DNA of 60,712 nucleotides from an uncultured Verrucomicrobiota bacterium (GTDB taxonomy: Bacteria > Verrucomicrobiota > Kiritimatiellia > RFP12 > UBA1067). Within the stretch, counting starts at the first letter, position 1. The number at the start of each line of letters is the position of its first letter. Positions 1 through 60,712 of this stretch are shown here, one piece after another. A program made the position numbers and the translations under genes. Under the pieces are notes generated by a model. That model was not told the origin of the DNA and searched no databases. It saw only the letters and a program-made list of their open reading frames with translations. The stretch is taken from positions 1 through 60,712 of the forward strand of contig CAMORM010000002.1 of assembly GCA_946623785.1 (NCBI GenBank). The letters are read 5' to 3'.

Positions 1-184
1 GGTGCGCCAGATTGTCCCTGGCGCGGGACAGGGTGTCGCTATTTAATGCGGGAAGCGTGCTTCTGCGCCCATGGCACGGTTTTCGCTAGGGATAGACGAG
101 GCAAATGCAAAACCTGGCCGGGCTGCGTGTCACCACGCCGCTGCGGCGGGTTTTGGGCTGCCTCGACTTGAAAGGAGAAAGAAA

Positions 185-2707
<2,523 letters not shown>

Positions 2708-2725
2708 TTCCCGTGCTTCAGTGAA

Positions 2726-2770
2726 ATGGCGGGGATGCGTGTCGACGCGCATCCCCGCCATGTCGTTTTT
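2726..2770 (+). terminator. Rho-independent terminator of clpB
   Basis: Perfect 14-bp stem ATGGCGGGGATGCG / CGCATCCCCGCCAT (2726..2739 and 2748..2761), followed by GTCGTTTTTG. Confidence 0.7.
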
Positions 2771-2802
2771 GCCCATGCCGGTTCCCGCAGTCTGCGTCGA
2801 TT

Positions 2803-2811
2803 TGGTATAAT
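2803..2811 (+). promoter_or_regulatory. Extended -10 box TGGTATAAT upstream of cysK
   Basis: Exact TGnTATAAT, 34 nt before ATG 2846, just downstream of the clpB terminator. Confidence 0.5.
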
Positions 2812-2845
2812 ACCGGGGCTAGGGAACAAAGAGAGATTGACGAAT

Positions 2846-3775
2846 ATGATCTGCGAAAGCATACTTGACGCGTTGGGCCACACGCCGCTCGTGCGGCTGC
2901 GCAGGATGGCGACGCCGGACATGGCCGAAGTGCTCGTGAAGTTCGAGGCGATGAACGTAGGCGGGTCCATCAAGACACGGACCGCGCACAACATGATCCG
3001 CGACGCCGAGGCAAGGGGGCTCCTCAAGCCAGACTCGGTGATCGTCGAGCCGACGAGCGGGAACCAGGGAATCGGGCTTGCGCTGATCGGCGCGGTGAAG
3101 GGATACAGGACCGTCATCGTCATGCCGGACAGCGTGAGCGAGGAGCGCCGCAAGCTTGTGAAGCACTACGGCGCCGAGGTGGTGCTTGTCCATGACGCCG
3201 GGAATATCGGCGACGCGATCGCCGAATGCGCCGCCATCGCGCAGCGGATGGCGAAGGAGAACCCGAAGGTGTTCGTTCCCGAGCAGTTTTCCAATCCGGC
3301 CAACCCGGCCGCACACCGTCACGGCACGGCCCTTGAGATCATGGAGCAGGCCGCAAGGCCCATCCACGGATTCTGCTCGGGCGTCGGCACGGGCGGGACG
3401 CTCAGCGGAATCGGCGAGGTCCTCAAGGCGCAGAACCCCACGATCGAGATCTGGGCCGTTGAGCCGAAGAACGCGGCGATCCTCGCCGGCGGGACGGTCG
3501 GCACGCATCTGCAGATGGGCATCGGCGACGGTCTCATCCCAGACAACCTCAACACGCAGATATACTCGCACATCTGCGTTGTCTCCGACGAGGAGGCGCT
3601 TGGCTGCGCGCGCGACCTTGCGCGCAAGGAAGGGCTGATGGCTGGCATATCGGCCGGCACGAACGTCTTCGCCGCGCTGAAGCTCGCGAAGCGGATCGGG
3701 CCCGGCAAGACCGTCGTGACGATCCTCCCCGACACGGCGGAGCGCTATTTCTCTACGCCGCTGTTCGAGGACTAG
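2846..3775 (+). CDS. cysK: Cysteine synthase (CysK/CysM-family PLP enzyme)
   Basis: ORF 2726..3775 trimmed to ATG 2846 (MICESILDALGHTPLVRL); the upstream part covers the clpB terminator. Motifs present: GGSIKTR (PLP lysine), TSGNQG, GVGTGGT. Confidence 0.85.
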   Translation: MICESILDALGHTPLVRLRRMATPDMAEVLVKFEAMNVGGSIKTRTAHNMIRDAEARGLLKPDSVIVEPTSGNQGIGLALIGAVKGYRTVIVMPDSVSEERRKLVKHYGAEVVLVHDAGNIGDAIAECAAIAQRMAKENPKVFVPEQFSNPANPAAHRHGTALEIMEQAARPIHGFCSGVGTGGTLSGIGEVLKAQNPTIEIWAVEPKNAAILAGGTVGTHLQMGIGDGLIPDNLNTQIYSHICVVSDEEALGCARDLARKEGLMAGISAGTNVFAALKLAKRIGPGKTVVTILPDTAERYFSTPLFED

Positions 3776-3846
3776 GCTGTTCCCCGTGTTTCGCCTGCCC
3801 AACCGCCCGGCTCAACTTTCTGGACTGTTCGCGTCGGGCGATGGTG

Positions 3847-3855
3847 TGGTATAAT
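3847..3855 (+). promoter_or_regulatory. Extended -10 box TGGTATAAT, 7 nt before ATG 3863 (leaderless candidate)
   Basis: Exact motif. No room for a Shine-Dalgarno sequence. Confidence 0.6.
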
Positions 3856-3862
3856 AGGCGGC

Positions 3863-6298
3863 ATGGATAAAGCGACAGCAACCGTAATCGCTGCGATGTG
3901 CGTGCACATCGCGTTTGGCGTTGCCGTCGAATCGAAGGCCGAGGCCGCGGCGAAGCGCACCGAGGTGAGCTTCCTGATGGCGTACACCCCGAACCATCCG
4001 GAGGAGCCGTCCACGCGCCAGCTTCTCAAGTTCGCTGAAGAGCATCCAGAGGTCCATCTTTCCCAGTGGGGCGGACTGACGCTTCCAGGCGGCGGAGGCC
4101 GCGCGACGTTCATGCTCGCGCTTGCGGGCGGAAGCGCGCCGGACGTCTATCGCGCGTGGTTCCATATCCTGCGCCACGACGTCGAGGAGGGTTTCTGCTA
4201 TCCGCTCAACGAGTGGGTGAAGCCGGGCGAACCAGACGAATGGCCGGGGTGGAAGAACGTCCCGCCACTCTGGAAGGAAGTGGCGACGCGCGACGGCCTC
4301 ATATACGGCGTGCCTGTAGCAGGATGCCAGTACTACGGAATCGTCTACCGCAAGGACCTCGTTTCCGCCGCGGGGCTCGATCCCGAGAAGACTCCCGCTA
4401 CGTGGAAGGAGTTTGCGGAGTGGTGCGACCGACTGACGTTCCGCGACAAGGTGATTCCAGGCGCGAAGATACAGCGCGGGCAGCGCGCGTTCGGAATCGA
4501 GAACCGTCCGTGGGGATTCCTCCCCTGGGTGCAGGCGGCAGGCGGAGACGTTATCAGGAGGAGGCCGTCTGAAGAAGGCAAGGAGGAATGGGAGGCGTGC
4601 TTCGACTCGCCTGCCGCATTGCGCGCAGCGGATTTCCTGCACGGTCTCATCACGAACGGCGTGGTGCGCGCGCTACCGCAGCTCTCCACGGTCAACGAGG
4701 CGGCTGAGCTTTTCGCCGGCGGCGAGATAGTGTCGATCTTCGGCGGCGAGGATTTCGTGCAGCAGCTCACGGAGAAGCTCGACTTCCCGGCGGACATGAT
4801 AGGGCTCATGCCGTTCCCCGCTGCCGACGAAGACTGCAAGCCCGTGCTCCAGGCGCACAAGCACTTCTACGCGATGACGGAAGGCGTGGCGCGCCGTCCG
4901 AAGAAAGAGCGCGACGTCGTCTGGGCGTGCATCAACGAACTCGTCTCGCCGGAGGTTCACGACGAGACGGTGCGGCGGAACGTCGCGGAAGGCCGCGCGC
5001 GCTGGTGCGTGCCTGCGGACCTCGTGCGGCTCGGGTTCGAGGAGCACCTCAAGGACGTGCCCGCCGGGATCAGGAAGATGTACGCCGATCTCGAGGCGGG
5101 GAAGATCAAGGCGGTCACGGAACCATACGCAGGTTTCTGGCAGGGCGCGAGCGATCTAGTCGGGCGCCGTTTCTTGGGAATACTTCTCTCCGACCTCGTT
5201 GAGGACTTCGACTACCGCGCGGCGCTGAAGTCAATAACGGAGGACGCAAACCGCGGGCTCATGTTCGACGCCGACAAGTCGCGCATCGAGCGGGCGCGTC
5301 CAGTTGCGCGGACCGTCTTCGGGATAATCCTCGTCTGCGCGGTAGTGTGCATTGCGCTGGTCATGCGCGCGCGTGCGAAAAAAGGCGGAAGCGGCGGTCG
5401 CGGGGCGACCGCCCTACCAACGCGTGTCGACTGGCGTCCGTGGCTCTTCCTTCTCCCGGCGGTTCTTTCGATCGCGCTGTGGAGCTACTATCCGCTTGTG
5501 AAGGGCGCCCTCATGGCGTTCCAGGACTACCGCATAGTGGGCGGCGCCGAATGGACGGGGCTAGACAACTTCATACGCGTCGCCTCTGACCCCGGGTTCT
5601 GGAAATCGTGGCAGCGAACGCTGGAGTACGTTGGGATAACGCTTGCGCTCGGGTTCGTGACGCCCGTTCTGCTCGCGCTGATGCTGAGCGAGATTCCGAA
5701 GGGGAAGGTTTTCTTCCGCACGGTGTACTTCCTCCCGCACCTCACGAGCGCGCTCGTGGTGGCGCTTCTCTGGAAGCTGATGTTCGACCCCACGGAGAAC
5801 GGGATGCTGAACCAGTTCCTCGCGATGTTCGGAATCGCGCGCCACGCGTGGCTGCAGGACCCCGCCTGGGCGATGACGTGCTGCATACTCCCGGGAGTGT
5901 GGATGGGCGCGGGCATGAGCTCGCTCATATACATCGCTGCGCTCGGCTCGCTGCCGCGTGACTACTACGAGGCGGCGGCGATAGACGGCGCTGGGATACT
6001 CGCGCGCTACCGCCACATAACGCTGCCGCAGCTCTATCCGCTGATGGTCATCAACTTCGTCGGCGCGTTCATCGCGGCGTTCCAGGGAATGGGGTCGATA
6101 TTCCTCCTTACGTTCGGCGGACCTGGCGACGCGACGAACGTCCTCTCGCTCGCGATCTGGAAGGAGGCGTACAACAACCTGCGCTTCTCCACCGCCACCA
6201 CGATGGCCTGGTTCCTCGGCGTTGCGCTCATCGGATTTACGGTCCTGCAGATCCGCTTCCTCCGCCGCGTCGAGTTCCGCCAGGCCGCCGCAAACTGA
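3863..6298 (+). CDS. Fusion of an ABC extracellular solute-binding domain to a MalF/UgpA-type permease
   Basis: 811 aa. The N-terminal ~480 aa look like a family-1 solute-binding protein with a signal/anchor. A TM helix follows (VFGIILVCAVVCIALVM), then a 6-TM permease with the EAA loop EAAAIDGAGILARYRHITLPQL. The ATG lies 7 nt after TGGTATAAT. Confidence 0.8.
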   Translation: MDKATATVIAAMCVHIAFGVAVESKAEAAAKRTEVSFLMAYTPNHPEEPSTRQLLKFAEEHPEVHLSQWGGLTLPGGGGRATFMLALAGGSAPDVYRAWFHILRHDVEEGFCYPLNEWVKPGEPDEWPGWKNVPPLWKEVATRDGLIYGVPVAGCQYYGIVYRKDLVSAAGLDPEKTPATWKEFAEWCDRLTFRDKVIPGAKIQRGQRAFGIENRPWGFLPWVQAAGGDVIRRRPSEEGKEEWEACFDSPAALRAADFLHGLITNGVVRALPQLSTVNEAAELFAGGEIVSIFGGEDFVQQLTEKLDFPADMIGLMPFPAADEDCKPVLQAHKHFYAMTEGVARRPKKERDVVWACINELVSPEVHDETVRRNVAEGRARWCVPADLVRLGFEEHLKDVPAGIRKMYADLEAGKIKAVTEPYAGFWQGASDLVGRRFLGILLSDLVEDFDYRAALKSITEDANRGLMFDADKSRIERARPVARTVFGIILVCAVVCIALVMRARAKKGGSGGRGATALPTRVDWRPWLFLLPAVLSIALWSYYPLVKGALMAFQDYRIVGGAEWTGLDNFIRVASDPGFWKSWQRTLEYVGITLALGFVTPVLLALMLSEIPKGKVFFRTVYFLPHLTSALVVALLWKLMFDPTENGMLNQFLAMFGIARHAWLQDPAWAMTCCILPGVWMGAGMSSLIYIAALGSLPRDYYEAAAIDGAGILARYRHITLPQLYPLMVINFVGAFIAAFQGMGSIFLLTFGGPGDATNVLSLAIWKEAYNNLRFSTATTMAWFLGVALIGFTVLQIRFLRRVEFRQAAAN

Positions 6299-6391
6299 AC
6301 GGCACGGCATGACGAGCGGATGCAAAGCCGGCGGAACGGGTCCAGGGGTGTCATTGCTGAATGGATGTCGCATTACCATTAATGACGGCAG

Positions 6392-6916
6392 TTGCAAAGA
6401 GGAGAGAGGTTGAACAGGAAGTTTGCAGTTTTTGCGGTATTAACGGCGCTGGCTGTGCGGGCGCTGATGTCGTTTGCGCCGGATGGTTTCGTCCGGGCGG
6501 CGTTCTGCCTCCCGCCCGCGCGCGCAGCGACTTTCTACTACGGCGTTCCGCTCTGCGCTGAAACCGTCACTTTCGCTGCGCATGGAGTTGCCATGGAAGT
6601 CACGCGCGAATGCGCTGCGCTCGACTTCTTCTCGATTGTCTGCGGCCTTCTCGCCGCGGCCGCGTTCTCTCTCCGCGGCGAATCGCGCGCTGCGGGGATT
6701 GCCGCAGTGGCCGTGGTCCCGCCTGCCGCGTATCTTGTCACGCTCGCCGCCAATTCGCTCAGGCTCATCGTGCTTGTTCCGATCGACTTCGCGTTTCCCC
6801 GCTCCGCCGTGCCGGCGGTCCATCTCGCGGTGGGCGCGTCCGTGTTCCTCGGAGTGTTCGCGTCCCTTTTCTTCGTGCTTAGGCATTTCAGGTGTATTCC
6901 AACGGAGGCGTTATGA
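6392..6916 (+). CDS. Minimal exosortase/archaeosortase-family membrane protein
   Basis: 174-aa polytopic ORF with ordered Cys (TRECAALDF), Arg (ANSLRLIV) and His (AVHLAVGASVF) motifs, as in the exosortase catalytic triad. The track start is TTG 6392; TTG 6410, 5 nt after GGAG, is an alternative. The stop overlaps the next ATG (ATGA). Confidence 0.6.
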   Translation: MQRGERLNRKFAVFAVLTALAVRALMSFAPDGFVRAAFCLPPARAATFYYGVPLCAETVTFAAHGVAMEVTRECAALDFFSIVCGLLAAAAFSLRGESRAAGIAAVAVVPPAAYLVTLAANSLRLIVLVPIDFAFPRSAVPAVHLAVGASVFLGVFASLFFVLRHFRCIPTEAL

Positions 6917-9657
6917 TGACAGACGAAAACCGCAGACAGCTCTTCACGCACCCAGCCACGATGCTGCTGACTCACGTTGCGTTCCCGCTCCTGAACCTGG
7001 GCGGCATCGCGTACATCTTCTGGATAACCAAGGAGGCGCTGGACCCGGGCCTCCATGCGAAGGGCGTGGCCGCTCTGTGCGCCGCAGGCGCGATTCCTAT
7101 CCTGGGGGCGGTTGCGTCGGCGATTGCGCAAAGGCGGCGTCCGGGCCTCTGGCAGATGTTCGCCTTTTCGATGATCGCCGCCGCGTTCCTCTATTTCTTC
7201 TATCCTGCGTCGTTGAGCATGTCGTCCAAGGTCGACAACTGGATAATCTCCGCGACTCCGTTCCTCGCCATGTTCGCGGGCCTTATGCCGATGATATTCG
7301 CCGGCGTGGCGGCGGTGGCGCTGGAGAAGCTTTCGGCGTCGAAGGGCTTGGACATCGGAGTGTCCGGCGGGCTTCTTCTAGTGGGGCCGCTATGTCTGTA
7401 CATGTTCGTGGAGTTTGCCGCCGCCATAGACAGGGCGTTGCGCGGATCGAGCCCCGTGCTGAAGACCGTGCTGGGCCATGTTTTCGCCGTAGGCATGCTG
7501 GCGCTCACGTTCCTCTTCTTCGTCGGACTTCTCCGCGGGCTCTTCCAGCTGACGAAGCTCATGGGCAGGCACGCCGGCAGGGTTGCCGCCGTGATGGTGT
7601 GCGCGGTGGTGCTTCCTTTTTGCGGCCTCACCCTCAACCTTTCGATTCCGTTCCCGGCAGACTTCGCGAACCCCTGGCCCTGGGCGCTTTCCGTCTACAC
7701 GGCGCTCGTGCTCCTTCCAAGGCCGCGTTCGGACGGCGCGGGGCTCTTCCTCTACTTCCTGCAGTCAGCGGCTGGCCCCTTCGTCCTCTACTTCTTCCTT
7801 GTCTTCGTGCCGTTCCTTCCGCTTGCGATCCCAGCGATCCTGCTCGTTGGAACGGGCTTCCTGATCCTTGCGCCGACAATTCTCTTCCGATTCTACACAG
7901 GCGAGATGTACGGATACTGGCAGAAGCTCCGCGAGACGTATTCCGCCCCGAAGGTCCTCGGAGTGGCAGTTGCGGGATTCCTCGTGCTCCCCGCGCTGTT
8001 CTGCATTGACGTGGAAATGGAGCGCCGCGACTTCAAGGCGCTGCTCGCGTGGCACACCGAGGAGGACTACGACGAGCCCGCAAAGCCAATGCCGTGTTCG
8101 CAGGCGAGCACGGAAAGGATCATGAAGAACGTCAACGACTTCGCGTTCGGCGCCGAGACGCCGTTCCTCTCTGCGTGGCGCTCTTTCCGCGTCTACGACG
8201 GCATGTACCTCGCGGACGCTCTGCGCAACGAGCTGAATGTCCGCGTGCTCGGAAAGAAGTACGACGAGGAGTACGAGTGGAGCAGGCACGGGAGGAACTT
8301 CTTCGGCGCGGCGATGTTCGGCACCAATCCAGGCAGGCGTAGCGGACGCGGCGGGATCGGCTGGACGACTCGCCCCGCCCGCACGACGGCTTTCGACGCG
8401 TCCGCGGTGTCTTCCGGCGACGCACTCTACACCGTTAGGGTCGCCGCGTCGTCCGACTCCGAGAACAAAGAGCTGATCCTCAGGTTCAGGCTCCCGGCGG
8501 GCGCCTGGATCGAGGGCATGCGGCTCAAGCTCGCGGACGGAACATGGAAGCAGGCGCGCGCTTCAGAGCGCAAGGCGGCCGAGTGGGTCTACCGCAAGAT
8601 CACCGAGCAGCGCCGCGATCCGTCTATCGTGACTCTCGACACGCCAACGGAGGGGACGTTCAAGATATTCCCCGTCGGCAATGCGGGGCGCGAGGCGGAG
8701 CTCATGATTCGCCTTCCTTCGAAATCGGCGTCGCCGCATCTCGTCAGGCTCGCCGCCGTTCCGCCTCCGCCGAAGACGAAGCGGAAGATGGGCACGGACG
8801 GCAAGTGGAAGTACGAGACGGAGCCCAGGAAGGAGCTCGTGTGGAAAGACGTAGCGAATCCAGACTACTCCGCCGCCCCGGAGATCTACCGCGCGGCCGG
8901 AGCGGAGGTGAGCGTAGTTGGGGCGGACTGGATGGATGCGCATCTCGGCGAGCTCAAGAAGCTGAAGACTGCCGGCGCAGAAGACGGCATCGCCGTGAGG
9001 GTGCGGGAGTTCGACGGCAACGACAGGGAGCTTTGGAGCAAGCTGCGGCGCGAGGTCCGCGCCGCGGCGCGCGAATTTGCCGACAAGGGCGAGTTCTCCG
9101 ACTTCGGCTTCAGGAAAGACACAATCGACGCTGCGTACGAAAAGGTCGACGACGCGAAGATGGCGATCCTGCGTCGCGAGTTCCCAGGGCAGGGCGGATT
9201 CAAGGACAGTCCCGTCGAAGGATGGTTCTTCCTCCCGAAGGCCGGCGGCGGGAAGGTGGCGGTCCCGTACAGGAAGGGCGAAGGCGCAGTCGTTTTCGCG
9301 TCGCTCGAAGGCGCAGCGGAAATCGGCGGCAAGTGGGCCGAGGGCGCGAAGGCGTGGGAGCTCGAGAACAGGGCGTTCCTGAAGCCGGCGCTCGACGTCC
9401 GCGCGGAGCTCCTGAAGGCAACGCGCGAGTCTGGCGCGCTCACGACGAAGTCGGCTTACATAGCCGTTGAGACGACCGCGCAGGAGAAGGGGCTGAAGCA
9501 GAAGGAGGCGGAGGCGCTTTACGGCAACCAGAACCTGGAGTTCGAGGAGCCGGAATCATCCGATGCCCCCGGAATGCTGCTGCTGCTTGTCGTCGTCGCA
9601 GTCTTCTTCGCGCTGCGCAGGCGAATCCTCCCCCTTCTCCGGAAAAGCCTTGCATAG
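6913..9657 (+). CDS. Polytopic membrane protein with a VIT-like domain and a PEP-CTERM-type C-terminal sorting tail
   Basis: ATG 6913 follows GGAGG. The first ~390 aa hold about 10 hydrophobic helices. A VIT-like stretch follows (LILRFRLPAGAWIEGMRLKL..RKAAEWVYRKITEQRRDPSIV..FKIFPVGN). The C-terminus is EEPESSDAPG + MLLLLVVVAVFFAL + RRR. Confidence 0.7.
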   Translation: MMTDENRRQLFTHPATMLLTHVAFPLLNLGGIAYIFWITKEALDPGLHAKGVAALCAAGAIPILGAVASAIAQRRRPGLWQMFAFSMIAAAFLYFFYPASLSMSSKVDNWIISATPFLAMFAGLMPMIFAGVAAVALEKLSASKGLDIGVSGGLLLVGPLCLYMFVEFAAAIDRALRGSSPVLKTVLGHVFAVGMLALTFLFFVGLLRGLFQLTKLMGRHAGRVAAVMVCAVVLPFCGLTLNLSIPFPADFANPWPWALSVYTALVLLPRPRSDGAGLFLYFLQSAAGPFVLYFFLVFVPFLPLAIPAILLVGTGFLILAPTILFRFYTGEMYGYWQKLRETYSAPKVLGVAVAGFLVLPALFCIDVEMERRDFKALLAWHTEEDYDEPAKPMPCSQASTERIMKNVNDFAFGAETPFLSAWRSFRVYDGMYLADALRNELNVRVLGKKYDEEYEWSRHGRNFFGAAMFGTNPGRRSGRGGIGWTTRPARTTAFDASAVSSGDALYTVRVAASSDSENKELILRFRLPAGAWIEGMRLKLADGTWKQARASERKAAEWVYRKITEQRRDPSIVTLDTPTEGTFKIFPVGNAGREAELMIRLPSKSASPHLVRLAAVPPPPKTKRKMGTDGKWKYETEPRKELVWKDVANPDYSAAPEIYRAAGAEVSVVGADWMDAHLGELKKLKTAGAEDGIAVRVREFDGNDRELWSKLRREVRAAAREFADKGEFSDFGFRKDTIDAAYEKVDDAKMAILRREFPGQGGFKDSPVEGWFFLPKAGGGKVAVPYRKGEGAVVFASLEGAAEIGGKWAEGAKAWELENRAFLKPALDVRAELLKATRESGALTTKSAYIAVETTAQEKGLKQKEAEALYGNQNLEFEEPESSDAPGMLLLLVVVAVFFALRRRILPLLRKSLA

Positions 9658-9701
9658 TTCCGTAGCCCGCTTTTTCGCGGTTGCGGCGGCGGAAGGGCGT
9701 T

Positions 9702-9710
9702 TGGTATAAT
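9702..9710 (+). promoter_or_regulatory. Extended -10 box TGGTATAAT, 9 nt before ATG 9720 (leaderless candidate)
   Basis: Exact motif. The ATG opens a clear signal peptide. Confidence 0.6.
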
Positions 9711-9719
9711 TAGTGCATC

Positions 9720-12700
9720 ATGTCCCGATTCCCTTTGTCTTCTCTTTTCGCCCTTGTGCTGGCCGCAGTTGCACCGGTTACGCTTCGCGCAGCTGAGACC
9801 AAACCCGTCCGCTCGTGGAGCGACCCCGTCCTTAAGGTAACCTTTCCCCGCAAGCTTGCCGGTCTGGAGATACGGTCGCGCAGCACCTACGGTCGCGGAG
9901 ACCTGGACTATTCGCTCGGGTACAAGTCGTCCGACGACGACATGTCTGTCAACGGCGAATGGCTTGACGTCTACGTGTACACGCGCGAGGGGAAGGACGC
10001 CGTGCAGGAGAACGTCGAGTCTGAGGCGAGCGCGGCGCTCTCCATGGTCCGCCGCCTGATGGAAGGGCACGGCGCCTCGTTTTCGGCGGACTCGCGCCGG
10101 CTCGTGCAGGTGTGGGACCGGACGGGCTTCACCAACAGCGTCGCGCTGTGCGAATACGCCGGCGGGAAGGTCGGCGGAAGGACTGCTTCCGTAATCTCGG
10201 TGACCGCGCATGCCGGCAGGTTTGTCAAGCTTCGCTATTCCGTCCCCACTGGCGCGGGCGACTATGTGCCCGCAAGGCGCTTCGGAGAGATATGCTCCGC
10301 GCTCGACAGCCTATTCGCGGAATCCGCCAGGCGCGAGAAGATGGACGTCTATGCGGCCGAAGGCGCGGAGGCGCTGCTCGAGAAGCTCCGCGAGAAATGG
10401 CCCGGCGCCGGCGAAACGGTCTCGCAGTGGAAGATGCCGGGAACGGTGGGGCTTGTCGCGGAGCTTGACGCGGCGAGCAGGTGGTGCGCGGAGGAGTACG
10501 CAGGCCGCATCAAGGAGTTCGAGAACGTCTCGCGCCGCGGAATAGAGTCGAAGACCGATCCCGAGACATGGTACTACAACCTCGCATGCGCGCTGTCGAT
10601 GCAGAAGCGCGCCGACGAGGCGTTCGAGGCGCTGGAACAGGCCGTTGCGGCAGGGTTTGACGACGCCGGCCATGCCGAGGAGGACGAGGATTTCGCAAAC
10701 ATAAAGTCGGATGCGCGCTTCGCGCGGCTTGTCGCCGCGATGCGGGTCGTGGCCGCGAAGGCTCCGCCGCTCGGAGTGGAGCCGCTGCATCCCGCCGGAG
10801 GCGACTGCATTGTCGGCGAGGAGAACGTGCGCTACGTCCATTTCGCCCAGTCGTACCTCTGCGCGATCGATACGGCGGACAGGAAGACGGTCGTGTACAT
10901 CGGCAACGACCAGGGACGTGCCGCGCCCTGCGAAGGGCTGCTGACGCCCAGCTTCGAGGAGGAGGCTGACGATTCGGGAGCGATAGCCGAAACGGCGTGC
11001 TTCCACTTTGCGTACGATCCGGACGGCAAGGGGCGCGAGCTCTGGTGCCCGACGATAGTCGCGAGCGCAGCGGGGGAGGAGGAGGACTTCTTCGCCTGCA
11101 TCCCGGCGACGCTTGCCGCAGACGGCGGAGATGCGAACAGGGAGCAGTGCCACGAGCAGTGGAACGTGCTTGGCGTATACGCGGCCAAGGGATTCGGCGC
11201 GGACGGAACGGACCCGCTTCCGTTCTGGAGTCCCGGCTTCATCGCGCATTCGGGCGGGGCGGAAGATGGCGACAAGTTCGTGAAGCTCGCGGCGGACATC
11301 ATCCGGGCGATGCCGTTCGAGGTGATAGAGGATGGCTTCCCGGTTGGACAGCTTGCCCAGAAGATCATCCGGTCGTCGCAGAAAGGCGTCGAAGGCGAGG
11401 AAGGGTTCAAGTCCGGACTGGCGATGCGTCCCGTGCTCGATTTCGCCGATGTTGACGTCGATCGCGCGGTTGCGGCCGCAAAGTCCCTAGACCCCAAACG
11501 GCTTCCTCCGCTGTCGCCGTATTTCAAGAATGCCGGTTCTGCGTTTTCCCCGCCGCCCATGTACGTCGAGTTCTCGATGGTGCATTCCGCGCACCATGTC
11601 GGCGTGCTTCCGAACTGGTTGGCGCGCAGGGGCGTGCTCGATGTGGAGCTCGAGCTTGTAGGCGAGGGTGTGGGCGTGGAGTGGAAGGTCCTCGCGGGGG
11701 ACGCGAGCAGGGTTTCGTTCGAGCCCGCGGAGTCGGGCCACACGCGCATCTGCATCGACTGGCACGATCCTTTCGAGGAGGAGTTTCCGTCCGGCAGGCG
11801 CCTCAAGTCGGCGCGCGTCGACATTGGCTGCTTCGCCGTGCGCGACGGCGTGGCGTCGATGCCGAGCGTCGTGAGCGTGTACTTCCCCCCCACGCAGCAC
11901 CGCGAATACGATCCTGACGGCAGGCCGCGCTTCGTGGACTACACGGACCGCAAGTGGCCCGGGATTCTCTTCGGCGCGTGCCCTAGGGGGGACTGGCGCG
12001 ACGAGCCGCACTACTTCGGGGACAAGGAAGGCGAGCTGACGGGATGGACCAGGTACAGGACTTCGGCGGACGGCGGGGTTTCGACGGAGGAGTTCACGGA
12101 GGACGGGCTTGTCGTGATGACGCGCGACGAACTTGGGCGTCCGAAGCGCTGCCGCAAGGATCTCCGCGCAGAGTGGTACCAGACGCTCCCCGCGTACCCC
12201 GACGCGAAGGAGGTTGACGAGGCGTACACCCTTCTGTCCGCGAAGTACGACACGCTTTCCGAGCCTCCCGAGGGCGACAACGCGACGACGCTCGTGTGGG
12301 AATACGACTACGGCGAGGCGAACGGGACGAAGAAGCTGCGCCCCGTGGCGCCGGTTCGGTTCAGGCGGCGTCCCGAGCTCTGCCCCGCCGCTGACTTCGG
12401 CGCGGAATCCGGCTTTGGGCTTCCGCTTCTCGCGCAGGTGCGCATCGGATACGGCATCTATTCGGAGTACAAGGCGGGGCGCGTTCCGCAGCCGCCTTCC
12501 GCGCGGACGAAGCTCAGGTTCGCGAAGGGCGTTCCGTCCGACAAGTCCCGCTGGCCGGCGGACGCCGACGAATTCGAGGAGGAGGCGGCGAAGCACCTGC
12601 ACGAGCTTGCGGACGGCGCATGCCGCGCTACGGCGAACGCCGGAGGCGGGAATGAGGGGCCGGGGGAGTACATCTCCGTGGAATGGACGCGGTTCACGTT

Positions 12701-14066
12701 GAACCGCGCCTCCGAATACGCGGCGTTCAGCGGGATGAACAAGTTCCAGCGGTGCAGCGAGGACGAGACGCTGGCCGCGCTTTCAAGCCGCACGAACGAC
12801 CTGGACCTCGCGAAGGTGCACGTCAACGGCGGGCCTGTCCCGCTGGAAGACGGCGCCCTGCCGAAGGGCAAGAGCGTTTCGTGCGCGATGTGGGAGATAA
12901 CCAACACGCTCAGGTTCGGCGTGATTACGGACTTCAACAGCAGGTTCGTGGGCAGCAGGTACTTCTTCTGCATGGTCGGCAAGTCGGGCGAGGCGCTCAC
13001 ATGGGATTGGTTCGAGGAGTTTCCGTCGCGCGCGATCGGCGACACGATGCTGATGGCGGCCTGCCACGATCCGGACGCGGTGAACAACCTCGCGGTGCTG
13101 ATGCACGCCGGCGTGTGCAACCCGGGCTCGCGCAGCAGGCCGGCCGTGGAGAAGCTCCTCGAGTTCGCGGCGAATGGCGGGTGCGCGGCGGCGGCGGAGA
13201 ACCTGAAGGCTCTCCGCGGCGGGAACGGCGAGAAGGCGAAGGCCCCTCCGCCCCCTCCTGAGCTTGTGGGCTCGATGATGGGCGAGTACACGCAGGCGTG
13301 CGACATCTGGGACGAGCGCTGGGACCTGCCATTCCGCGAGAGGACGCCGATGCGCCACGTGTACTGCTGGAACGGCGCGGAGAGCACGGTGCGCATAACG
13401 GCCACGGTTGAGGCTCAGGAGGGCGAGCTCAGGTGGAAGCTCATACAGGGCGACCCGGAGAAGGTGCGCATAACGCCGCTCGGCAACGGAACGGGATCGG
13501 TGCGGGCGGAGATAGACTGGCACGGCGCGTACCTCGTGCGCGGGCGCGACGGCAAGACGCGCCGCACGACGCGCGTGGAGTTCGGCTGCGTGGCGGTGAA
13601 GGACGGCCTGGAGTCCGAGCCGTGCGTCGTGAGCGTGAGCGCGTCCCCGCACGCGACACGCGAATACGACGAGGCCGGGTGGCTGAGGAAGATAGACTAC
13701 AGGACGCCGCTCCTGAAGGGCAAGGTGTCTGCGCGCTTCCCGCTCGGCGACTGGGCCGACGTGTTCGAGTACACGCCAGACGGGCGGCTCGCGGGCTGGA
13801 CCCGCCTGCGCACGGACGAAAGCGGCGCGGAGGTGAAGGAGCACTTCACGCGCGACGGCCTCAAGATCCTGACCTACGACGCCATCGGGCGACCGCTCCG
13901 CTGCGAGCGCGACTATCGCGCCACGCTCTACCAGCGCACTGCGCGCGGCGAGCGGAGCGACCACTCGGGGTGCGTGCCCGAGCAGTTCGAGTACCGCTAT
14001 GGCGGCAAGGAGGACTTTCTTGGCCATGCGCGGCCGGCAGGCAGGCCCGCCGCCAGTCAGAGGTGA
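9720..14066 (+). CDS. Large secreted protein with a TPR/Sel1-like segment and two copies of a ~170-aa YD-like module
   Basis: 1448 aa with signal peptide MSRFPLSSLFALVLAAVAPVTLRAAE. Modules at nt 11670..12182 and 13419..13934 align along their whole length. YD-type strings are present (EYDPDGRP, ILTYDAIGRPL). The ATG lies 9 nt after TGGTATAAT. Confidence 0.75.
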   Translation: MSRFPLSSLFALVLAAVAPVTLRAAETKPVRSWSDPVLKVTFPRKLAGLEIRSRSTYGRGDLDYSLGYKSSDDDMSVNGEWLDVYVYTREGKDAVQENVESEASAALSMVRRLMEGHGASFSADSRRLVQVWDRTGFTNSVALCEYAGGKVGGRTASVISVTAHAGRFVKLRYSVPTGAGDYVPARRFGEICSALDSLFAESARREKMDVYAAEGAEALLEKLREKWPGAGETVSQWKMPGTVGLVAELDAASRWCAEEYAGRIKEFENVSRRGIESKTDPETWYYNLACALSMQKRADEAFEALEQAVAAGFDDAGHAEEDEDFANIKSDARFARLVAAMRVVAAKAPPLGVEPLHPAGGDCIVGEENVRYVHFAQSYLCAIDTADRKTVVYIGNDQGRAAPCEGLLTPSFEEEADDSGAIAETACFHFAYDPDGKGRELWCPTIVASAAGEEEDFFACIPATLAADGGDANREQCHEQWNVLGVYAAKGFGADGTDPLPFWSPGFIAHSGGAEDGDKFVKLAADIIRAMPFEVIEDGFPVGQLAQKIIRSSQKGVEGEEGFKSGLAMRPVLDFADVDVDRAVAAAKSLDPKRLPPLSPYFKNAGSAFSPPPMYVEFSMVHSAHHVGVLPNWLARRGVLDVELELVGEGVGVEWKVLAGDASRVSFEPAESGHTRICIDWHDPFEEEFPSGRRLKSARVDIGCFAVRDGVASMPSVVSVYFPPTQHREYDPDGRPRFVDYTDRKWPGILFGACPRGDWRDEPHYFGDKEGELTGWTRYRTSADGGVSTEEFTEDGLVVMTRDELGRPKRCRKDLRAEWYQTLPAYPDAKEVDEAYTLLSAKYDTLSEPPEGDNATTLVWEYDYGEANGTKKLRPVAPVRFRRRPELCPAADFGAESGFGLPLLAQVRIGYGIYSEYKAGRVPQPPSARTKLRFAKGVPSDKSRWPADADEFEEEAAKHLHELADGACRATANAGGGNEGPGEYISVEWTRFTLNRASEYAAFSGMNKFQRCSEDETLAALSSRTNDLDLAKVHVNGGPVPLEDGALPKGKSVSCAMWEITNTLRFGVITDFNSRFVGSRYFFCMVGKSGEALTWDWFEEFPSRAIGDTMLMAACHDPDAVNNLAVLMHAGVCNPGSRSRPAVEKLLEFAANGGCAAAAENLKALRGGNGEKAKAPPPPPELVGSMMGEYTQACDIWDERWDLPFRERTPMRHVYCWNGAESTVRITATVEAQEGELRWKLIQGDPEKVRITPLGNGTGSVRAEIDWHGAYLVRGRDGKTRRTTRVEFGCVAVKDGLESEPCVVSVSASPHATREYDEAGWLRKIDYRTPLLKGKVSARFPLGDWADVFEYTPDGRLAGWTRLRTDESGAEVKEHFTRDGLKILTYDAIGRPLRCERDYRATLYQRTARGERSDHSGCVPEQFEYRYGGKEDFLGHARPAGRPAASQR

Positions 14067-14295
14067 CTGCCGCGGACCGTGTTTCCCCGGCGGTGAACAA
14101 GCCGCATTTCGCGCTTGCATCGGCAGCGGGGAAATAGTAAACTACGCGCCTGATTTCCCCAGCCGGAGGAGGATCACGGTGATCGTCCACGGCGGAAGCG
14201 AACGACGCGCGGGTCTCCAACCCCGCCGCCAAAGCGGATTAACCCGGGAAAGGACGATGGAATCGCGTTCTTCCCAAAAAACAAGGTTCAGAAAA

Positions 14296-15273
14296 ATGGA
14301 CATGCCCACCTCGGCCCTTACGGGTCTCACGATCAAGGATCTCTTCGACGCCGGACTGCACTTCGGCCACCAGACCAAGCGCTGGAACCCGAAGATGAAG
14401 TCGTACATCTTCGACAAGCGCGAGGGGATCCACATCATCGACCTCACCCAGACGGTCGCGCTTCTCGACGAGGCGGCGGAGTTCCTCCGCAAGACCGTTC
14501 TCGACGGCAAGAAGATCCTCTTCGTGGCCACCAAGAAGCAGGCGCAGGAGATCGTCCGCAACGCCGCGGAGAGCTGCAAGCAGTACTACGTGACCGAGCG
14601 CTGGCTCGGCGGCACGCTCACGAACAACAAGACTCTCCGCCAGAGCGTCAAGCGCATGCGCACGCTCGAGGCGATCGGCCGCGCCAACGGCGGCGAGCTC
14701 TCCAAGCACAAGCAGGAGGCCTCCGCGCTCCGTCGCGAGCTCGCGAAGCTCCAGAAGAACCTCACGGGCGTCGCCGATATGACCGAGATGCCCGGCGCGA
14801 TCTTCATCGTGGACGTGATCCGCGAGGCGAACGCCGTCAAGGAGGCTTCGCGCCTCCACATCCCGATCGTGGCCATTACCGACACCAACGCCGATCCCGA
14901 TCCGATCGACTACGTGATCCCCGGCAACGACGACGCGGTGCGCGGCATCGAGCTCATCGCCAACGCCCTCGCGAACGTCGTGAAGACGGCCGAGGCCGAG
15001 TATTCCGCCCGCGCCGCCGAGGAGCAGAAGGTCCGCGCCGCCGAGCGCGAGCAGGAAGAGGCGAAGGCGAAGGCCGAGCGCGCAGCAGCCCGCGAGGCTT
15101 CCCGCGCTGCGAAGGCCGCCGCCCCGAAGGCATCCGCGAAGAAGGCCGGCGGAGTCGACGCCAAGGTGAAGGCTGCCGCGAAGGCCGCGAAGGAGGCCGC
15201 CGAGGCGAAGGCGAAGGCCGCGAAGGCCGCCGCCGCCGAGGCTCCTGCCGCCGAAGCGCCCAAGGCGGAGTAA
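14296..15273 (+). CDS. rpsB: 30S ribosomal protein S2 with a long Ala/Lys/Glu-rich C-terminal tail
   Basis: ORF 13999..15273 trimmed to ATG 14296 (MDMPTSALTGLTIKDLFDAGLHFGHQTKRWNPKM). ATG 14257 or 14302 are possible alternatives. The last ~100 aa are low complexity (AKAKAERAAAREASRAAKAAAPKASAKK...). Confidence 0.92.
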   Translation: MDMPTSALTGLTIKDLFDAGLHFGHQTKRWNPKMKSYIFDKREGIHIIDLTQTVALLDEAAEFLRKTVLDGKKILFVATKKQAQEIVRNAAESCKQYYVTERWLGGTLTNNKTLRQSVKRMRTLEAIGRANGGELSKHKQEASALRRELAKLQKNLTGVADMTEMPGAIFIVDVIREANAVKEASRLHIPIVAITDTNADPDPIDYVIPGNDDAVRGIELIANALANVVKTAEAEYSARAAEEQKVRAAEREQEEAKAKAERAAAREASRAAKAAAPKASAKKAGGVDAKVKAAAKAAKEAAEAKAKAAKAAAAEAPAAEAPKAE

Positions 15274-15276
15274 GTA

Positions 15277-15311
15277 GTTCAAAGTTCAAAGTTTAAAGTT
15301 TAAAGTTTAGA
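15277..15311 (+). repeat. Five tandem heptamers in the rpsB-tsf spacer
   Basis: GTTCAAA GTTCAAA GTTTAAA GTTTAAA GTTTAGA. Starts 4 nt after the rpsB stop and ends 10 nt before the tsf ATG. Confidence 0.9.
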
Positions 15312-15321
15312 GGAAGAGAAA

Positions 15322-16167
15322 ATGGCTATCACAATTGCACAGATCAAGGAGCTCCGCGAGGCCACTTCGGCCGGAATGGGAGCCTGCAAGGAAGCGCTCA
15401 ACGCAACGAACGGCGACATGCAGGAGGCGATCAAGTACCTTCGCGAGAAGGGCCTCGCCGTTGCCGCCAAGCGCGTCGACAAGGAGTCCAAGGAGGGCAT
15501 TGTCGCCCTTGCCTCCGCCGCCGACGGCAAGACGCTCGCGCTCGCGGAAGTCAACTGCGAGACGGACTTCGTGGCGAAGACCGAGGCGTTCGTGAAGTTC
15601 GTGAACGACGCGGCGAAGGTCGCGCTTGAGGGCAAGGACATCGCCGAGACGCTCAAGGACGACTACCAGATGCTGCTCACCAAGACGGGCGAGAACGTCA
15701 AGATCCGGCGCGCGGAGCGCTACGCCCTCGAGGGGACGGGCTGCGTTTCCGGATACATCCACATGGGCGGCAAAATCGGCGTGCTCGTGGAGCTCGGGTG
15801 CGGCAAGGCCGAGACGGCGGACAAGGCGGAGTTCAAGGAGCTCGCTCACATGATCTGCCTCCAGGTCGCAGCTTCCGCGCCGAAGTACGTCAAGGCCGAG
15901 GACATCCCGCAGGCCGAGATCGACGCCGAGCTCGAGATCAAGCTCAACGCGCTCAAGGAGCAGAAGGGCAAGCTTCCTCCCGAGCAGGCGCTCGTGGGCA
16001 TCAAGAAGGGCATGGCCGCGAAGTTCGCCACGCAGATCGCCCTCCTGAAGCAGGACTACGTCGTGAATCCCGACGTCAACGTCGAGAAGTACATCGAGTC
16101 CGTGGCGAAGGAGCTTGGCGACACTGTTTCCGTGAAGCGCTTCGCGCGCCTCCAGCTCGGCGCCTGA
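15322..16167 (+). CDS. tsf: Elongation factor Ts
   Basis: N-terminus MAITIAQIKELREATSAGMGACKEALNATNGDMQEAIKYLREKG is a typical EF-Ts UBA-like N-terminus. It follows rpsB as in the conserved rpsB-tsf operon. Confidence 0.95.
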   Translation: MAITIAQIKELREATSAGMGACKEALNATNGDMQEAIKYLREKGLAVAAKRVDKESKEGIVALASAADGKTLALAEVNCETDFVAKTEAFVKFVNDAAKVALEGKDIAETLKDDYQMLLTKTGENVKIRRAERYALEGTGCVSGYIHMGGKIGVLVELGCGKAETADKAEFKELAHMICLQVAASAPKYVKAEDIPQAEIDAELEIKLNALKEQKGKLPPEQALVGIKKGMAAKFATQIALLKQDYVVNPDVNVEKYIESVAKELGDTVSVKRFARLQLGA

Positions 16168-16198
16168 AGATAGGCTGAAAACGCCGCGCCCGCGACGC

Positions 16199-16241
16199 AG
16201 GGCCCTGCTTCCCGTTTCGGGGGCGGGGCCCTTTCTTTTTT
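16199..16241 (+). terminator. Rho-independent terminator of the rpsB-tsf operon
   Basis: Stem AGGGCCC / GGGCCCT (16199..16205 and 16226..16232), followed by TTCTTTTTT. Confidence 0.75.
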
Positions 16242-16271
16242 CCATTTTCGGTTTCCCGCCGGTGGATTATT

Positions 16272-16280
16272 TGGTAGAAT
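16272..16280 (+). promoter_or_regulatory. Extended -10 box TGGTAGAAT upstream of the kinase-sigma pair
   Basis: 19-nt spacer to ATG 16300 containing GGAGAG. Lies just after the tsf terminator. Confidence 0.5.
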
Positions 16281-16299
16281 ACTGTCGCAGGAGAGAACT

Positions 16300-17652
16300 A
16301 TGTCGGAAGAACAGCAGATAAAATCCGTGGGGGAGTGGCGCATCGAGCGTTTGCTTGGCGCTGGCGGGGCTTCCGAGGTCTACGAGGTGGAGCACTCCGT
16401 CTACGGCATAAGGCGGGCGCTGAAGCTCTTCAAGCCAACGGAGGAAGTCGCGAAGGACCGGGAGAAGTTCCGCATCCTCAAGGAGCGTTTCATTGCCGAG
16501 GGGAAGATTCTCGCGAAGATATCGCATCCGCGCGTGGTGCGCGTGCACGAATACGGTTCCGACGAGGAGGCCGGGGCGACGTATTTCGTGATGGACCTCA
16601 TCACCGACGAAAAGGGCGGCGCGGCGCGCACCCTTGCGGACGCGTATGCGGACGGAGTGGACCCAGACCAGGTGGCGGTGTGGTACGAGGACCTTCGAGA
16701 GGGGCTTGCCTACATCCATTCGCAGAAGATAGTCCACCGCGACCTCAAGCTCGAAAACGTGCTGATCGGCCCGGACGGACACGCCGTTCTGACCGACTTC
16801 GGGATTTCGCGCGTCCTCGACCGAGACCTCCGGGAGGAGCTCCGCATCGGGATGGTCACGAGCATTTCCGCCGAGAAGGACTCGATGCGCCTCAAGATGG
16901 GGAGCCGCGGATACTTCTCGCCCGAGCTCGAGCGCGGGGAGGAGGCAACGCCCGCGAGCGACTGGTATGCGCTGGGCGTGGTGGTGTTCCGCCTGCTGAC
17001 CGGAATCTGGTATGAGCCGGGCATGGACATCGTCCAGATGCTCGACACATACGATCCGCTTTGGACCAGGATTGTGCCCAAGCTGCTTGCGGACCGCGTG
17101 CAGGCGCGGAGCTGCCTTTCGTGGCGAGAGCTTGACGAAAAGCGCCGGATGGAAGACGCGGTTGCGATGGAAAACGCGCTTCGCGCCGCCAGAAGGACGC
17201 GTCGCCACGCAATCCGCTACGCAATCGCCGCATTAGCGGCGGCTTTGGCCGCCGGAGTGTTTGCCGTGGTGGTGTCGGTGTTGCTCTACCGCGCCCGCGC
17301 GCGCCTTGCGATCCCGGGCATTTCCGACGTCTGCTTTGTGTCGCCAGACGCGCCGACGATCGAGCGCCCCGGAGTGCCGTCGCGGCTTCAGCAGATTTCG
17401 GCGTTGGGGGACGCGATGTTCCTCATGCACGAGACGTTCGACAACCTCCGCGAGGGGCGCATAACCCTGGAGGCAGCGACGGCCGAGATCCGCCAGCTTG
17501 CGAAGGAAGCGGAGGGCGATGAAGTCAGTGCGCTTTTCGAAAGCTACTACGACAGGTATGCGACGAACTACGACGACATGGGCGACACGAATCCGCTTGT
17601 CTACCTCTTGAACCAGACGGTGAAGCGAATGGAAGAATTCTCCAGTAAATGA
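16300..17652 (+). CDS. Ser/Thr protein kinase with a C-terminal TM anchor and extracytoplasmic tail
   Basis: Hanks kinase motifs GAGGASEVY, ALKLF, HRDLKLENVLI and DFGISR, followed by the TM helix AIAALAAALAAGVFAVVVSVLLY. Confidence 0.9.
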   Translation: MSEEQQIKSVGEWRIERLLGAGGASEVYEVEHSVYGIRRALKLFKPTEEVAKDREKFRILKERFIAEGKILAKISHPRVVRVHEYGSDEEAGATYFVMDLITDEKGGAARTLADAYADGVDPDQVAVWYEDLREGLAYIHSQKIVHRDLKLENVLIGPDGHAVLTDFGISRVLDRDLREELRIGMVTSISAEKDSMRLKMGSRGYFSPELERGEEATPASDWYALGVVVFRLLTGIWYEPGMDIVQMLDTYDPLWTRIVPKLLADRVQARSCLSWRELDEKRRMEDAVAMENALRAARRTRRHAIRYAIAALAAALAAGVFAVVVSVLLYRARARLAIPGISDVCFVSPDAPTIERPGVPSRLQQISALGDAMFLMHETFDNLREGRITLEAATAEIRQLAKEAEGDEVSALFESYYDRYATNYDDMGDTNPLVYLLNQTVKRMEEFSSK

Positions 17653-18266
17653 GCACTGCCTTTCCAGTAACGTCCATAACCCTTATCCAGGAGTTCAAGG
17701 CTATGCCTCCTGGCGGCGACGAGGCACACTGGGTCCGGTTCTGGGACCTTTACGCCCCGGCAATGCGCCAGTTCGCCGTGTGGAAAGGCGGCGAGAAGAA
17801 CGCGGACGACATCGTAATGAAGGTCTTCGAGAAGCTGGTGGACGTGCTTCGCAACGGCAAGTACGACCCTGCCGCCGGCCGGTTCCACTCGTATCTCGCC
17901 ACGATGATCAGCAACGAGGTGCACATGCAGCACCGCAAGGACGAGGTGCGCCGCCAGGACGACCACGTGACACTCGACAGCGGCATATCCGAGACGATTC
18001 TCGACGGCGGCGCGGATGCCGTGGAGCAGATCGACGCCGACTGGCAGCGGGCTGTTCTTGCGGCGGCTGTGGAGCATGTGCTTACGAAGTCGGCGCTTTC
18101 CGACAGGGACCGCAAGGTCTACCGCGCATACGTTCAGGAAAACAAGCCCATAGAAAAGGTTGCCGCCGAGTTCGGCATAACGCGCAACCTGGTCAGCCAG
18201 ATCAAGACGCGCATCGAGCGCAGAATCGCCGCAATTGGACGCCAGCTGGCGGCACCGCACGGCTGA
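17649..18266 (+). CDS. ECF-type sigma-70 family factor
   Basis: The start ATG overlaps the kinase stop (ATGA). Region-2-like segment: DDIVMKVFEKLVDVL..FHSYLATMISNEV. Region-4 HTH: IEKVAAEFGITRNLVSQIKTRIERRI. Confidence 0.75.
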   Translation: MSTAFPVTSITLIQEFKAMPPGGDEAHWVRFWDLYAPAMRQFAVWKGGEKNADDIVMKVFEKLVDVLRNGKYDPAAGRFHSYLATMISNEVHMQHRKDEVRRQDDHVTLDSGISETILDGGADAVEQIDADWQRAVLAAAVEHVLTKSALSDRDRKVYRAYVQENKPIEKVAAEFGITRNLVSQIKTRIERRIAAIGRQLAAPHG

Positions 18267-18541
18267 GGGGGTGCAAATGGTCCGCGCATCCGAAAATCAC
18301 CGTTTCAAGATACACGAAAGCCCGGTTCAAAACTTCCGCTGCATTTCTGCTCGCGGCCTAGGTTTGTTTCGAGCCGGACTTTTCGTTTGGCGGAGAAATG
18401 AAGTAAACCGCCGGAACCACACGAATGTATGCGCTAGCGGGAATCTGATGACAAAAAAATCACAGAAATTTTTTCGGGGTTTTAAAATGGCAGAAAAACA
18501 CAACATTGATTCGATTTTTGTGCTGTTTGGGAGGGTGCGAC

Positions 18542-19657
18542 ATGTATTCTAAACGCTGTATCGTCACAGGAGGGGCCGGCTTTATAGGTTCTGCGCTCGT
18601 TCGCAAGCTGATTCGCGAGACGGATGCAACGGTTCTGGTGGTGGACAAACTCACCTACGCAGGCGTTCCGGAGTCGCTCAAGGAGGCTGGGCTTGACCCG
18701 TCGGTTGACATAATGCCGATCATAGACGCCTCTGTTTTCGCCGCGCCCCGCCGGCTTTTCTTCTTCAAGGCCGACATCTGCGACCAGGCGGCGATGGATC
18801 TGGCGTTCGAACTGTTCCGTCCCGACACGATCTACCACCTTGCCGCCGAATCGCATGTCGACCGCTCGATAGACGGTCCGGGGGAGTTCATCCGAACGAA
18901 CGTTACGGGAACGGCAACGCTCCTGCAGGCGGCGCTCAAGTACTGGAAGGCGCTTCCGGGCGACGCGGCGCGCGCTGCGTTCAGGTTCCAGCACATCTCA
19001 ACCGACGAAGTCTACGGCACGCTTGGCGACAGCGGGTTCTTCACGGAGAAGACCCCGTATTCGCCGCATTCGCCATACAGCGCCAGCAAGGCGGCGAGCG
19101 ACCATCTCGTCCGCGCATGGCACGACACCTACGGGCTGCCCACTCTGATCACGAACTGCTCTAACAACTACGGGCCGTACCACTTCCCTGAGAAGCTGAT
19201 TCCGCTCGTCATACTCAACTGCCTGGACGGCAAGCCGCTTCCAGTGTACGGCAAGGGCGCGAACGTGCGCGACTGGCTGTATGTGGACGACCATGCGGCC
19301 GCGCTCATGCTTGTGAACGAAAAGGGCGTTCCCGGCGAGACGTACAACGTGGGCGGGCACAACGAGCGCACGAACCTCGAGGTCGTCAGGAAGGTCTGCG
19401 AGATACTCGACGAACTGCGTCCGCGGGCCGACGGCTCGCGGTACGATTCGCTGATTGAATTCGTCAGGGACCGTCCGGGACACGACCTGCGCTACGCAAT
19501 CGATCCCGCCAAGCTCATGACGGAACTCGGCTGGAGGCCATCCGAGAACTTCGGCACCGGCATACGCAGGACAGTGCGCTGGTATCTCGACAACGAATGG
19601 TGGTGGGGTCCGATCCACCGCAACCGCTATGCCGGCGAACGGCTCGGCAAAGGATGA
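18542..19657 (+). CDS. rfbB: dTDP-glucose 4,6-dehydratase
   Basis: ORF trimmed to ATG 18542 after GGGAGGG. Rossmann motif GGAGFIGS, plus HISTDEVYG and the catalytic YSASK. Confidence 0.9.
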
Positions 19658-19670
19658 CAGGAGGAATGAA

Positions 19671-20339
19671 ATGAAGAAGAACATCAAGGCGCTCGCCATT
19701 GCTGCTGTTCTTGCGCTTGCGGCATGCGCCGCCTGGCTTGCGCTGCGCGCGCCCCGTCCGGAAGGTGGAGACAATCAGCGGGGGGACGGCCCTGCGGCGA
19801 AAGGAAGAATTGCCGAAGTGCGCCCAAGCGGCGCGAACAGGCCAAAGTCCGCAGCGGAGTCGGCCGAACGGCCTGGCGGAGATCCGGAAAAGGCCGAGGC
19901 TCAGGAAGGCGAGAATGGCGACGAGCCGGAGGAGCTTTCGGAGGAGGACAGGCGCGAAAGGGAAGCGGAGGCGCGCGTCAACGCGTTCGACGACATGACC
20001 GACAAGTTCATGGAAACCGAGGAAGGCTGCAAGGCGGTGACGATGGACGACGTGAAGAAGTTCCGCGAACTGTTCAAAAAGGTGCCAAAGGAGCGCAAGG
20101 AGGAATGCCTGCACCGCGCGCTGAACCTCCTTCCCGACGACAACGTGATGCTGCTTGCCGGAATCCTCATGGACAAGGAAGAGGACAAGGAGCTGGTGGA
20201 GCTCGTCTTCAACGACATCCTCAACCGCGACGAGTCCGTGAAGCAGGTGCTTCTCAAGGAGATAATCAAGGACAAGACCCATCCATGCTGGGCTGATACG
20301 GCCTGGATACTCGACGTGACAGGCAAGGGCAAGGAGTGA
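19671..20339 (+). CDS. Hypothetical N-terminally anchored protein with an acidic linker and a helical-repeat C-terminus
   Basis: ATG 19671 lies 6 nt after AGGAGG. Signal/anchor MKKNIKALAIAAVLALAACAAWL. No recognisable catalytic motif. Confidence 0.6.
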   Translation: MKKNIKALAIAAVLALAACAAWLALRAPRPEGGDNQRGDGPAAKGRIAEVRPSGANRPKSAAESAERPGGDPEKAEAQEGENGDEPEELSEEDRREREAEARVNAFDDMTDKFMETEEGCKAVTMDDVKKFRELFKKVPKERKEECLHRALNLLPDDNVMLLAGILMDKEEDKELVELVFNDILNRDESVKQVLLKEIIKDKTHPCWADTAWILDVTGKGKE

Positions 20340-21478
20340 AGGACACGGGAGCCGCTGCGCCAAATCTCTACGTGCATTTCCCGTTCTGCCGCAGGAAGTG
20401 CGCGTACTGTGCTCTGCGTTCATCCGCTGGCTCCACGCCCGCAATGCGCGCGAACCATGTTTCACGCGCCGTCAAATGTGTTTCAGGCGTTGAGGACCGC
20501 CGCTTCAGGACCGTCTACTTCGGCGGCGGAACGCCGGCGCTCTGCGACCTGCGTCCGTTCCGGGGGCTCTTTCCCGAGGACGCCGAGTTTACGGCCGAAC
20601 TCCATCCGCTTGACGCAACGGACGAAAAGCTGGACGAGCTCAAGTCAATCGGGGTCAACCGCATTTCGCTCGGCGTGCAGAGCTTCTGCGACACGACTCT
20701 CGCCTCGATGGAACGGCTTCATTCTTCCGAGGAGGCCGTTCGCGCCTTCCGGAGAATCCGCGGGGCCGGCTTTCTGAACTCGGGACTCGACCTGATAGTC
20801 GGATGGCCGGGAGACAAGGGGGCGCTCGATTCCGCCAGGCGCGCAGTGGACCTCGGGGCGGTGCATGTAAGCGTTTATACGCTGATTGTCGAGCCGGGGA
20901 CTCCCCTTGCCGGGAAGGCGGGTGGCAAGGGATTTGAAATCCCTTCAGACGACGCGACTCTCGACGTTCTTTCGTCGGTGCGCGGCATCCTGTCCGAGGC
21001 TGGAATCGCCCGCTACGAAATATCGAACTACGCTAAGCCTGGGTTCGAATGCCGTCACAATCTTGCTGTGTGGCATGGCGAGGACTACCTGGGAATCGGC
21101 CCGGGCGCGTATTCCAGGGTTGGACGCAGAAGGTGGCATGTGGCCGAAGGCGAGGATGCTGACGGCGGCGGATGGCGGAAAGTCGGCGAGGCGACGCTTG
21201 ACGCCGCTCAGGATGCGCGCGAAAGGGCGCTTTTCGCGCTACGCCTTGCAGATGGCCTCGATTTCGTCCGCGCCGAGCGCCTTTTCAAGCCGTCGGCTGA
21301 CGAACCCGATGCCAGGCAAAGGCAGGTCGAGGAATGGAAAACCACGCTTGAGGCCTGGCGCACGCGGCTTGATGCGCTTGTTGCGGAGGGGATAGTAAGA
21401 AGATTGTCAAAGATGCGCTATGTGCTTACGGACCGCGGTTTTGAGGTGTGCGATGCCGTTGCCGCCGAGTTGATTTAA
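20336..21478 (+). CDS. hemW: Radical SAM HemW/HemN-like heme chaperone
   Basis: The GTG start overlaps the upstream stop (GTGA). CxxxCxxC cluster motif in LYVHFPFCRRKCAYC. Length and C-terminal domain fit HemW. Confidence 0.85.
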   Translation: MKDTGAAAPNLYVHFPFCRRKCAYCALRSSAGSTPAMRANHVSRAVKCVSGVEDRRFRTVYFGGGTPALCDLRPFRGLFPEDAEFTAELHPLDATDEKLDELKSIGVNRISLGVQSFCDTTLASMERLHSSEEAVRAFRRIRGAGFLNSGLDLIVGWPGDKGALDSARRAVDLGAVHVSVYTLIVEPGTPLAGKAGGKGFEIPSDDATLDVLSSVRGILSEAGIARYEISNYAKPGFECRHNLAVWHGEDYLGIGPGAYSRVGRRRWHVAEGEDADGGGWRKVGEATLDAAQDARERALFALRLADGLDFVRAERLFKPSADEPDARQRQVEEWKTTLEAWRTRLDALVAEGIVRRLSKMRYVLTDRGFEVCDAVAAELI

Positions 21479-21510
21479 GATAATTAAGGTAGATATATAA
21501 CCGAAATTTG

Positions 21511-21519
21511 TGGTATAAT
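21511..21519 (+). promoter_or_regulatory. Extended -10 box TGGTATAAT, 7 nt before ATG 21527 (leaderless candidate)
   Basis: Exact motif within an AT-rich intergenic region. Confidence 0.6.
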
Positions 21520-21526
21520 ATGACGC

Positions 21527-22801
21527 ATGAAGAGCATCATAGGGGTCGGGGTTGGTGCGCTAATTGCGATTGTATGCAATTTACGCGCCGAAAATCCAAA
21601 TTACATGATTTTTGACGAGGCGCATACGAATGAATCAGAGTGGGCCTTCGTCAATATAAAGTTTTATAACAACAAGGTAAATAATGCATATTTATCGTCA
21701 AGCGGGAGTATAATTGCCTCACCATTGTTCTCAAACTCGGTGATTCGGGTGGAGATATCCTTCATGGCAGCGTCGGTGAGTACACACAGGCTAATGAAGG
21801 TTGTGCCGCTTGACGGGTCGGGAAACGAGATTGAGTCTGGCGTGTGCGAGTTCGTGCCGCCGTTGGAGAAAGGCGTGGCGGAGGTTGCATGGCCGGCGGA
21901 GGCGGGGGTACGGCAGTTCAAGATTGGTGCCAACACTGGCGATGGCAACATCCACGTGTACGACTGCCTGGTTGCGCTGGCGGGCGCAGATGGCGCGCCG
22001 TCCGTTCCGTGCGGGCTGGAGAACCGCAAGGTGACTGGGAGTTCATTCGTTGCGGCGTGGAGAGCCTGCGAGGGGGCAGAATCGTACCTTGTGGACCTGT
22101 ACCGGGTGGACCGGATCGGGAGTTTGTGGAGCGGGGAGCCGTGGCGCGAGGATTTTGCGGATGCGGTCAACACGACCGGGAATCCCGTGCAGATCAGGGA
22201 CATACCTGCGCTTTTCCCGCAGCTGGAGGGCGAGAGGCTGTACATCCCGGCCCGGACAAACGGGTTGGTGCAGATCGGGACGGGAGACAAGGCGGGGCAT
22301 GTGGCACTTGTTGGCTGTCCGGCGGCAGAAGGCCGTGCCGTGCGGTTTCGGGCGAAGCGGTACAAGCACAAGGACGAGGGGAGCGTGATGCCGCTTTTGT
22401 GGACGGACGGAGGGGAAACGAACGCATTCGCGTCGGTGGAGCTTGCGGATGAAATGTCCGACTACGAAGTGCCGCTCGACGGCGTTCCGTCGGGAGCCGT
22501 GGTCCTTCTCCATTCCACCACGAACCGCAGCACCGGCGCAAGCGCGCGGGGGCGGGTGTGGCTTGACTCCGTTTCCGTTGTTTCGGGCTACACGCCGGCG
22601 CAGGTGGCAACGAACGCGGTGGCGGAAGGCGTCGTGGCATTGTCGCCTATGCGTAAGTTTTCCGGCCTTTGCGCGGGCACCCCGTATCTCTGGCGGGTGC
22701 GGTCGGTGCGAGGGGAGGCGGCTTCGGAGCCGTCGGCTCTCATGGAGGTTGTGCCAGAGGGCGCGCGGGAGAAGCCCGGTACGGCGGTTTGCTTCAGATA
22801 G
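21527..22801 (+). CDS. Hypothetical secreted protein (two beta-sandwich plus Fn3-like units)
   Basis: Signal peptide MKSIIGVGVGALIAIVCNLRAE. The ATG lies 7 nt after TGGTATAAT. The first ~90 codons are AT-rich and the rest is GC-rich. The protein ends in GTAVCFR. Confidence 0.65.
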   Translation: MKSIIGVGVGALIAIVCNLRAENPNYMIFDEAHTNESEWAFVNIKFYNNKVNNAYLSSSGSIIASPLFSNSVIRVEISFMAASVSTHRLMKVVPLDGSGNEIESGVCEFVPPLEKGVAEVAWPAEAGVRQFKIGANTGDGNIHVYDCLVALAGADGAPSVPCGLENRKVTGSSFVAAWRACEGAESYLVDLYRVDRIGSLWSGEPWREDFADAVNTTGNPVQIRDIPALFPQLEGERLYIPARTNGLVQIGTGDKAGHVALVGCPAAEGRAVRFRAKRYKHKDEGSVMPLLWTDGGETNAFASVELADEMSDYEVPLDGVPSGAVVLLHSTTNRSTGASARGRVWLDSVSVVSGYTPAQVATNAVAEGVVALSPMRKFSGLCAGTPYLWRVRSVRGEAASEPSALMEVVPEGAREKPGTAVCFR

Positions 22802-22809
22802 GGGGCGAG

Positions 22810-23496
22810 ATGGCTGAGATACTTGTTGTCGAGGACGAAAAGGGCATTCGCGAGGGGCTTGCGGAGCTTCTGGAGTGCGAGGGGTACGAAGTGAGGCAGG
22901 CCGCGGACGGCGTGGAGGCGATTGAGAGCTACCGCAGGAAGCGGCCGGACCTCATGCTGCTCGACATAGTGATGCCGAAGAAGAACGGGCTGGCTGTCTG
23001 CTCGGAGATACGCGCATGCGACAAGGAGATGCCGATACTCTTCCTTACGGCAAGGGCGTCGGAAGCTGACATCGTAGGGGGATTTGCGCGCGGGGCCGAC
23101 GACTACATGGCGAAGACCATACCGTCCTCCGAGAAGCTTGCCCGCATAGCGGCCGTCCTTCGTCGCAGCATGTGGACACCGTCGGACGGCGAAGACAGCT
23201 TCGTGTTCTGCGGGTGCCGCGTCAATTGCATGACGCTCGAGCTCGAAAAGCCGTCGGGCGGGCGCGAGAGGCTCACGCTAAGGGAGGTGGAGATGCTGAG
23301 GTGCTTCCACAGCCACCGCAGGGAGGTCCTTTCGCGGGATTACCTCATCACGAGGTTCTGGGGACTGACTTTCGACGGGAACGAGAAGACGCTTTCGGTG
23401 GCGATCTCGCGTCTGCGCGATAAGCTTGGCCCTGCCGGGGCGTCGATCCGCACCGTCGTGGGCGCGGGATATTCGTTCGACGACCGCGCGCAGTAA
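22810..23496 (+). CDS. OmpR/PhoB-family response regulator
   Basis: ORF trimmed to ATG 22810 (MAEILVVEDEKGIREGL). Receiver Asp in DLMLLDIVMP. Winged-helix C-terminus: LTLREVEMLRCF..SVAISRLRDKL. No histidine kinase gene is adjacent. Confidence 0.9.
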   Translation: MAEILVVEDEKGIREGLAELLECEGYEVRQAADGVEAIESYRRKRPDLMLLDIVMPKKNGLAVCSEIRACDKEMPILFLTARASEADIVGGFARGADDYMAKTIPSSEKLARIAAVLRRSMWTPSDGEDSFVFCGCRVNCMTLELEKPSGGRERLTLREVEMLRCFHSHRREVLSRDYLITRFWGLTFDGNEKTLSVAISRLRDKLGPAGASIRTVVGAGYSFDDRAQ

Positions 23497-23502
23497 CATG
23501 GC

Positions 23503-23529
23503 GTTACCGCTTGTTACCCTTTCGTAACC
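23503..23529 (+). promoter_or_regulatory. Three phased hexamers GTTACC / GTTACC / GTAACC (candidate response-regulator box)
   Basis: Hexamers start at 23503, 23513 and 23524, so the spacing is 10 and 11 nt. They lie immediately after the OmpR-family gene stop. Confidence 0.25.
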
Positions 23530-23565
23530 CCAGCCTTCCCGATTTCCTGTATTCTTCGCAATGCA

Positions 23566-23586
23566 GGCCGGCGGTGGTCGCCGGCC
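23566..23586 (+). other. GC hairpin between the response regulator gene and yraN
   Basis: GGCCGGCG gtggt CGCCGGCC, a perfect 8-bp stem with no T-tract. The yraN RBS follows 5 nt later. Confidence 0.3.
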
Positions 23587-23601
23587 CGAAAGGAGGGAGC
23601 G

Positions 23602-24078
23602 GTGAAGATACTGGAAACGCTGCTGGGAGGAAGGAAGCGGGAGAAGTCTGGGCTGGGGCGGACGGTCAGCGGCAGGCAAGGCAGCTGGGGGGAGGACATG
23701 GCGTGCCTTTACCTTGTCGAACGTGGGTGGACGGTGATAGAGCGGAACGCGCGCCCTTGCGCGAGCGACAGGCGGTGCGAGGTTGACATCATCGCGAAAA
23801 GCCCTGCGGGTGGAGTTGTGTTCGTCGAGGTAAAGACGCACCGGCGCCATTCCGAATACGCTTCGCGGCTCTGGCGCGTGGGGAAGCGGAAGAAGCGGCC
23901 GCTGCTGCGGGCGTGCGCCAGCTGGGTCATGGCGCACCGGTGGCACGGCAACTTCCGTTTCGACGTGATCCAGGTATACGGCGACAGAAGCTCCCCTGGT
24001 GGGCCAGAGATCGACCACATCGAGAACGTGCCGCTCTTCGGCCCGAACTGGCGTTTCTGGAGGGGGTGCGCGTCATGA
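23602..24078 (+). CDS. yraN: YraN-family (UPF0102) endonuclease-like protein
   Basis: GTG start after GGAGGGAG. Family strings GEDMACLYLVERGWTVIERN, EVDIIA, VVFVEVKT. Confidence 0.75.
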   Translation: MKILETLLGGRKREKSGLGRTVSGRQGSWGEDMACLYLVERGWTVIERNARPCASDRRCEVDIIAKSPAGGVVFVEVKTHRRHSEYASRLWRVGKRKKRPLLRACASWVMAHRWHGNFRFDVIQVYGDRSSPGGPEIDHIENVPLFGPNWRFWRGCAS

Positions 24079-24293
24079 GGGACTACGACCGCATAGTGCG
24101 CGACCAGATGGTGCTCGAGCGTGTTTCGGAGGTCGACCTCGAGATACTCGAGCGGTGTTTCGAGGCGGGGTACGATGCCGGCAGGTGGAGCGTCCCGCAC
24201 GACGCGCTCGTGCGGCTTTTGCCTGTTCCGTTGCCGCAGGACTGCGTCCGCTCCCGCGAAAACGGCCATGCCCTCGGTTTGCTTGACAGATAG
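24075..24293 (+). CDS. Small hypothetical protein (72 aa)
   Basis: The ATG overlaps the yraN stop (ATGA). It lies in frame within track ORF 23913..24293. No recognisable motif; support comes from coupling geometry only. Confidence 0.35.
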   Translation: MRDYDRIVRDQMVLERVSEVDLEILERCFEAGYDAGRWSVPHDALVRLLPVPLPQDCVRSRENGHALGLLDR

Positions 24294-24383
24294 CCCTTGC
24301 GATTTTTGCATATTTGCGCTCGTTTCCCGTTCGGTTTTTTGATAAACTAACCTTTCGTTTTTCCACAGAAAGGCAGAAAGAAC

Positions 24384-25673
24384 ATGAAAGTCGAGAAGAA
24401 AACCGCGGAGAAGTGCACGGTCAAGATTGCAGTCAAGGCAGAGGCGGACGAGGTTGCTGAAACCTACAAGAAGGTACTGAGGAAGTACATGCAGAACGTG
24501 CGGATTCCCGGTTTCCGTCCGGGCAAGGCTCCGCTCCAGATCGTGCAGCAGCACTTTGGCGAAGACATAAAGAACGACGTCAAGGGCGAGTGCTTCCGCA
24601 AGTTCTACCCCGAGGCGGTCAAGGAGTCCGGTGTCGAGGCGCTTCAGCTCGAGAACGTCGAAGACATGCTCTTTTCGCCCGAGACGGGCATTTCGTTCAC
24701 GGCCGTCGTCGCGGTGAAGCCCGAGTTCAAGCTCCCGAAGTACAAGAAGCTCTCGATCGACAAGCTCGAGGTGAACGTCACGGACAAGCAGGTCGGCGAC
24801 AGGGTCGAGAGCCTGCGCAAGGCGTACGCGAAGTACGAGGACGCGAAGGAGGGAGTGGCTGTTGCCGAGGGCGACTTCGTGCAGATCGACTACTCCGGCA
24901 CGCTTGACGGCAAGCCCATCTCCGATGTCGCGCCGGAGGCGAAGGCCGTTTCCGGTGCAACGGGCTTCTGGCTGCAGGCCGAGGAAGGGCGTTTCCTGCC
25001 GGAGCTGCTCGCGGCGCTCAAGGGGATGAAGGTCGGCGAGACCAAGGCCGGCGTGGCCGTTAAGTTCCCCGACGAGGCCCCCGAGGCGCTCAAGGGCAAG
25101 TCGGCCGAGTACACGCTTACAGTCAAGGCCCTTCGCAGCAGGGTGCTTCCGGACGACGAGCAGTTCCTCAAGGACGCCGGCGCGGAGTCGATGGACAAGC
25201 TCTGCGAGGACATCCGCGGCAAGATGGTGGCGGACGAGACGCGCGCGGAGGAGAGCCGCCGCCAGGACTACGCGATCGACCTGCTGCTGAAGGGCGCGGA
25301 CTTCGACGTGCCAGACTTCCAGGTGCGCAACGAGACTTCGGCGAACCTCGACAGGTACGCGCGCCAGGCGCAGTACTCGGGGCTCGACGCGGAGTACATC
25401 AAGCAGAACAGGGACCAGATCCTCGTGCAGGCCGAGGAGCAGGCGGTGCGCCAGGTGCGCCTGGCCTACATTCTCCAGGCCATCGCGAAGGAGGAGGGCA
25501 TCGCGGCGACGGACGAAGACGTCTCGGCCCGCATAGCGGAGATCGCAGAGGCGCGCCACGTGAAGCCCGAGGAGGTCCGCGAGAACCTCGAGAAGAGCGG
25601 CAGCATGGATGGGTTCAGGGAGCAGCTCCGCGCCGAGAAGTCGCTCAAGTTCGTAGTCGACGCGTCCAAGTAA
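24384..25673 (+). CDS. tig: Trigger factor
   Basis: Ribosome-binding signature GFRPGKAP near the N-terminus. Length and tig-clpP-clpX synteny fit. Confidence 0.93.
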
Positions 25674-25713
25674 GGCTTGTTTCGTAGTCCGCCAGTTGGA
25701 AAGGGCAGTTGCC

Positions 25714-26328
25714 ATGAAGGGTGAAAAGTCGTATCTCATACCGATGGTCGTGGAGCAGACGTCGCGCGGCGAGCGTTCCTACGACATATATTCCCGCCTG
25801 ATGCAGGACCGCATCGTGCTGCTCGGCGGCGAGGTGAACGACGAGAGCGCGAATCTCATCGTGGCGCAGCTCCTGTTCCTGCAGGCGCAGGACGCGAAGA
25901 AGGAGATATCGATGTACATCAACTCGCCGGGCGGAAGCGTCACGGCGGGTCTCGCCATCTACGACACGATGCAGTTCGTGAGCTGCCCTGTGGCGACGTA
26001 CTGCATCGGGCAGGCGGCCTCCATGGGCGCGGTGCTCCTCACGGCCGGCGCCAAGGGCCGCCGCTTCTCGCTGCCCAACTCCCGCATAATGATCCACCAG
26101 CCCTGGGGCGGGGCGGAAGGCAAGGCGAGCGACATCGAGATCACGGCGCGCGAGATACTGCGCCTCAAGGACCGCCTCAACCACATCCTTGCGGACCATT
26201 CGGGCAAGAAGTTCGAGGACGTCGTGAAGGACACGGACCGAGACTTCTTCATGAGCGCCGAGGAGGCCAGGGCATACGGCCTTGTGGACGAGGTGCTGAT
26301 GCCGACCAAGACCGGGGAGGCCCGCTGA
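25714..26328 (+). CDS. clpP: ATP-dependent Clp protease proteolytic subunit
   Basis: ORF trimmed to ATG 25714. Catalytic Ser in GQAASMGA and His in IMIHQP. Confidence 0.95.
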
Positions 26329-27605
26329 TGGCCGGCAGGCGCAAGGGCGGCGGCGTTTCCGACAACGTCTGTTCCTTCTGCGGACGGTCCGCCGTGGACG
26401 GGGCGGTGGTGCTTCCCGGGCCGGACGGCGTGAACATCTGCGGCGACTGCGCGAGGACTGTCTGCGATGTCCTCGACGAGGCGGCGCAGATGGCGCTTCC
26501 GCAGGGCGGGCGCAATCGCGCGGCGAACCAGAAGCCAAAGGCCGCCGCGATGCCGAAGGTCCCCGCCGCGAAGGAGATCAAGGAGTTCCTCGACAAGTAC
26601 GTTATCGGCCACGAGGAGACGAAGAAGGTCCTTTCCGTTGCGGTCCACAACCACTACCGCAGGCTCGAGAGCCTCGAGGCCGGCGCGGAGTCGGACGACG
26701 GCGTTGAGATCGAGAAGTCGAACATCCTACTCATAGGTCCGACCGGCTGCGGCAAGACGCTTTTCGCGAAGACCCTCGCCAAGTGCCTCCAGGTTCCGTT
26801 CGCGATAGGCGACGCCACTACGCTCACCGAGGCGGGGTACGTCGGCGAAGACGTCGAGAACGTGGTGCGCTACCTCTGGCAGAACGCCGGGTGCGACGTC
26901 GATCTCGCGAAGCGGGGCATCATCTACATCGACGAGATCGACAAGATCGCGTCGAAGACCGACAACGTGTCGATCACGCGCGACGTCTCCGGCGAGGGCG
27001 TGCAGCAGGCGCTACTCAAGATACTCGAGGGGACCACGTGCCGCTTCCCGCCGAAGGGCGGGCGCAAGCATCCCGACCAGGAGTACATCGAGGTCGACAC
27101 CTCGGGCATCCTCTTCATAGTGGGCGGCGCGTTCGTTGGCCTCGAGAAGATCGTGAAGAGCCGCAGCGGGCAGAGTGCCGTCGGGTTCCTCCGCACGGAG
27201 GCGCCCGCCGAGGAACAGCCCGCGCGCCAGCCCGCGGAGGGGCTGGACGTGCGTCCGGAGGATCTCGTGAAGTTCGGGCTCATACCGGAGTTCACCGGGC
27301 GGCTTCCGGTCATAACGACGATGGGCGAGCTCACGGAGGACCAGCTCGTGCAGGTGCTCACGGAGCCGAAGAACTGCCTTGTCAAGCAGTACAAGAAGCT
27401 TTTGGCGATGGACGGCGTGGACCTCGAGTTCGGACAGGACGCGCTTAGGGCGCTCGCCAAGGAGGCGATTCGCCGGAAGACGGGCGCGCGCGGGCTTCGC
27501 GCGGCGATGGAGCGCGTGATGACCGACATCATGTACGAGGCGCCGGGCAAGGGCGGCTCGCACAAGGTCTCCGTGACGGCGGAGATGGTCGGCGCGAAGC
27601 TGTGA
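26328..27605 (+). CDS. clpX: ATP-dependent Clp protease ATPase subunit ClpX
   Basis: The ATG overlaps the clpP stop (TGATG). Zinc ribbon CSFCGR..CGDC and Walker A GPTGCGKT. Confidence 0.95.
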
Positions 27606-27623
27606 GGCGTCGGGAGGCAGGCA

Positions 27624-27974
27624 ATGACAGTCACGGTACTCAAGTCAAAGCTGCACCGCATCCGCGTCACGGAGGCCTGTCTGGAATACGCGGGTTCCCT
27701 TACGATCGACGAGGACCTGATGGACGCGGCCGGGATCCTCAACTGGGAGAAGCTGCTCGTTGCGAACGTGGAGAACGGCGAGCGCTTCGAGACCTATGCG
27801 ATAAAGGGGCCCCGCGGCAGCGGGACCTGCTGCCTCAACGGCGCCGCGGCGTGGAAGGGGCGCGTAGGGGACAGGCTCATCGTGATGGTATGGGCTGAAA
27901 TGACGGCGGAAGAGGCCTCTTCGCATGTGCCGAACGTGGTCGTGCTGGACGAAAGAAATTGTCCGGTTCACTGA
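27624..27974 (+). CDS. panD: Aspartate 1-decarboxylase proenzyme
   Basis: MTVTVLKSKLHRIRVTEACLEYAGSLTID carries the self-cleavage Gly24-Ser25 pair. GGGAGG RBS upstream. Confidence 0.9.
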   Translation: MTVTVLKSKLHRIRVTEACLEYAGSLTIDEDLMDAAGILNWEKLLVANVENGERFETYAIKGPRGSGTCCLNGAAAWKGRVGDRLIVMVWAEMTAEEASSHVPNVVVLDERNCPVH

Positions 27975-28003
27975 AAATCGCACTTGCCACCGCTCCGTTT
28001 TTG

Positions 28004-28012
28004 CGGTACAAT
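28004..28012 (+). promoter_or_regulatory. -10 box CGGTACAAT, 6 nt before ATG 28019 (leaderless candidate)
   Basis: TACAAT hexamer without the T of the TG extension. The ATG opens a signal peptide. Confidence 0.45.
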
Positions 28013-28018
28013 CGCATC

Positions 28019-31000
28019 ATGATGAAATCAAGACTAGATATACTCCGGCGTTTCGCGCTGGTTGCATGCTTCAGTTTCGCGGCGTTTCCCGTGCTTTCCC
28101 AGGACGCCCAGCAGGCTTCGGAGGCAGACGAGGCGGATGAACCGGCGGAGAAGACCGACCCCCTGATGGAGGAGGAGCTTTCCTACGCGCAGGCGCTGAT
28201 CGAATTCTACCCCGACTACGCGGACCCTGTGATACAGGCGGCCCGCAAGCGCTGGGCGGACGCAGGCCCGCGCCTCACCGCGCTCGAGATGCGCGGCAAG
28301 CTGCGCCTCGGCAAGTTCGACGAGGTGAAGGCAGCTCTCGCCAAGGTCGACAGGAAGACGAAGCCGGGCGAGTACTGGGCGATGAACCTCTCGCTGGGCG
28401 ACGCGTACTACAGCCAGGGCGACATGAAGTCCTGCGCCGCGATATACGACGACTTCTTCAAGTCCGTCCCGAAGCCCGACAAGTCGATCCGCGTCCTTTA
28501 CATCGAGTCCGCCTACAAGTGGGGGCAGATGCTCATCCGCGAGGGCAAGGAGGCTGAGGCCGCCAAGGTGTACGACGGCCTGATCTCGCAGCTCAAGGGC
28601 GCGGACAACCGCCTGCTCCGCGCAACCGTCCAGCTCGACAACGCCGAGCTCCTCCTCAAGCTCGCGGGCGAGGCGAAGGACGACGCCACGCGCAAGGGGT
28701 TCCTCGACCGCGCCGCGAAGCACCTCAAGGAGCCCCTGTGGATGGACGACGAGCCGCTGATCTTCGGCAGGGCGGTGGCGATGCGCGCGCACGTGGAGGT
28801 TCTGCGCGGGAAGCTCTCGAGCGCGAAGGACATGGTCGAGACGTACATCCCGCAGCTCAAGGAGATCCACGAGAGCCTCAAGGAGCAGGACCCGGACGGC
28901 AAGCTCGGGTACCTCCGCCAGTCTCCGATGCCCCAGTGCCGCTACCTCCTCGCGTCGATGATGTGGAAGGGCGTGCAGACGGAGCTCGCGAAGGGCGCTC
29001 CCGACGACGCGCTGATCCTCAACCTCCTCTTCGGCGAGAAGAACAAGAGCACTGGCAAGCGCGTTGGCGGCGGCGCGTACAACCACGCGGTCAACGTGGC
29101 GATCCAGTACCCCGAGTCCACCTGGGCTTCGGCGGCCGACGAGCTGGAGCGCAAGATACGGGAGCTTGTGAAGACGCGCTTCAAAAAGGAGATCAAGACG
29201 GCGATCACGGCCGAGCAGCGCAAGAAGATCCTCCAGATGAAGTTCAAGGACGCGCACGAGCTGTTCGGCAACAACGACTTCGCGGCCGCCGCGCCGAAGT
29301 ACGAGGAGGTACTTGCGGCAGTTCCGGAGACCACCGAGTCCGTGAGGTCCGTCGGCAACCTGATCACCTGCTGGCGCAACATGGTCCAGGACACGAAGGA
29401 CCCGAAGGAGAAGGAGTACCTCAACATGAAGATCGAGGCGGCGGAGGGCTACATCTCCGAGCGCTTCGGAGGGCTCTCGCCCGAGCTCCAGAGGGCCGGA
29501 GGCGACCAGACGCTCATCTTCGCGGCGCGCGAGCACGACAGCGGTGCGCTTGCGCGCGCCCAGCGCCTCTACGACAACTACTTCCAGAACTACCCGACCC
29601 ACCACCAGGCGGCGCAGATGGCGATGTCGCTCGCCTCGCAGGCCTTCCAGAAGGAGGACTACGAGACGGCGATGCACTACTACGAGGTGATCGTAAACAG
29701 CTACACCAACTCGCCGTACTACGTCCAGTCGCTCGGCCAGCTCTCGACGGCGGCCGGCAAGCTCGGGAACAACACGCTCGAGCTCGACTGGCTCCGCAAG
29801 TACGCCGCGCGCTGCACGAGCCCGTCGATGAAGGCCAACGCCCAGCTCCGCCTCGCCTACGCGCAGCACCGCGAGGGCATGTCGCTTCTGCGCCAGGCCG
29901 GTGAAGAGGCAAACGCCGAGGCGGCAGGAGAGCTCCGCAAGAAGGCGCGCGAGAACTTCGTGCAGGCGGCGCGCGAGTTCATCAAGCTCGTCAAGGACGC
30001 GGAGGCCGCAGCCAAGGACCCGTCCGTGTCCGCCACGGACAAGGCGAACTTCGAGAAGATGCGCGAGGACGCGCTGTACCTCATCGGCGACTCGATCCAG
30101 CGCATGCCGGCCGAGGGCAACGGCGATCCGCGCGCCGTGGCCGCACAGAAGTACAACGACTACCTCGCGGCGTACCCGAAGGGCAAGTTCGCCCCGACGG
30201 TGCTCATGAAGCTCGGCACGATCTACATCGCCACGACGAACACCGTGAAGCAGCAGGAGGTCTTCCAGCGCCTCGAGCGCGACTTCCCGGAGTCCGACGA
30301 AGCCAAGAACTCCAAGCCCCGCCTCGCCAAGACCCTCATGGACATGGGGCTCACGCAGGAGGCCGTCAAGCAGTACGCCGAGATGGTCGGCACGGACGCG
30401 AAGTATACCTCGCAGCAGCTGATGCAGGCCGGCGAGGCGCTTCTCGAAGGCGGCGGGAAGGACGGGCTCGACACGGCCATCCGGGCGTTCGACAAGTCAA
30501 TTGCGCGCGCCGGCACGAACCTGAACATGCTCGCCGTGATCGGCCGCTGCAAGCTCGGCAAGGGCAAGGCGCTTATGGCGCAGAACCGCCTCGTCGAGGC
30601 GCAGGAGCTCATGAGGAACTTCATGGACGACAAGCAGCTCGGCCGCACGACGATGGCGCTCGACGCGAACATGATGCTCATAGAGGCGGCTTCGAAGGCC
30701 GGCGAGAGGGAGCGCGACGACGATGCCCGCGAGACCTGCTTCAGGGACGCGCTTGCAGCGCTCCAGAAGGTCAAGCACCGCGTGAAGGGCGACGCCAGGA
30801 AGGAGAAGGAGCTTGCGCTTCTCGGCGGCGACATCCTCCTGAGGCGCATGCACGCCGAAGAGGCCATGAAGCTCGAGGAGCAGATGGTCAAGACGCGCGG
30901 CAGCGCCATCGCGAGCTACCGCGGCTACATCATGGGCAACAAGGTCGACGAGCAGCACCCCGCGTCCGGCATGCAGGCGTGGGAGCTCTCCAACCTCGAG

Positions 31001-31186
31001 CATGCGTACGCGTGCGTGCTGCCGCTCATCGCGGCACACATCCCCACCATCAAGGAGGACGACGTGCGCAAGGAGCTCGTTGCGGACGTCAACAGCCTTG
31101 GCGGCGAGTATCTCGAGCTCTTCCCGAACGGCAAGCACAAGATCGACGTGCAGAACGCGATGAACCTCGCGTCCGCCCAGCAGTGA
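28019..31186 (+). CDS. Large secreted TPR-repeat protein (1055 aa)
   Basis: ORF trimmed to ATG 28019, which lies 6 nt after TACAAT. Signal peptide MMKSRLDILRRFALVACFSFAAFPVLSQ. Helical TPR-like repeats run throughout. Confidence 0.8.
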   Translation: MMKSRLDILRRFALVACFSFAAFPVLSQDAQQASEADEADEPAEKTDPLMEEELSYAQALIEFYPDYADPVIQAARKRWADAGPRLTALEMRGKLRLGKFDEVKAALAKVDRKTKPGEYWAMNLSLGDAYYSQGDMKSCAAIYDDFFKSVPKPDKSIRVLYIESAYKWGQMLIREGKEAEAAKVYDGLISQLKGADNRLLRATVQLDNAELLLKLAGEAKDDATRKGFLDRAAKHLKEPLWMDDEPLIFGRAVAMRAHVEVLRGKLSSAKDMVETYIPQLKEIHESLKEQDPDGKLGYLRQSPMPQCRYLLASMMWKGVQTELAKGAPDDALILNLLFGEKNKSTGKRVGGGAYNHAVNVAIQYPESTWASAADELERKIRELVKTRFKKEIKTAITAEQRKKILQMKFKDAHELFGNNDFAAAAPKYEEVLAAVPETTESVRSVGNLITCWRNMVQDTKDPKEKEYLNMKIEAAEGYISERFGGLSPELQRAGGDQTLIFAAREHDSGALARAQRLYDNYFQNYPTHHQAAQMAMSLASQAFQKEDYETAMHYYEVIVNSYTNSPYYVQSLGQLSTAAGKLGNNTLELDWLRKYAARCTSPSMKANAQLRLAYAQHREGMSLLRQAGEEANAEAAGELRKKARENFVQAAREFIKLVKDAEAAAKDPSVSATDKANFEKMREDALYLIGDSIQRMPAEGNGDPRAVAAQKYNDYLAAYPKGKFAPTVLMKLGTIYIATTNTVKQQEVFQRLERDFPESDEAKNSKPRLAKTLMDMGLTQEAVKQYAEMVGTDAKYTSQQLMQAGEALLEGGGKDGLDTAIRAFDKSIARAGTNLNMLAVIGRCKLGKGKALMAQNRLVEAQELMRNFMDDKQLGRTTMALDANMMLIEAASKAGERERDDDARETCFRDALAALQKVKHRVKGDARKEKELALLGGDILLRRMHAEEAMKLEEQMVKTRGSAIASYRGYIMGNKVDEQHPASGMQAWELSNLEHAYACVLPLIAAHIPTIKEDDVRKELVADVNSLGGEYLELFPNGKHKIDVQNAMNLASAQQ

Positions 31187-31208
31187 CACTTCTAAGGAGA
31201 AAAGAACA

Positions 31209-32030
31209 ATGCGCAGAATCATAACAGCAATCGTCTTCGCCGGCGTGGCGGCTTTCGCCGGCGAGCTCAGGGCCGCAGCGGCGGCGCAGGGAACCCTGTA
31301 CACGAAGGACGGCGGGCACAAGTCCGGCGTCATAAAGTGGAGCGCCCGCAACAGGTCGTACGTGATCACGCAGAAGCAGGCGAACGGCTCGACCATGGAC
31401 ATGGAGGTGGAGGCCAAAAACGTTGAGCGTCTCGACATCAAGCCGCCGCAGGGCATGGACCAGGCAATCAAGGCCGTGGAGTCGGGCAATGGCGCCGGCC
31501 AGATCAAGTTCCTCGAGCAGGTCGTCGACGAATACGCCCACCTCCAGTGGGACCAGAAGGCCGGCAGCTACCTCGCGAAGGCGTACCTCGGCGCGAACAA
31601 CGCAGCCAAGGCGCTCGAGACGTGCAAGAAGATCATCAGCGTGGACAAGACCGCGGGCTACAGCGGCGACCTTGCGCCGACGTATTGGCAGGCCCTCATC
31701 AAGAACAACCAGACCTCGACGCTCGACCAGATGCTTGCGAAGGCGGCTTCCAGCGGCGACCGCTTCGCCTCCGGCAGCGCGCTGATCGCCCGCGGCGACG
31801 CGATCATCGCGAAGGACAACACCCCGGCGGGCGCGAAGAAGGCGCTTGTCGACGGCTATCTGCGCGTCATCCTGCTCTACAGAGACCCCGAGGTCGAGCC
31901 GCTTCTACGCCCCGAGGCGCTCTACAAGGCGGCCCAGTGCTTCGAAACGGCCGGGCAGACCTCCAGGGCTTCCGACCTCCGCGCCGAGCTGAAGACCAAG
32001 TACGCCTCCAGCCCCTGGGCCGCGAAGTAA
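31209..32030 (+). CDS. Secreted TPR-like protein (YbgF/CpoB-like by architecture only)
   Basis: AAGGAG RBS. Signal peptide MRRIITAIVFAGVAAFAG. Small beta-rich N-terminal part followed by helical repeats. Confidence 0.65.
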   Translation: MRRIITAIVFAGVAAFAGELRAAAAAQGTLYTKDGGHKSGVIKWSARNRSYVITQKQANGSTMDMEVEAKNVERLDIKPPQGMDQAIKAVESGNGAGQIKFLEQVVDEYAHLQWDQKAGSYLAKAYLGANNAAKALETCKKIISVDKTAGYSGDLAPTYWQALIKNNQTSTLDQMLAKAASSGDRFASGSALIARGDAIIAKDNTPAGAKKALVDGYLRVILLYRDPEVEPLLRPEALYKAAQCFETAGQTSRASDLRAELKTKYASSPWAAK

Positions 32031-32089
32031 GCAACCGTTCAACATGATCGTCAAAACAGTCTAAACAAAAACAAAAAAGGGTAAAACAA

Positions 32090-32896
32090 ATGAAGCTCCG
32101 TAAACTCCTTCTTGCCACCGCACTCCTCTCGGGCCTCGTGGCAGCTCCCCTCGCGTCAGTCCCCGTCCTTGCTCAGGATCAGGATGCAGGCGGCGACCTC
32201 GTAGCCACTGAAGGCGGCGGTGCGCCCGTCCAGACCACCAAGAAGGGCAACAGCGGGTTCCTTGGCGTCATCTTCGGTTCCGGCGCTCTCGGCGTCATCC
32301 TGTGGACGGCGCTGTTCGTCGACGGCGCGATCGCGATCTACTTCATCGTGGACTGCTTCGTGCTCATCAAGCCCGAGAAGATCATGCCCGCCTCGCTCAT
32401 CGCGAACGTCGAAGCCGCCATGGCGGAGGGCGACGTGATGAAGGCGCTCTCCTCCTGCGAGAACGAGCCCGGCCCGATGGCCAACATCCTCCAGGCCGGC
32501 TTCTCCCACGTGGAAGAGGGCTTTGACGTGATCCAGGAGGCGGTCACCGCGGCGGCCGACCTCGAGACCGAGCGCATCATGCAGCGCCTCACCTGGATTT
32601 CGGTGTGCTCGAACCTCGGCCCGATGCTCGGCCTTCTCGGTACGGTGCAGGGCATGATCATGTGCTTCAGCTCGCTGGCTACCGGAGCTCCCGACGTCGG
32701 CTCGCTGGCCCTCTCGATCGGACAGGCCCTCTGGACGACCGCCGGCGGCCTCTGCGTGGCAATCCCGTCCATCACCTTCTTCTACTCTCTCCGCAACAAC
32801 GCGAACCGCCTCATCCTCCGCATGACGGCCCAGACGATGGAGCTCATCAAGGGTCTTCGCAACGTGGAGGTAGTCGGAGACGAGGAGCAGGCCTAA
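32090..32896 (+). CDS. exbB: MotA/TolQ/ExbB proton-channel protein with an N-terminal signal peptide extension
   Basis: Family strings GPMLGLLGTVQGMI and ALWTTAGGLCVAIP. Three TM helices plus a cleavable-looking leader. Confidence 0.85.
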   Translation: MKLRKLLLATALLSGLVAAPLASVPVLAQDQDAGGDLVATEGGGAPVQTTKKGNSGFLGVIFGSGALGVILWTALFVDGAIAIYFIVDCFVLIKPEKIMPASLIANVEAAMAEGDVMKALSSCENEPGPMANILQAGFSHVEEGFDVIQEAVTAAADLETERIMQRLTWISVCSNLGPMLGLLGTVQGMIMCFSSLATGAPDVGSLALSIGQALWTTAGGLCVAIPSITFFYSLRNNANRLILRMTAQTMELIKGLRNVEVVGDEEQA

Positions 32897-32928
32897 TCGC
32901 GGACAGAGTAACCTGAGGTGCTATACCG

Positions 32929-33366
32929 ATGGCGACTAAGACACACGAGAACCCAGAACTCGACATGACGCCGATGATCGACGTCGTGTTCGAGCTCATC
33001 ATCTTCTTCGTGGTGACGCTGAAGATGGCTACGGACAAGGACGAATCCGTGCGCCTGGAGGACGGGAAGCACGGAATCATCCTCACTCCGGAAGAGCTGC
33101 CGCCTTCTCACATCACGATCGACATAGCGAAGAACGGGCGCATTTCGATGGCCAACGTGACTATGCACGGCCCCGAGATCACGCAGAAGATCAGGCAGCG
33201 CGTCGGCAAGTGGGGCACCGACTTCCCGGTGCTCATCCGCGCCGACTGGCGCTGCAAGCACGCCGCCGTTGCCGAGGTCATGAACGCATGCACCGCAGGC
33301 GGCGTGTGGAAGATATCATTCGTGGCTGTCCAGGAACGCAAGTCCGGGCAGAAGAAAACCGACTAA
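32929..33366 (+). CDS. exbD: ExbD/TolR biopolymer transport protein
   Basis: N-terminal LDMTPMIDVVFELIIFFVV motif, including the conserved Asp in the TM helix. Confidence 0.85.
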   Translation: MATKTHENPELDMTPMIDVVFELIIFFVVTLKMATDKDESVRLEDGKHGIILTPEELPPSHITIDIAKNGRISMANVTMHGPEITQKIRQRVGKWGTDFPVLIRADWRCKHAAVAEVMNACTAGGVWKISFVAVQERKSGQKKTD

Positions 33367-33381
33367 CCGAGGAACTGAGCC

Positions 33382-33780
33382 ATGAAATCCAACAGAAAGG
33401 AGCAGGAGCAGCCCAAGCTCGACATGACGCCGATGATCGACGTCGTGTTCGAGCTGATGATCTTCTTCGTGGTCACGCTGAAGCAGGACGACATCTTCTC
33501 CCGCCTCAACGCGAACCGCCCCGCTCCGAACTCAAAGCCGTCCGACTCCGCGCCGTCCGACCAGATCAAGATCGACATCGGTCCGGGAGGCTTCATCCTC
33601 AACGGGCGAGGAATGAGCAAGAGGGACCTGCGCGCGAACCTCAAGTCGCTTTCCGCGACGTCGAGGAACGCCACGGTCCTCATCAGCTGTACGATGGACT
33701 CGCCGCACATGTTCCTCATCGAGGCTCTCGACATGTGCCACGAGTACCGCATGGAAAACCTTTCGATATTCAGTATGTAA
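33382..33780 (+). CDS. exbD: ExbD/TolR biopolymer transport protein (second paralog)
   Basis: LDMTPMIDVVFELMIFFVV motif. Lies 15 nt after the first exbD. Confidence 0.85.
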   Translation: MKSNRKEQEQPKLDMTPMIDVVFELMIFFVVTLKQDDIFSRLNANRPAPNSKPSDSAPSDQIKIDIGPGGFILNGRGMSKRDLRANLKSLSATSRNATVLISCTMDSPHMFLIEALDMCHEYRMENLSIFSM

Positions 33781-33802
33781 GCAAGCAAGGGAGGGTGCAA
33801 AA

Positions 33803-35446
33803 ATGTCACTCAACGAAACAGACAACGTGATAGTCTCCGCCGACAGGTACAACGAAGCCGGCCTGTTCAAGCGCATCGGCAAGATGATGAAGGGCTTGTC
33901 CATGCGCCGCGACAGCCGCGAATACAAGGAGGCCCTCATCGAGCTGCAGCGCCTCTCGGCGCCGCTCACCGCAATACTGCTCCCGACGCTCGCGGTCATC
34001 ATCCTGATCGTCGTGTCGGCGGTAAGCGGAAACAAGCACGAGGAGATCCGCGCCGACATTGCGATGAACGACGACCAGGAGGAAAAGCTCGAGGAAATCG
34101 AGCCGCCGCCGGAAATGGAGCCGCCGCCGGAAATGGAGGTCGACCCCACGATCATGACCGACGTTCCCGCAGTGGGCAATCCTTCCGAGGTCGCGAACGC
34201 AATCGTCTCGAACGAGCCCGTAACCCCGAAGGTGAACAGCATCGACGCCATGCAGATGATAAAGTCGCCCGTCACGATGAAGAGCGTGTTCGGTTCGACC
34301 CGCTCCACCGGCAAGCGCGGCGCGTTCACCCGCGGCGGCGCACAGTACGGCGACGTGTTCACCGAGGCGGCGGTGCTCAAGGCCCTTCGCTGGCTCAAGC
34401 ACACCCAGAAGACCAACGGCAGCTGGGACGGTGGCTCCGCGCCGGCGATGACCGGCTTCGCGCTGCTCACCTACCTCGCCCATGGCGAGACTCCCTCGCA
34501 GTCGAAGGAGTTCGGCTATACCGTGCAGAAGGCGATCGAGTACCTCTTGAACTCCATCGAGTACGACCCCGACGGAAGGGCAAAGGCCTTCAAGGGCCAG
34601 GACGGCAACCAGTACTCCTTCCCGATCGCGACCTACGCTCTCTCCGAGGCGTACGGCATGACCCACAACCCGGACATCAAGTACCCGGCCGAGGCGTGCC
34701 TCAAGCGCATCGTCGACAACCAGTCCTCCACAGGCGGCTGGGACTACAAGCTCAACAAGGCCTCCAACCGCGACGACACCTCGCTTGGCGGCTGGTGCAT
34801 CCAGGCGCTCAAGGCAGGCAAGATGGCCGGCCTTCACCCGGACGGCCTCGACGAGTGCATAAAGAAGGCGATCAGCTGTCTCAAGACGCGCTCCTACGAC
34901 GAGAAGATCGGGTTCAAGTACACGGCCGACAGCAAGGGCGGCGGCGGACTGGCTGGCGTCGGCTGCCTCGCGATGCAGCTTCTCGGCTACAGCAAGGAGC
35001 CCGAGGTGCGCAACGCCCTCGGCGTGATGCGCGACTGGCTCCCGTCCTTCGACCCGATCAACGGCACCAACAAGAGCCCGCAGTACTACTGCTACTACGC
35101 CTCCCAGTGCAAGTACCAGGCCGGCATGGCCAAGTCCGCGTCGAAGAGCGACGCCGAGCTCTGGAAGAAGTGGAACCTCGAGATGAAGAAGCTCTACCCG
35201 CCCTCCATCATCACGCTCGACGAGAAGATCGAGGACGCGAACGGCAAGCTCCAGGAGATGGGCTACTGGCAGAACAAGGACCAGCACTTGCCCAGCAAGA
35301 CGATGGGCACCTGCCTTGCCGCCCTCCAGCTCATGGTCTACTACCGCTACCTCCCAACGACCTCCCTCAAGGCGACGGACGTCGAAGTCGACATCAACGA
35401 GGCCGCGAAGGACGCGTCCGAGGTGGGCGTCACGGTGGACATCTAA
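33803..35446 (+). CDS. TonB-position protein: N-terminal TM anchor, Pro/Glu linker, then a prenyltransferase/squalene-cyclase-like alpha/alpha toroid domain
   Basis: GGGAGGG RBS. TM helix LTAILLPTLAVIILIVVSAV. Linker EEIEPPPEMEPPPEMEVDP. Two QW-like motifs (LRWLKHTQKTNGSWDG and LKRIVDNQSSTGGWDY). I could not recognise a TonB C-terminal domain. Confidence 0.75.
   Translation: MSLNETDNVIVSADRYNEAGLFKRIGKMMKGLSMRRDSREYKEALIELQRLSAPLTAILLPTLAVIILIVVSAVSGNKHEEIRADIAMNDDQEEKLEEIEPPPEMEPPPEMEVDPTIMTDVPAVGNPSEVANAIVSNEPVTPKVNSIDAMQMIKSPVTMKSVFGSTRSTGKRGAFTRGGAQYGDVFTEAAVLKALRWLKHTQKTNGSWDGGSAPAMTGFALLTYLAHGETPSQSKEFGYTVQKAIEYLLNSIEYDPDGRAKAFKGQDGNQYSFPIATYALSEAYGMTHNPDIKYPAEACLKRIVDNQSSTGGWDYKLNKASNRDDTSLGGWCIQALKAGKMAGLHPDGLDECIKKAISCLKTRSYDEKIGFKYTADSKGGGGLAGVGCLAMQLLGYSKEPEVRNALGVMRDWLPSFDPINGTNKSPQYYCYYASQCKYQAGMAKSASKSDAELWKKWNLEMKKLYPPSIITLDEKIEDANGKLQEMGYWQNKDQHLPSKTMGTCLAALQLMVYYRYLPTTSLKATDVEVDINEAAKDASEVGVTVDI
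34100..34135 (+). repeat. Perfect 18-nt tandem duplication inside the TonB-like linker
   Basis: GAGCCGCCGCCGGAAATG occurs twice, encoding EPPPEM EPPPEM. Confidence 0.9.
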
Positions 35447-36670
35447 GTGACGTTCCCCGTATTTCTTGCCGCTAAGTACCTAAAGCCGAAGCGGTCGCTA
35501 GCGTCGGTCATCACCTGTGTGTCGGTGACCGGCGTTATGCTTGGTGTGGCGATTGTCGTCATCGTCCGCGCCGTCATGACCGGCTTCGGCGACATGTGGC
35601 AGGAGAAGATACTGAACTTCAAGCCGCACCTGACCGTGCTTGCGCGGTCGGGTGTCGTCATTTCGGACGACGACCGCCTCGTTCCCGAATTCGAGCGGAT
35701 CCCGGGCGTCTCGTGCGTCTCCCCCGAGATCGATACGCGCGTGCTGCTTGCCTGCGAGGGCCGCGTGAGCGCGCCCATGCTCCTGGGCGTGGAGGCCGAG
35801 AGGATGAAGAAGGCCTTCCACCTCGGCGAGCCGTACATGGGGAGATACGACCTCGACGGCGACTCCATCGTGCTCGGCATAGATCTCGCAGAGTCGCTCG
35901 GGGCGTATGTGGGCGCGAAGGTCACGGTCTATTCGCCGAAAACCCTTGTCTCGCGCGACGAAGTCGTTCTTCCCGTGAAGTGGACCGTCACCGGGATCTT
36001 CTCGACGGGGCAGCGCGACTACGACTCTGGCTATGCGGTTGCATCGCTCTACAACGTACGCGAGCTGATGGCGCTCGACAGCGGCGTGTACGCGATCCAC
36101 ATCAAGACCGACTCTCCGGCGGACCACGAGGCCTTCGGCAGAATAGCCGAAGCCGTCCGCGCCACTGCCCCGAACAGGAGGGTGATTACCTGGCAGGAGG
36201 CGGACCGCGGGATATTCAACGCCCTTGCCGTGGAGAAGAACATGATGGCCCTGCTGCTGATGTTCATAACGGTTGTGGCCATGTTCTGCGTAATGAACAC
36301 GCTTCTCGTGCTCACAGTCCAGAAAACCTCGGAGATCGGACTCCTAAAGGCGCTCGGTTTTTCGCCCCTCGAGATAATGGGCGCGTTTGTCGTGCACGGT
36401 TTCGTGCAGTGCCTGGCCGGAATCGTGCTGGGCCTGGGGCTTGCATTCGCCATCCTCGCGAACCTCCAGAACCTTGTAGAGCTTCTCGCCCGCTTCGGGC
36501 TCGAGGTCTTCCCGAAGGCGATCTACGGACTCGACGCGATACCGTACAGAATCGTCACCGCCGATGTCGTGTGGACCGTAGTCGCGGTCGTCGTGTTCGG
36601 CGCGCTCGCCTCCCTCATCCCGGCCACTGTCGCCGTTTCCAAGAACCCAGTCGAAGCGCTAGGAAAGTAG
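35447..36670 (+). CDS. lolE: LolC/LolE-type lipoprotein-release permease (FtsX/MacB fold)
   Basis: GTG start directly after the upstream TAA. N-terminus FLAAKYLKPKR. One TM helix, a periplasmic domain, then three TM helices. Confidence 0.8.
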   Translation: MTFPVFLAAKYLKPKRSLASVITCVSVTGVMLGVAIVVIVRAVMTGFGDMWQEKILNFKPHLTVLARSGVVISDDDRLVPEFERIPGVSCVSPEIDTRVLLACEGRVSAPMLLGVEAERMKKAFHLGEPYMGRYDLDGDSIVLGIDLAESLGAYVGAKVTVYSPKTLVSRDEVVLPVKWTVTGIFSTGQRDYDSGYAVASLYNVRELMALDSGVYAIHIKTDSPADHEAFGRIAEAVRATAPNRRVITWQEADRGIFNALAVEKNMMALLLMFITVVAMFCVMNTLLVLTVQKTSEIGLLKALGFSPLEIMGAFVVHGFVQCLAGIVLGLGLAFAILANLQNLVELLARFGLEVFPKAIYGLDAIPYRIVTADVVWTVVAVVVFGALASLIPATVAVSKNPVEALGK

Positions 36671-36682
36671 GAGCCGCGGACA

Positions 36683-37342
36683 ATGCTGCTTGAAGTCAAA
36701 TCGCTTGCGAAGACGTACAGGATTCCGGGACAGCCCGCGGTCGAGGTGCTGAAGGACGTGTCGTTCGAGGTGGCGTCAGGCGAGCGCGTCGCGATCGTAG
36801 GCCGGAGCGGAGCCGGGAAGTCAACGCTCCTCAACCTGCTCGCGGGGCTGGACAGGCCGACTGCCGGTTCGGTGACCCTCGACGGCCGCAAGGTCACCGG
36901 CAAGGTCCGCGCCGCCAAGATAGGATTCGTGTTCCAGAGCTACAACCTGCTGCCTGAGCTCGACGTGCTGGAGAACGTGACCCTCCCGGCGATGTCGTTC
37001 CGCGCGCCAGCGAGCATGACGGCGGCGAGGAAGCGCGCGGCCGAGCTACTCGAGGCGGTCGGGCTTTCCGCGCGAGCGCACCATCTCCCCGCGGAGCTTT
37101 CGGGCGGCGAGCAGCAGCGCGTCGCGCTTGCCCGTGCGCTCGTGTGCGGCCCGGAGCTCATCCTTGCGGACGAGCCCACGGGCAACCTCGACTCGCTCAC
37201 CGGCGCCGACATAATGCGCCTCCTCGTCGAGCTTTCGAAGGGGACCGACCTCGCACTCGTGATGGTCACGCATTCCGCCGAGGCCGCCGCCGCGTGCTCG
37301 CGAGTCCTCCGCCTGGAAGCCGGGCGCATAGCAGCTTCCTGA
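36683..37342 (+). CDS. lolD: LolD-type ABC ATPase
   Basis: Walker A GRSGAGKST, signature LSGGEQQRVALARAL, Walker B ILADEPT. Confidence 0.85.
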   Translation: MLLEVKSLAKTYRIPGQPAVEVLKDVSFEVASGERVAIVGRSGAGKSTLLNLLAGLDRPTAGSVTLDGRKVTGKVRAAKIGFVFQSYNLLPELDVLENVTLPAMSFRAPASMTAARKRAAELLEAVGLSARAHHLPAELSGGEQQRVALARALVCGPELILADEPTGNLDSLTGADIMRLLVELSKGTDLALVMVTHSAEAAAACSRVLRLEAGRIAAS

Positions 37343-37398
37343 AGGCGCCGCTCCTGCGGCGAGAGGCAGATTTTCTAGTGTGACGCGCGCGCCTAAAA

Positions 37399-37407
37399 TG
37401 GTATAAT
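37399..37407 (+). promoter_or_regulatory. Extended -10 box TGGTATAAT, 7 nt before ATG 37415 (leaderless candidate)
   Basis: Exact motif. Confidence 0.6.
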
Positions 37408-37414
37408 GCGCGCC

Positions 37415-39046
37415 ATGAAAATCACAGACGTACTTGCAGAGAACGCGGCCAAGTGGCCGAACGACGTCGCGCTTGTCGAGATCAACCCGCAGGAGCTCGA
37501 GAACCGCCACACAACGTGGCGCGAGTATTCCCTCATCGAGTCCTCTCCCGTCGAGGCCTTCAGGAGCGAGATAACCTGGGCGCAGTTCGAGGAGAAGGCG
37601 AACCGCTTCGCGAACCTGCTGCTGAGCCGCGGCTACAAGAAGGGCGACAAGGTCGCGATCCTCCTCATGAACTGCCTCGAGTGGCTGCCGATATACTTCG
37701 GCGTCCTGCGCGCGGGATGCATGGCCGTCCCGCTCAACTTCCGCTATACCGCCGACGAAATCAAGTACTGCCTCGACCTTTCGGACGCCGACGCGCTCGT
37801 GTTCGGCCCCGAGTTCACCGGACGCGTGGAGCAGATAGCGGACCGCATCCCGCGCGTGCGGGCGCGCTTCTACGTTGGCGACGACTGCCCGTCGTTCGCG
37901 GAGCCGTACCGCATCGTCTCGTACTGCTCGTCAAGGACGCCTTCCGTGGAGATTGCCGACGACGACGATGCCGCTGTCTACTTCTCGTCCGGCACGACCG
38001 GCTTCCCGAAGGCGATCATCCTCCGCCACTCGTGCCTCATGCACTCCTGCCGCGTGGAGCAGAACCACCACGGGCAGACCAAGGACGACTGCTTCCTCTG
38101 CATCCCGCCGCTCTACCACACCGGCGCGAAGATGCACTGGTTCGGAAGCTTCCTCGTGGGCGGCAAGGCAGTTCTCCTCAAGGGCGTGAAGCCGGAGTGG
38201 GTCCTGCGCGCCGTGAGCGAGGAGCACTGCACGATCGTGTGGCTGCTGGTGCCGTGGGCGCAGGACATCCTCGACGCGATCGAACGCGGCGACGTGAAGC
38301 TCTCCGACTACAGGCTCGACCAGTGGCGCCTCATGCACATCGGCGCGCAGCCTGTTCCCCCCGCGCTCATCAGGCGCTGGAAGCAGGTGTTCCCGAAGCA
38401 CGACTACGACACGAACTACGGGCTTTCCGAGTCGACCGGGCCAGGCGCGGTGCATCTTGGCGTTGAGAACATCGACCACGTTGGCGCGATCGGAGTCGCG
38501 GGCTACGGATGGCAGACGAAGATCGTCAACCCCGACGGCTCCGAGGTCGAGCCCGGCAAGGTGGGCGAACTTGCGCTCAAGGGCCCCGGCGTGATGAAGG
38601 AATACTACAAGAACCCGGAGGCGACGCGCGAGATACTTTCGCCGGACGGCTGGCTCCGCACAGGCGACATGGCCGAGCTGCGCGACGGCTTCATCTACCT
38701 TGTTGACCGCGCGAAGGACGTCATCATCACCGGCGGCGAGAACCTCTATCCCGTGCAGATCGAGGACTTCCTGCGCGGCAACGACGCGATCAAGGACGTT
38801 GCCGTGATCGGCCTTGCGGACTCCCGCCTCGGCGAGATCGCCGCTGCGATCATCGAGGTCAAGGAGGGCAGGACGCTCACCGAGGCGCAGGTGAACGAGT
38901 TCTGCCTCGGGCTTCCGCGCTACAAGCGCCCGCGCAAGGTCATCTTCGCGCCCGTGCCGCGCAACCCCACGGGCAAGATAGAGAAGCCGAAGCTCCGCAA
39001 GATGTACGGGGCGGATGCGCTCGTGGCGCAGCAGAACGGACTGTGA
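37415..39046 (+). CDS. AMP-dependent acyl-CoA synthetase/ligase
   Basis: ORF trimmed to ATG 37415; ATG 37406 lies inside the -10 box. Motifs SSGTTGFPKA, GWLRTGD, PRNPTGKI. Confidence 0.85.
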   Translation: MKITDVLAENAAKWPNDVALVEINPQELENRHTTWREYSLIESSPVEAFRSEITWAQFEEKANRFANLLLSRGYKKGDKVAILLMNCLEWLPIYFGVLRAGCMAVPLNFRYTADEIKYCLDLSDADALVFGPEFTGRVEQIADRIPRVRARFYVGDDCPSFAEPYRIVSYCSSRTPSVEIADDDDAAVYFSSGTTGFPKAIILRHSCLMHSCRVEQNHHGQTKDDCFLCIPPLYHTGAKMHWFGSFLVGGKAVLLKGVKPEWVLRAVSEEHCTIVWLLVPWAQDILDAIERGDVKLSDYRLDQWRLMHIGAQPVPPALIRRWKQVFPKHDYDTNYGLSESTGPGAVHLGVENIDHVGAIGVAGYGWQTKIVNPDGSEVEPGKVGELALKGPGVMKEYYKNPEATREILSPDGWLRTGDMAELRDGFIYLVDRAKDVIITGGENLYPVQIEDFLRGNDAIKDVAVIGLADSRLGEIAAAIIEVKEGRTLTEAQVNEFCLGLPRYKRPRKVIFAPVPRNPTGKIEKPKLRKMYGADALVAQQNGL

Positions 39047-39086
39047 GCCGCATGGTGCGGGCGGGGAAACGGAGCGAGGTGTTTAA

Positions 39087-40067
39087 ATGAGAATAGTCTT
39101 CATGGGATCATCCGAGGCTTCTGCGATGTGCCTGAAGGGCATCCTCAGGGAGGCCCAGCTCCAGGTTGTCGGAGTCGTGACGCAGCCAGACCGTCCCGCA
39201 GGTCGCGGGCGCGGCCTCACGCCGTGCCCATGCAAGAGGTACGCCGTCGAGCGCGGGCTCAAGAACTTCATCGCCCCCGATTCCGTGAACTCACCTGAGG
39301 CGCTCGCCCAGATCCGCGCGTGGAAGCCAGACGCGATCGCAGTCGTCGCGTTCGGGCAGTTCCTCAAGGCGGAGCTCCTCTCGATCCCTCCGAAGGGGTG
39401 CTTCAACTGCCACTTCTCCCTTCTGCCGAAGTACCGCGGAGCGACGCCCGTCACGGCAGCCATAGCGGCGGGCGACAAGGTGACGGGCGTTTCCGTGATC
39501 CGCATGGGAATCGGGATGGACGACGGCGATGTCCTGCTTTCGGCGATCGAGCCGATCAGCATGGACGACACCGGCGGCTCGCTCATGGAGCGCCTTGCGA
39601 TCCTTGGCGGTGTGACGCTCGCGAAGGCCCTCAAGATGATCGCCGCGAGGCAGAAGATAGTGGAGATCCCGCAGGTCGACGAAGAGGCGACGTTCGCGCA
39701 CAAGCTCACGAAGCAGGACGGGCTCATCAACTGGAAGCAGCCTTCTGTCGACATCGAGCGCAAGATACGCGCCTTCAACCCATGGCCGGGGTCGTACACG
39801 TTCCTGCCCTCGCGCCTGCGCAAGAAGGGGCAGTCTGGGCGGCTTGTCGTGCTTGGCGCCGTGTTCGCCAAGATCACGGACCAGGAGCGCGCCGAGCTTC
39901 CGGGCACAGTCCTCCGGATCGACCCGGCAGGTCCCGTTGTCAGGACGGGCAACTCGGCGCTCGCGCTCGTCGCGGTCAAGCCCGAGGGCTCGCGCCAGAT
40001 GGACGGAGCGTCGTTCGTGAACGGCCGCCCGCTCAAGCCCAAGGTCGACATGCTCTCCGACCGCTGA
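39087..40067 (+). CDS. fmt: Methionyl-tRNA formyltransferase
   Basis: N-terminus MRIVFMGSSE. Formyltransferase motif HFSLLPKYRGATP. C-terminal tRNA-binding domain. Confidence 0.92.
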   Translation: MRIVFMGSSEASAMCLKGILREAQLQVVGVVTQPDRPAGRGRGLTPCPCKRYAVERGLKNFIAPDSVNSPEALAQIRAWKPDAIAVVAFGQFLKAELLSIPPKGCFNCHFSLLPKYRGATPVTAAIAAGDKVTGVSVIRMGIGMDDGDVLLSAIEPISMDDTGGSLMERLAILGGVTLAKALKMIAARQKIVEIPQVDEEATFAHKLTKQDGLINWKQPSVDIERKIRAFNPWPGSYTFLPSRLRKKGQSGRLVVLGAVFAKITDQERAELPGTVLRIDPAGPVVRTGNSALALVAVKPEGSRQMDGASFVNGRPLKPKVDMLSDR

Positions 40068-40100
40068 CGCATGTTTGTGCTTGCCGTTCGCACGGCCGAA

Positions 40101-40109
40101 TGGTACAAT
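40101..40109 (+). promoter_or_regulatory. Extended -10 box TGGTACAAT upstream of the EIIA-CBS gene
   Basis: 22 nt before ATG 40132. The short leader has no obvious Shine-Dalgarno sequence. Confidence 0.45.
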
Positions 40110-40131
40110 TTTCGCTCGTTCCGCGCGGTGC

Positions 40132-41103
40132 ATGAACGTTTTCGACCGTCGGGGAAAAAAGACAACGGAGGACAAGTTGAACCAAAAAGACGATGTCCGG
40201 CTTACGGACTACTTTGGAGCGGAATCGGTGCTGCCGCACTGCGGCGACATGGTTCGCGACGACGTGGTTCGCACGCTGGTTGGAAAGATTGTCGCCGGCG
40301 GAGGGGTGCCTGTTGGCGCCGACGAGCTGGTGAGCGAAGTGCTGGCCCGCGAGGCCCTGGGCACAACCGTCGTAAGGGATGGACTCGCCGTGCCGCACGC
40401 CCGCGTGGAGGGGCTGAAGGAACCATGCGTGGCCGTCGCCACGAGCGTGCGCGGAATCGATTGGCCCGGCGAGCACCAGGGCAAGGTGCACATTGTGTTC
40501 CTCATGCTGATCCCCAGGGAGGACCCCGCGCTATACCTCAAGGTCCTGCGCGCGCTCGGCACGGCGCTAAAGGACCAGGAGGACTTCAACCTCGTCGCGG
40601 GGATGACGAGCGCCGGGGAAATCTACCGCTTCTTCAAGAACGGCCAGGCGTATCTCCCGAGGTACCTCACCGCGGCCGACTTCGTGACGAGCGACTGCAA
40701 GGCGATTCGCGACACCGACTCCCTCCAGATCTGCATCAGCGCGCTTATCGCGGGGCGCACCTCCGAGCTGCCGGTCGTGGACGCGCAGGGCCGCCTCAAG
40801 GGCGTGGCGCGCGCGGACAACATCCTGCGCGCATGCATACCGGAGCACTTCCAGTGGATGGACGACCTGTCCTCCATCCTCGACTTCGAGCCGTTCGTAC
40901 AGGTTTTGGACGATGAACACAGCACGCCCGTGACGACGATACTCGACGAGAAGTACCCGGTCGTCTCACCCGACAGTCCCGCTGTCCAGGTGGCATGCGA
41001 GATGATGAAGCACAAGAGCTCCAAGTGCTATGTCCGCGACGGCGACCGCTTCGTGGGCGTGGTGAAGCTCACCGAATTCCTCAACAAGGTGTTCAGGGAG
41101 TGA
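40132..41103 (+). CDS. PTS EIIA type-2 (PtsN-like) domain fused to a CBS pair
   Basis: ORF trimmed to ATG 40132. EIIA-2 segment with the His in GLAVPHARVEGL and HIVFLMLIP, followed by two CBS-like repeats (ELPVVDAQGRLKGV.., CYVRDGDRFVGVV). Confidence 0.7.
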   Translation: MNVFDRRGKKTTEDKLNQKDDVRLTDYFGAESVLPHCGDMVRDDVVRTLVGKIVAGGGVPVGADELVSEVLAREALGTTVVRDGLAVPHARVEGLKEPCVAVATSVRGIDWPGEHQGKVHIVFLMLIPREDPALYLKVLRALGTALKDQEDFNLVAGMTSAGEIYRFFKNGQAYLPRYLTAADFVTSDCKAIRDTDSLQICISALIAGRTSELPVVDAQGRLKGVARADNILRACIPEHFQWMDDLSSILDFEPFVQVLDDEHSTPVTTILDEKYPVVSPDSPAVQVACEMMKHKSSKCYVRDGDRFVGVVKLTEFLNKVFRE

Positions 41104-41107
41104 GCAG

Positions 41108-42574
41108 ATGAAATACTTCAACCCGAAATTCCTCCTGCAGGTGCTCATCGTGTGCGCCGCCACGTTCGGCAGCATGAAGTGCGGGCTCGCGACGAACATC
41201 ACGCAGGCGCTCAACATCGCGGTGTTTGCGTCCGTGATCACCACGACCCTCCTCTTCTGGGAGAGGCGTGTCGGCGTGGCGTTCATAGGCGTCGCGCTGC
41301 TCGTAGGATGCAAGGCGATGACCTTGAGGCAGATGCTGTTCGGCACCGAGCTGGACATCATCCTGTTCCTCGTGGGAATGATGATCATCGTGGGCGTGCT
41401 GAAGGACCTCGGCTTCCTCACGTGGGTGATCCAGGCCATCATCAGCAGGAACAAGATGACGGGCGTGTCCTTCACCGCGATACTGTGCCTGCTTTCTGCC
41501 TTGCTGGCGTCGGTGGTGGACGAAGTGTCGTCGATCGTCGTGGTGCTTGCGCTTGTCTTCCAGGTGTGCGAGACCCTGAAGCTGAGGCCCCATCCGTTCG
41601 TCCTCGTCGCCGTCATGGCAACGAACATCGGATCCTCCGCCACGATGCTCGGCAACCCGGTTGGCATCTTCATCGGGAACAAGGCGGGGTTCACGTTCTC
41701 GCAGTTCCTGGTCGGAGCCACGCCCGTGGCGTTCGTTGCCCTGTGCTGCACGTTCGCGATCACCCTGTTCTGGTTCCGCAGCGACATCCGCGCGATGTCA
41801 GAGGCGATGGCGGCCCACCGCAAGACGGGCCTCGGCCCGACTGCGAAGATTCCGTACAAGGCCGGACTCTTCGTGCTTGTCGCAACGGTTGTCGCGATCG
41901 CCTTCCACCACCAGGTCGAGGGTTTTCTCGGGCTCGAGGGGGCGGACAACCACAACGCGTTCCTGATCATGACGCCGCTCGTCGTCGCGGGCGTGCTGAT
42001 GATCCTCCGCCCGTCCCGCGCGCGCCACTACGTGGAGCACGACGTCGAATGGTGGACGCTCCTCTTCTTCATGCTGCTGTTCTCGATCTCGGCGTCGCTT
42101 AGCGCGAACGGCATCACGGCGAACCTCGCCACAACCCTCACGCAGCACGTGAAGGGCGGGCCCACCGGCATGATCCCGCTCGTGCTCGTCATATCGTCGC
42201 TCGGCTCCGCGTTCGTGGACAACATCGTGTTCGTCGCGTCCTTCACGCCCGTCGTGCAGGAGCTCATGAAGATGTCTTCTGACTACTCGGTCCTCTGGTG
42301 GGCGCTCCTCTTCGGCGCGTGCTACGGCGGAAACATCACAGTCGTCGGCTCGACGGCGAACATCGTCGCCTCCGGCCTTCTCGAGAAGCACGGCCAGCAC
42401 CCGATAAAGTTCTCCGACTGGATCAAGATCGGCGCGATGGTGGGAGTGGTCACGGCCGCCGTCGCGTGGATCATGCTACTCGTTTTGCCCACGCCGAAGC
42501 CGCTTGACTCCGGCAGCGCGCCTGCCGCGGAAGTGCAGCAGGCAACAGCAGAACCAGCCCCCGCAAGCAAATGA
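41108..42574 (+). CDS. ArsB/NhaD (IT superfamily) anion/cation permease
   Basis: 488 aa with about 12 hydrophobic helices. Lies 4 nt after the EIIA-CBS gene, behind a GGAG RBS. Confidence 0.8.
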   Translation: MKYFNPKFLLQVLIVCAATFGSMKCGLATNITQALNIAVFASVITTTLLFWERRVGVAFIGVALLVGCKAMTLRQMLFGTELDIILFLVGMMIIVGVLKDLGFLTWVIQAIISRNKMTGVSFTAILCLLSALLASVVDEVSSIVVVLALVFQVCETLKLRPHPFVLVAVMATNIGSSATMLGNPVGIFIGNKAGFTFSQFLVGATPVAFVALCCTFAITLFWFRSDIRAMSEAMAAHRKTGLGPTAKIPYKAGLFVLVATVVAIAFHHQVEGFLGLEGADNHNAFLIMTPLVVAGVLMILRPSRARHYVEHDVEWWTLLFFMLLFSISASLSANGITANLATTLTQHVKGGPTGMIPLVLVISSLGSAFVDNIVFVASFTPVVQELMKMSSDYSVLWWALLFGACYGGNITVVGSTANIVASGLLEKHGQHPIKFSDWIKIGAMVGVVTAAVAWIMLLVLPTPKPLDSGSAPAAEVQQATAEPAPASK

Positions 42575-43383
42575 AGACTAGCAATGACATGTTGTGCGAG
42601 CGCGCAGTCCTGCAGGACGCGCGCCGCGTGGTGGTGAAGGTCGGAACGCATTCGATCGCCACCAGGTCCGGACGCCCCGACCACAAGGCACTCCGCCGCA
42701 TAGTGCGCGGCGTGAGCGCGCTGCGCAAGGCCGGGCTCGAGGTCCTGTTCGTCTCGTCCGGCGCAGTCGCCGCGGGCGTTGAGTCGCTCGGGCTCAAGGC
42801 GCGCCCGAAGGAGACGACCGACATCCAGATGTGCGCGGCAGTCGGCCAGGCCCGGTTCATCTCGGAATACGAGAAGCTCTTCGCCGCTGAAGGCGTGACG
42901 ATCGGGCAGGTCCTGCTCACGCACGCCGACTTCGACGACCGCCGCCGCGTGGCGAACCTGCGCCGCTCGCTAGACCACCTCGTGCGCGCCGGGATAGTGC
43001 CCGTGATCAACGAGAACGACATCGTGGCGGACGAGGAGGTCAAGGGCCTTACGTTCGGCGACAACGACTGGCTCTCCTCGCTCATCGTCAAGCTTGTACA
43101 TGCGGACGCGCTTGTGCTCCTCACGACCGTGGACGGCCTCATGGATGCCGCAGGCAAGCGCGTCCCCGTGGTGTACAACCTCCGCGAGGCGCTCAAGCTC
43201 GTGAACGCAGTTGCCCCCGGAGGGCTCTCCAAGGGCGGCATGGACTCGAAGCTCAAGGCCGCGCAGAACGCAGCGAGGTCCGGCGCGAACGTCGTGATGG
43301 CGAACGGCGCGCGCCCGCGCGTGCTGGAGGGCATCTTTGCCGGGAAGGACATCGGGACGTTCATGCCCGGCGCGGCGCTCTGA
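42571..43383 (+). CDS. proB: Glutamate 5-kinase (short form without PUA domain)
   Basis: The ATG overlaps the upstream stop (ATGA). Motifs VVKVGTHSI, SSGAVAAG, ENDIVA. Confidence 0.88.
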   Translation: MKTSNDMLCERAVLQDARRVVVKVGTHSIATRSGRPDHKALRRIVRGVSALRKAGLEVLFVSSGAVAAGVESLGLKARPKETTDIQMCAAVGQARFISEYEKLFAAEGVTIGQVLLTHADFDDRRRVANLRRSLDHLVRAGIVPVINENDIVADEEVKGLTFGDNDWLSSLIVKLVHADALVLLTTVDGLMDAAGKRVPVVYNLREALKLVNAVAPGGLSKGGMDSKLKAAQNAARSGANVVMANGARPRVLEGIFAGKDIGTFMPGAAL

Positions 43384-43395
43384 CAAGTCTACGCG

Positions 43396-44829
43396 ATGCG
43401 CTACGCGATCATATCGGACATCCACGCAAACGCCGCCGCACTGCGCGCGGTGCTGACCGACGCGCAGGACTGCGGAGCCGAGCGGATCATCTGCCTGGGC
43501 GACGTCCTGGGCTATGGCCCCGAACCTGTGGAGACGCTCGAGCTGGTCTACAAGCGGGTGCACATCTGCCTTGCCGGAAACCACGACGACGCGATATGCG
43601 GACGGAACGACGCATCGGACTTCACCGCCTTCGCGGCGACAGCCGCGGCGAAGCAGAGCCTGATGCTCTCCGACAAGGCGAAGGCGTGGCTCCAATCGCT
43701 TCCGTACGTGTGGGGCAAGGGCGAGTTCGCGTGCGCGCACGGCGAGTTCTCGAATCCCAGTGGCTTCTTCTACATCGAGAATCCCGAAGATGCGCTTCCT
43801 TCGTGGACTGCGCGCAAGGAGAAGCTCCTCTTCGTCGGCCACACGCACGAGCCGGGGATTTTCGTGATCGGGCAGAGCGGCGTGCCGCGCAAGCATGCGC
43901 CGGTGGACTTCCAGCTCGAGGCGGGCAAGCGCTACATCGTGAACGTTGGGTCGGTGGGCTATCCTCGCTCGGGCAGCTGCCGCAGCTGCTATGTCATCTG
44001 GGACGACCGCACGCGGGTCGTCACGTTCCGCACGCTCCCCTTCGACCTCGAGGGCTACCGCGAAAAGATGAACGGACGCGGCCTGGAGGAGGCTCCGTGG
44101 ATCGGCAGGCGGCAGAAGGAGCGCGAGCGGCCAGCCCTGCGCAGTGAGGACTTGGAGTTCGGGAGCGGCGAGCACATTTCTCATGGAAAGACCTCTCGCC
44201 CCGCCGGTCAGGACGGCAAGCCGTCGCCAAAGTCGAGGTTTGCTCTCGTGGCTGTAGTCGCGGCGGCGGTGATCGCCATTGCCGGCATTGCGTGCCACTT
44301 CTTCGGCAAGTCGCGTTCAACTTGGCGCGACGGCGAGACGCCGTCGCCACATCGGGTCGGCGGCGATGTAGCAATGGCGTCCTCGCCATTGCAGGGCGCC
44401 GCGCCGTCGCTGTGCGAATTCAAGAAGCACGTGGACGGATGGAGCTACGCCGTCGAGTCCGAGGCGGACCAGTCGGTTTCCTCCGACGGCAAGCCGAGCC
44501 TACTGAAAGTCACGAACAACGACCGCCGTCGCATCGTGTTCCGCAAGGAGATCGCGTTCCGCGACGGAGACCTGAAGGTGCACGTAAAGGTCAAGGTCCT
44601 TCCGAAGGGCATGGGCACAACGCGCTACGAGCTTTCCTATTTCGACGGCAAGGACGTCGCGATCCGCGGCGCGAACGAGTTCCTCGATTCGCGTTCGAAG
44701 AACGTGAAGCTGCTCCCGCCAAAGGGGGCCGTCCGCGCCCAGCTAACCGTCGAGTACGCCTTTTCGGGCACTACGAGCATCGAGCTTCCGTATTTCACTG
44801 CCGTGAGCAAGCTCGACCCCGAGGAATGA
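43396..44829 (+). CDS. Calcineurin-like metallophosphoesterase fused to a TM helix and an unknown C-terminal domain
   Basis: Motifs ISDIHAN, GDVLGYG, GNHD, GHTH. TM helix FALVAVVAAAVIAIAGIACHFF, then about 190 aa of beta-rich sequence. Confidence 0.75.
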   Translation: MRYAIISDIHANAAALRAVLTDAQDCGAERIICLGDVLGYGPEPVETLELVYKRVHICLAGNHDDAICGRNDASDFTAFAATAAAKQSLMLSDKAKAWLQSLPYVWGKGEFACAHGEFSNPSGFFYIENPEDALPSWTARKEKLLFVGHTHEPGIFVIGQSGVPRKHAPVDFQLEAGKRYIVNVGSVGYPRSGSCRSCYVIWDDRTRVVTFRTLPFDLEGYREKMNGRGLEEAPWIGRRQKERERPALRSEDLEFGSGEHISHGKTSRPAGQDGKPSPKSRFALVAVVAAAVIAIAGIACHFFGKSRSTWRDGETPSPHRVGGDVAMASSPLQGAAPSLCEFKKHVDGWSYAVESEADQSVSSDGKPSLLKVTNNDRRRIVFRKEIAFRDGDLKVHVKVKVLPKGMGTTRYELSYFDGKDVAIRGANEFLDSRSKNVKLLPPKGAVRAQLTVEYAFSGTTSIELPYFTAVSKLDPEE

Positions 44830-44887
44830 AGACACTGGGGATCAGGTCTGACCTGTTTCCAGATGTTTGGAAAAGGAGGAATGGAAG

Positions 44888-45454
44888 ATGGATCTCGAGA
44901 AAGTGAAGGAGGCGCTGCTGAAGCGCGGGTTTGCGGCGGAGGCGTTTGCGACGAAGGCAGCCGCCGCGGCGCGCGTGATGGAGATGGCTAAGGACGCCGG
45001 GTCCGTTGGATGGGGCGGCTCCGAGACCGTCAAGGAGATGGGCCTCAGGGAGGCGATGGCGGCCGCTGGGAAGGAGATCCGCGACCACCAGACGGTGTGC
45101 GACCTCTTCCTGCTCTCCGCGAACGCGCTCACCGCCGACGGCCGCATCGTGAACATCGACGGACGCGGGAACCGCGTCGCCGCGTCGATTTACGGCCCGA
45201 AGCAGGTTGTGTTCGTGGTGGGGCGCAACAAGATCGTCGAAGGCGGCATTGACGATGCAGTAGCCCGCATAAAGCGCTGCGCGTGCCCGCCCAACTGCCG
45301 TCGCCTCGGCAAGCAGACGCCGTGCGCGCTCACGGGCAAGTGCGCGGACTGCAATTCTCCGGACCGCATCTGCATGGTTACCGTGATACACGAGCGTCCC
45401 GCCCGCGCCACGCCGACTGCGGTCCTCCTGATCGACGAAGACCTTGGCTACTGA
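44888..45454 (+). CDS. LUD-domain (DUF162, LutC/YkgG-like) protein with a C-terminal Cys cluster
   Basis: ORF trimmed to ATG 44888, 8 nt after GGAGG. Contains LLSANALTADGRIVNIDGRGNRV and CACPPNCRRLGKQTPCALTGKCADC. Confidence 0.7.
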   Translation: MDLEKVKEALLKRGFAAEAFATKAAAAARVMEMAKDAGSVGWGGSETVKEMGLREAMAAAGKEIRDHQTVCDLFLLSANALTADGRIVNIDGRGNRVAASIYGPKQVVFVVGRNKIVEGGIDDAVARIKRCACPPNCRRLGKQTPCALTGKCADCNSPDRICMVTVIHERPARATPTAVLLIDEDLGY

Positions 45455-45463
45455 GGCGCCGCG

Positions 45464-46123
45464 ATGACGGTCAAGGACATACCGGCCGTGGACAGGCTCC
45501 TGAAGAAGGAGTTTGTGGCGCACCAGGCCCCCATCATCGAGCTCATCGAGGCGCAGACACACGATCCGTTCTGCGTGCTGGTGGGCACGATCCTCTCGGC
45601 CCGCACGAAGGACGCGTGCACCACTGGAGCGGTGCGCAGGCTGTTCGCCGAAAAGGCGGGCGAGGTCTTCGCTCCAGCGGACCTTGAGCGCCTCACGGTG
45701 AAGAAGATCGAGAAGCTCATCTTCCCCGTAGGGTTCTTCCGCGACAAGGCCCGCCATCTCAAGGAGCTTCCGAAGGTGCTGCGCGAGAAGTTCGGCGGAG
45801 TGCTGCCGAAAACGGTCGAGGAGCTTTGCGAGCTTCCCGGAGTTGGCCGCAAGACGGCAAACCTCACGGTTGCGGTTGGCTTCGACCTTCCGGCGATATG
45901 CGTTGACGTTCATGTGCACAGGATATGCAATCGCCTCGGGCTCGTGAAGACGAAGACTCCGTTCGAGACGGAGATGGCGCTTCGCGCGACACTTCCCGTC
46001 AAGTACTGGAAGACATGGAACTCGCACCTCGTGTCCTTTGGGCAGACGCGCTGCGCGCCTCTTCGCCCGAAGTGCGAAGGCTGTCCCATAAGCCGCTTCT
46101 GCCCTCCTACAGGGTCTATATAA
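45464..46123 (+). CDS. nth: Endonuclease III
   Basis: HhH motif LPGVGRKTAN and a 4Fe-4S ligand pattern C-x6-C-x2-C-x5-C (CAPLRPKCEGCPISRFC). Confidence 0.9.
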   Translation: MTVKDIPAVDRLLKKEFVAHQAPIIELIEAQTHDPFCVLVGTILSARTKDACTTGAVRRLFAEKAGEVFAPADLERLTVKKIEKLIFPVGFFRDKARHLKELPKVLREKFGGVLPKTVEELCELPGVGRKTANLTVAVGFDLPAICVDVHVHRICNRLGLVKTKTPFETEMALRATLPVKYWKTWNSHLVSFGQTRCAPLRPKCEGCPISRFCPPTGSI

Positions 46124-46164
46124 GCTGGTGTCGCAAAACCGAGCTGTCCGCGGTGGCGCGGTAG

Positions 46165-46185
46165 GGACGTTTCCACGAAACGTCC
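46165..46185. terminator. Perfect 9-bp hairpin between convergent nth and ldcA
   Basis: GGACGTTTC cac GAAACGTCC. No U-tract on either strand. Confidence 0.4.
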
Positions 46186-46204
46186 GCGGTCAGTGTACGG
46201 GCGA

Positions 46205-46231
46205 TATGGACGCGTCGTGGACGCGTCCATA
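46205..46231. terminator. Perfect 12-bp hairpin between convergent nth and ldcA
   Basis: TATGGACGCGTC gtg GACGCGTCCATA. No U-tract on either strand. Confidence 0.45.
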
Positions 46232-46307
46232 CCAGATTATCGGCAAAAAGGGTCAGCAATTGTGGAACGTTGCCTGTAAAAGGTTCAAAACAAGCGACTG
46301 AAACTAC

Positions 46308-47348
46308 TTACTGCTTCAGGACGCCGTCGGCTGTGATTGTCTTCCTGCGAAGAAAGTCAATTGTATAGCTTACCGGCACGTGGCCGTATGGATAGCCATC
46401 ATAGACGGGACACGTCATCTTGGCGGCGAAGTCTTTCTTTATCTGCTCCATCTCGGCCTTTGCGGCTTTAAGGGCCTTCCCCGTGAGCTTCGTCCTGTTC
46501 GGCCCGCCTGCGGCAAGATCGCCGAACACTACGCCGGTGCATCCTTTAAAGTAGCCCAGCGAGACAAGTTCGTCAAGGGCCGCACGCACGACCGATGGCT
46601 CGCGGATGCTCGTCTCGAGAAAGACGATGCGCCCTTTGGCGTCCGCCGCCCAGCCTGTCTGCGCGCCTTTCAGAACGAGCGCGATATGTCCGCCGCAGGC
46701 GGTGCCGGAGCATGAGCCCGGACGCAGTGCGCGCAGCTTCACGTCCGGCATCGGGCCGTCTTCCGCAAACGCCTTCGCCATCCAGTCGAATGTCGGGCGT
46801 TTCGCATAGACAAACTGGCTGAGCGTCGATCCTGAAAACGGATGCCCAGCCTTCTTCTTCAGCATCGCGTTTAAAATCATCGTGATGTTGCTGAAGCCAA
46901 GCACCCGCTGGCTGCGAGTGCGCAGTTTGTCCCAGTCAATCTTGTCGAGCAGATCCTCCGCCCCCTGCCCGCCGCGCGCGCAAAGCACGAGATCCACCTC
47001 CGGATCCATCCACGCCTGCTCAAAGTCCGCGACGCGGTCTTCGACCGGCGCGACGCGCTCGAAATTGAGGCGCGGCATCACCTTCACGCGGTAGCCGGCC
47101 GCCTCCAGAGCGGCTTTCCCTCTGTCGAACTGGCTCTTGCCCTGGATGCTCGCAGGCATCACGAGCGCAATCGTGCGGATGCGGTCCATCGGGAAGCATC
47201 CCGAAAAATCGAGCGTACCGTCCGTCGAGTCGCCCGGCGCTTCGGCGCCGAACGCGACCGCACTGACAACAGCCGCGAGCACTGCGGCGACGCCTATGAA
47301 CCACTGTCTGACTAGGTGGCGGCCATGCTTCTTCAACACCGTTGCCAT
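46308..47348 (-). CDS. ldcA: LD-carboxypeptidase (peptidase S66)
   Basis: N-terminal anchor, nucleophile motif GFSNITM, and LCARGGQGAEDLL. The start lies 9 nt after the upstream stop, behind GGGAG. Confidence 0.8.
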   Translation of the reverse strand: MATVLKKHGRHLVRQWFIGVAAVLAAVVSAVAFGAEAPGDSTDGTLDFSGCFPMDRIRTIALVMPASIQGKSQFDRGKAALEAAGYRVKVMPRLNFERVAPVEDRVADFEQAWMDPEVDLVLCARGGQGAEDLLDKIDWDKLRTRSQRVLGFSNITMILNAMLKKKAGHPFSGSTLSQFVYAKRPTFDWMAKAFAEDGPMPDVKLRALRPGSCSGTACGGHIALVLKGAQTGWAADAKGRIVFLETSIREPSVVRAALDELVSLGYFKGCTGVVFGDLAAGGPNRTKLTGKALKAAKAEMEQIKKDFAAKMTCPVYDGYPYGHVPVSYTIDFLRRKTITADGVLKQ

Positions 47349-47356
47349 TCACTCCC

Positions 47357-50300
47357 TCACCGAATGATCAAGGCCATGCCTGTATTAGCCGGGCGCACAA
47401 ACAGAACGCCGTCGGCCACACTCGCCTTGCAGCGATTGAAGTCGCCGGCGTTGCGGATGCGGAGGGCATTCGGAAGCGCAATCTCGCCGGAAACCGCCGC
47501 AACAGGCGTCCAGCCGGACGGAGCTTCTTCGTCGGCGGCAAGGCCGAAGTCGATCGCCGCGCGGTCGCCAAAGGCGAGGTCTCCATCGACGGAGAGAACG
47601 GAGCCTTCGTCGCCGAGGACGATTGCGTCTGTCACAGTAAGATTGCCCGCAACTGCGCCACTCGCGGCGATGCGCGCGACGGAAGCGCCAGTCTCGCCAA
47701 GATCGCCAAGATCGAGAATCGCGCCGTCGGAGACGGCCACGTCGCCGGACAGGGCGGCAGCGTTCGCCGCGACGAGCGTACCCGCCTCAACTTTGACAGG
47801 ACCCATGAATGTATTCGCGCCGGAAAGCGCGAGCGTGCCCGCGCCCTTCTTCACGAGGCCGCCGTCCGCCGCGCCGGAGAGCGCCGGGTCGGTCAGCATC
47901 GGCTGCGCGATTGTGTATGTCGCGTCGGCGGGAAGGTTCTCCGTGGATATCACCGCGCCGCCATCCGAGACGTAGACTACGTTCAGGTTCTGCATCGTGC
48001 GGTTCGCCTCGTCCTTGCCGTAGGGCATGAACGTGCCCCCGTTGAAATAGACCTTGGGCACGGCCTGGTCGTTGGTCATCATGATGTTCTCCGCCTTCAA
48101 AACGCCGCCGTTCAGGTAGAGTCCGAAATGGTAGAGGATGGATTCGTAGTGGACACCGCCTTTGGTGTTCACCTTGCTGTTCCGGCTCAGGTCGAGCAGC
48201 CCCGTCACGTCGACCTCGCCGTCGTTGAGTACGAGGCAACCTGGAATGCCGGTCTGATCGGCGATGGCGTTGTAGTAGTAGAGATAGAATGTGCCGCCGA
48301 CGGCGACCCGCCCTCCGTTGACCGTCAGCTGCGAGTACAGCTTGTCGCCGGATTTGCTGATGTTGCTTCCGAACCGCACGTCGCCGGAAACGTCGAGGGA
48401 TCCGCCGTTCACCGTGACTTCGCACCCGTAGCGGGGATTCTGGGTCGTATCCACCGGTGAGGTGCGGTAGACGGAATAGACGGCTGGAACCGAGAGCGAC
48501 GCCCCGCTTTCGATGGTGAGGAATCCCTGGTGGGGGTGGTTCGCGTCCACGCCCGGCGCCGGATTGTAGCCGAGGTAGAGTGCGCCGGATGCCGTGACGT
48601 TGCCGGAGATGGTGAGCGATGTGTCGACGCACGGATCGGCTTCGCCGCCATAGGCGCCGCCAAGGACGATCTTGTCGTAGCCGGCGTCGGCGGAGAGCGT
48701 CTTCGGGGTCGGATAGCTTGTGGACCCCGTGACGACAATGTCGTTGGCGATGGTGACGACGAGGGCCTTGTAGCCCGCGTAATCGCCGCTGGCAAGCGTC
48801 ACCTCTTCGGCGGAAAGCGTCGCACTTTCGGGCACGTCTGCGGGAAGGCGGAAGAGCGACGGATCGACGCTGCACGACGCCTGGTAGACGAGGGCGGTGT
48901 AGGTGCCGGACGAGAGGGTGGAATCCCTGAACCAGTCGCTCGTCACCGAAAACGCCACCGGCGAGAGGACGGAAAGCGTTCCGGAGACAACGACGTTGTT
49001 GAGTGCCTTGTTGTTCGATCCGTCGAAGGCCACCGGCTCCGTCGCGCCCGCTTCGCCGAGGGTAAGATTGCCAATCTGCATGGTCCCCTTGTTGTCGTAC
49101 GGACGGAAGCGCGAACCAGGCGCGAACGAGATGGTCTGGCCATCGAGCGACGTGGATGTTCCGCCGGCCGTCGCGCCGCTCTCGACGCGGATGCCGCCGT
49201 TGAGCGTCGAGCCCTTAAACCGACCGCCGAAGAGGACGAGCGAGCGGTCTCCGGGGATGCCCCTGACGGTGATGCCTCCGTCCAGGTCCGCGCAGTCCGG
49301 GTCGTGGTCGATGTGACCCTGCACGGATGCGCGCACCCATTCGAAGGCTTCGTTGTTGTTGTACCAAGCGTATCCTTTCGGCCGCTCCCATTTCGCAAGG
49401 TCGATGACGAGACCGTGTTCGCCAACGGTCGCCGGCTGGTAGTTCAGATAGAAGCGGTTGCCGTCGGTGCTGGTATCCAGGCCGACGGGATAGAGGGTGC
49501 CGCCGTTGAAGTGGAACATTGGACGTTCGGTCTGGTCTGTGTCGCGAAGGCTTTGCGAGTCTTCAATGCTCCGCGCGATGATGGAGCCGCCCTCCTCCAG
49601 GTAGAGGTCGAAGGAGGAACCGGTGGACGACACCGGGCGGATGTAACCATTCTCGACGCGAAGCGTGCCGCCGTCGTGGATGGTGAGCGTTCCGCCGGTT
49701 TCCGAGCCGATGACATTGCGGGACACGACCAGAGTCCCGCGGACCTCGATGTCGGTGTCCACGACGAGGTCTCCGGTCACCTTCACGTATCCGCCGCTGG
49801 TCGCGGCGGCATCCAGGGCGCTCGACGCGGCGGCGATGGTCATGGAGAGCGTCGCCGTGTCGCCGCTCGTCGTCACCGCGAAGGAGTAGACGTTGCTGCT
49901 AGCGGCAGTCGCGCATGACCAGTTGACGGCGCGGAGCGCGTCGGCGTAGGCGACGGGAACTTGCAGCACCGTGTAGGTGCCGGCGGCGTTCTTCGTCCCG
50001 ATTGCGGGCGTGTTGGCGTTGTACAGGGCGACCTTTGCGCTCGCCGGCAACGTGACGGAGTCGGTGACTTTCAGGGCGCAGAGCGTGTCGGCGAAGCCGA
50101 GGATGGCGCCTTCCCCAAGCGTCAGAGAGGCCACCGTCTTCTGTGAGCTTCCAGAGCGCAACTGGCATCCGCTCCCCACGGTGACAACCGAATCGTTCGG
50201 CAAATATCCGTTTTTGGCCATGAAGAGGGCGGCTCCATTCTTCAAAATCGTCGGCCCTTCGTAGGACTGCGTCGTGTAGTAGGCCCAGTTGCCACCGTCG

Positions 50301-51499
50301 AACGTCACGCCTTGCGCGGTCTCGCCCGCCCCGGCCGGAATGGCCGACATGTCCTTGTAGAGCTGCGCGTACTTCGCCGTCTTCCCGCCGCCGCGGAACG
50401 TCGCCCCCTTGGGGCCGATGGCGACGATTGGCCCGACATTCCCGTTATTGTCCGCCTGGAAGAACTGGAAGAAGTTTTCTCCGCCCGAGGCGCTGGAATC
50501 GTTGCGAACGATGCCGCCATTGATTGAAAGCCTTGTGACGGTGGAGCCGGGAGCCTCGATGACGGTGGCGATGCCGAGGATGCCGCCGTCTGTGACGGAA
50601 GCAGTCGTTGTCGAACCGCTTGTGGACGTGATTTTGTTGGCGCGGACCTCGCCTCCGTTGGACGCGGAAATGTCCATCACCGCCCCGCTGCCATTCGCAT
50701 AGAGAGAACCCTTTGTGGCGAACAGGCCGCCGTCATGGACATTGAGCGACCAGCAGTTCCCGGCGCCCGCGTAGGTGTAGCAGTATTCGGAGTTGGTGAT
50801 CACCGCCGTCCCGGAAATGTCCGTGACGTTCGTGGCGTAGGTGGTCTGGTATCCGGCGATGATTCGGTGATTGTTCATGTTCCATGCGCCGCCGGTCATG
50901 GTGAACGTTGATTTCGTGCGGGAACCCGGGGAAAGGAAGAGGTTTTTCTCTCCCATCGTCACGGTGCCGGCGCTCATCGTGAGCGAGACGTCTTCGCCGG
51001 TTCCGCCCTGGGTTCCAAGGAAGAACTGCAGGGAGAACGTCGATGTGCCGTCGGCGATCCCGAGGGCGCCGTCGGCAAGCGTGACAGCCTCGGCGAACGT
51101 GCTGTCGCCGGTGAGCGTCCAGCCGTCGGGGGCTTCGATGTTGAAGGCTCCCGTTCCCGTGATGTCGCCGCCAAAGGTGCCGGAGCCGCGCAGGGTGCCG
51201 CCGGAGACGGTGAACGTCCCCGCGCCGACGGGCGAAGGCCCGCCCGCAGGAATGTCGCCTGTGAGGATGAGCGTGCCGCCGGAAAGCGTCGTTCCGCCGG
51301 TGTGCATGTTGGAGGGATTGAGCTTCACTGCACCGGGGCCTGAGACCTGAACCGCTGTATCGCCCGTAAAGAGCGAAAGAACATTGGTCGTTACGCCCTC
51401 GGGCGGCTCGAGTGTTACCGTATCTGCCATCGCAGACGAGTGAACCGCTGCAATTGCCGAAACCAATGCAAGAATGCGAACCCGAGTAGAGAACATCAT
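47357..51499 (-). CDS. Giant secreted autotransporter-associated beta-strand-repeat protein
   Basis: 1380 aa. AGGAGG RBS and signal peptide MMFSTRVRILALVSAIAAVHSSAMA. Many Gly-rich repeats of the GGTLxLxG type (e.g. KKGAGTLALSGANTFMGPVKVEAGTLV). Ends in GMALIIR. Confidence 0.85.
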   Translation of the reverse strand: MMFSTRVRILALVSAIAAVHSSAMADTVTLEPPEGVTTNVLSLFTGDTAVQVSGPGAVKLNPSNMHTGGTTLSGGTLILTGDIPAGGPSPVGAGTFTVSGGTLRGSGTFGGDITGTGAFNIEAPDGWTLTGDSTFAEAVTLADGALGIADGTSTFSLQFFLGTQGGTGEDVSLTMSAGTVTMGEKNLFLSPGSRTKSTFTMTGGAWNMNNHRIIAGYQTTYATNVTDISGTAVITNSEYCYTYAGAGNCWSLNVHDGGLFATKGSLYANGSGAVMDISASNGGEVRANKITSTSGSTTTASVTDGGILGIATVIEAPGSTVTRLSINGGIVRNDSSASGGENFFQFFQADNNGNVGPIVAIGPKGATFRGGGKTAKYAQLYKDMSAIPAGAGETAQGVTFDGGNWAYYTTQSYEGPTILKNGAALFMAKNGYLPNDSVVTVGSGCQLRSGSSQKTVASLTLGEGAILGFADTLCALKVTDSVTLPASAKVALYNANTPAIGTKNAAGTYTVLQVPVAYADALRAVNWSCATAASSNVYSFAVTTSGDTATLSMTIAAASSALDAAATSGGYVKVTGDLVVDTDIEVRGTLVVSRNVIGSETGGTLTIHDGGTLRVENGYIRPVSSTGSSFDLYLEEGGSIIARSIEDSQSLRDTDQTERPMFHFNGGTLYPVGLDTSTDGNRFYLNYQPATVGEHGLVIDLAKWERPKGYAWYNNNEAFEWVRASVQGHIDHDPDCADLDGGITVRGIPGDRSLVLFGGRFKGSTLNGGIRVESGATAGGTSTSLDGQTISFAPGSRFRPYDNKGTMQIGNLTLGEAGATEPVAFDGSNNKALNNVVVSGTLSVLSPVAFSVTSDWFRDSTLSSGTYTALVYQASCSVDPSLFRLPADVPESATLSAEEVTLASGDYAGYKALVVTIANDIVVTGSTSYPTPKTLSADAGYDKIVLGGAYGGEADPCVDTSLTISGNVTASGALYLGYNPAPGVDANHPHQGFLTIESGASLSVPAVYSVYRTSPVDTTQNPRYGCEVTVNGGSLDVSGDVRFGSNISKSGDKLYSQLTVNGGRVAVGGTFYLYYYNAIADQTGIPGCLVLNDGEVDVTGLLDLSRNSKVNTKGGVHYESILYHFGLYLNGGVLKAENIMMTNDQAVPKVYFNGGTFMPYGKDEANRTMQNLNVVYVSDGGAVISTENLPADATYTIAQPMLTDPALSGAADGGLVKKGAGTLALSGANTFMGPVKVEAGTLVAANAAALSGDVAVSDGAILDLGDLGETGASVARIAASGAVAGNLTVTDAIVLGDEGSVLSVDGDLAFGDRAAIDFGLAADEEAPSGWTPVAAVSGEIALPNALRIRNAGDFNRCKASVADGVLFVRPANTGMALIIR

Positions 51500-51529
51500 G
51501 ATATATCTCCTCCTGATTTCGATAATGCT

Positions 51530-51538
51530 ATTATAGCA
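51530..51538 (-). promoter_or_regulatory. Extended -10 box TGCTATAAT (minus strand) upstream of the giant repeat protein
   Basis: Reverse complement of ATTATAGCA. It overlaps the stop of the EEP-GDPD gene. A 30-nt leader carries AGGAGG. Confidence 0.45.
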
Positions 51539-53258
51539 AAATAGCTACTTCGGACGCAAGAGCGCGTGCCCACGCGAACGCATCGCGCCAGAAGTTGCTG
51601 GTGAAGCCCGTCGCGCCGAGATATGCGGCCTGCCGTAGATCGGCTGGCGAGTTGACGCCATAGACGCGAAACTCCAGTCCAGCGGAGCGCACCGCGTCAG
51701 CGTCTGCTATCGTCATCACATTTTTTGTCGTGTCGCATCCGGGACAGAACACTTCGACATTCGCCGCCTTGCACCTGTCAATCCATTCGCCGATGTTGAA
51801 CGGTTTGTCGCGCGGCAGAGCCGCGAGCCAGACTGTGCGGTACTTTGGATATTTCGCCTTGAAGTCCTTGAGCGCATCGTACTGGAACGACGAAACGACG
51901 ATATTCGCCTCGGTGAGTCCCGCCTTTCGGACTGCCGCGTCGAACAGGTCGGCATACTGCGGCGAATAACCCTTGATCTCCGCTTGCAGGACGCAATCTT
52001 TGGGGACGACAGCCAGGACCTCGTCTATGAGCGGGATTCTGTAGGGCCGGTCGAGCTTGTCCGCCGAGCCGAGGTCGAGCGTCGCGATGTCGTCGGGCGT
52101 AAGGTCGGCGACGCGCTTGGCGCAGCCTGTGTAGCGATTCAGTTCTTTATCGGCGTGCATGCACACCATCTGTCCTGACTTTGTGTGGTGGAAGTCGGTC
52201 TCGACCCAGCGCGCGCCGCTCTCGTATGCACGGCGTATCGCCTCGACGGTGTTCTGCGGGACGGATTTATCCCACATGCCGCGATGCGCGATGTCTATCA
52301 TTTTTAGCGGCGCGGTTCTTGGATGCGGCATGTCGAGCAAGAGAAAATCGACGACGACGGGCGAGTGGTCGGAAATGTGGATCGCATCTTCGTCGACAAC
52401 CACATCATGGCGCAACGCCTTTGCGCCGCGCAAATCGAAAACTATGTGGTCGAGCATGCGATGCCCCTTTTCGCCAGCCTTCCCGACACGCCCGCGGCAG
52501 CGGCCTTCCTCGTCGCGCACGAGCTTGCCGTGCTCCGACGGAATCTTCGACCGCACAGGCGCGACCTCGCCTGCGTCGGCGTATCCTGCTGCGACAAATG
52601 CTTTCAGCGCAGGCGAACCGGCCTCGCAGTTTAGATCGCCGCCGCCGATCACGGGAAGATCGCCCCATTTGGCGCGGACGGACGCGATCCGAGACAGTAC
52701 GTGCCGCGCATTCAGCTCGCGAAGTGCGTCCGATTCCACTCCGTTCGACTGCCACCAGAAATGCGTTGCGAACGCAATGAACCTGCGTCCGTCGGTCTTA
52801 TCCTCAAGCACCGCCCATGTCAGGCTCTTCTCGACCTGAAGCGAGACGTGGTAGAAGTCAAGGCCGTGGTCGAGCAGGTTCAGGCGTTCCTTTCTGTACA
52901 TCAGAGGTTCGTGGTTCACCCAGTTGGCGCGGCGTTCCGCGAGATTCGCGTCGGCGCGGACGAGTGCCGCATCCTCGTCCCCGCGAACTATACCATATTC
53001 GTCGAGTTCGCGAAAAAGGCGGCTGTTCCACCAGCCGGCGTTGACCTCCTGCCACGAAATGACGTCCGGTGCCTGGTGGCGGACGACGGAAATCGCCCGA
53101 CCTTCACGCTCTTCGGCAGAAAAGCCTCCGTAGCCGGCTCCGTAGATGTTGAATGACATGAACCGAAGCGGTTTCTGCTCCGGTGGTACGGCGATTGCCG
53201 TCAATGACGCGACAAGAACGATTATGCTCGCAACTGCACTTCTATTCATACTGAACAT
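51531..53258 (-). CDS. Secreted fusion of an endonuclease/exonuclease/phosphatase (EEP) domain and a glycerophosphodiester phosphodiesterase (GDPD) domain
   Basis: ORF trimmed to ATG 53258; ATG 53249 has better spacing to GAGG. EEP part: LRFMSFNIYG..SWQEVN..SDHSPV. GDPD part: IAHRGMWDKSVPQNTVEAI..VETDFH. Confidence 0.8.
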   Translation of the reverse strand: MFSMNRSAVASIIVLVASLTAIAVPPEQKPLRFMSFNIYGAGYGGFSAEEREGRAISVVRHQAPDVISWQEVNAGWWNSRLFRELDEYGIVRGDEDAALVRADANLAERRANWVNHEPLMYRKERLNLLDHGLDFYHVSLQVEKSLTWAVLEDKTDGRRFIAFATHFWWQSNGVESDALRELNARHVLSRIASVRAKWGDLPVIGGGDLNCEAGSPALKAFVAAGYADAGEVAPVRSKIPSEHGKLVRDEEGRCRGRVGKAGEKGHRMLDHIVFDLRGAKALRHDVVVDEDAIHISDHSPVVVDFLLLDMPHPRTAPLKMIDIAHRGMWDKSVPQNTVEAIRRAYESGARWVETDFHHTKSGQMVCMHADKELNRYTGCAKRVADLTPDDIATLDLGSADKLDRPYRIPLIDEVLAVVPKDCVLQAEIKGYSPQYADLFDAAVRKAGLTEANIVVSSFQYDALKDFKAKYPKYRTVWLAALPRDKPFNIGEWIDRCKAANVEVFCPGCDTTKNVMTIADADAVRSAGLEFRVYGVNSPADLRQAAYLGATGFTSNFWRDAFAWARALASEVAILL

Positions 53259-53275
53259 CCTCGTGTTTGCAAAAC

Positions 53276-53284
53276 ATTGTATCA
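53276..53284 (-). promoter_or_regulatory. Extended -10 box TGATACAAT (minus strand) upstream of the EEP-GDPD gene
   Basis: Reverse complement of ATTGTATCA, 17 nt before ATG 53258. Confidence 0.45.
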
Positions 53285-53335
53285 CAATCCCCCGCACACC
53301 ACAACTACAGCGGTAACCCCAGAAAACAAAGCCTT

Positions 53336-53382
53336 AGAGGGGCAGACCCTTCAGTATAAGCTTGACTGTATATGCTTGAATC
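53336..53382 (+). repeat. 47-nt direct repeat, copy a (left flank of the first tip cassette)
   Basis: Matches 55007..55053 at 36 of 47 positions by hand alignment. Shared core: GTATAAG..ACTG.ATATGCTTG. Confidence 0.6.
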
Positions 53383-53385
53383 CGT

Positions 53386-54399
53386 GTGCCGCGCGGCGAA
53401 ATTCTCGAACAGAAAACAGATGCGTACATTGATGGGATTTGGTACACTATCGCCAGAAACCAGATGACGTATAACACCACAGGCAAGCGGATAACATCCG
53501 AAAACCTCACCGGTCAGGTAACGACCACGGCGTGGAATCAATTCGCTTGCACTTCTGTTGACGAGTTGATTTCAGCCGCAAAGAACGCAAAGAGCGCAAA
53601 GCATGCCTGCGACTTCGACGACATCGGCAACCGCGAGACAGCATCCGAGCGCGGCACGAATTCGGTTTACGCGGCTAATCAGCTCAACCGGTATTGCTCG
53701 ATAACCACTTTGACTTCAGACGTCGGACTTCAGACTTCCAGTTTTCCCCCACAGTTTGATGACGATGGAAGCCAGACCCTCATCAAGACCGCGACCGGCA
53801 TCTGGCAGGTTCAGTACAACGGCGAAAACCGACCGATCCATTGGCAGTGCCAGCAATCAAACAATCAAACAATCACCAACAATTCCGAAAAGTGTCCTTG
53901 TGGAAGGGATATTGTATATTTTGAAGATTTCTGGCCGCCTGGGATGAATAGTTTTGAGAATGATGGTAGGAGTAATGTTTTTGGGACTGGTAACACAAAT
54001 TATGTGTTTAGAGGAAAAAGTGATTTTAATCCCAACAAGTTACTCAAAGATGGCGAGTGCGTCTGTCGATTGATTGTCGCGATGCATGGAGCATTCGGGA
54101 TAAGCAAGACTAGAGGTCCAGTTGCTGGCATAATTACTAAAAATGCAATCTTTCAAGAAACCAAAGAAAAGGCAGCGATATCCGAACTCTTTAAAGGGGT
54201 TACGTTTTGTGACTCGTGTGTTTTGGAATTGCGAACTTGTCATATAGGAAGAAGCGAGATACTAAAAGAAAACCTAAAAAAGGTAACAGGTGGCAAGTGC
54301 ACGATAGTGTTGCATGAACATCCTGTAATATGGAATGGAACAGAACCTTGGCTTGGAGTCTTGTCTGATCTGTTTCACGATTTTACTATTAATGACTAG
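53386..54399 (+). CDS. Chimeric ORF: RHS/YD-repeat-derived fragment joined to an AT-rich C-terminal domain (candidate polymorphic-toxin tip)
   Basis: YD-type strings DFDDIGNR, AANQLNRY, FDDDGSQTLIKTATGIWQVQYNGENRP. GC content then drops sharply after a CAATCAAA micro-array. The C-terminal part has His-Gly (IVAMHGAFG) followed by Cys (LRTCHIG). No signal peptide and no long RHS core. In-frame ATG 53464 is an alternative start. Confidence 0.55.
   Translation: MPRGEILEQKTDAYIDGIWYTIARNQMTYNTTGKRITSENLTGQVTTTAWNQFACTSVDELISAAKNAKSAKHACDFDDIGNRETASERGTNSVYAANQLNRYCSITTLTSDVGLQTSSFPPQFDDDGSQTLIKTATGIWQVQYNGENRPIHWQCQQSNNQTITNNSEKCPCGRDIVYFEDFWPPGMNSFENDGRSNVFGTGNTNYVFRGKSDFNPNKLLKDGECVCRLIVAMHGAFGISKTRGPVAGIITKNAIFQETKEKAAISELFKGVTFCDSCVLELRTCHIGRSEILKENLKKVTGGKCTIVLHEHPVIWNGTEPWLGVLSDLFHDFTIND
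53854..53886 (+). repeat. 8-nt phased micro-array CAATCAAA CAATCAAA CAATCACC (AA)CAATTCC at the RHS/tip junction
   Basis: Lies inside ORF 53386..54399 and encodes QSNNQTITNN. The GC content of the ORF falls immediately after it. Confidence 0.8.
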
Positions 54400-54411
54400 G
54401 AGAAGATAGCG

Positions 54412-54966
54412 ATGCGACATTTGTTGAAGAAATGCATTGTGCTACTTTGCGCTGTTGAGGCTGCTATCTTGGTGGAGATTGGCATTGAATCGCTTGTTGG
54501 TGCATACCGTGATGGTATTGCCTTTCACGAGCTGGCAAGAGACAGAGACGCTTTTTGCAGCGGCGTTTATCGCCTTAATGGCGGGGAATTCATATGGATC
54601 AAGGTGAAAAGATCTTTCCATCTGATCAGTTTCATTTTTAACTTGCCTGATGATGATTGCTATATTGTGGACGGGAAGGGGAGTGCCGTTAAGCGCGTTA
54701 GTACGAGGATACGTCTAAAAGGGCAAGGAGATCGTCTGTTTCCATGGGAGGATAGTATCTCGGAAGACGGTTTTTGCAGCGGCATCTACTCTATTCGTGA
54801 TTTTGCCAATATATCGGTTTTTCGTCGGAACAATGGGTATCAGCAAAAGTTTCTTTGTGTAGGAACGGCGCTCAATATACTTGCTTGTCTTACAGGCTTT
54901 GTTCTTCTTTGGCGAAAGGGCAATCGTTTAACAGGGTCAGATTCGAATGCCGCTAACTTAAGGTGA
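54412..54966 (+). CDS. Hypothetical membrane protein coupled to the chimeric ORF (candidate immunity protein)
   Basis: The upstream stop is embedded in the RBS (TAGGAG), 9 nt before the ATG. N- and C-terminal TM helices. Internal repeat AFCSGVYRL / GFCSGIYSI. AT-rich like the tip. Confidence 0.5.
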   Translation: MRHLLKKCIVLLCAVEAAILVEIGIESLVGAYRDGIAFHELARDRDAFCSGVYRLNGGEFIWIKVKRSFHLISFIFNLPDDDCYIVDGKGSAVKRVSTRIRLKGQGDRLFPWEDSISEDGFCSGIYSIRDFANISVFRRNNGYQQKFLCVGTALNILACLTGFVLLWRKGNRLTGSDSNAANLR

Positions 54967-55006
54967 TTTCGTCAGTCTCCGGCAAGACGACTCGTGATAT
55001 CGTCCG

Positions 55007-55053
55007 AGAGGATCTGACACTTCTGTATAAGTTCCACTGCATATGCTTGGTTC
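55007..55053 (+). repeat. 47-nt direct repeat, copy b (right flank of the first tip cassette)
   Basis: See 53336..53382. Lies 40 nt after the stop of the membrane ORF. Confidence 0.6.
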
Positions 55054-55120
55054 TAAGAAATTGTTTAGCGTTAAAAAGGGTCTGTACGCCATTTTCGTTG
55101 TTAGAAGCTCATAAGGCGCG

Positions 55121-55155
55121 ACCCTGCAACTTGCAGGGTTCTCGGTATTTGTTTC
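55121..55155 (+). terminator. Hairpin with a T-rich tail after the first tip/membrane-ORF pair
   Basis: ACCCTGCA act TGCAGGGT, followed by TCTCGGTATTTGTTTCTTC. Confidence 0.5.
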
Positions 55156-55220
55156 TTCTGCCTCGGGGAGAGAAACCTGACCCGGACATTATAGTTAACC
55201 AGGTGAAGTCGTTTGCGAAG

Positions 55221-56273
55221 ATGAAAAAATTGGTGATAATGACTGCCGGCGGAGTTGCTCTGCTGGTTGCGGCTGCGGTCGTGGTTGCGGCGCGGAATCG
55301 CCGACGGCCATTGCCGCCGCCTGATGCGCATGTGGCCTCTATTCCCCGTGCGGTGCAAGTCAAGGCGGTTGAAGGGAAGGTCGAGGCAAGTACACCGTTT
55401 GACGCCGCCGAAGTATCGTCTGCCGTCGCCGTCGTCTGTGGCGAGGATCCTGCAACGGCCGACCACTACGAGGCGAGAAACGACGCGCTGCGGTCGATTG
55501 CGCGGAGGCGGGACTTGCCGAAGGAGGATGTCGCGGTGCTGATGGCGTATCTCGCCTCCACCAATGACGTTTTGCGCGTAGAGCGAATGGCCGCGCTCAA
55601 GAACGACGTCATGAATCTCCTGCGCAACCAGAAGCCACAGGTGGAAGGGCTGGCGGAGACGTTAGTTGCGATGATAGAGGGAAGACCCGTTGCAGGGTTT
55701 GGTCGGTCAGGTAGGGCTGGCGTTCCACCGCCAGCCGCGGACGGCGATGGAACGCCGTCCCTACCGGGTAACACCATACATCCGCCAGTCGTGCTCGATT
55801 ACTGCATCCAGCACCTTGGTGCGATGCAGGGCGAGCTGGGCGACTCGGCGCGCAAGGTCGTTCGCGGGGTGTTCGTCAAGGCGGCGCGTGAGAAGACTAA
55901 GCCATACGCCGGGACCGCGCTTTATTCGTTTGCGGAGGACAAGCGCGCCACCGCTGCGCAGGCATGGGAGCTGAAGCGGCTGACGCTTGCGCTCTGCAGG
56001 CCCGGCGTCAACAACGTGGCGCGCATCGCGGCGATCCAGCTCGCGGGACAGCGCGGCTACTCCGAGGCGCTGTCGGCCTTGCGCGACACGCTTTCAGGTG
56101 AAAAGCGCGACGCCGTTCTCGACACGGTCTGCATCGGCTCCATCGGGCTTCTCGGCGACGCGAATGACATCGCGCTTATAGAGCGCTTCGCTGGCGACGC
56201 TCGGCACTCGTCCGCGGTAGATGCGGCGATCAAGCGGTTAAAGGGACGGTCGGGTGCAGACAGTGGGATATGA
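55221..56273 (+). CDS. N-terminally anchored HEAT/ARM-like repeat protein
   Basis: Track ORF 54963..56273 trimmed to ATG 55221 (MKKLVIMTAGGVALLVAAAVVVAA); the upstream part contains a terminator hairpin. Helical repeats such as ARIAAIQLAGQRGYSEALSALRDTL. GC-rich. Confidence 0.6.
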   Translation: MKKLVIMTAGGVALLVAAAVVVAARNRRRPLPPPDAHVASIPRAVQVKAVEGKVEASTPFDAAEVSSAVAVVCGEDPATADHYEARNDALRSIARRRDLPKEDVAVLMAYLASTNDVLRVERMAALKNDVMNLLRNQKPQVEGLAETLVAMIEGRPVAGFGRSGRAGVPPPAADGDGTPSLPGNTIHPPVVLDYCIQHLGAMQGELGDSARKVVRGVFVKAAREKTKPYAGTALYSFAEDKRATAAQAWELKRLTLALCRPGVNNVARIAAIQLAGQRGYSEALSALRDTLSGEKRDAVLDTVCIGSIGLLGDANDIALIERFAGDARHSSAVDAAIKRLKGRSGADSGI

Positions 56274-56310
56274 AGCTTTCGCAACTGTCGATGCCTGATT
56301 TCAAATGGAT

Positions 56311-56390
56311 TGTGGCGTGGCTCGTGGTTTGTGGGAATTGGGAATTGGCAACATTGCGATTGGCAACACTTTCACATTGGCAACATTCAG
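56311..56390 (+). repeat. Composite micro-repeat block: GTGG-array, GGGAATTGGGAATTGG, then three ATTGGCAACA repeats
   Basis: ATTGGCAAC occurs at 56344, 56359 and 56376. The block is related to 58211..58257 and, in inverted orientation, to 60150..60320. Confidence 0.75.
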
Positions 56391-56398
56391 TGAGGATG

Positions 56399-56522
56399 CT
56401 TGCGCCTGCGGCGCAGACGACTGGGGGCGACTTTGGGCTTGCGGCTCGGACGGTAGGTATTAGCCTCGGCCTCGGACTTGTCGCCTGGCGGCGACGGGCC
56501 GAGTCTAAGCGCCTATCCTCCC
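56399..56522 (+). repeat. ~124-nt direct repeat R1, copy a
   Basis: Differs from 58258..58379 by 6 substitutions and 2 single-nt indels (hand alignment). The last 50 nt are identical. Contains the hairpin GTCGCC tggc GGCGAC and ends in CCTATCCTCCC. Confidence 0.85.
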
Positions 56523-56606
56523 GACCTTGCCGCAAGCCAAGGTGCTTTTGGCGCGAACAGCGCGAAAGGCTGTGAGCGGAAGAGTGGCGGGCTGATGGGG
56601 GATTCT

Positions 56607-56738
56607 GGAAACAACATGGACAACGCAAGGACAACTTCTAATCGGTTGCGCGCCAACCGGCGCGCGCACTTGTTCCGTTGCCGCGGGCGGGTTCGCCCGC
56701 GGAGTCTGGGGTTGTCCAAGGTTGTCGAGGTTGTTTCC
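56607..56738 (+). repeat. Long imperfect inverted repeat (GGACAAC-array arms) enclosing two perfect hairpins
   Basis: Arms: GGAAACAACATGGACAACGCAAGGACAAC (56607..56635) and GTTGTCCAAGGTTGTCGAGGTTGTTTCC (56711..56738). Inner stems: CGGTTG/CAACCG (56643..56659) and CCGCGGGCG ggtt CGCCCGCGG (56681..56702). Confidence 0.7.
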
Positions 56739-56848
56739 ATATGCAGAGGGGGCTGTCCCTTTGGGCCAATTGGCATGTGAAGCAATCCTAATTAGCCTGG
56801 AATTGGTTGCAAATCCGGCCAATATGGTTGACGTACGTTGGGAGATTA

Positions 56849-56857
56849 TGCTACAAT
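56849..56857 (+). promoter_or_regulatory. Extended -10 box TGCTACAAT upstream of the AAA ATPase
   Basis: 24-nt leader containing GGAG before ATG 56882. Confidence 0.45.
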
Positions 56858-56881
56858 TCCCCTGTCTGGAGAAGAAAAGCC

Positions 56882-58177
56882 ATGAAAAGCGCCTTGAAAG
56901 AAGTCATGTCCCAGTTCTATGCGGACGGGATTCCGTCCGATGCGGTTGCGCGCTCTGGAAGTTTTCCGGAGGTTCGCAACAATGCGACTGTCGTCAAGGG
57001 GATGCGCAGGACGGGAAAGACGTATTTCACCTATCTGCGCATGCGCGAGCTGCTTGCCAAGGGCGTTCCAGTTGAGCGCATGGTGCATATAAACTTCGAC
57101 GACGACCGGCTGGCGACAATTACGGCTGCCGACCTGCATTGGGTGGTGGACCTGCATGCGGAGATGTTTCCAGATGCAGCCGACGAAAGATGCTATTACT
57201 TTCTTGACGAGCTTCAGGACGTCAAGGGCTGGGAGCGCTTTGCCAGAAGGCTAATAGACTCGCACCGCGTGCAACTTTGCCTGACGGGCTCTTCGTCGAA
57301 GATGCTTTCGGAGGATGTCGCGACCGAAATGCGCGGACGTTCCGCCGAAGTCGAGATATTCCCGCTGTCGTTTTCCGAGTTCCTCACGTACAACGGGATA
57401 TTCCCCGCTCCGCCAGCCTTGCCGGACGCGCCGCGGACGCGTGGCAGGCTCAAGAAGGCGCTTTCCGACTACATGGCTGTCGGCGGATTTCCGGATGTGC
57501 AGGGCCTGGACGCGACAGGTCGCATAATGATGCTTCAGGAATATGCGAATGCCGTAGTGTACCGAGACATCATAGAGCGACACGAAATCCCGAGCGTCCA
57601 GTCCTTGAAATACGTCCTTCAGTACCTGCTGCACAATTTCGGGAGAAAGGTGTCGGTGCGCGCCATCGCCGGCGTGCTCAGGCAGCTGGCGCTTCCATGC
57701 GACAGGGTGTCGCTTGGCAATTACCTTTCCTACTTCTCGGACTCCTATTTTGCCTATCCCGTTCCGCTGAGGACCGATTCACTTGCCGTGCGCAGGACTA
57801 ATCCTGACAAGTACTATCTTGTGGACACCGGCATGATCGGCGCAATGAAGGCGAAGAACGACGCGGAGAGGGGGTTTCTCCTCGAGAATGCGGTTTTCAT
57901 GGCGTTGCGGCGCGGATTCAACAAGATCGAATACTACAATACGAAGAAGGGCGAGGAGGTCGATTTCTTCGTGACGGACAAGGCGTCCGGCAAGGCGAGG
58001 CTTGTGCAGGTCTCGTACGAGATGGCGGACGAGAAGACGCGAGAACGAGAGTTCGCCGCCTTGCTTGCCGCCAGAAGGGAAACGGGAATAGACGATTGCA
58101 CGATTGTCACATGGGACGAGGAAGGCGAGGAAGGCGGCGTTCGCATTGTTCCGGCGTGGAAATGGCTGTTGCCGTGA
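56882..58177 (+). CDS. AAA_14 / DUF4143-type ATPase
   Basis: ORF trimmed to ATG 56882. Walker A GMRRTGKT and Walker B YYFLDELQ. C-terminal DUF4143-like part with a nuclease-like tail (YYLVDTG..EVDFFV). Confidence 0.85.
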   Translation: MKSALKEVMSQFYADGIPSDAVARSGSFPEVRNNATVVKGMRRTGKTYFTYLRMRELLAKGVPVERMVHINFDDDRLATITAADLHWVVDLHAEMFPDAADERCYYFLDELQDVKGWERFARRLIDSHRVQLCLTGSSSKMLSEDVATEMRGRSAEVEIFPLSFSEFLTYNGIFPAPPALPDAPRTRGRLKKALSDYMAVGGFPDVQGLDATGRIMMLQEYANAVVYRDIIERHEIPSVQSLKYVLQYLLHNFGRKVSVRAIAGVLRQLALPCDRVSLGNYLSYFSDSYFAYPVPLRTDSLAVRRTNPDKYYLVDTGMIGAMKAKNDAERGFLLENAVFMALRRGFNKIEYYNTKKGEEVDFFVTDKASGKARLVQVSYEMADEKTREREFAALLAARRETGIDDCTIVTWDEEGEEGGVRIVPAWKWLLP

Positions 58178-58196
58178 TTCCATATTGGGCTTGCGG

Positions 58197-58257
58197 CTCT
58201 GCGTTAAAACGGGAATTGGGAATTCGTGGTTCGTGGCTCGTGGTAATTGGGAATTGG
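58197..58257 (+). repeat. Composite micro-repeat block and outer inverted-repeat arm
   Basis: CTCTGCGTTAAAA (58197..58209) is the perfect inverse of 60315..60327. It is followed by GGGAATTGGGAATT, CGTGGTT CGTGGCT CGTGGTA, and ATTGGGAATTGG. Confidence 0.75.
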
Positions 58258-58379
58258 CTTGCGCTGCGCGCAGACGACAGGGGGCGACTTTGGGCTTGCG
58301 GCTCGGTCGGCAGGCATTAGCCTCGGTCCCGGACTTGTCGCCTGGCGGCGACGGGCCGAGTCTAAGCGCCTATCCTCCC
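58258..58379 (+). repeat. ~124-nt direct repeat R1, copy b
   Basis: See 56399..56522. Ends 5 nt before the RHS-homologous segment. Confidence 0.85.
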
Positions 58380-58383
58380 CGAG

Positions 58384-58620
58384 GCGTACATTGGCGAAGT
58401 TTGGTATACTATTGCCAGAAACTAGATGACGTACAATGAACATGGCAAGCGCATCCGAAGCGAGAACCTTGCCGGGCGGATTGCGACAACGGTTGCGCAA
58501 GGGAAAGGCGGCCTTGGGCTGAAAACGGACATGGCATATACAGTGAAGCATATACAGAAGGGGCCGACCTTTTTGGCCAATGGAATGTCGGAGAAGTGCA
58601 ATGATTGTTGCAAGGAGTAG
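58384..58620 (+). pseudogene. Second RHS-derived fragment with a short tip, interrupted by an in-frame TAG
   Basis: Reads AYIGEVWYTIARN*MTYNEHGKRIRSENLAGRIATT. It is homologous at nt and aa level to 53422..53530 (AYIDGIWYTIARNQMTYNTTGKRITSENLTGQVTTT). TAG 58423 replaces CAG. ORF 58426..58620 could still be translated from the conserved ATG. Confidence 0.5.
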
Positions 58621-58624
58621 AGTC

Positions 58625-58855
58625 ATGATTCTGAAAATTCTATTAGGCTTAGCCTCTTTTATGGCTATTCATTCATTGACCATGATGCACATGTGCCACG
58701 TCGGACTGAAATGCGATAATTCGAGTGAAATGACGTCGGAGTGTCTAGAAATGATTTCAAGTAATTATTCGGCATGGTGTGTTTCGGCTGCACTTGCATT
58801 TGCGATGGTTCTGATATGTTGTTTGTCGATGATCTTCCGAAGGTTCAAACGATAG
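58625..58855 (+). CDS. Small two-TM hypothetical protein coupled to the RHS remnant (candidate immunity protein)
   Basis: ATG 58625 lies 8 nt after GGAG, which overlaps the upstream TAG; this is the same geometry as at 54397..54412. AT-rich. Hydrophobic helices at both ends. Confidence 0.4.
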   Translation: MILKILLGLASFMAIHSLTMMHMCHVGLKCDNSSEMTSECLEMISSNYSAWCVSAALAFAMVLICCLSMIFRRFKR

Positions 58856-58874
58856 CTTAAAGGTATGTAAATAT

Positions 58875-58972
58875 GCTCTGACCCTTTTGCCCCCCGCATT
58901 ATCCAATATCCAGTGGTCGCGGAAATTGGATATTGGGTATTGGCTGTTGGATACTGGATATTTGCACATTGC
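58875..58972 (+). repeat. Left composite inverted-repeat arm of the DUF805/proteolipid cassette
   Basis: GCTCTGACCCTT (58875..58886) is the inverse of 60274..60285. There is a local 10-bp palindrome CCAATATCCA..TGGATATTGG (58903..58936). TGTTGGATACTGGATATT (58945..58962) is the inverse of 60150..60167. Confidence 0.8.
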
Positions 58973-59030
58973 GGGAAGTGCCTATATCCAATCAAAAGAA
59001 TCAAAAGAGTAACTCAGGTCTGATGGAGGA

Positions 59031-59594
59031 ATGAAAGAAATGAAATGCTTTTCGTGTGGCGAAGAACTGTTTGACAACGGCGAAGAACGTTTTCCGTGTC
59101 CGTACTGCGGGGCGGAGGTCTCGCGTTCGCAGACGGCTTCGACGGCAATGCGGCAAGACGACGATTCAAGCAACAGGGCCAACCGCCGTGAGTTCTGGCT
59201 AAAGACGCTTTTGCTGTTGGTGTTTGTCTTGGCCGTAATCGCATTCGGAAAATCATTTGAGGCGGAATTGCCGATATGTCTCGGTATCGCGCTCATTGGC
59301 TCGTGTGTGGTAGTGACGTTGTTTTACGCGTTTGGCGTTGTGCGCAGACGCCTGCACGACTTTGGATGGTCCGGGTGGTGGATTCTGCTGTATGTTTTAC
59401 TGCAGAATGTCTTCAAGAACGTAAGCCGTTCTTTCTATGATGATGTATGGTCGTGGGTCGAGCTGGTGGCCCTTATTTTAGTTGGCGTGCTGCCGGGAAC
59501 GCCTGGCAGAAATGAATACGGCACCCAGCCTCCCCCAAAGCAGTTTCCCTTCTGGCCGTGGAAAAAGGCGGGAGATGAGGGACCCTTGCGATAG
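59031..59594 (+). CDS. Zinc-ribbon plus DUF805-family inner-membrane protein
   Basis: N-terminal CFSCG..CPYCG ribbon. DUF805 strings RREFW..., RRRLHDFGWSGWWILL and PGTPGRNEYG. ATG 59040 is an alternative start. Confidence 0.7.
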   Translation: MKEMKCFSCGEELFDNGEERFPCPYCGAEVSRSQTASTAMRQDDDSSNRANRREFWLKTLLLLVFVLAVIAFGKSFEAELPICLGIALIGSCVVVTLFYAFGVVRRRLHDFGWSGWWILLYVLLQNVFKNVSRSFYDDVWSWVELVALILVGVLPGTPGRNEYGTQPPPKQFPFWPWKKAGDEGPLR

Positions 59595-59663
59595 AGGGTT
59601 CGAATTGACAGTCTGATAGCGAATGTGGCATACTGTTTTTCACTTGAAGAAGGAGATGCAAGA

Positions 59664-60128
59664 ATGAACATGTTCGAAAACCCGGTGTTGGTGAGGGGAG
59701 TCGCGATTGCCTCGGCAGGCGTCGTGGTGGGGCTTCTGATCTCGGTCTGCAGGGGGCTCGGCCGGCTTGTCTGGAAATACAAGCAGGAAGCCGCGTCCGT
59801 GCCCATGGAAGAGCTGCTGCCGGCGATAGGGATGGCCTTCGCGCCAGTCACCAAGCTTTTCTACGCCTTCGTCGCGACTACGGTCCTGCTTCAGCGGAAT
59901 CTTGCGGAATCGGAGCTTTCGACAGTGTCGACTCTGGCCTGCGGAGTGTTTGCGGCGGTTGCCGTCGTGCAGGGGGCGTTGGCGGCGAAGCTGATCAACA
60001 CGCCGACGGCGAAGGAGGGGCTGGTCGGCACGTTCGAGTTCAAGATGGCGATACTGGGCGCAGTAGAGACCTTGGCGGTGTTTGCGCTCGTCGGCACAAT
60101 CATCGTCTCCGCAAGGCCTTCCGCATGA
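59664..60128 (+). CDS. Four-helix proteolipid resembling the V/A-type ATPase K (c) subunit
   Basis: AAGGAG RBS. 154 aa forming two helical hairpins. The second hairpin carries Glu in a c-ring-like context (MAILGAVETLAVFALVGTII). The first hairpin lacks the acidic residue, as in duplicated V-type K subunits. No other ATPase gene is in the window. Confidence 0.45.
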   Translation: MNMFENPVLVRGVAIASAGVVVGLLISVCRGLGRLVWKYKQEAASVPMEELLPAIGMAFAPVTKLFYAFVATTVLLQRNLAESELSTVSTLACGVFAAVAVVQGALAAKLINTPTAKEGLVGTFEFKMAILGAVETLAVFALVGTIIVSARPSA

Positions 60129-60130
60129 TG

Positions 60131-60327
60131 TGCAAATGTGCAATTATCCAATATCCAGTATCCAACATCCAATTCCCAATAAATGGAGGAACGGAACAAT
60201 GACCAGAAGACAGGCGGGGATCATATCGGTGGTGGCGTTTGCCGCGCTACTTAAGCCTATGGGGGAATGAAGGAAGGGTCAGAGCTTATTGATACACCCA
60301 ATTGCCAATTGCGATTTTAACGCAGAG
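60131..60327 (+). repeat. Right composite inverted-repeat arm
   Basis: Contains AATATCCAGTATCCAACA (60150..60167), AAGGGTCAGAGC (60274..60285) and TTTTAACGCAGAG (60315..60327). Each is a perfect inverse of a left-side segment. Confidence 0.8.
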
Positions 60328-60387
60328 TTGCAGAGTAGCAGAGGGTGCTGTGGAGTTGGCTCGCTTCGCGAGCGCGCCGGGGAGCAG

Positions 60388-60441
60388 AACCACCAAACCA
60401 CAAAACCACCTAACCACTTAACCACCCAACCATTTAGCCAT
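60388..60441 (+). repeat. Strictly 8-nt-phased AACCAC array (six copies plus one degenerate)
   Basis: AACCAC/AACCAT start at 60388, 60396, 60404, 60412, 60420 and 60428, and AGCCAT at 60436. This is the inverse of the CGTGGTT arrays at 56311 and 58225. Confidence 0.85.
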
Positions 60442-60457
60442 GTGTAACAATTCGCTT

Positions 60458-60712
60458 GCTGCTTTCAAGAGGGAAAGCGGCGAAGCCGCCTATAAAACAA
60501 ACCTAGGGAATTGATTGCGCTTCAGGCGTGCGAAGCTAGGCGGAACGGGAATGCGCCCGCGCCGAAGGCGTCGGGTTGGCCGAGGGCGAAGCCCGAGCCG
60601 CTAAGCGGCCGCAAGGGCCCGCGTGGAGCAAATTTTGCGAAGCGTCGGAGTTAACTGAGAAGGCAGCGCCCAAGAGGCGGAGAGATCGGCAATCCATCTC
60701 GCCTCGACAGAA
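60458..60712 (+). ncRNA. Candidate structured RNA of unknown class, truncated by the window end
   Basis: No plausible ORF. There is a dense series of short GC stems capped by GAA/UAA/GCAAG loops: GCGGC-GAA-GCCGC 60477..60489, CCCGCGCC-GAA-GGCGTCGGG 60556..60575, GGGC-GAA-GCCC 60584..60594, GCCGC-TAA-GCGGC 60597..60609, and 60676..60703. Confidence 0.3.

Follow-up and report, generated by a model that had tools for sequence, protein, structure and literature searches.

XrtK/MSEP-CTERM (TIGR04287 with TIGR04286) is a one-to-one adjacent gene pair catalogued mainly from Bacteroidota, and we know of no experimental characterization of it. A literature search for MSEP-CTERM, XrtK and 'exosortase K' returned no relevant papers. 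Exosortases are very widespread, and their chemistry and substrate acceptors are almost wholly unstudied. The only branch of the enzyme family that has been studied experimentally is ArtA/PGF-CTERM of Haloferax volcanii, where ArtA removes the C-terminal helix in a process coupled to lipid attachment (PMC7157517; bioRxiv 10.1101/2023.06.07.544157). In exosortase-type signals the signature adjoins a transmembrane (TM) helix; dedicated one-to-one systems are recognized through consecutive genes, and a Cys/Arg/His triad has been proposed for the enzymes (bioRxiv 10.1101/2023.06.07.544157).

The window analyzed here is the whole stretch of 60,712 nucleotides (60.7 kb), and its host belongs to the gut/rumen Kiritimatiellae, unlike the Bacteroidota in which XrtK/MSEP-CTERM is mainly found. 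An earlier note, made from the sequence alone, had proposed a GC-rich, PVC-like host, and this assignment holds. The locus resembles XrtK/MSEP-CTERM in placing a minimal exosortase of ~165 aa beside a ~900-aa polytopic protein with a VIT-like domain and a signature, helix and basic tail, and also in gene order and tight coupling. The pair is a gut-PVC branch of this already catalogued system with a variant of its motif.

Gene organization of the locus

The following features, all on the forward strand, were identified.

3863..6298, + strand: SBP-permease fusion of 811 aa; a neighbour, not a member of the module
6370..6409, + strand: conserved ~40 bp 5' of the exosortase start (blastn homology block starting at 6370; pairwise alignment)
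6410..6916, + strand: minimal exosortase-family protein, XrtK-like, 168 aa, ~4 TM helices (profiles, homologues)
6913..6916, + strand: ATGA start/stop overlap of the exosortase and substrate genes (sequence read directly; GGAGG at 6904-6908)
6913..9657, + strand: MSEP-CTERM-family protein of 914 aa (TIGR04286, AF2, Foldseek)
9541..9654, + strand: C-terminal tripartite sorting signal (tails of homologues, MAFFT alignment)

The three ORFs reported in the earlier note are thus all present. Profile searches of the first matched Pfam SBP_bac_1 at residues 57-336 and BPD_transp_1 at residues 613-806, in agreement with its reading as a fusion of a binding protein with a permease, and the protein is UgpA/MalF-like. 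The reported ATGA overlap was found as well: the small ORF stops at 6916 and the ATG of the large ORF lies at 6913, an arrangement consistent with translational coupling of the two genes. The 88%-identical relative L034 shares this 4-bp overlap (9474-10004 / 10001-12772). Positions 6370-6409 contain the ribosome-binding site, are kept in the close relative despite a different upstream gene, and are possibly the pair's own promoter-proximal region. A scan of the intergenic gaps for promoters and terminators found no consensus and was uninformative on the transcription unit. The 1448-aa secreted protein encoded at 9720-14066 was considered as a second substrate and rejected, as it carries no sorting tail and its adjacency to the pair is not conserved.

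Identification of the exosortase-family protein

The small ORF is real, although its start is most likely not the one proposed previously (6392, giving 174 aa) and probably lies at TTG 6410, giving 168 aa. GGAG is present at 6401-6404, homologues of 168-169 aa open with MNRKFA, and GTG stands at the matching codon in the 88%-identical relative. The source's own gene call at this ORF is a truncated 107-aa product (P0075).

Membership in the exosortase family, on which the earlier reading depended, is borne out by the exosortase/archaeosortase signature TIGR04178, matched with 29.7-29.8 bits against a cutoff of 23 (ORF residues 62-158, profile positions 1-93 of 97). XrtK (TIGR04287) is the best subfamily model, and the protein differs from XrtK in scoring below its cutoff (38.7-38.8 against 55 bits), as a sister clade would. 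All of the 16 PVC homologues examined match XrtK (best E 6.9e-12), far above any other exosortase subfamily model. The XrtK-type traits are also found, since 168 aa falls in the minimal length of ~160-170 aa and the gene adjoins that of a protein passing TIGR04286.

Analysis of the 16 PVC homologues revealed that R66-x-C68, N115-x-x-R118, H138 and G142 (168-aa numbering) are invariant, which places Cys, Arg and His in the order read from the sequence earlier; the R-x-C, N-x-x-R and H residues are likewise invariant across 25 loci. Cys68, Arg118 and His138 are the putative catalytic residues. The Arg-x-Cys, Asn-x-x-Arg and His motifs remain constant from Kiritimatiellae to Akkermansia at only 21-55% overall identity. 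Such invariance argues for catalysis and against another reading of the pair, in which the small protein would be a non-catalytic assembly partner or pseudo-enzyme and the C-terminal helix of the large protein a twelfth structural TM helix that is never cleaved.

The AF2 model of the exosortase, built with 12 close homologues, reached a pLDDT of 52.3 and was not used for fold search; it is unreliable, so the active-site geometry discussed below is taken solely from hydropathy and helix boundaries. PDB sequence searches with both family profiles gave nothing meaningful, and no solved structure of the exosortase family was found.

Domains and structure of the MSEP-CTERM-family protein

The product of ORF 6913-9657 passes the MSEP-CTERM model TIGR04286 with 268.5 bits against a cutoff of 150. 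The match covers residues 13-587 against profile positions 5-565 of 920, plus a second stretch, and all of the 23 aligned homologues also score above the cutoff. The exosortase and large-protein profiles together with gene adjacency thus agree with the proposal of an XrtK/MSEP-CTERM-type pair of a small exosortase and a large polytopic, VIT-containing substrate. The suggestion that a PVC version represents a new context was overstated, because these PVC proteins already exceed the cutoff of TIGR04286 and an Omnitrophica homologue carries the family name at NCBI. Cluster-member names of the family give nothing beyond 'hypothetical protein'.

The protein is predicted to contain ~11 TM helices at residues ~14-382, one more than the ~10 counted before. 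These are followed by helical juxtamembrane residues (397-469), by a beta sandwich resembling VIT (494-670) and an alpha/beta region (690-870), and by the sorting tail; the polytopic N-terminus, the VIT-like domain and the tail of helix plus RRR were read correctly in the earlier note. The positive-inside rule is obeyed throughout this topology. The AF2 model has a pLDDT of 79.7 and a pTM of 0.71. Confidence is low at residues 876-893, and the model carries no structural information on the tail junction; this low confidence and the experiment-free literature on the family are both in keeping with an uncleaved helix. The same reading draws on the ~11 TM helices, which already anchor the substrate, so that cleavage cannot serve to free it from the membrane.

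The Pfam VIT model PF08487 gave 22.1 bits (E 1.7e-4) for the window protein, under its gathering score of 26.5, and matched 9/23 homologues (best E 1.7e-6). The pair recalls the XrtN system (TIGR04477), in which a VIT-domain protein is sorted by a dedicated small exosortase; the window protein is a non-member of TIGR04477, with 25 bits against a cutoff of 250 at residues 513-590 only. Weak matches to this model over the VIT region were found in all of the 23 aligned homologues.

In a Foldseek search the top match of the 914-aa model was inter-alpha-inhibitor heavy chain 1 (ITIH1; PDB 6fpy/6fpz; E 1.1e-3, probability 1.00), which, like the ectodomain of the window protein, has an alpha/beta domain after a VIT domain. 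The two are 10% identical in sequence with low TM-scores (0.19/0.26), and the processing chemistry and enzymes of ITIH1 are unrelated. ITIH chains are cleaved near the C-terminus and covalently transferred onto a glycan; the parallel with the window protein is one of analogy only. Only the VIT/alpha-beta ectodomain was matched, the 11-TM domain having no convincing match among the 50 matches listed. Visual inspection revealed no evident DxSxS MIDAS motif behind the first beta strand of the alpha/beta region (VREFDGNDRE).

Amino acid patterns of the sorting tail

The tail of the window protein comprises, in order, the acidic box LEFEEPE, SDAPG abutting the hydrophobic helix MLLLLVVVAVFFAL, and a basic cluster RRR...RK. 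The tails of 65 and a further 140 homologues were inspected. The tail is conserved in all homologues, a point on which the earlier proposal could have failed. F877 and P886 are invariant. Signature, helix and basic cluster occur in essentially all full-length members of the family, which numbers 577 representatives at E<=1e-30. This grammar is maintained in more than 500 representatives around a helix of unconserved sequence, which speaks against a purely structural role of that helix.

The earlier description of a PEP-CTERM-style tail was right as to its conservation, the hydrophobic helix and RRR, and wrong in taking EEPE for the equivalent of the PEP motif. EEPE was rejected as the sorting motif since it is SDAPG that abuts the helix, holds the invariant Pro886 and aligns with PEP/PAP/SEP. 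In the MAFFT alignment of tails, (S/G)DAPG corresponds column for column to MSEP, TPEP and TPAP of other members. The window protein does not carry the literal Met-Ser-Glu-Pro signature and has SDAPG in its place; in (S/G)DAPG, Asp takes the first Pro/Ser position of the MSEP-CTERM signature and Ala takes the Glu position. Between the family acidic box and its signature, the window protein also has 5-9 residues more than MSEP-CTERM. Tails of the Verrucomicrobia/Akkermansia branch read xPAP.

No match to the PEP-CTERM models PF07589/TIGR02595 was obtained for the window protein, and the Kiritimatiellae DAPG signature goes undetected by them. The 60.7-kb window holds one such tail and one exosortase, with no XrtA and no PEP-CTERM proteins; no other such tail was found in it or in 620 kb of related loci, with the exception of L011, where the gene of a classical PEP-CTERM protein is found 4 kb away from a DAPG pair.

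Synteny of the pair and of the transporter gene

Among 33 species-level PVC loci, 29 hold upstream DNA and 27 of these carry the adjacent pair; in 26 the exosortase gene immediately precedes its partner and in one it closely follows. Recurrence in 27 independent species-level loci puts this pairing far beyond chance. Homologous pairs are present in Akkermansia muciniphila MAG contigs (L028, L032). All-against-all clustering of the neighbouring ORFs revealed no third conserved neighbour gene. The only recurrent neighbours, an SNF2 helicase in seven loci and, within the Akkermansia branch, UxaC or an HD-domain protein, are clade-local housekeeping genes and were rejected as partners.

The earlier note had placed the pair behind the transporter fusion in one transcription unit. 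On this account fusion, exosortase and MSEP-CTERM protein would act together as one conserved operon, for example with the transporter supplying an acceptor or sensing a ligand. The three genes do lie on the same strand, the gap is only 94-111 bp with no terminator-like site, and in L034 a fusion gene is also found upstream on the same strand. However, the fusion and the pair of L034 lie 7.2 kb apart with four genes in between, for a Ser/Thr kinase, an ECF-type sigma factor and LamG and BACON/Fn3 proteins, and the homology blocks shared with the window stop exactly at 6298 and resume at 6370. A tblastn search placed a fusion homologue beside the pair in none of the 33 loci, and the fusion is flanked by different housekeeping genes in each genome examined. 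The SBP-permease fusion is itself a real gene, highly conserved across Kiritimatiellae; it is 70-89% identical over at least 120 clusters, against ~47% for the MSEP-CTERM protein within the same class. The three-gene conserved module is refuted, and a functional link among the three genes is very improbable. The varying neighbours of the fusion and the four genes intervening in the 88% relative indicate that the position behind a transporter reflects a recent indel rather than a module; the 94-111 bp gap results from this event, a difference of 7.2 kb from the closest relative. Removal of the transporter as a false lead leaves the pair independent of it.

Scope of the enzyme and the PEP-tailed subclade

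One subclade of the same protein family (loci L016, L017, L036-L038; proteins P0053, P0055-P0058) carries a genuine PEP-CTERM tail, TPEPG/APEPS replacing DAPG, and lacks any exosortase gene within 6-10 kb. It is the only subclade with no nearby exosortase and the only one matching PF07589/TIGR02595, those models being matched only by three TPEPG-tailed homologues. Exchange of the tail for a bona fide PEP-CTERM domain tells further against the uncleaved structural helix, a reading we regard as quite unlikely.

These observations also bear on whether the small exosortase is the organism's general PEP-CTERM processor, the adjacent large protein being one of many substrates or an accessory subunit. 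The PEP-CTERM protein near the L011 pair could be read in this way, as could the resemblance of xPAP to PEP. A. muciniphila, which has the pair, is reported to contain 23 PEP-CTERM proteins and 'an EpsH-like gene', a gene not identified in the supplement of the proteome paper (PMC4960237). Against this, the enzyme gene is bound to one protein family in the 27 loci, and the scarcity of further tails and the failure of PEP-CTERM models to detect DAPG both count the same way. The lack of an exosortase gene near the true PEP-CTERM-tailed members implies both the existence of a separate general exosortase and the specificity of the small one. A general processor is therefore judged unlikely. The L011 neighbour suggests that general exosortase systems probably coexist with the pair in these organisms, and cross-processing between them may occur.

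A more speculative proposal, which we also hold improbable, is that the dedicated mini-exosortase reads 'DAP' and ignores 'PEP', that loss of the enzyme forces the tail to the PEP-CTERM code, and that the new C-terminus of the 11-TM protein is joined to a lipid or envelope glycan, giving a doubly tethered VIT/vWA-like bridge. If true, the DAPG and TPEPG branches would be a natural specificity swap within one orthologous family, and the product would parallel, in bacteria, the ITIH heavy chains covalently attached to a glycan. Since the subclade with PEP tails is probably monophyletic, a single evolutionary event may underlie the correlation between motif and sortase.

Proposed processing and comparison with other systems

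We consider it likely that the pair is an autonomous two-gene cassette, in which a dedicated minimal XrtK-like intramembrane cysteine protease/transpeptidase of the exosortase family acts on a single cognate MSEP-CTERM-family substrate. The substrate would span the inner membrane with ~11 TM helices from a cytoplasmic N-terminus, the 500-residue VIT/vWA-like domain being periplasmic and the last helix recrossing the membrane to leave RRR in the cytoplasm. The exosortase would span the membrane with ~4 TM helices, Cys68, Arg118 and His138 being located in TM2, TM3 and TM4 toward the periplasmic side, and with this placement its active site would face the junction of SDAPG with the tail helix. 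The analogy with ArtA/PGF-CTERM and XrtA/PEP-CTERM suggests cleavage at DAPG or beside it, via a Cys acyl-intermediate. This would take off the helix-plus-RRR anchor, and the new C-terminus would be freed or passed to an acceptor such as a lipid headgroup or glycan. Because the N-terminal polytopic domain would hold the product in the membrane, processing would remodel or re-tether the ectodomain rather than secrete it.

The pair shares with XrtA/XrtB and PEP-CTERM (TIGR03109, TIGR02595/PF07589) the enzyme superfamily, the proposed triad and a tripartite signal whose signature abuts the helix, and one subclade of its substrate family has the PEP-CTERM tail itself. XrtA, in contrast, is much larger, has many substrates and often lies in EPS loci, whereas the window pair has one substrate and no EPS locus. 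N-terminal signal peptides are usual in XrtA substrates, which are set free from the inner membrane, while the window substrate would stay polytopic. ArtA, unlike the window enzyme, is archaeal and processes many substrates, including the S-layer glycoprotein, which bear a PGF signature and are otherwise soluble ectoproteins.

A one-enzyme, one-substrate pair with an enzyme of 168 aa constitutes the simplest possible reconstitution system. The PVC branch contributes the signature variant DAPG, its exosortase-free, PEP-tailed sister subclade provides a ready-made specificity comparison, and the pair occurs in cultivable relatives such as Akkermansia muciniphila.

The exosortase and its MSEP-CTERM neighbour

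The three ORFs described in the earlier note were found in the window. The genes and the features of the larger pair member are as follows.

3863..6298, + strand: SBP-permease fusion, 811 aa
6410..6916, + strand: small exosortase, 168 aa, likely start TTG 6410
6913..6916, + strand: stop/start overlap ATGA, preceded by GGAGG at 6904-6908
6913..9657, + strand: MSEP-CTERM-family protein, 914 aa, start ATG 6913
Residues 14-382 of the 914-aa protein (AF2 model): membrane helices, about 11-12
Residues 397-469 (AF2 model): juxtamembrane helical region
Residues 494-670 (AF2 model): beta sandwich
Residues 690-870 (AF2 model): alpha/beta region
Residues 888-913 (AF2 model): final helix

The 914-aa protein scored 268.5 bits (cutoff 150) against NCBIfam TIGR04286, the MSEP-CTERM sorting domain-containing protein model, which also matched all 23 aligned homologues, and just 25 bits (cutoff 250) against the XrtN-VIT model. 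The small protein, tested against exosortase profiles as the note had proposed, passed the exosortase/archaeosortase signature TIGR04178 (29.7 bits, cutoff 23). Among subfamily models it matched XrtK (TIGR04287) best, though the 38.7 bits reached there fall short of the cutoff (55). XrtK was matched by 16/16 extracted PVC homologues (best E-value 6.9e-12), far more strongly than other exosortase subfamily models, and by these profiles the PVC exosortases behave like a sister clade of the curated XrtK set.

The ORF list starts the small ORF at TTG 6392 (174 aa), as did the earlier note. The presence of GGAG at 6401-6404 ahead of TTG 6410, the lengths of the close homologues (n = 14, mostly 168-176 aa), the start of the aligned ones at the MNRKFA position and a GTG at exactly this codon in L034, an 88%-identical relative, point to TTG 6410 as the true start. 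The source's own gene call, P0075 (6575-6916), is a 107-aa truncation beginning at internal Met62 and lacks the 61 conserved N-terminal residues, including the invariant F32 and Y43. Among the 16 PVC homologues, 21-55% identical to the window exosortase, R66, C68, N115, R118, H138 and G142 were among the invariant residues. Cys, Arg and His form the proposed catalytic triad of the family (bioRxiv 10.1101/2023.06.07.544157), to which the invariant Cys/Arg/His found here correspond. In a complete chromosome (OW818680.1; L024, 9067-9903), the small exosortase has about 90 extra residues inserted after the Cys-bearing helix and before the N-x-x-R helix.

Conservation of the pair in PVC genomes

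A total of 33 loci, one genome per species, from Kiritimatiellae, Lentisphaerae and Verrucomicrobia (including Akkermansia and Puniceicoccales) were compared by tblastn, all-against-all ORF clustering and six-frame HMM search, with mutually agreeing results. In 26 loci the exosortase gene immediately precedes the large gene, and in one (L026) it comes just after it; two loci (L016 and L017) lack it, and four lack upstream DNA. All-against-all ORF clustering revealed no third conserved gene beside the pair in the 33 loci; the neighbours that recur are housekeeping genes restricted to particular clades (SNF2 helicase, UxaC, HD-domain protein). In L011, a 210-aa protein (5756-6388) with a classical PEP-CTERM tail (PAPEPTGG..RRRR) is encoded some 4 kb upstream of a pair of the DAPG type, an arrangement that suggests coexistence of a general PEP-CTERM system and the dedicated pair in that genome.

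Position of the transporter fusion

The N-terminal part of the fusion matches Pfam SBP_bac_1, a family-1 solute-binding domain (residues 57-336, 77.8 bits); its C-terminal part is a permease domain, BPD_transp_1 (residues 613-806), and its closest NCBIfam matches are UgpA and MalF. At least 120 clusters match it over the full length at 70-89% identity with identical domain architecture, several of them named as Kiritimatiellae proteins, and by this conservation it is a genuine gene. The earlier note had placed it in an apparent single transcription unit with the exosortase. The synteny comparison proposed there was run and the adjacency was not kept: tblastn found no fusion homologue adjoining the pair in the 33 loci. 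Viewed from the fusion side, three genomes have ribosomal protein genes, gyrA or a rhamnogalacturonan-lyase-like gene next to it; none has an exosortase there, nor another permease or an ATPase on the same side. In L034, 7.2 kb containing four genes (2259-9454: Ser/Thr kinase, ECF-type sigma factor, LamG protein, BACON/Fn3 protein) lies between fusion and pair, and only 71 bp (6299-6369) takes its place in the window. As blastn homology between the two stops at 6298 and restarts at 6370, the adjacency in the window is, on this alignment, a recent indel; genes downstream of the pair differ too. The fusion and the pair are not linked. The fusion, which is unusually conserved across Kiritimatiellae, stands on its own among varied housekeeping genes, and neither a second permease nor an ABC ATPase adjoins it in the window, L039 or L041; it might act as an orphan half-transporter or as a sensor.

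The sorting signal and its PEP-tailed variant

Homologues of the 914-aa protein, 65 close and 140 more distantly related, share in their tails a conserved helix (..AY(I/V)VE(N/T)xAQxKxLxxKE..), the acidic box (D/E)-F-(D/E)-E, and a short signature directly against a hydrophobic helix that is followed by a basic cluster. Members of the wider family have [ST]-P-[EA]-P-[SG] or M-S-E-P as their signature, those of the window's clade [GSA]-D-A-P-G (50/59 members), and MAFFT alignment placed DAP in register with PEP, PAP and SEP. The EEPE taken earlier as the PEP-like motif does not touch the helix; SDAPG does. Since P886, the proline of DAPG, is invariant (as is F877), the proline of FEEP is variable (FDES in 17/59 clade members) and exosortase-type signatures have no spacer before the helix (bioRxiv 10.1101/2023.06.07.544157), SDAPG is most likely the functional signature, with EEPE part of the upstream acidic box.

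The two exosortase-less loci and three further contigs (L036-L038) represent a subclade of the MSEP-CTERM family from rumen Kiritimatiellae, in which the 6-10 kb to each side contain no exosortase gene. Their proteins end in TPEPG or APEPS, combine a classical PEP-CTERM tail with two PEP motifs (ETAPEPP...ATPEPG), and are the only members of the family to match PF07589/TIGR02595 PEP-CTERM. Because the exosortase-less loci are exactly the PEP-tailed ones, the pattern fits a dedicated enzyme reading the variant signature and a general exosortase taking over after conversion of the tail to PEP. The PEP tail and the missing exosortase may go back to one evolutionary event, since the subclade is probably monophyletic. 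Downstream of the large gene, L036 and L037 carry a small ORF together with a radical SAM gene (274 aa).

Structure, topology and proposed processing

The AF2 model of the 914-aa protein, built from 23 homologues, had a mean pLDDT of 79.7 and a pTM of 0.71. Its best PDB matches were inter-alpha-inhibitor heavy chain 1 (6fpz/6fpy; E ~1e-3, probability 1.00), at 10% identity and with low TM-scores. Pfam VIT scored 22.1 on the window protein, just under the gathering threshold of 26.5, and was found in 9/23 homologues at E<=0.01. Together these results support the name 'VIT-like' for the domain, as the earlier note had it. The membrane domain had no convincing match among the 50 PDB structure matches listed, and a PDB sequence search with the family found nothing.

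Hydropathy and the Arg/Lys distribution in loops gave a self-consistent topology, with a predicted cytoplasmic N-terminus, 11 TM segments and a periplasmic ectodomain; the tail helix would run from outside to inside, leaving RRR cytoplasmic. Helix boundaries indicate about four TM segments in the exosortase. Since its structure model was poor (pLDDT 52), placement of the active site is tentative: Cys68, Arg118 and His138 would be located near the periplasmic ends of TM2, TM3 and TM4, coinciding with the meeting point of substrate signature and tail helix.

On the best-supported reading, the small protein of the pair acts as a dedicated intramembrane cysteine protease or transpeptidase on a single neighbouring substrate. 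We infer cleavage, cleavage site and acceptor: the exosortase would cut its neighbour at or close to DAPG, taking off the tail of helix plus RRR, and the new C-terminus might be transferred to some acceptor, by analogy with ArtA/PGF-CTERM. As the substrate retains its 11-TM domain, such processing could not serve secretion; its effect would be to free the C-terminal end of the periplasmic VIT-like domain or to tether it anew. Experiments on XrtK/MSEP-CTERM pairs did not turn up in a literature search. NCBIfam already lists this type of system, and its existing substrate model captures the PVC proteins; an Omnitrophica homologue carries the NCBI name 'MSEP-CTERM sorting domain-containing protein'. 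The additions made here are modest: the DAPG signature variant, a below-threshold sister clade of XrtK across gut PVC lineages, a PEP-tailed subclade with no exosortase gene nearby, and removal of the transporter from the exosortase system.

Other genes of the window

No second exosortase (six-frame HMM search), EPS locus or further protein with a PEP-like tail was found in the 60.7-kb window. Its other genes are housekeeping, including ClpB-like, CysK-like, rpsB, Ser/Thr kinase, GDP-mannose dehydratase, ClpX, ExbB, MacB/FtsX and fmt. A 1448-aa protein (9720-14066) with a signal peptide and no Pfam match contains, by eye, two copies of a module of about 200 aa (..EWKVLAGD..IDWHDP..GWTRYRT.. 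and ..RWKLIQGD..IDWHGA..GWTRLRT..) and is not kept beside the pair in other loci. On the minus strand, a 1380-aa protein (47357-51499) has one PATR (passenger-associated transport repeat) near residue 1214 as its sole Pfam match and no PEP-like tail. From 52000 to 60712, GC falls from about 0.63 to 0.51-0.58; this segment holds an AAA_14/DUF4143 ATPase (56807-58177) and ORFs without Pfam match, and may be foreign or mobile DNA.

Follow-up and report, generated by a model that had tools for sequence, protein, structure and literature searches.

What does a proton-driven motor of the ExbB/ExbD type energise when the gene in the TonB position encodes no TonB domain? The question is raised by a block of genes in a stretch of 60,712 nt from an uncultured Verrucomicrobiota bacterium (GCA_946623785.1 CAMORM010000002.1:1-60712), referred to here as the window. 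Is the protein encoded after the two exbD genes a force transducer with a different kind of head, or is it a membrane-tethered enzyme lying beside a motor that works with another partner? And, if it is a transducer, is its output closer to that of Tol-Pal or to that of Ton? Our answer leans, by a modest margin of belief, towards a PVC-type Ton/Tol-like envelope machine with this protein, F, as its force transducer. Such a machine would point to an undescribed route for sending energy to the outer envelope, via a terpene-cyclase-like ring domain that replaces the TonB head.

The block (28019-37342) comprises eight co-directional ORFs, A to H, placed as in the preliminary description; these and all features below are on the + strand. 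The intergenic gaps from A to H are 22, 59, 32, 15, 22, 0, and 12 nt. A promoter scan and the sequence itself place a promoter-like site, TTGCCA-17-TACAAT, at 27984..28012, ahead of the ATG of A at 28019. As its -10 element ends 6 nt 5' of this ATG, the arrangement fits a leaderless or near-leaderless transcript. Among 49 related loci, a regular-expression search recovered the same -35/-10 arrangement 5' of the A gene in 41, where 6-10 nt separate the end of the -10 from the ATG; the other eight have a similar layout by eye. The sequence scan found no terminator-like sites on the + strand within the eight-gene block. The downstream boundary is marked by another promoter-like site from the scan, GTGACG-16-TATAAT (37380..37407), belonging to the acyl-CoA synthetase gene that follows; translation puts the likely ATG of this gene at 37415. 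The claim of eight tightly packed genes behind one leaderless-type promoter is borne out by the coordinates, the gaps of 0-59 nt, and the recurrence of the promoter placement in relatives. Housekeeping genes are found nearby: clpX and panD in the window, recA and asd at one related locus, and mutL at three others.

Three of the genes encode the motor. C (32090..32896) is an ExbB/TolQ-family proton-channel subunit, matching PF01618 (MotA_ExbB) at 6e-25, above the gathering score; its N-terminus carries a signal peptide and is extended by a short periplasmic stretch. D (32929..33366) and E (33382..33780) are ExbD/TolR paralogues 1 and 2, matching PF02472 (ExbD) above the gathering threshold at 2e-21 and 7e-19, respectively. 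The transmembrane Asp of D (MIDVVF) is invariant among 59 homologues and that of E is kept in 98% of 60. The periplasmic domains of D and E are unlike each other, and the order of the D-type and E-type genes is fixed in all loci examined. The best NCBIfam matches of all three are to tolQ (C, 5e-17) and tolR rather than to exbB and exbD, each below its equivalog cut-off. These profile matches establish, at the level of sequence, the motor family of C, D, and E, and with it the previously described stator of an ExbB with a signal peptide and two ExbD.

F (33803..35446) is a 547-aa candidate force transducer, on the basis of a structural model, family conservation, and profiles. A conserved N-terminal segment of ~50 aa on the cytoplasmic side leads into one transmembrane helix, after which come a Pro/Glu-rich linker, an (alpha/alpha)6 toroid, and a C-terminal tail that is again conserved. 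In the model, residues 39-74 are helical, 75-182 are disordered, and 185-515 form the toroid. The transmembrane helix is placed at aa 53-74 (33959..34024) from the model helix and from conservation over 115 family representatives, in which A53, P54, A57, P61, and L68 are the conserved residues. It contains no His, and hence no SHLS motif. The linker of ~110 residues carries two conserved islands. The one nearer the helix, aa 82-90 (34046..34072), reads IRADIAMND in the window and I-E-V-E-I-V-E-P in the family consensus, with alternating hydrophobics; its conservation is modest, at 1-2 bits for each column of the family profile, and it could be a motor-box or D-box-like strand. The TonB D-box is QPISVTMVTPAD, with SVTM in TonB (PMC10907165). 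The F island resembles it in position, after the helix and before a Pro-rich stretch, and in alternating pattern, which makes it a candidate counterpart. The strongest island by family conservation, IKSPVTMKSVFGSTRSTGKRG in the window, is at aa 153-173 (34259..34321); 60-90% of the family keep S155, P156, R167, G170, and R172, and the model gives it a pLDDT below 35. Its SPVTM recalls the SVTM of TonB, although, in contrast to the TonB D-box, it is placed at the end of the linker away from the helix. Compared with TonB and TolA, the N-terminal part of F gave no detectable similarity in sequence.

The toroid (aa 185-515; 34355..35347) forms one (alpha/alpha)6 barrel, which carries a QW motif, KALRWLKHTQKTNGSW, as judged from the model, Foldseek, and profiles; its pLDDT is mostly 85-97. 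Foldseek matched it to a single-domain squalene-hopene cyclase (8paj, 1e-6), AGE epimerases, GH76 enzymes, and complement TED domains, and the F family profile matches squalene-hopene cyclase 1gsz at 1e-16 over the QW stretch. No Pfam match of the window protein reaches threshold; SQHop_cyclase_C (PF13243) is matched by 28 of 32 F relatives, and annotation pipelines name homologues 'terpene cyclase/mutase family protein'. TonB_C is absent from F by Pfam search and from all 32 relatives. The protein in the TonB slot has a TonB-like topology and, as previously proposed, another output domain. The family is large (450 clusters at 50% identity, E<=1e-30), and the residues invariant across it (E282, D325, Q202, G206, W457, and W489) are scattered.

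The block begins with two genes for secreted proteins. A (28019..31186), of 1055 aa, is a giant TPR superhelix, identified from its signal-peptide-like N-terminus, profiles, and an AlphaFold2 model that is all-helical over residues 48-1054 (mean pLDDT 86). Its repeats resemble CpoB/YbgF and BamD. The Pfam and NCBIfam TPR and YbgF matches are all sub-threshold, the match to TIGR02795 reaching 2.6e-18 and 66.7 bits against a cut-off of 90.1; YbgF (PDB 2xev) is matched at 4e-4, and homologues carry the names 'tol-pal system YbgF family protein' or 'TolA-binding protein'. The Foldseek matches of the model are giant TPR scaffolds, and 9hmf_K, a periplasmic scaffold of the Campylobacter jejuni flagellar motor, is at rank 21. 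B (31209..32030), of 273 aa, has a beta-rich, conserved segment at its N-terminal end and a TPR-like region after it. It matches TPR_19 and TPR_6 weakly (E about 1e-4), and BamD and YbgF weakly, and its homologues share the N-terminal motif G.I.T..G...GDIKW..R.K.Y; it always lies between A and exbB in the loci examined. The two proposed TPR proteins are present; that A is a secreted TPR superhelix is backed by the model, and at such E values 'TPR-like' is plausible for B and weakly shown. The N-termini of A, B, and C, in the window and in homologues, resemble type-I signal peptides; neither A nor B is a lipoprotein.

Is this arrangement peculiar to the window? The conserved core is six genes: A, B, ExbB, two different ExbD, and F. 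It is present in MAGs labelled Kiritimatiellia, Verrucomicrobia, and Lentisphaerae, with differing flanks, and the same order is found on metagenome contigs of 34-70% GC; in the distant Verrucomicrobia- and Lentisphaerae-labelled MAGs and metagenome contigs, F identity is only 32-45%. ExbB-ExbD-ExbD lies directly 5' of F at 48 of the 65 Kiritimatiellia-type loci with enough upstream DNA, and this gene order, amid differing flanks, is far beyond chance. Conservation of TPR-TPR-exbB-exbD-exbD-F is found in both related and distant PVC genomes. The toroid protein does not always adjoin the stator. F lies directly after exbD in 104 of the 152 copies with assessable upstream DNA, and the remaining third or so are orphan paralogues with no adjacent motor, most of which retain the N-terminal anchor region. 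Genomes have several paralogues each, some of them in tandem (L086, L171, and L089), and one MAG holds both a cluster-linked and an orphan F (L021 and L051). One orphan (L065) adjoins an ECF sigma and anti-sigma pair, and one cassette genome (L167) has a second, canonical ExbB-ExbD pair.

The last two genes are more narrowly distributed. G (35447..36670), a LolC/E-like type VII ABC permease with MacB_PCD and FtsX domains, has a GTG start that abuts the F stop codon (gap 0); it matches TIGR02212 (lolCE) at 3e-70 and 237 bits, with a cut-off of 362. H (36683..37342), a LolD-like ABC ATPase (ABC_tran, 3.5e-39), matches TIGR02211 (LolD) at 3e-66 and 223 bits, with a cut-off of 308. The LolE/LolD identity given in the preliminary description calls for a qualification, as both scores are below the equivalog cut-offs. 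A Lol-like pair follows F at 37 of 42 Kiritimatiellia-type loci, and at 6 of 23 ExbD-linked loci in a diverse metagenome set, all six scoring like Kiritimatiellia; none follows F among the Verrucomicrobia- and Lentisphaerae-labelled MAGs examined. Being almost confined to Kiritimatiellia, the pair is a lineage-specific add-on, and its absence from those other MAGs means that it cannot define the ancestral function. The proposed joining of the stator to a lipoprotein-release ABC system thus stands for Kiritimatiellia, and not for the conserved machine. G and H may be a housekeeping Lol system simply parked next door.

How might such a machine work? C and a heteromeric D/E pair would constitute a proton-driven inner-membrane motor, presumably with 5:2 stoichiometry and a D/E heterodimer. 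F, anchored by its one N-terminal helix, would take the role of TonB or TolA; its architecture and gene linkage are observed, and that it is a motor-coupled transducer we consider probable, though far from assured. The two conserved linker motifs are candidate ExbD-docking strands, and the linker would carry the rigid toroid toward the peptidoglycan and outer membrane, where the toroid might grip a putative partner. A and B may be periplasmic scaffolds or adaptors, as CpoB is for TolA, and the orphan F paralogues could share one motor, as TonB paralogues do. In Kiritimatiellia the cassette would be read on one transcript with the LolCE/LolD-like lipoprotein-release transporter, probably with translational coupling as well.

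Given a motor-coupled F, the output that we rank first, and only tentatively, is Tol-like: outer-envelope maintenance or biogenesis in the manner of Tol-Pal, rather than substrate-specific import. We lean this way because the best profiles of the motor are tolQ and tolR and A has YbgF/CpoB-like repeats and homologue names, and because of the housekeeping neighbours, the abutment of G on F, and the Lol-like link in Kiritimatiellia. An outer-membrane partner, TolB, Pal, or a TonB-dependent receptor is found neither in the window nor in the cassette, so any statement of output is a guess. It is also possible, though we think it doubtful, that the machine has a Ton-like output. F and its paralogues would then use their toroid heads to energise outer-membrane import of large substrates such as glycans or mucin; this import would serve 'selfish' polysaccharide uptake in PVC bacteria lacking SusC-type receptors. 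The several F paralogues per genome, tandem and orphan as with TonB paralogues, suit a Ton-like multi-target system better than a Tol-like one, the L065 sigma/anti-sigma pair recalls TonB-dependent surface signalling, and (alpha/alpha)6 barrels, GH76 and AGE among them, are common folds for binding or processing glycans. Polysaccharide-type TonB-dependent receptor genes were not found in Kiritimatiella glycovorans (PMC5148204), whereas Pfam domains of the TonB_C and TonB-dependent-receptor kinds do occur in some Kiritimatiellota (Pontiella). Mucin utilisation by Akkermansia needs the MUL1 locus, in which exbB- and exbD-type genes stand beside hypotheticals including mul1A (PMC11480725, PMC12570417, PMC13174399), but its gene order, compared through annotation, is unlike that of the cassette. 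Against import, too, are the TolQ/TolR top matches and CpoB-like A, a context that is housekeeping rather than CAZyme- or PUL-like, and the lack of a linked outer-membrane channel or receptor gene in the loci examined.

Two other readings would remove F from this role or the motor from the envelope-maintenance one. In one, which we consider improbable, F belongs to the terpene-cyclase/prenyltransferase superfamily and works in the periplasm as an enzyme or binding protein tethered to the membrane. It might act on hopanoid or polyprenyl lipids or on a glycan, and would do no more than share its operon with a Tol-like motor that uses another, unlinked TonB or TolA. The QW motif, the SQHop_cyclase matches, and the pipeline names fit an enzyme, as do the copies with no adjacent motor, a helix without SHLS/His, and a second canonical ExbB-ExbD pair in at least one cassette genome (L167). 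However, F has one toroid of ~330 aa against the two-domain cyclase fold, the window protein is below every Pfam threshold, and the few invariant residues are scattered; in the RDDTS segment, judged from conservation within the family, D325 alone is fixed and the Asp before it varies, a pattern that gives no hint of a DxDD acid. Enzymes seldom have a 110-residue Pro-rich tether bearing conserved linear motifs, which TonB and TolA typically do, and the position after exbD-exbD is kept across phyla down to 32-45% identity. The other reading, which we regard as very improbable, is an Agl-Glt-like or secretion-associated motor for surface motility, adhesin movement, or a pilus, with the giant TPR protein as a scaffold, like PflB around the Campylobacter stators. 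One TolQ-like and two different TolR-like genes with a giant TPR partner, the 9hmf_K match, and a gliding role speculated for vWA-type cassettes (PMC12204202) agree with it, but Glt-like, pilus, and secretin genes are unlinked in every locus examined and the TPR similarity of A is generic. The cassette is, moreover, in gut and rumen MAGs, and we know of no gliding motility reported for these lineages.

The transducer reading can be set beside several known systems. With LolCDE, the end-to-end lolCE and LolD matches of G and H are shared, but there is one permease gene, the scores are below the equivalog cut-offs, and linkage to a motor is almost only in Kiritimatiellia. Myxococcus Agl-Glt combines one TolQ-like protein (AglR), two different TolR-like proteins (AglQ and AglS), and TPR-containing periplasmic partners, and its Glt machinery uses TonB_C-type proteins. 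The earlier analogy holds at this architectural level and goes no further, since the cassette lacks linked Glt homologues and F carries a toroid rather than a TonB_C-type domain. The resemblance to Tol-Pal lies in the TolQ/TolR profiles, the CpoB/YbgF-like repeats of A, the housekeeping neighbourhood, and, in Kiritimatiellia, the adjoining lipoprotein-release system; in E. coli the equivalent system delivers Pal. It differs in that TolA domain III, TolB, and Pal are absent from the cassette and window, there are two TolR paralogues, and A is about 8 times longer than CpoB and not lipidated.

The Ton system likewise has an ExbB/ExbD-family motor, and the gene after exbD likewise encodes an N-terminal helix, a Pro-rich disordered linker, a strand-like motif, and a globular C-terminal domain; extra transducer paralogues lie elsewhere in the genome, as for F. 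Ton operons with two exbD genes are known, for example exbD1/exbD2 of Xanthomonas. In contrast, F has neither TonB_C nor the SHLS/His motif, its head is a toroid, it has the conserved cytoplasmic segment, there is no linked TonB-dependent receptor, and two TPR genes lead the operon.

Akkermansia muciniphila, also of the PVC group, has in MUL1 (Amuc_0543-0548, with mul1A as Amuc_0544) a locus that is numbered as three hypotheticals, ExbD, a hypothetical, and ExbB (PMC11480725). According to published accounts, it is necessary for transporting and using mucin, and they compare it to a Sus-type system (PMC13174399, PMC12570417). MotA/TolQ/ExbB and ExbD/TolR genes stand beside hypotheticals with no annotated TonB in the locus, a likeness of annotation in a gene order that differs. 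The idea of a non-TonB transducer now has a precedent: vWA-headed ones were proposed in 2025 from the same type of PVC cassette, a Kiritimatiellota species with no discernible TolA or TonB having TPR-tolQ-tolR-tolR cassettes followed by a vWA-headed transducer (PMC12204202). That paper makes no mention of toroid, terpene, prenyl, or cyclase, and the literature that could be searched yielded no toroid-headed class. TonB, TolA, and the vWA family of that paper rely on an SHLS/His helix motif, which the F helix lacks. The cassettes have a non-TonB transducer in common, and they differ in that the published one has a single TPR gene and a Rossmann-like vWA head, and the present one has two TPR genes and an alpha/alpha toroid.

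The eight genes lie on the + strand at 28019-31186 (A, giant TPR protein), 31209-32030 (B, TPR-like), 32090-32896 (C, ExbB), 32929-33366 and 33382-33780 (D and E, ExbD), 33803-35446 (F, the TonB-position protein), 35447-36670 (G, LolC/E-like) and 36683-37342 (H, LolD-like). They are packed as the preliminary description reported, with successive gaps of 22, 59, 32, 15, 22, 0 and 12 nt, and the sequence scan found no + strand terminator-like site inside the block. Trigger factor, clpP, clpX and panD lie 5' of it, with acyl-CoA synthetase and fmt on the 3' side. The window as a whole has a GC content of ~64% and nearly all of its genes on the + strand, and close homologues are found in gut- and rumen-derived MAGs of Kiritimatiellia.

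A consensus-like promoter site, TTGCCA-17-TACAAT (27984-28021 region), stops 6 nt short of the ATG that starts A. The same geometry is seen at GTGACG-16-TATAAT (37380-37417 region), before the acyl-CoA synthetase gene with its ATG at 37415. The A genes of 49 related Kiritimatiellia loci (among L001-L081, a set of related loci carrying F relatives) were aligned on their start codons and searched with a regular expression. A TTGc -35 element, a spacer of 17-18 nt and a TATAAT or TATACT -10 element ending 6-10 nt before the ATG were found in 41 of them, and the other eight have a similar promoter by eye. The leaderless-type promoter proposed for A therefore has a geometry that recurs, and because this architecture is kept among relatives a chance match is ruled out. 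Leaderless mRNAs may perhaps be frequent in the Kiritimatiellia lineage, judging from these upstream sequences. Scanning for leaders and riboswitches with Rfam families, and for tRNAs, found nothing.

Other regions of the window contain features of their own. An 811-aa ORF (3863-6298) joins SBP_bac_1 (extracellular solute-binding) and BPD_transp_1 (ABC permease), and is either a binding protein-permease fusion or the product of a missed gene boundary. Two adjacent large ORFs of 921 aa and 1448 aa (6892-9657 and 9720-14066) have no Pfam match at E<=1e-4, the second with a clear signal peptide. On the - strand at 47357-53297, a 1380-aa PATR-repeat protein, which is autotransporter-passenger-like, adjoins a GDPD/EEP fusion protein. 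From ~52000 to 60712 the GC content is lower, at 0.51-0.58 compared with ~0.64 before. An AAA_14/DUF4143 ATPase and a DUF805 protein are among the products encoded there, and this region past ~52 kb may be an acquired island.

The motor proteins are what they had been taken to be. C belongs to the ExbB/TolQ family of channels (PF01618, 6e-25, 87.9 bits, cut-off 22.9); besides a signal peptide it has a short periplasmic extension. D and E are two differing ExbD/TolR paralogues (PF02472, 2e-21 and 7e-19; 77.0 and 68.6 bits, cut-off 25.4). Both contain MIDVVF, and all 59 D-type homologues and 98% of 60 E-type homologues have the transmembrane Asp. The best NCBIfam matches of the three are TolQ and TolR, at 62 bits for TIGR02796 (cut-off 221) and 44 and 23 bits for TIGR02801 (cut-off 127), scores far under these limits. 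At least one related locus, L167, has a separate canonical pair of short ExbB (210 aa) and ExbD (141 aa) at 9875-10929, ~2 kb downstream of its cassette and after mutL, which indicates that the cassette motor there is a specialised paralogue. A Zorya-type defence identity was considered and rejected: A to G have no PADLOC match, H has generic ABC-ATPase matches only, and there is no ZorA or ZorB match.

The description of A as a giant TPR protein is borne out by its AF2 model (pLDDT 86), a single unbroken helical-repeat superhelix over residues 48-1054 of 1055, for which the Foldseek matches are giant TPR scaffolds. These matches are generic TPR superhelices only, with no SusD-like proteins among the matches listed. 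TPR sequence matches to A are all sub-threshold; its match to the YbgF/CpoB model TIGR02795 is at 2.6e-18, 66.7 bits against a cut-off of 90.1, and that to the YbgF structure PDB 2xev at 4e-4. Homologues of A carry database names such as 'tol-pal system YbgF family protein', 'TolA-binding protein' and 'BamD'. B carries a signal peptide, its N-terminal segment is beta-rich and conserved, and its TPR matches are weak. A is not a lipoprotein, and the idea that A and B are lipoproteins, which would explain the Lol genes, is ruled out by their type-I signal peptides and the lack of a conserved lipobox Cys. At rank 21 of the Foldseek matches to the A model is 9hmf_K, chain K of the Campylobacter jejuni flagellar-motor periplasmic scaffold, which is a precedent for big TPR proteins that scaffold 5:2 stators.

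F, of 547 aa, has no Pfam match at E<=0.01. Among 32 diverse relatives, SQHop_cyclase_C is matched in 28, SQHop_cyclase_N in 13 and Prenyltrans in 8, and the database names of relatives are 'terpene cyclase/mutase family' and 'prenyltransferase/squalene oxidase repeat-containing'. Neither F nor these 32 family members has TonB_C (PF03544 or relatives), as anticipated for a TonB slot filled by a different protein, or a vWA Pfam domain. The AF2 model has a helix at 39-74 (transmembrane 53-74), disorder at 75-182 and a confident single (alpha/alpha)6 toroid at 185-515; the tail beyond the conserved CLAALQLMVYYRYLPT is of low confidence. This three-part model has the TonB/TolA layout with an unrelated head. 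In the window the helix reads APLTAILLPTLAVIILIVVSAV, of which the family conserves A53, P54, A57, P61 and L68; since it has no His, the SHLS motif is missing. The N-terminal 185 aa gave no TonB or TolA similarity against PDB sequences, only noise.

Foldseek matched the toroid, at 11-16% identity, to single-domain squalene-hopene cyclases, AGE epimerases, GH76 enzymes and complement TED domains, which are generic matches from which no specific ligand can be inferred. The family profile matches the squalene-hopene cyclase 1gsz at 1e-16, confined to the QW-motif stretch, and F has a textbook QW motif, KALRWLKHTQKTNGSW, at aa 193-208. Residues invariant across the family are scattered (for example Q202, G206, E282, D325, W457 and W489). 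In the RDDTS segment (aa 323-327), a candidate counterpart of the conserved catalytic DxDD of class II terpene cyclases, D325 alone is invariant.

Conservation along the linker was profiled over 115 family representatives. One island, at aa 82-90, lies after the helix and before a Pro/Glu-rich stretch and has alternating hydrophobics with the family consensus I-E-V-E-I-V-E-P. A stronger island at aa 153-173 reads IKSPVTMKSVFGSTRSTGKRG in the window, with SPVTM within aa 153-163. The D-box of TonB, QPISVTMVTPAD, is a Pro-flanked strand directly after the helix, also with alternating hydrophobics, that docks on the ExbD dimer (PMC10907165). In pattern and position alone, the islands of F are suggestive of this D-box or motor box. 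The C-terminus of the family (35348-35443 in the window, aa 516-547) has YYRYLPT followed by an amphipathic [DE][DE][IV]x[IV]x[IV]..[LI]-COOH. This motif could act in TonB box-like strand augmentation, or could be a C-terminal peptide bound by TPR.

The F family is very large. Of the 1.84 billion cluster representatives scanned in full with HMMER, 7634 match at E<=1e-3 and, at the stricter E<=1e-30, 450; many of the matches are full-length at 33-45% identity. The gene neighbourhood was investigated in 83 Kiritimatiellia-type loci, 80 of them from a genome scan at species level and three from protein look-ups. The predicted gene order is kept, with ExbB-ExbD-ExbD directly 5' of F in 48 of the 65 loci that have at least 2.5 kb upstream; in a further two an insertion of ~1.2 kb separates E from F. 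The complete A-B-C-D-E set is present in 41 of the 55 with at least 7 kb upstream. The flanks vary, for example citrate synthase and ETF-QO or panD and acyl-CoA synthetase, so the block moves as a unit. MAG taxon labels are used here as deposited, and several are obviously wrong. Typical Kiritimatiellia cassette contigs (L020, L025, L030, L033, L035 and L083) were deposited under the bin names Methanomethylophilaceae, Faecalibacterium, Gemmiger, Barnesiella and Azospirillum, probably through binning or labelling errors in public MAGs.

The six-gene order also occurs outside the Kiritimatiellia-type clade, with F identities of 32-45%. It comprises a TPR protein of ~1015-1032 aa, a TPR-like protein of ~270 aa, ExbB, ExbD, ExbD and F, and is found in two loci with Verrucomicrobiota/Verrucomicrobia labels (L086, L173) and two with Lentisphaerae labels (L171, L172). 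An unclassified MAG (L088) has the same order, its first TPR gene truncated by the contig. Additional F paralogues and mutL often come 3' of F in the distant cassettes, mutL being 3' of the cassette in L086, L171, L173 and L167. Tandem extra paralogues were seen just 3' of the cassette at L086 12570-15969, L171 10931-12598, L089 2795-4476 and L074 11891-13675, in MAGs labelled Verrucomicrobia, Lentisphaerae and Kiritimatiellia.

Not every copy of F is in a cassette. Fifteen Kiritimatiellia-type loci have orphan F paralogues in unrelated contexts, and in one MAG a cluster copy and an orphan coexist (L021, L051). No shared orphan context, such as a MoxR/vWA operon, was found; the contexts are GH92 with a histidine kinase, secY with an ECF sigma factor, and SDR. 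At L065 (9974-13757) the orphan F is between secY and an ECF sigma and zf-HC2 anti-sigma pair, followed by a patatin-like lipase, and L066, L070 and L080 have the same arrangement judged by ORF sizes. By analogy, this locus recalls TonB-dependent surface-signalling loci. A metagenome scan seeded with the distant F subfamily gave 80 contigs of 34-70% GC, in which exbD is directly 5' of F for 36 of the 63 copies with at least 700 nt upstream. Does F always follow exbD? With all sets pooled it does in 104 of the 152 assessable copies, and the rest are orphans. In a neighbour-joining tree the exbD-linked and orphan copies interleave.

G and H match the Lol models end to end, G at 3e-70 to lolCE TIGR02212 (237 bits, cut-off 362) with a MacB_PCD and FtsX architecture, and H at 3e-66 to LolD TIGR02211 (223 bits, cut-off 308). 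The F-G boundary is a stop-start junction. The supposed union of stator and Lol genes is real within the lineage, where 37 of 42 linked Kiritimatiellia-type loci have LolCE next after F, but is rare elsewhere. Lol genes are not always downstream: LolCE follows F in only six of 23 ExbD-linked metagenome loci, all six Kiritimatiellia-like by score, and no Lol genes are 3' of F in L086, L171, L172, L173 or L088. Their absence outside Kiritimatiellia means that the conserved unit consists of A to F without the Lol pair, which is a lineage-specific passenger.

What does this unit do? We think it reasonably probable that F serves a dedicated ExbB-ExbD1-ExbD2 motor as its transducer, the equivalent of TonB/TolA. 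Consistent with this are its place directly after two exbD genes in MAGs labelled as three phyla, its three-part TonB layout with conserved linear motifs in the tether, and the orphan paralogues in a TonB-like pattern. A and B would then be periplasmic TPR partners of F and the motor. The observation in the preliminary description is confirmed, and its interpretation holds in large part: we retain F in the TonB slot with another head and the conserved cassette, and give up the Lol genes as a welded part of the machine.

For the output of the machine we lean slightly towards Tol-like envelope maintenance over Ton-like import. The TolQ/TolR and CpoB-like affinities of C, D, E and A, the housekeeping context of the cassette and the secondary Lol-like fusion in Kiritimatiellia, including the F-G stop-start junction, all favour maintenance. 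An import role for F and its paralogues is in turn consistent with the many F paralogues, with the orphan F adjoining an ECF sigma and anti-sigma pair, and with the (alpha/alpha)6 toroid as a glycan-friendly fold class. It also accords with the reported absence of SusC-type receptors from Kiritimatiella (PMC5148204). In addition, the MUL1 locus of Akkermansia muciniphila (Amuc_0543-0548) has exbB-/exbD-type genes beside hypothetical proteins that mucin use requires, a likeness by annotation (PMC11480725, PMC12570417, PMC13174399). A broader form of the import reading seems to us doubtful. It would make the toroid F proteins, which number hundreds to thousands of sequence clusters, PVC-wide PMF transducers of an evolutionary origin separate from TonB/TolA and distinct from the vWA type, that together with the giant TPR scaffold power 'selfish' glycan or mucin import as the general counterpart of MUL1. 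A motor with interchangeable F paralogues would then drive the uptake of big glycans through the outer membrane of those Kiritimatiellota, Verrucomicrobiota and Lentisphaerota that are without SusC-type receptors.

Ton and Tol are the textbook routes by which diderm bacteria bring inner-membrane energy to the outer envelope, and both use one homologous transducer family, TonB/TolA. PVC bacteria are important degraders of gut, rumen and marine polysaccharides, and many of them are reported to be without SusC-type importers or without TolA/TonB. In the six-gene cassette, found in MAGs labelled as three PVC phyla, the motor is kept while the transducer head has a wholly different fold and the motor-binding His motif is gone. 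If F is motor-coupled, 5:2 motors take unrelated transducer modules with toroid, vWA or TonB_C heads. The very large family now misnamed 'terpene cyclase/mutase' or 'prenyltransferase repeat' would gain a suggested function, and the cassette would be a specific candidate for the way in which PVC bacteria bring energy to outer-envelope processes. Direct tests are feasible, because the cassette is compact, its promoter is defined and relatives are present in cultivable, partly genetically tractable PVC lineages.

Like Ton, the cassette has a TonB-like three-part layout beside exbB-exbD, but F lacks TonB_C and SHLS/His, and neither TonB_C nor a TonB-dependent receptor is present in any likely gene of the 60.7-kb window. 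As for Tol-Pal, the TolQ/TolR and CpoB-like affinities of the cassette all score under the equivalog cut-offs. TolA, TolB and Pal are absent from the cassette, the 60.7-kb window and the related loci with called genes, and no such domain, nor one of a TonB-dependent receptor, was found in F or its family. F shares the QW motif with squalene-hopene cyclase, yet is a single ~330-aa toroid without the two-domain (beta-gamma) fold of ~630 aa, and its TM-score to 1sqc is 0.34 relative to the 619 aa of 1sqc. A full-text literature search found no relevant paper joining ExbD/TolR to squalene-oxidase-repeat proteins, and the 2025 proposal of vWA-type transducers makes no mention of a toroid, terpene or prenyl version (PMC12204202). 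The toroid-headed transducer family and the six-gene PVC cassette appear to be undescribed in the literature searchable here. The concept of a non-TonB transducer, however, was already published in 2025, and the vWA class is the sister case of F (PMC12204202). In its PVC cassette, too, the transducer gene comes after TPR, tolQ-like and two heterologous tolR-like genes; that transducer has a vWA fold and SHLS/His, whereas F has a toroid head and no His (PMC12204202).

Follow-up and report, generated by a model that had tools for sequence, protein, structure and literature searches.

Ton and Tol are the two textbook routes by which inner-membrane energy reaches the outer membrane in diderm bacteria. 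A 2025 survey recognised neither TonB nor TolA in a Kiritimatiellota species and proposed vWA-headed substitutes (PMC12204202). These vWA-headed transducers, encoded downstream of TPR-tolQ-tolR-tolR in PVC bacteria (Mol Biol Evol 2025, PMC12204202), are the closest published concept to the protein described here. It is encoded by the sixth gene of an eight-gene operon in a 60,712 nt stretch of DNA (the window) from a gut Kiritimatiellae bacterium and carries a periplasmic toroid instead of the vWA head.

The toroid protein has the three-part build of the vWA transducers: a TM helix, a disordered Pro-rich linker containing a motor-box strand, and a globular head unlike that of TonB. Its gene is likewise located downstream of TPR-tolQ-tolR-tolR in PVC bacteria. 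The heads differ: the vWA head is a double Rossmann fold, while the head considered here is an all-alpha (alpha/alpha)6 toroid of the squalene-hopene cyclase (SHC) type. The vWA proteins also keep the SHLS His in the TM helix, which the toroid protein lacks; the toroid protein adds a long conserved cytoplasmic N-terminus and a C-terminal tail; and in gut Kiritimatiellae its gene, unlike those of the vWA loci, shares one operon with LolCE and LolD. A literature search found no description of a toroid-headed transducer, and the vWA paper mentions none (PMC12204202), so the statement of an earlier sequence-only reading that a periplasmic toroid moved by a PMF stator is undescribed still holds, the vWA transducers being the nearest case. 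We consider the 547-aa protein to be probably a toroid-headed counterpart of TonB/TolA that is non-catalytic and is powered by the motor encoded next to it. The features of the locus are listed in Table 1.

Table 1. Features of the toroid gene and its operon (window coordinates; residue numbers refer to the toroid protein).
Feature	Position	Strand	Basis or remark
Large secreted TPR protein, 1075 aa (longest ORF)	27959..31186	+	TPR families
Promoter-like site TTGCCA-17-TACAAT	27984..28012	+	head of operon
Second, small TPR-like protein, 273 aa	31209..32030	+	N-terminal signal-peptide-like segment
MotA/TolQ/ExbB-family proton channel subunit, 268 aa	32090..32896	+	PF01618 E 6e-25
ExbD/TolR paralogue 1, 145 aa	32929..33366	+	PF02472 E 1.8e-21; TolR 4e-11 (below NCBIfam cut-off)
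ExbD/TolR paralogue 2, 132 aa	33382..33780	+	PF02472 E 7e-19; TM Asp retained
Toroid-headed protein gene	33803..35446	+	one intact 547-aa ORF, TonB-like anchor
Cytoplasmic N-terminus, residues 1-50	33803..33952	+	homologue alignment, AF2
Single TM helix, residues 51-74	33953..34024	+	no His, no SHLS motif
D-box-like strand motif I82-R-A-D-I-A-M-N89	34046..34069	+	8 residues after TM helix
Glu/Pro spacer EEIEPPPEMEPPPEMEVDP, residues 97-115	34091..34147	+	translation, homologue alignment
18-nt tandem repeat, GAGCCGCCGCCGGAAATG twice	34093..34138	+	exact at 34100-34135
Pre-toroid conserved segment, residues 143-184	34229..34354	+	KVxxxDAMxxIKSPVTMKSV.G..R.TG.RG..T.GGA.YGD
(alpha/alpha)6 toroid, residues 185-514	34355..35344	+	AF2, Foldseek, profile search
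QW motif 1, K193...Q202...G206-S-W208	34379..34426	+	canonical match
QW motif 2, Q307-SST-G311-G-W313	34697..34741	+	upstream half weaker
R-D324-D325-T-S, start of inner helix	34769..34783	+	homologue alignments
YYRYLPT, hallmark end of toroid family	35339..35359	+	homologue alignments
Conserved C-terminal tail ASEVGVTVDI	35414..35443	+	family pattern D-[IV]-x-[IV]-x-[IV/L]
LolC/E-type lipoprotein-release permease	35447..36670	+	MacB_PCD, FtsX; lolCE E 3e-70, below equivalog cut-off
LolD-type ABC ATPase, last operon gene	36683..37342	+	LolD E 3e-66, below cut-off

The toroid gene starts with ATG preceded by a GGAGG-like sequence about 9 nt upstream, and its GC3 of 0.92 is similar to that of the neighbouring genes. 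No internal stop or frameshift was found in the ORF. Its homologues with 54-92% identity are 527-620 aa long, their end-to-end alignments covering 95-100% of the query, and more than 2,000 full-length homologues have the same architecture. Independent metagenome contigs agree without indels across a 351-nt stretch of the linker, and parts of the gene are covered by RNA contigs. The continuous frame, the full-length homologues and the metagenome contigs rule out the two-gene reading, in which an internal start is combined with a frameshift, and the chance that a frameshift fuses two genes or that the ORF was mis-called is negligible.

The order of the operon is TPR, TPR, ExbB, ExbD, ExbD, toroid gene, LolCE and LolD. 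As the promoter-like site at its head lies inside the longest ORF, the real start of the first gene is probably the ATG near 28019. The operon contains no terminator-like site, none being found on the plus strand before 37342, and the next promoter-like site follows at 37380-37407. The GTG start of the LolCE gene follows the toroid gene's stop codon without a gap, and a metatranscriptome contig spans the junction between the second ExbD gene (ExbD2) and the toroid gene. Apparent 'joints' between the ExbD genes in RNA contigs were traced to divergent relatives or to the N-terminal sequence shared by ExbD proteins, not to processing.

Every Tol-type and Lol-type NCBIfam match in the operon falls below its curated cut-off. 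The large TPR protein matches tol_pal_ybgF (CpoB/YbgF of Tol-Pal) with E 3.3e-18 (66 bits, cut-off 90), and a CpoB-like TPR protein in the operon is a feature shared with tol-pal. For the ExbB-type subunit TolQ (5.4e-17) comes ahead of ExbB (8.7e-11), both below cut-off. The first ExbD paralogue, like the second, retains the TM Asp (TPMIDVVFEL), and the two are 51% identical over 70 residues. In the window, clpP and clpX are located immediately upstream of the operon, and close relatives also have trigger factor and panD next to these two genes; neither TolB, Pal nor a TonB-dependent transporter was found among the annotated ORFs around the operon.

Of 80 species-level Kiritimatiellae loci, about 65 show the eight-gene order, which is also present on the contigs of homologues with 54-89% identity. 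Both TPR genes keep their operon positions in relatives, and the six-gene core (TPR-TPR-ExbB-ExbD-ExbD-toroid) is also present in one Verrucomicrobiota MAG locus, whose toroid protein is 37% identical. The toroid gene is thus tightly and conservedly adjacent to ExbB-ExbD-ExbD, in accord with the motor linkage assumed earlier, and the slot behind ExbB/ExbD that usually belongs to TonB or TolA is occupied by a toroid-headed protein.

The front half of the protein is TonB-like, as the sequence-only reading had it. An N-in anchor is followed by a conserved strand motif and a Glu/Pro spacer. With TonB and TolA it shares this anchor, the D-box-like strand after the TM helix, a Glu/Pro-rich spacer able to span the periplasm and the adjacent exbB/exbD genes. 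It differs from them in having neither TonB_C nor TolA-III nor SHLS, in its approximately 50 conserved cytoplasmic residues and in being accompanied by two different ExbD subunits. The N-in topology follows from the K/R-rich N-side and the acidic C-side of the TM helix. The helix (LSAPLTAILLPTLAVIILIVVSAV, residues ~51-74) has its hydropathy peak at residues 56-74 (score 2.7) and belongs to an unbroken AF2 helix covering residues 39-74; A53, P54, A57, P61, L68 and V71 are invariant in close homologues. The reported absence of the SHLS His from the anchor was borne out for residues 51-74, and just 29 of 265 family members have a His within or beside the helix. The lack of this His, present in TonB, TolA and the vWA transducers, speaks against motor docking.

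Residues 20-50 form two helices (FKRLGKMFxGL...SREYKEAxIELQR) and are the most conserved part of the protein outside the toroid, with a majority fraction of 0.79 (0.72 for the toroid). They have no counterpart in TonB and could bind a cytoplasmic partner. Together with the missing SHLS His, this suits a different reading of the protein, as a membrane-tethered periplasmic binding or sensor protein which is not mechanically driven, binds an envelope ligand with its toroid and only scaffolds or signals. Its place in the operon would then reflect cooperation with the TPR proteins or with the Lol transporter and not movement by the motor. We regard this reading as unlikely. It is opposed by the D-box-like strand, which lies at a fixed offset of +7 to +10 residues from the TM end in most family members, and by the position of the gene directly after ExbD2, maintained across two phyla. 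The family consensus of the strand is EIKVEIVQA (hydrophobic-polar-hydrophobic-polar-hydrophobic-hydrophobic-polar). With the D-box defined as in PMC10907165, 166 of the 265 members carry the strict pattern, whereas shuffled sequences predict 14.4; the members are related sequences and not independent events. The window's own copy, IRADIAM, is a near match which misses the strict pattern, as M replaces the final polar residue.

The Glu/Pro spacer sits within about 110 disordered residues (AF2 pLDDT <50). The perfect 18-nt tandem duplication noted earlier in this spacer is real: the units 34100-34117 and 34118-34135 are identical, and TRF reports a repeat of period 18 at 34093-34138 (2.6 copies, 96% matches). 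The accompanying suggestion that linker length evolves quickly had to be abandoned. The two-unit EPPPExEPPPxx keeps one length throughout 37 homologues with identities as low as 54%, the repeat length is also unchanged in the DNA of close relatives, and four metagenomes (sheep and cattle) yield contigs with SNPs and no indels in the repeat region.

In the AF2 model the head is a toroid of 12 alternating outer and inner helices with two beta-hairpin inserts (pLDDT ~90 over residues 183-514). Foldseek matches are exclusively (alpha/alpha)6 toroids: GH76, SHC, AGE epimerases and the thioester domain (TED) of C3/A2M. Single-sequence searches of Pfam, NCBIfam and PDB gave only sub-threshold SHC signals, and it took a family profile to obtain E 5e-13 against the SHC structure 2sqc. 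The proposed terpene-cyclase/prenyltransferase-like fold stands. PF13243 is found in 14 of 17 family members; the single sequence stays below threshold for PF13243 (14.6 bits, cut-off 26.1) and likewise for TIGR01787 (15.9, cut-off 322.7).

Both QW motifs of the sequence-only reading are present. The first, K193-A-L-R-W-L-K-H-T-Q-K-T-N-G-S-W208, fits [KR][GA]xx[FYW][LIV]xxxQx2-5GxW; W197, Q202 and G206 do not vary anywhere in the diverse family, and W208 is conserved in at least 90% of it. All seven residues of YYRYLPT are invariant in 37 close homologues, and the same motif closes each toroid of multidomain relatives. The segment before the toroid (majority fraction 0.74) is disordered in AF2 yet conserved and may therefore be a partner-binding region. 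The C-terminal tail is beta-strand-like, modelled with low AF2 confidence, and may be a docking element. As for a more familiar C-terminus, Pfam and NCBIfam gave no match to TonB_C (PF03544) or a TolA domain even at E<=10, so a TonB_C ending, raised earlier as an objection, was not encountered.

QW motifs, the (alpha/alpha)6 fold and the match to 2sqc tie the head to the SHC/prenyltransferase superfamily (PF13243, PF13249, PF00432), and relatives are publicly annotated as 'terpene cyclase/mutase family protein'. The protein might then be an enzyme, either an anchored class II terpene cyclase/prenyltransferase acting on an isoprenoid lipid or a periplasmic GH76/AGE-like carbohydrate-active enzyme. 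DxDD(TA) is the general-acid motif of class II terpene cyclases. This motif is absent from the toroid, which has S-N322-R-D324-D325-T-S in its place, position 322 never being Asp in alignments A1 and A2. In addition, the protein has a single toroid (~330 aa) where SHC has a beta-gamma pair of domains, stays below the Pfam and NCBIfam thresholds, and holds its head in the periplasm on a long tether, so that about 110 disordered residues separate the head from the membrane in which lipid substrates would reside.

The catalytic pair of GH76 alpha-1,6-mannanases consists of two adjacent Asp. D324-D325 would provide such a pair, GH76 mannanases are among the top Foldseek matches, and E282 is as invariant as D325 in the family alignment. 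However, D325 alone is invariant family-wide. The Asp pair is shared by this protein and its close orthologues, but across the family position 324 can also be S, N, K, P, I or Q, and the operon-linked orthologues from Verrucomicrobiota have RKD. The fold similarity to GH76 (TM 0.61-0.69) comes at 11-15% identity, structural identity to GH76/AGE proteins generally being merely 10-15%, and there is no GH76 or AGE sequence-profile match. We therefore consider both enzymatic readings very improbable. A thioester domain of the A2M/complement type was also discarded: TED matches are weak, CGEQ is absent and its nearest equivalent, G-C388-LAM-Q392, has a different spacing and varies among relatives. 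Since the toroid lacks a cyclase catalytic motif, the outcome which the earlier reading had named as the sign of a binding module, it is most likely a non-catalytic binding module, as far as sequence and predicted structure indicate. The lack of DxDD, TonB_C and TolA domains and the reuse of the toroid on other proteins point the same way.

At E<=1e-3, a 50%-identity library contains 7,634 cluster representatives of the toroid family, most of the 150 listed ones giving a near-full-length match. The toroid also occurs in Ser/Thr kinases (P0184, P0211), where it is the extracytoplasmic part, and is fused to TolB-like PD40 repeats. In one cluster representative (P0129), the periplasmic domain of ExbD is fused to an EP linker and the toroid. 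The kinases, together with the many paralogues located away from motor genes, favour a sensor or scaffold, while the natural ExbD-domain::toroid fusion argues against it. Orphan copies have split from operon copies several times, as among TonB paralogues, and like TonB the toroid protein has several paralogues per genome, some of them orphans. Since orphan TonB paralogues sharing a motor are common, orphan copies are no argument against coupling. Distant paralogues (33-39% identity) are found in unrelated gene contexts, an observation that speaks against motor coupling and adds no further hint of function.

Synteny, motifs and the one natural fusion protein make up the case for coupling. On this basis, we find it rather likely that the toroid protein takes the place of TonB/TolA as the force transducer of a PVC-type ExbB-ExbD1-ExbD2 proton motor. 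The anchor and the cytoplasmic helices would dock on ExbB, the D-box-like strand would be captured by the periplasmic ExbD1/ExbD2 heterodimer, and the linker would be pulled or turned by proton flow. The toroid and the tail would then act as a non-catalytic head that grips a partner located in the outer membrane region. Candidate partners are the TPR proteins of the operon, an outer-membrane lipoprotein that the co-transcribed Lol transporter delivers, and a glycan or lipid ligand. We lean slightly towards a constitutive Tol-like envelope role, as the best matches of the neighbours are TolQ, TolR and CpoB, the Lol genes are coupled and the context is a housekeeping one.

The mucin utilisation locus MUL1 of Akkermansia muciniphila presumably holds TPR and ExbB/ExbD genes, Mul1A being a TPR protein. 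Judging by this gene content, MUL1 is possibly the same type of cassette in a sister PVC phylum and is treated here as a lead only. Its gene mul1A (Amuc_0544) has been assigned to mucin transport (PMC12570417), and Amuc_0546, apparently the 'biopolymer' one by order, is listed among transporter genes (PMC11480725). By analogy with this lead, Ton-like polymer import may be an alternative role of the toroid operon.

More tentatively, we speculate that toroid transducers, two TPR proteins and ExbB-ExbD1-ExbD2 might constitute a proton-driven trans-envelope machine of a third class, alongside Ton and Tol, replacing the missing TonB/TolA in Kiritimatiellota and neighbouring PVC lineages. In this doubtful but possible scheme the partner gripped by the toroid at the outer membrane would be a lipoprotein or something other than a protein, and exchangeable heads (toroid, vWA and others) would serve outer-membrane maintenance as well as uptake of large glycans independent of TonB receptors, as in Akkermansia MUL1.

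Overall, the locus adds a second, very widespread type of head to the same PVC motor cassette. Should the coupling prove real, it would mean that the periplasmic 'hands' driven by 5:2 motors are interchangeable, and the common mis-annotation 'terpene cyclase/mutase family protein' would be corrected. The toroid protein would then be a candidate for outer-membrane attachment or for polymer import without SusC/TonB-type receptors in glycan-degrading gut and marine bacteria.

The toroid gene is a single ORF encoding 547 aa. Its ATG start is preceded by a GGAGG-like sequence about 9 nt upstream, and its GC content at third positions (0.92) equals that of the neighbouring genes. It is the sixth of eight genes in a same-strand block.

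Genes of the eight-gene block that includes the toroid gene (window coordinates)
Feature	Position	Strand	Remark
Large TPR protein	27959/28019-31186	+	
Small TPR-like protein	31209-32030	+	
ExbB/TolQ	32090-32896	+	
ExbD/TolR 1	32929-33366	+	TM Asp kept
ExbD/TolR 2	33382-33780	+	TM Asp kept; differs from ExbD/TolR 1
Toroid gene	33803-35446	+	
LolC/E-type permease	35447-36670	+	GTG start abuts toroid gene stop codon
LolD-type ATPase	36683-37342	+	

Promoter-like sites are located at 27984-28012 and next at 37380, with no terminator-like site on the + strand between them. For the first TPR gene, the longest ORF begins with TTG at 27959 and contains the first promoter-like site; the gene probably starts at the ATG near 28019 (MMKSRLDIL..., signal-peptide-like), making the transcript nearly leaderless. 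The neighbourhood is mostly housekeeping: clpP and clpX lie upstream, with unrelated GDP-mannose dehydratase and radical-SAM genes before them, acyl-CoA synthetase and fmt genes lie downstream, and close relatives additionally have trigger factor and panD upstream. Elsewhere in the window, Pfam gave no match at E<=1e-4 for the ORFs 21527-22801 (+, 424 aa) and 23709-25739 (-, 675 aa).

RNA contigs from four rumen/sheep-gut metatranscriptomes cover parts of the toroid gene at 95-99% identity and low depth, and one of them (33729-33993) spans the ExbD2-to-toroid junction. The gene is real, conserved and expressed, expression being judged from low-depth RNA contigs with possible DNA carry-over. 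In 32964-33452, RNA contigs of two runs link the N-terminal coding parts of ExbD1 and ExbD2, which resemble each other, across about 420 non-matching letters; most likely they derive from the ExbD1 of a divergent relative and not from RNA processing.

All features listed by the sequence-only reading were found in the ORF: the linker EEIEPPPEMEPPPEMEVDP (residues 97-115), the 18-nt duplication, a canonical QW motif (K193-W208), a second QW-type motif Q-x3-G-G-W (residues 307-313) and a hydrophobic helix (residues ~51-74) without His. Since the N-terminal side of this TM helix is K/R-rich and the C-terminal side acidic, the predicted topology is N-in, C-out. A word-indexed search returned more than 2,000 homologues, and the exhaustive search 7,634 related cluster representatives, 450 of these below 1e-30. 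Among the matches listed, most are 520-590 aa long and align over residues ~15 to 545. Contigs from four sheep/cattle gut metagenomes (three studies) have no indels over the 351 nt compared (33950-34300), which, together with the near-full-length homologues, rules out a fusion artefact.

The AlphaFold2 model, built on a 37-sequence alignment, has a long helix 39-74 (a cytoplasmic helix continuing into the TM helix), disordered residues 77-182 and a confident domain at 183-514 (pLDDT ~90) of 12 helices alternating between outer and inner positions, with two beta-hairpin inserts. Foldseek against PDB matched it exclusively to (alpha/alpha)6 toroids, namely GH76 mannanases, squalene-hopene cyclases (SHC), AGE-type epimerases and complement/A2M thioester domains, at 10-17% sequence identity. 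Target-normalised TM scores were mostly 0.5-0.69, and 0.17-0.34 against large multi-domain chains (1sqc, C3, A2M). The single sequence gave SHC matches that were all sub-threshold, while a profile of 17 diverse family members reached E 5e-13 against SHC and 1e-9 against several 'SQHop_cyclase_C domain' proteins; PF13243 was detected in 14 of these 17 members. The profile match and PF13243 therefore show, by sequence, that the head genuinely belongs to the terpenoid-cyclase/prenyltransferase toroid superfamily, and the cyclase-like toroid proposed earlier is borne out by fold and profile alike.

Two elements flanking the toroid are also maintained. Residues 143-184, modelled as disordered, are conserved at the level of the toroid itself. 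The toroid ends in YYRYLPT, with all seven residues invariant in 37 close homologues, and the C-terminal extremity (…EVGVTVDI) keeps an alternating strand-like pattern, the tail being modelled with low confidence. The pre-toroid segment and the tail might be partner-docking elements.

Relatives carry generic public annotations such as 'terpene cyclase/mutase family protein' or 'prenyltransferase/squalene oxidase repeat-containing protein'. The acid motif of class II terpene cyclases is DxDD. Its required Asp at position 322 is N in the toroid protein and never D in either family alignment, so the check for cyclase Asp motifs proposed earlier gave a clear absence; in the R-D324-D325-T-S stretch, D325 alone is invariant across the diverse family. 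The protein has one toroid instead of the two-domain body of cyclases, its cyclase-family scores are far under the family cut-offs, and about 110 disordered residues tether the head at a distance from the membrane, the place where lipid substrates would be expected. Together these make a class II cyclase very unlikely. The adjacent D324-D325 is reminiscent of GH76, but a GH76-type head is improbable: operon-linked Verrucomicrobiota orthologues do not keep D324, and the family-profile search gave no GH76 signal. The protein has no CGEQ thioester motif.

In TonB, the D-box is a strand (hydrophobic-polar-hydrophobic-polar-hydrophobic-hydrophobic-polar) located between the anchor, which it follows directly, and the polyproline region, and is captured by an ExbD dimer (PMC10907165); a 2025 survey calls it the motor box (PMC12204202). 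The toroid family has the consensus E-I-K-V-E-I-V-Q-A eight residues past the TM helix. Of the 265 TM-bearing members, 166 carry the strict D-box pattern, where shuffled segments would give 14.4; because the sequences are related, this count reflects a conserved family feature and not independent events. The D-box-like pattern lies nearly always 7 to 10 residues beyond the end of the TM helix, and the toroid protein's own copy, I82-R-A-D-I-A-M-N, matches at all but the last position. Unlike TonB, the family lacks the SHLS His (a His of any kind within or next to the TM helix occurs in 29/265), and the toroid protein has about 50 cytoplasmic residues, of which helices 20-50 are the best conserved part outside the toroid. 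The TonB-like front half thus holds for the N-in anchor, the conserved D-box-like strand and the EP linker, and fails for the SHLS His and the cytoplasmic extension.

The linker duplication is real: identical 18-nt units occupy 34100-34117 and 34118-34135 (TRF: 34093-34138, period 18, 2.6 copies). Its proposed rapid change in length was not confirmed. The EPPPExEPPPxx arrangement, with its two units, is equally long in 37/37 aligned homologues, close relatives have the same two units differing by point changes, and the four metagenomes show SNPs only, one within the repeat.

Conservation of the cassette was scored by tblastn in the best 80 loci encoding a toroid relative in the GTDB species-representative collection, all of them gut/rumen Kiritimatiellae-type contigs, some in mislabelled bins. 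About 65 have the same cassette as far as the contig extends, with all eight genes in about 43; the rest mostly lack a LolD or LolCE match or end early. Full gene order was found in a 293-kb contig at 54% identity and also at 86-89% identity. A Verrucomicrobiota MAG (37% identity) has TPR-TPR-ExbB-ExbD-ExbD-toroid, with mutL and two further toroid paralogues replacing the Lol genes. This six-gene-core locus (L087:2317-16969) has four toroid genes in 15 kb, including the two anchored paralogues after mutL and a shorter 383-aa toroid protein upstream. Another locus, L085:3228-21581, encodes tandem divergent paralogues (553 and 526 aa). Next to them are an ABC/FtsX gene pair, a toroid protein of 383 aa, and secretin/T2SS-T4P-like genes together with pilin-like ones. 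About 12 loci have orphan copies with no motor genes nearby; on the tree these fall within the operon copies as at least four separate groups, a pattern also known from orphan TonB paralogues of other bacteria. Distant paralogues (33-39% identity) occur in unrelated contexts. Seven Kiritimatiellae-type operon contigs (L019, L038, L046, L051, L052, L057, L059) are in assemblies titled Clostridiales, Methanomethylophilaceae, Faecalibacterium, Lachnospira, Gemmiger, Barnesiella and Azospirillum, bins that are probably mislabelled or contaminated.

Elsewhere the toroid is joined via a TM helix to cytoplasmic Ser/Thr kinases (cluster representatives P0184, P0211), while P0271 combines it with TolB-like PD40 repeats and P0196 with Sel1 repeats. 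Because of these fusions it appears to act as a mobile extracytoplasmic binding module. Among these four proteins and P0125, one 1729-aa PD40-repeat protein has two toroids, and the toroid is also fused to a polytopic membrane and TPR region. One representative, P0129, has a hydrophobic N-terminus, an ExbD periplasmic domain (53-172) where the anchor and D-box region would normally be, an EP-rich linker, toroid and tail: a Rosetta-stone-type hint that the anchor/D-box region works with ExbD.

We consider it fairly probable that the toroid protein serves the adjacent 5:2-type motor as its force-transducer subunit, a reading of which the anatomy, the synteny and the P0129 fusion are directly observed. 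Its anchor and cytoplasmic helices would dock on ExbB, the D-box-like strand would be held by an ExbD1/ExbD2 heterodimer, the linker would span the periplasm, and toroid and tail would grip a partner to which force is transmitted.

Such a motor may serve a Tol-like envelope role. Among named families, its subunits match TolQ and TolR best, ahead of ExbB and ExbD, the large TPR protein best matches CpoB/YbgF, and the Lol genes are predicted to be co-transcribed (all these matches, including Lol, being below cut-off); the housekeeping context and the toroid joined to TolB-like repeats in relatives point the same way. Import is a lead by analogy with Mul1A of Akkermansia, which we take to be a TPR protein encoded beside ExbB/ExbD genes. 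mul1A (Amuc_0544) is described as a mucin transport gene (PMC12570417), and Amuc_0546 is listed with other up-regulated transporter genes in PMC11480725, where the order of the list pairs it with 'biopolymer'.

Transducers in which a disordered linker connects a TM helix to a vWA head are encoded downstream of TPR-tolQ-tolR-tolR in PVC bacteria, and were found because Tichowtungia aerotolerans (Kiritimatiellota) lacks TonB and TolA (PMC12204202). That survey makes no mention of toroid or cyclase-like heads, and a full-text literature search returned nothing relevant on a toroid/prenyltransferase head tied to ExbB/ExbD/TolQ. The toroid protein rather likely belongs with these non-TonB motor-driven transducers. 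Such transducers are already known with vWA heads; what is new here is the head, an SHC-type toroid.

Follow-up and report, generated by a model that had tools for sequence, protein, structure and literature searches.

Broken RHS toxin/immunity modules, accessory genes and lineage-wide extragenic repeats in a variable region of a rumen-type Kiritimatiellae genome

The stretch of DNA analyzed here (the window; 60,712 nt) contains a 7-kb island at 53.3–60.3 kb, outside of which it has the look of a core genome (ClpB, ABC transporter, acyl-CoA ligase, and so on; the domain scan of 1–47 kb covered the ten largest ORFs). No tRNA genes or Rfam families were found in the window. The sequence features listed in the original prediction were all recovered at their coordinates, including the plus-strand orientation of every credible ORF between 53.3 and 60.3 kb and the alternating GC content, which is 0.40–0.47 at 53.85–55.05 kb, 0.42–0.44 at 58.5–59.1 kb, and 0.56–0.67 elsewhere. 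About half of the non-coding DNA of the window falls within the island, and the island appears to be accessory. The closest relative (L076; L numbers designate the loci used for comparison), which is 89% identical at the nucleotide level, is syntenic up to the island edge and no further, and L073 and L075 carry different genes at the island position. Three relatives have usable flanks, two of them informative and one with 250 nt only; in these a different sequence adjoins the flanking gene on the island side, so the region is variable.

The first ORF of the island (53386–54399, plus strand) is a chimera in which a 165-residue fragment of an RHS core (residues 1–165) is joined in frame to a genuine, low-GC C-terminal domain of RHS toxin type (residues about 166–337). 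The predicted RHS origin of 53386–53880 is confirmed by homologues bearing the name 'RHS repeat-associated protein', and about 200 residues of RHS core, the DPxGL end included, are missing from the chimera. Its C-terminal domain occurs after DxLGL at the ends of RHS-repeat proteins, displays conserved H-G, E and C residues and belongs to an RHS toxin-domain family, for which a toxin function is putative. A structure model of the chimera (pLDDT 86.7) had no significant match in the PDB. The window may be the product of metagenome assembly, in which case the join between core and toxin domain could be an assembly chimera. Downstream, a low-GC ORF of 184 amino acids (54412–54966, plus strand) with hydrophobic N- and C-terminal segments is, by position only, a putative immunity gene, and domain and family searches gave no family match for it. 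It is followed by an RHS fragment of about 30 nt encoding SSVSGKTTRDI (54969–55001, plus strand), in which the 17-mer GTCTCCGGCAAGACGAC is identical to the RHS gene of L037; intact genes carry this sequence 4 codons 5' of RGEI, the point at which the flank of the repeat copy R1 starts.

A second piece of RHS sequence, a pseudogene remnant (58381–58492, plus strand), consists of EAYIGEVWYTIARN and MTYNEHGKRIRSENLAGRIATT separated by an in-frame TAG and corresponds to the predicted RHS remnant. This orphan remnant is 93% identical to L032, with which it shares the TAG, and is truncated at its 5' end. Directly after it, at 58493–58522 (plus strand), are the last 10 codons (LRKGKAALG and stop) of a RAYT-like/winged-helix gene, comparable to the ends LLRKGREVLA in L049 and LLRKEKAALE in L007. 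The original prediction that no integrase, transposase or recombinase gene is present stands as far as no integrase or transposase domain was detected in island ORFs, but it had overlooked this 3' remnant of a transposase-like gene. A low-GC membrane ORF at 58625–58855 (plus strand; 76 amino acids, or 91 when counted from 58580) gave no family match.

The remaining genes, all on the plus strand, are unrelated to RHS toxins. The gene at 55221–56273 has native GC content and encodes an all-helical protein with an N-terminal transmembrane helix; its designation as HEAT-like is weaker than had been claimed, the HEAT_2 match being sub-threshold (E 0.0034, 18 bits vs a cut-off of 27.7). It is a conserved gene of the lineage, with 68–72% amino acid identity to its orthologues in L001 and L041, where it adjoins or lies near RHS sequence. 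A promoter-like site (56828–56857, plus strand; TTGACG-18-TACAAT with TG upstream) precedes a gene at 56882–58177 whose AAA_14/DUF4143 assignment is supported by domain matches. From end to end, its 431-residue ATPase fits the profile of PDC-S01, a candidate defence family of PADLOC (4.8e-103). The gene stands alone and has no relation to the RHS modules, and its role in defence would be putative. The DUF805 assignment was likewise upheld by a domain match for the gene at 59031–59594, which encodes a membrane protein with a Zn-ribbon, and a promoter-like site (59605–59634) precedes a small polytopic membrane protein (59664–60128; ORF 59625–60128, with the start taken as the ATG at 59664). For the latter, the proposed likeness to V-type proteolipids is again weaker than claimed, the similarity to ATP synthase subunits c/K being weak and the NCBIfam matches sub-threshold.

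The non-coding gaps between these genes would be filled by three kinds of repeats, namely a REP-like element (R), a palindrome (P) and micro-arrays of 7–8 nt that accompany both. The predicted 47-nt repeat (at 53336 and 55007) is present in two direct copies, R1 (53334–53380, plus strand) and R2 (55005–55051, plus strand, upstream of the HEAT-like gene), and in a third, inverted copy, R3 (58534–58581, minus strand), which is a right-end copy of the type that follows RAYT-like genes. R1 consists of the short palindrome GGGGCAGACCC and two GTATA(A/T)GCTTG units and is directly followed by the RHS fragment of the chimera; this junction of R with RGEI recurs in L007 (twice), L008 and L032. R is also located upstream of the orthologous HEAT-like gene in L001, L023 and L041. 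Aligned copies are about 48 nt long with the consensus AAAAGGGTCaGACCCTTCTGTATATGTTTTACTGTATATGCTTGa, and unlike classical REPs they have a short palindrome of 5–6 bp, the most conserved part being a 14-nt tandem pair. Matches to the R pattern were obtained in 62 DNA stretches, almost all labeled as Kiritimatiellae/Kiritimatiellia, Verrucomicrobia, Lentisphaerae or uncultured/unclassified rumen or gut MAGs, with two other taxon labels, and a single MAG contained at least 12 copies over 9 contigs. Within the window, all three canonical copies lie in the island and touch RHS sequence, and none was found in the rest of the window even when 11 mismatches in 37 positions were allowed; for this reason R may have played an active role in RHS rearrangement.

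In related genomes, a conserved IS200/RAYT-like gene that encodes a Y1_Tnp domain and a winged-helix domain is bordered on both sides by R copies, inverted relative to each other. In L049 the protein has 375 amino acids with matches to Y1_Tnp (2e-8) and Fic-like_C (9e-17), and R copies are found 40 nt upstream (plus orientation) and 11 nt downstream (minus orientation) of its gene. Among the R-selected genome loci there was one full-length RAYT-like gene. The protein family comprises 94 clusters, one of which carries the JGI name 'REP element-mobilizing transposase RayT / HxlR', and many of the contigs with its members are only 1–3 kb long. Diverged members (82%, 61% and 51% identity) have matching but diverged flanking inverted repeats, and the protein keeps the HUH and Y..NP motifs. 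As in REP/REPIN-RAYT systems (Bertels and Rainey, 2011, PMC3116915, PMC3337134; Bertels et al., 2017, PMC5581495), a short, multicopy palindromic repeat that is mostly extragenic is inverted around an IS200-related HUH/Y1 gene and co-varies with its protein. In contrast to those systems, the protein is about twice as long as usual RAYTs and ends in the winged-helix domain, R has only the short stem and the 14-nt tandem pair, its copies are mostly solo, directional and promoter-adjacent instead of forming hairpin doublets, and the host belongs to a PVC-group lineage known from MAGs only. The Y1 HUH transposase gene, structured left and right ends that differ from each other, and an own promoter in the left end also recall IS200/IS605 elements; unlike these, there is no tnpB, the loci sampled contain far more solo R ends than full elements, and short R-flanked derivatives retain the winged-helix part only. 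As a side result of moderate interest, a system of REP/RAYT type would be present in Kiritimatiellae, with a transposase-like gene that may behave as a RAYT or as an ordinary IS.

Most R copies are intergenic, between co-directional genes, and solo left-end copies are usually followed by an extended -10 promoter motif and a gene. From their sequence and position, right-end copies directly after stop codons look like terminators. For 38 of the 58 canonical copies, the same strand carries the motif TGnTAnnnT no more than 300 nt downstream, compared to 5, 8 and 3 at the three control positions. This strong orientation bias, the tandem 14-nt units resembling direct repeats bound by proteins, and the small R-flanked genes encoding the winged-helix domain only (at least 6 loci) would suit a mainly regulatory R, a putative binding site for the Fic-like_C protein upstream of many promoters, in which case repetition would reflect regulation more than mobility and the island genes would be part of a regulon. 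We regard this as unlikely, since changes in the flanking repeats go along with changes in a protein that retains its HUH and Y..NP motifs, and since R is also found at gene 3' ends in opposite orientation and within disrupted RHS coding sequence.

The long direct repeat of the original prediction (56411–56522/58268–58379; 112 nt, 95% identity, E 1e-44; with flanks 56399–56545/58258–58379) corresponds to P, a dispersed palindrome of the MITE/REPIN kind. P1 (56399–56545, plus strand) is a complete copy of about 150 nt with a hairpin of -87.4 kcal/mol (z -3.96), whereas P2 (58258–58379, plus strand) is without the last 20 nt or so and is joined straight to the RHS remnant. Elsewhere, P was found in three metagenome contigs only (L070, L071 and L072) with unrelated flanks. 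L072 has at least two full copies, and the P copies there enclose a block of four genes and adjoin diverged inverted partners. Being extragenic, dispersed, imperfectly palindromic and sometimes provided with such partners, P resembles MITEs and BIME- or ERIC-like palindromes, but only a handful of copies were encountered, and neither a target-site duplication nor a cognate transposase was found. The predicted ATTGG/GGAATTGG/GTGGTT arrays were confirmed at 56.31, 58.21 and 58.9 kb, as were their inverted partners at 60.13–60.43 kb. Short-period arrays lie at 56311–56390 (plus strand; GTGG..., GGGAATT x2.4, ATTGGCAAC...) and 58183–58257 (plus strand), with 58225–58258 being 88% identical to 56316–56349. 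A left inverted-repeat block (58856–58972) combines a degenerate R half (AAGGGTCAGAGC, minus strand, 58862–58886) with GGATATT-type heptamer arrays (58921–58962), and the right block (60135–60332) contains TATCCAA arrays (60145–60181), a degenerate R half (60274–60298) and a partner (60300–60332) of 58192–58224; an octamer array of AACCACCA (x5.6) follows at 60388–60432 (plus strand). Such arrays are frequent in related loci, where 30 of 7–9-nt period were counted in 441 kb.

The original prediction saw in this arrangement an array of orphan or silent toxin cassettes in which locus-specific repeats serve as recombination sites for gain, loss and inversion, with the recombinase encoded outside the window. 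A repeat does indeed lie at every junction, R contacts RHS breakpoints three times, the DUF805 pair is bracketed by nested inverted repeats, and L058 and L060 carry R pairs in plus and minus orientation 208 nt apart around a promoter. However, the repeats are neither private nor locus-specific markers of cassette boundaries: R, P and the short-period arrays all occur in related or unrelated loci, and the search of other genomes revealed a genome-wide REP-like family with many copies per genome, spread over rumen and gut MAGs of Kiritimatiellae type and located mostly upstream of unrelated genes. Furthermore, R is tied to an HUH transposase gene instead of a site-specific recombinase, P is found in unrelated contexts elsewhere, and the junctions resemble truncations, not precise exchanges. 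Orphan or silent RHS toxin material is present, but three of the five proposed cassettes, those with the HEAT-like, ATPase and DUF805 genes, are no toxin modules. Cassette recombination is therefore improbable; nothing speaks in favour of a dedicated exchange system, and the R and P elements at RHS breakpoints point to insertion followed by deletion. An integron-like array with P as attC-type site is hardly credible, for although the ORFs share one strand and P, imperfectly palindromic and similar in size to attC, adjoins a gene, the island ORFs include no integrase, P lies at two junctions only, GTTRRRY/RYYYAAC ends are not visible in it, and the L072 copies bracket four genes and adjoin inverted partners.

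Both RHS pieces can be compared to orphan rhs-CT/rhsI modules (Poole et al., 2011, PMC3150448; Koskiniemi et al., 2014, PMC3967940), which likewise keep an rhs core fragment, with in-frame stop codons in it, before a variable C-terminal domain that is found on full-length RHS proteins elsewhere, followed by a small ORF in a low-GC module. The island pieces differ in that the window has no full-length rhs gene upstream of them and that the chimera has lost the DPxGL demarcation; also, the 5' edge of the kept core, a variable homology end point in the described orphans, is here formed by a REP-like element and shared by five copies of four sources.

It is likely that the island is a variable accessory stretch of decaying RHS sequence and unrelated accessory genes, with its gaps filled by lineage-wide extragenic repeats. 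In its history, R would once have been inserted between the '...GKTTRDI' and 'RGEI...' parts of an RHS gene, and the 3' part would have become an orphan module with R as its fixed upstream edge, a junction that the five copies have in common. The present patchwork would have arisen later, when sequence was deleted and illegitimately joined at copies of R and P or close to them, as between P2 and the RHS remnant, between this remnant and the RAYT 3' end, and between core fragment and toxin domain. The 7-kb stretch is an ordinary orphan-RHS/accessory region, a variable part of a rumen-type Kiritimatiellae genome with broken RHS toxin/immunity modules and a few accessory genes. Lacking shell, N-terminus and DPxGL, the toxin genes would be undeliverable in their present form, and the small ORFs downstream of them may still act as putative immunity genes.

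The accessory region at about 53.3–60.3 kb of the window is probably a variable region in which decaying orphan RHS material is interleaved with extragenic repeats found throughout the lineage. All credible open reading frames (ORFs) between these positions are located on the plus strand, as had been predicted, and the GC content alternates, with values of 0.40–0.47 at 53.85–55.05 kb, 0.42–0.44 at 58.5–59.1 kb and 0.56–0.67 in between. The 47-nt direct repeat at 53336 and 55007, here called R, was recovered (R1, 53334–53380; R2, 55005–55051; both on the plus strand) together with an additional inverted third copy (R3, 58534–58581), and the long direct repeat, part of an extragenic palindrome of about 150 nt called P (P1, 56399–56545; P2, 58258–58379), was confirmed over 112 nt (56411–56522 and 58268–58379; 95% identity; E 1e-44). 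Arrays of ATTGG, GGAATTGG and GTGGTT units (56311, 58211 and 58903) and their inverted partners (within 60150–60441) were also present where the original prediction had placed them, and domain scans of the island ORFs agreed with it in finding no integrase. ARAGORN found no tRNA, searches against Rfam (whole window at the gathering threshold; 56.2–56.9 kb at an E-value threshold) returned chance-level matches only, and Pfam and NCBIfam gave no match for the chimera (53386–54399, an RHS core fragment with a C-terminal toxin-type domain), a 184-aa ORF or a 76/91-aa ORF. About half of the non-coding DNA of the window is located within this 7-kb region, and therefore the concentration of repeats there alone says little. 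The remaining window encodes ordinary chromosomal functions such as ClpB, an ABC transporter, an AMP-binding ligase and a CitMHS transporter.

The flanking GDPD/EEP gene has orthologues with 64–95% protein identity, on short contigs. In the closest orthologous locus with flanks (L076, 89% nucleotide identity) the left side is syntenic and homology ends at window position 53171, the following 250 nt being unrelated to the window. This end lies within the 5' end of the GDPD/EEP gene (53171–53297), and therefore the first 40 or so codons, comprising the signal-peptide region, differ; the synteny break falls within the coding sequence. On the same side of the flanking gene, a divergent MetY-like gene is found in L073 and scpA in L075. 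From these flanks it follows that the locus is variable among relatives, in a shallow comparison of three relatives on short contigs and with a right border of the region that lies beyond the window, possibly itself a metagenome assembly. With respect to genomic-island features, the region has no tRNA and no integrase, its composition is patchy, and its neighbours differ in the three relatives on short contigs. The window ends within a GC-rich non-coding tail (60440–60712) of moderate fold stability (z −2.2), which could be another extragenic structured repeat.

A degenerate 26-nt core pattern of R was searched against a collection of species-representative genomes and matched 62 stretches, almost all from rumen or gut metagenome-assembled genomes (MAGs) labelled Kiritimatiellae, Verrucomicrobia, Lentisphaerae or unclassified; two matches carried other labels (one Prevotellaceae MAG and one Cryptobacteroides MAG). 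At least 12 exact-pattern copies were present on nine contigs of MAG RUG10963 and three to six in several others, these MAGs being incomplete; classical REPs occur in hundreds of copies. The repeats had been supposed to be private to the locus, which does not hold for R, found as it is across MAGs of the lineage, and this result comes close to a genome-wide REP-like family, the outcome that the original prediction had named as its own refutation. Within the window, R was found nowhere else, even when 11 mismatches in 37 nt were allowed. Aligned copies gave the consensus AAAAGGGTCaGACCCTTCTGTATATGTTTTACTGTATATGCTTGa, in which a short palindrome precedes two CTGTATATG units spaced 14 nt apart.

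Copies of R are mostly intergenic, between co-directional genes, and an extended −10-like motif (typically TGGTATAAT or TGGTAGACT) was present on the same strand at most 300 nt downstream in 38 of 58 dereplicated canonical copies, compared with 5, 8 and 3 at three control positions. The genes downstream are functionally unrelated to one another. A second type of R is located 11–14 nt past stop codons in the opposite orientation. Probably, R brings a terminator-like hairpin and adjoins promoters. A simple sigma-70 promoter was rejected as a reading of R, which contains no good −35/−10 pair, and a generic promoter scan found sites in the island no more often than in shuffled sequence. Pairs of R exist, both at a distance of 208 nt and around mini-genes, yet most copies are solo and directional; because of this, and because the gene linked to R encodes a HUH transposase, invertible-promoter repeats or shufflon sites were rejected as the main reading. 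The pair at 208 nt, located at L058:5172–5405 and L060:43–273 (orthologous loci of two MAGs), consists of R(+) and R(−) around a TGGTATAAT promoter and could be read either as an invertible promoter or as a doublet of the REPIN type.

The gene linked to R is seen in related locus L049 (3087–4317), where both R types bracket a gene for a 375-aa protein with a Y1_Tnp (IS200-like) domain (34.9 bits; cut-off 23) and a C-terminal Fic-like_C winged-helix domain, an architecture that we call RAYT-like; a HUH motif (NHIHVFIF) and YVDCNP are seen in its sequence. In Kiritimatiellae, the Y1_Tnp/Fic-like_C family comprises 94 clusters of proteins of 360–385 aa, nearly all with both domains, and one cluster bears the JGI name 'REP element-mobilizing transposase RayT / HxlR regulator'. 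Most members are located on contigs of 1–3 kb. Inverted R-like repeats also flank the genes of members with 82%, 61% and 51% identity and diverge in parallel with the protein (L049, L077, L079, L080–L082), the flanking repeat of L079 being a perfect 35-nt palindrome. Short R-flanked genes encoding only the winged helix were found in at least six loci (L024, L037, L038, L043, L062, L067). Such a mini-unit of about 300 nt (e.g., L062:351–700) is composed of R(+), a TTGACT...TGGTAGACT promoter, a winged-helix gene of about 75 aa and R(−), and may represent a decayed RAYT gene or a small autoregulated DNA-binding gene. When compared with the criteria for REP/RAYT systems (PMC3337134, PMC5581495), the likeness consists in a HUH/Y1 gene related to IS200 that is linked to R, in the inverted flanking R repeats, and in the co-variation of repeat and protein. 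R is accordingly classed, on its sequence features, as REP-like and as belonging to a system of the IS200/RAYT type. A regulatory reading, with R bound by the winged-helix domain ahead of many promoters, is unlikely on its own; it overlaps with the reading of R as one of the lineage-wide repeats among decaying RHS material and is not separable from it here.

Residues 1–165 of the chimera align with proteins named 'RHS repeat-associated protein' that bear RHS_repeat or TEN_YD-shell. These homologues run on through the core end (...YYNYRHY...GRW..RDP...DxLGL); the chimera turns to low-GC sequence after ...QSNNQTITNN and resumes at SEKCPCGRD, about 200 core residues being missing. A PxxxxDPxGL-type boundary between core and C-terminal part is absent from the chimera, the homologues showing ...DxLGL before the domain. 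An exhaustive profile search with the C-terminal part yielded 48 relatives, placed at the very C-terminus in proteins of widely differing length, several of which carry RHS repeats (e.g., P0246 with 923 aa and P0269 with 2014 aa). In these relatives the domain comes after DxLGL, and invariant His-Gly, Glu and Cys residues are shared with the window protein. The C-terminal placement, the DxLGL context and the invariant residues therefore indicate a real RHS toxin-type domain, and in the chimera it is fused to a mid-core fragment, some 200 residues, among them the autoproteolytic motif, having been lost. Lacking shell, N-terminus and DPxGL, it therefore cannot be a deliverable toxin. The AlphaFold model of the domain (53881–54399) is confident (pLDDT 86.7) and of the alpha/beta type; Foldseek against the PDB gave nothing below E 0.035, with flavodoxin-like structures at the top and weak caspase/CHAT matches, and a caspase-like peptidase is a guess from this model. 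The 184-aa ORF (54412–54966) starts 12 nt downstream of the chimera, has no relatives in family libraries and is an immunity candidate by position only. Promoter, terminator, toxin, immunity and mobility functions are all inferred here from sequence.

Like Rhs orphan modules (Poole et al., 2011; PMC3150448), the chimera retains core sequence 5' of a variable domain, carries a C-terminal domain that is also found on full-length RHS proteins, and has a small ORF with a putative immunity role directly downstream. Unlike these modules, it shows no DPxGL demarcation and there is no adjacent full-length rhs gene in the window: its upstream neighbour is the divergent GDPD gene, a domain scan of the ten largest ORFs of 1–47 kb detected no RHS domain, and tblastn with the RHS segment matched nothing in the window outside the island. 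The RHS orphans of related locus L007 are likewise without an adjacent rhs gene; L008 has one. The main gene of L007 (L007:1–7536) was considered as an RHS gene and rejected, since it encodes a Flg_new/PATR repeat surface protein; it sits upstream of two R-bounded RHS orphans. The window orphan, as in L007, is near an autotransporter-repeat protein (47357–51499) and not near an rhs gene. P0007, a homologue of the chimera, is an RHS fragment that diverges at nearly the same core position (after YNGENRPI) and then has another toxin-like tail, which contains a HExxH motif, again without DPxGL; together the two proteins hint at a recurrent breakpoint in that part of the RHS core.

R1 is followed by RHS sequence from ...RGEILEQKTDA onwards, and the identical junction occurs twice in L007, once in L008 and once in L032, a locus of MAG RUG14632. 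R2 is preceded by an RHS fragment of about 30 nt (SSVSGKTTRDI), a 17-mer of which is identical to the intact RHS gene of L037, and in intact RHS genes this position is only four codons 5' of RGEI. Combined, the flanks of R1 and R2 reconstitute a single RHS site, which implies a single ancestral insertion of R into an rhs gene; further events would afterwards have permuted the arrangement. The RHS remnant at 58381–58492 aligns with RHS repeat-associated proteins and contains an in-frame TAG, which is found again, at 93% identity, in L032, and because of this common stop the pseudogene must be old and inherited. P2, without its last 20 nt or so, abuts the 5'-truncated remnant, the L032 version of which retains its own R plus 40 more nucleotides. 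At 58492/58493 the remnant passes directly into the 3' end of a RAYT-like gene, of which the window keeps only the final ten codons (LRKGKAALG*), and then into R3 in right-end orientation; a related RHS/RAYT junction exists in L007, with about 850 nt more between. Imperfect inverted repeats, nested within one another and composed of arrays and degenerate R halves (AAGGGTCAGAGC), enclose the DUF805 gene pair, at 58192–58224/60300–60332, 58862–58886/60274–60298 and 58925–58972/60135–60181. A 640-nt block carrying P2, both remnants (RHS, and RAYT with R3) and the 76-aa ORF splits the left set, and within the right set there is a short ORF of 24 aa (about 60200–60271) with a GGAGG site. By their anatomy, the junctions are truncations and illegitimate joins and not precise cassette boundaries. 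In another reading, R would be the site of action of the RAYT-like HUH/winged-helix protein, which would spread promoter-bearing R copies and capture or reshuffle adjacent RHS toxin/immunity modules. If true, such a partnership would account for orphan RHS fragments starting at the same residue behind R in several genomes and for all three R copies of the window touching RHS breakpoints; we regard it as quite improbable.

P1 is predicted to form a long hairpin (−87.4 kcal/mol, z −3.96). Its 24-nt core matched three metagenome contigs, L072 with two full copies 4 kb apart and diverged inverted partners, and L070 and L071 with one copy each; no flank is shared between the window and these contigs, and within the window BLAST found no further copy of the long repeat. 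P is therefore not private to the locus either, occurring elsewhere with unrelated flanks, and is a palindrome dispersed in extragenic DNA, of the MITE/REPIN kind. Arrays of 7–9-nt units (GTTGAAAA, TGAAAGGT, TATCCAG and others) numbered 30 in 441 kb of related loci and were often placed between R and the downstream −10 motif, and GGGGAATTC repeats stand directly upstream of the R copy of the RAYT-like gene in L080–L082. In the window, a heptamer array (AGTTTAA x4.9) lies in a small gap between genes of the core part (15276–15309), so that arrays are not restricted to the island.

Among the other genes, the AAA_14/DUF4143 ATPase (56882–58177) matches the PADLOC candidate defence family PDC-S01 from end to end (4.8e-103), has a good predicted extended −10 promoter (56828–56857) and is bracketed by both P copies; comparable ATPases follow R in L022, L034 and L064 and lie between copies of P in L072. 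The HEAT-like protein has native GC, is helical with an N-terminal transmembrane helix and gave only a sub-threshold HEAT_2 match, its single-sequence structure model being unusable (pLDDT 41.6). It is 68–72% identical to products of L001 and L041, and pieces of its gene were detected as a duplicated N-terminal piece in L001 and a 142-aa N-terminal fragment in L023. R is located upstream of this gene in L001, L023 and L041, with RHS-related sequence also in L001 and L041. The HEAT-like gene is judged to be a lineage gene and not a mobile toxin cassette. The region also encodes a Zn-ribbon/DUF805 protein and a small membrane protein whose similarity to ATP synthase c/K subunits stays below threshold.

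A private cassette system served by a recombinase, as first proposed, is very unlikely, as the distribution of the repeats speaks against it and the gene linked to R is a HUH transposase. An integron cassette array with P as attC-type site is almost certainly wrong, no integrase domain being present in the island ORFs and P occurring at two junctions only, without recognisable core sites. On the favoured reading of a variable region with decaying RHS material and lineage-wide repeats, the repeats would mark gene boundaries because such elements survive there, and small ORFs may persist as immunity genes.

These results do away with the notion of a novel cassette system defined by repeats, and their by-product, a REP/RAYT-type system in Kiritimatiellae, may be useful. 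R/RAYT-type elements offer a marker for breaks in MAG assemblies, and the chimera brings to light a family of RHS toxin domains, hitherto uncharacterised, in which His-Gly, Glu and Cys residues are conserved. Three traits of the system are unusual and, to our knowledge, have not been described: the fusion of a RAYT-like protein to a winged-helix domain, directional and promoter-adjacent solo REP-like copies, here R before extended −10 promoters, and such copies as the fixed 5' edge of an orphan RHS fragment family. They raise the question of whether R-type elements supply promoters to orphan toxin/immunity genes. REP/RAYT biology has been studied mainly in Proteobacteria, and the R/RAYT-like system extends it to the PVC group, in uncultured rumen Kiritimatiellae.
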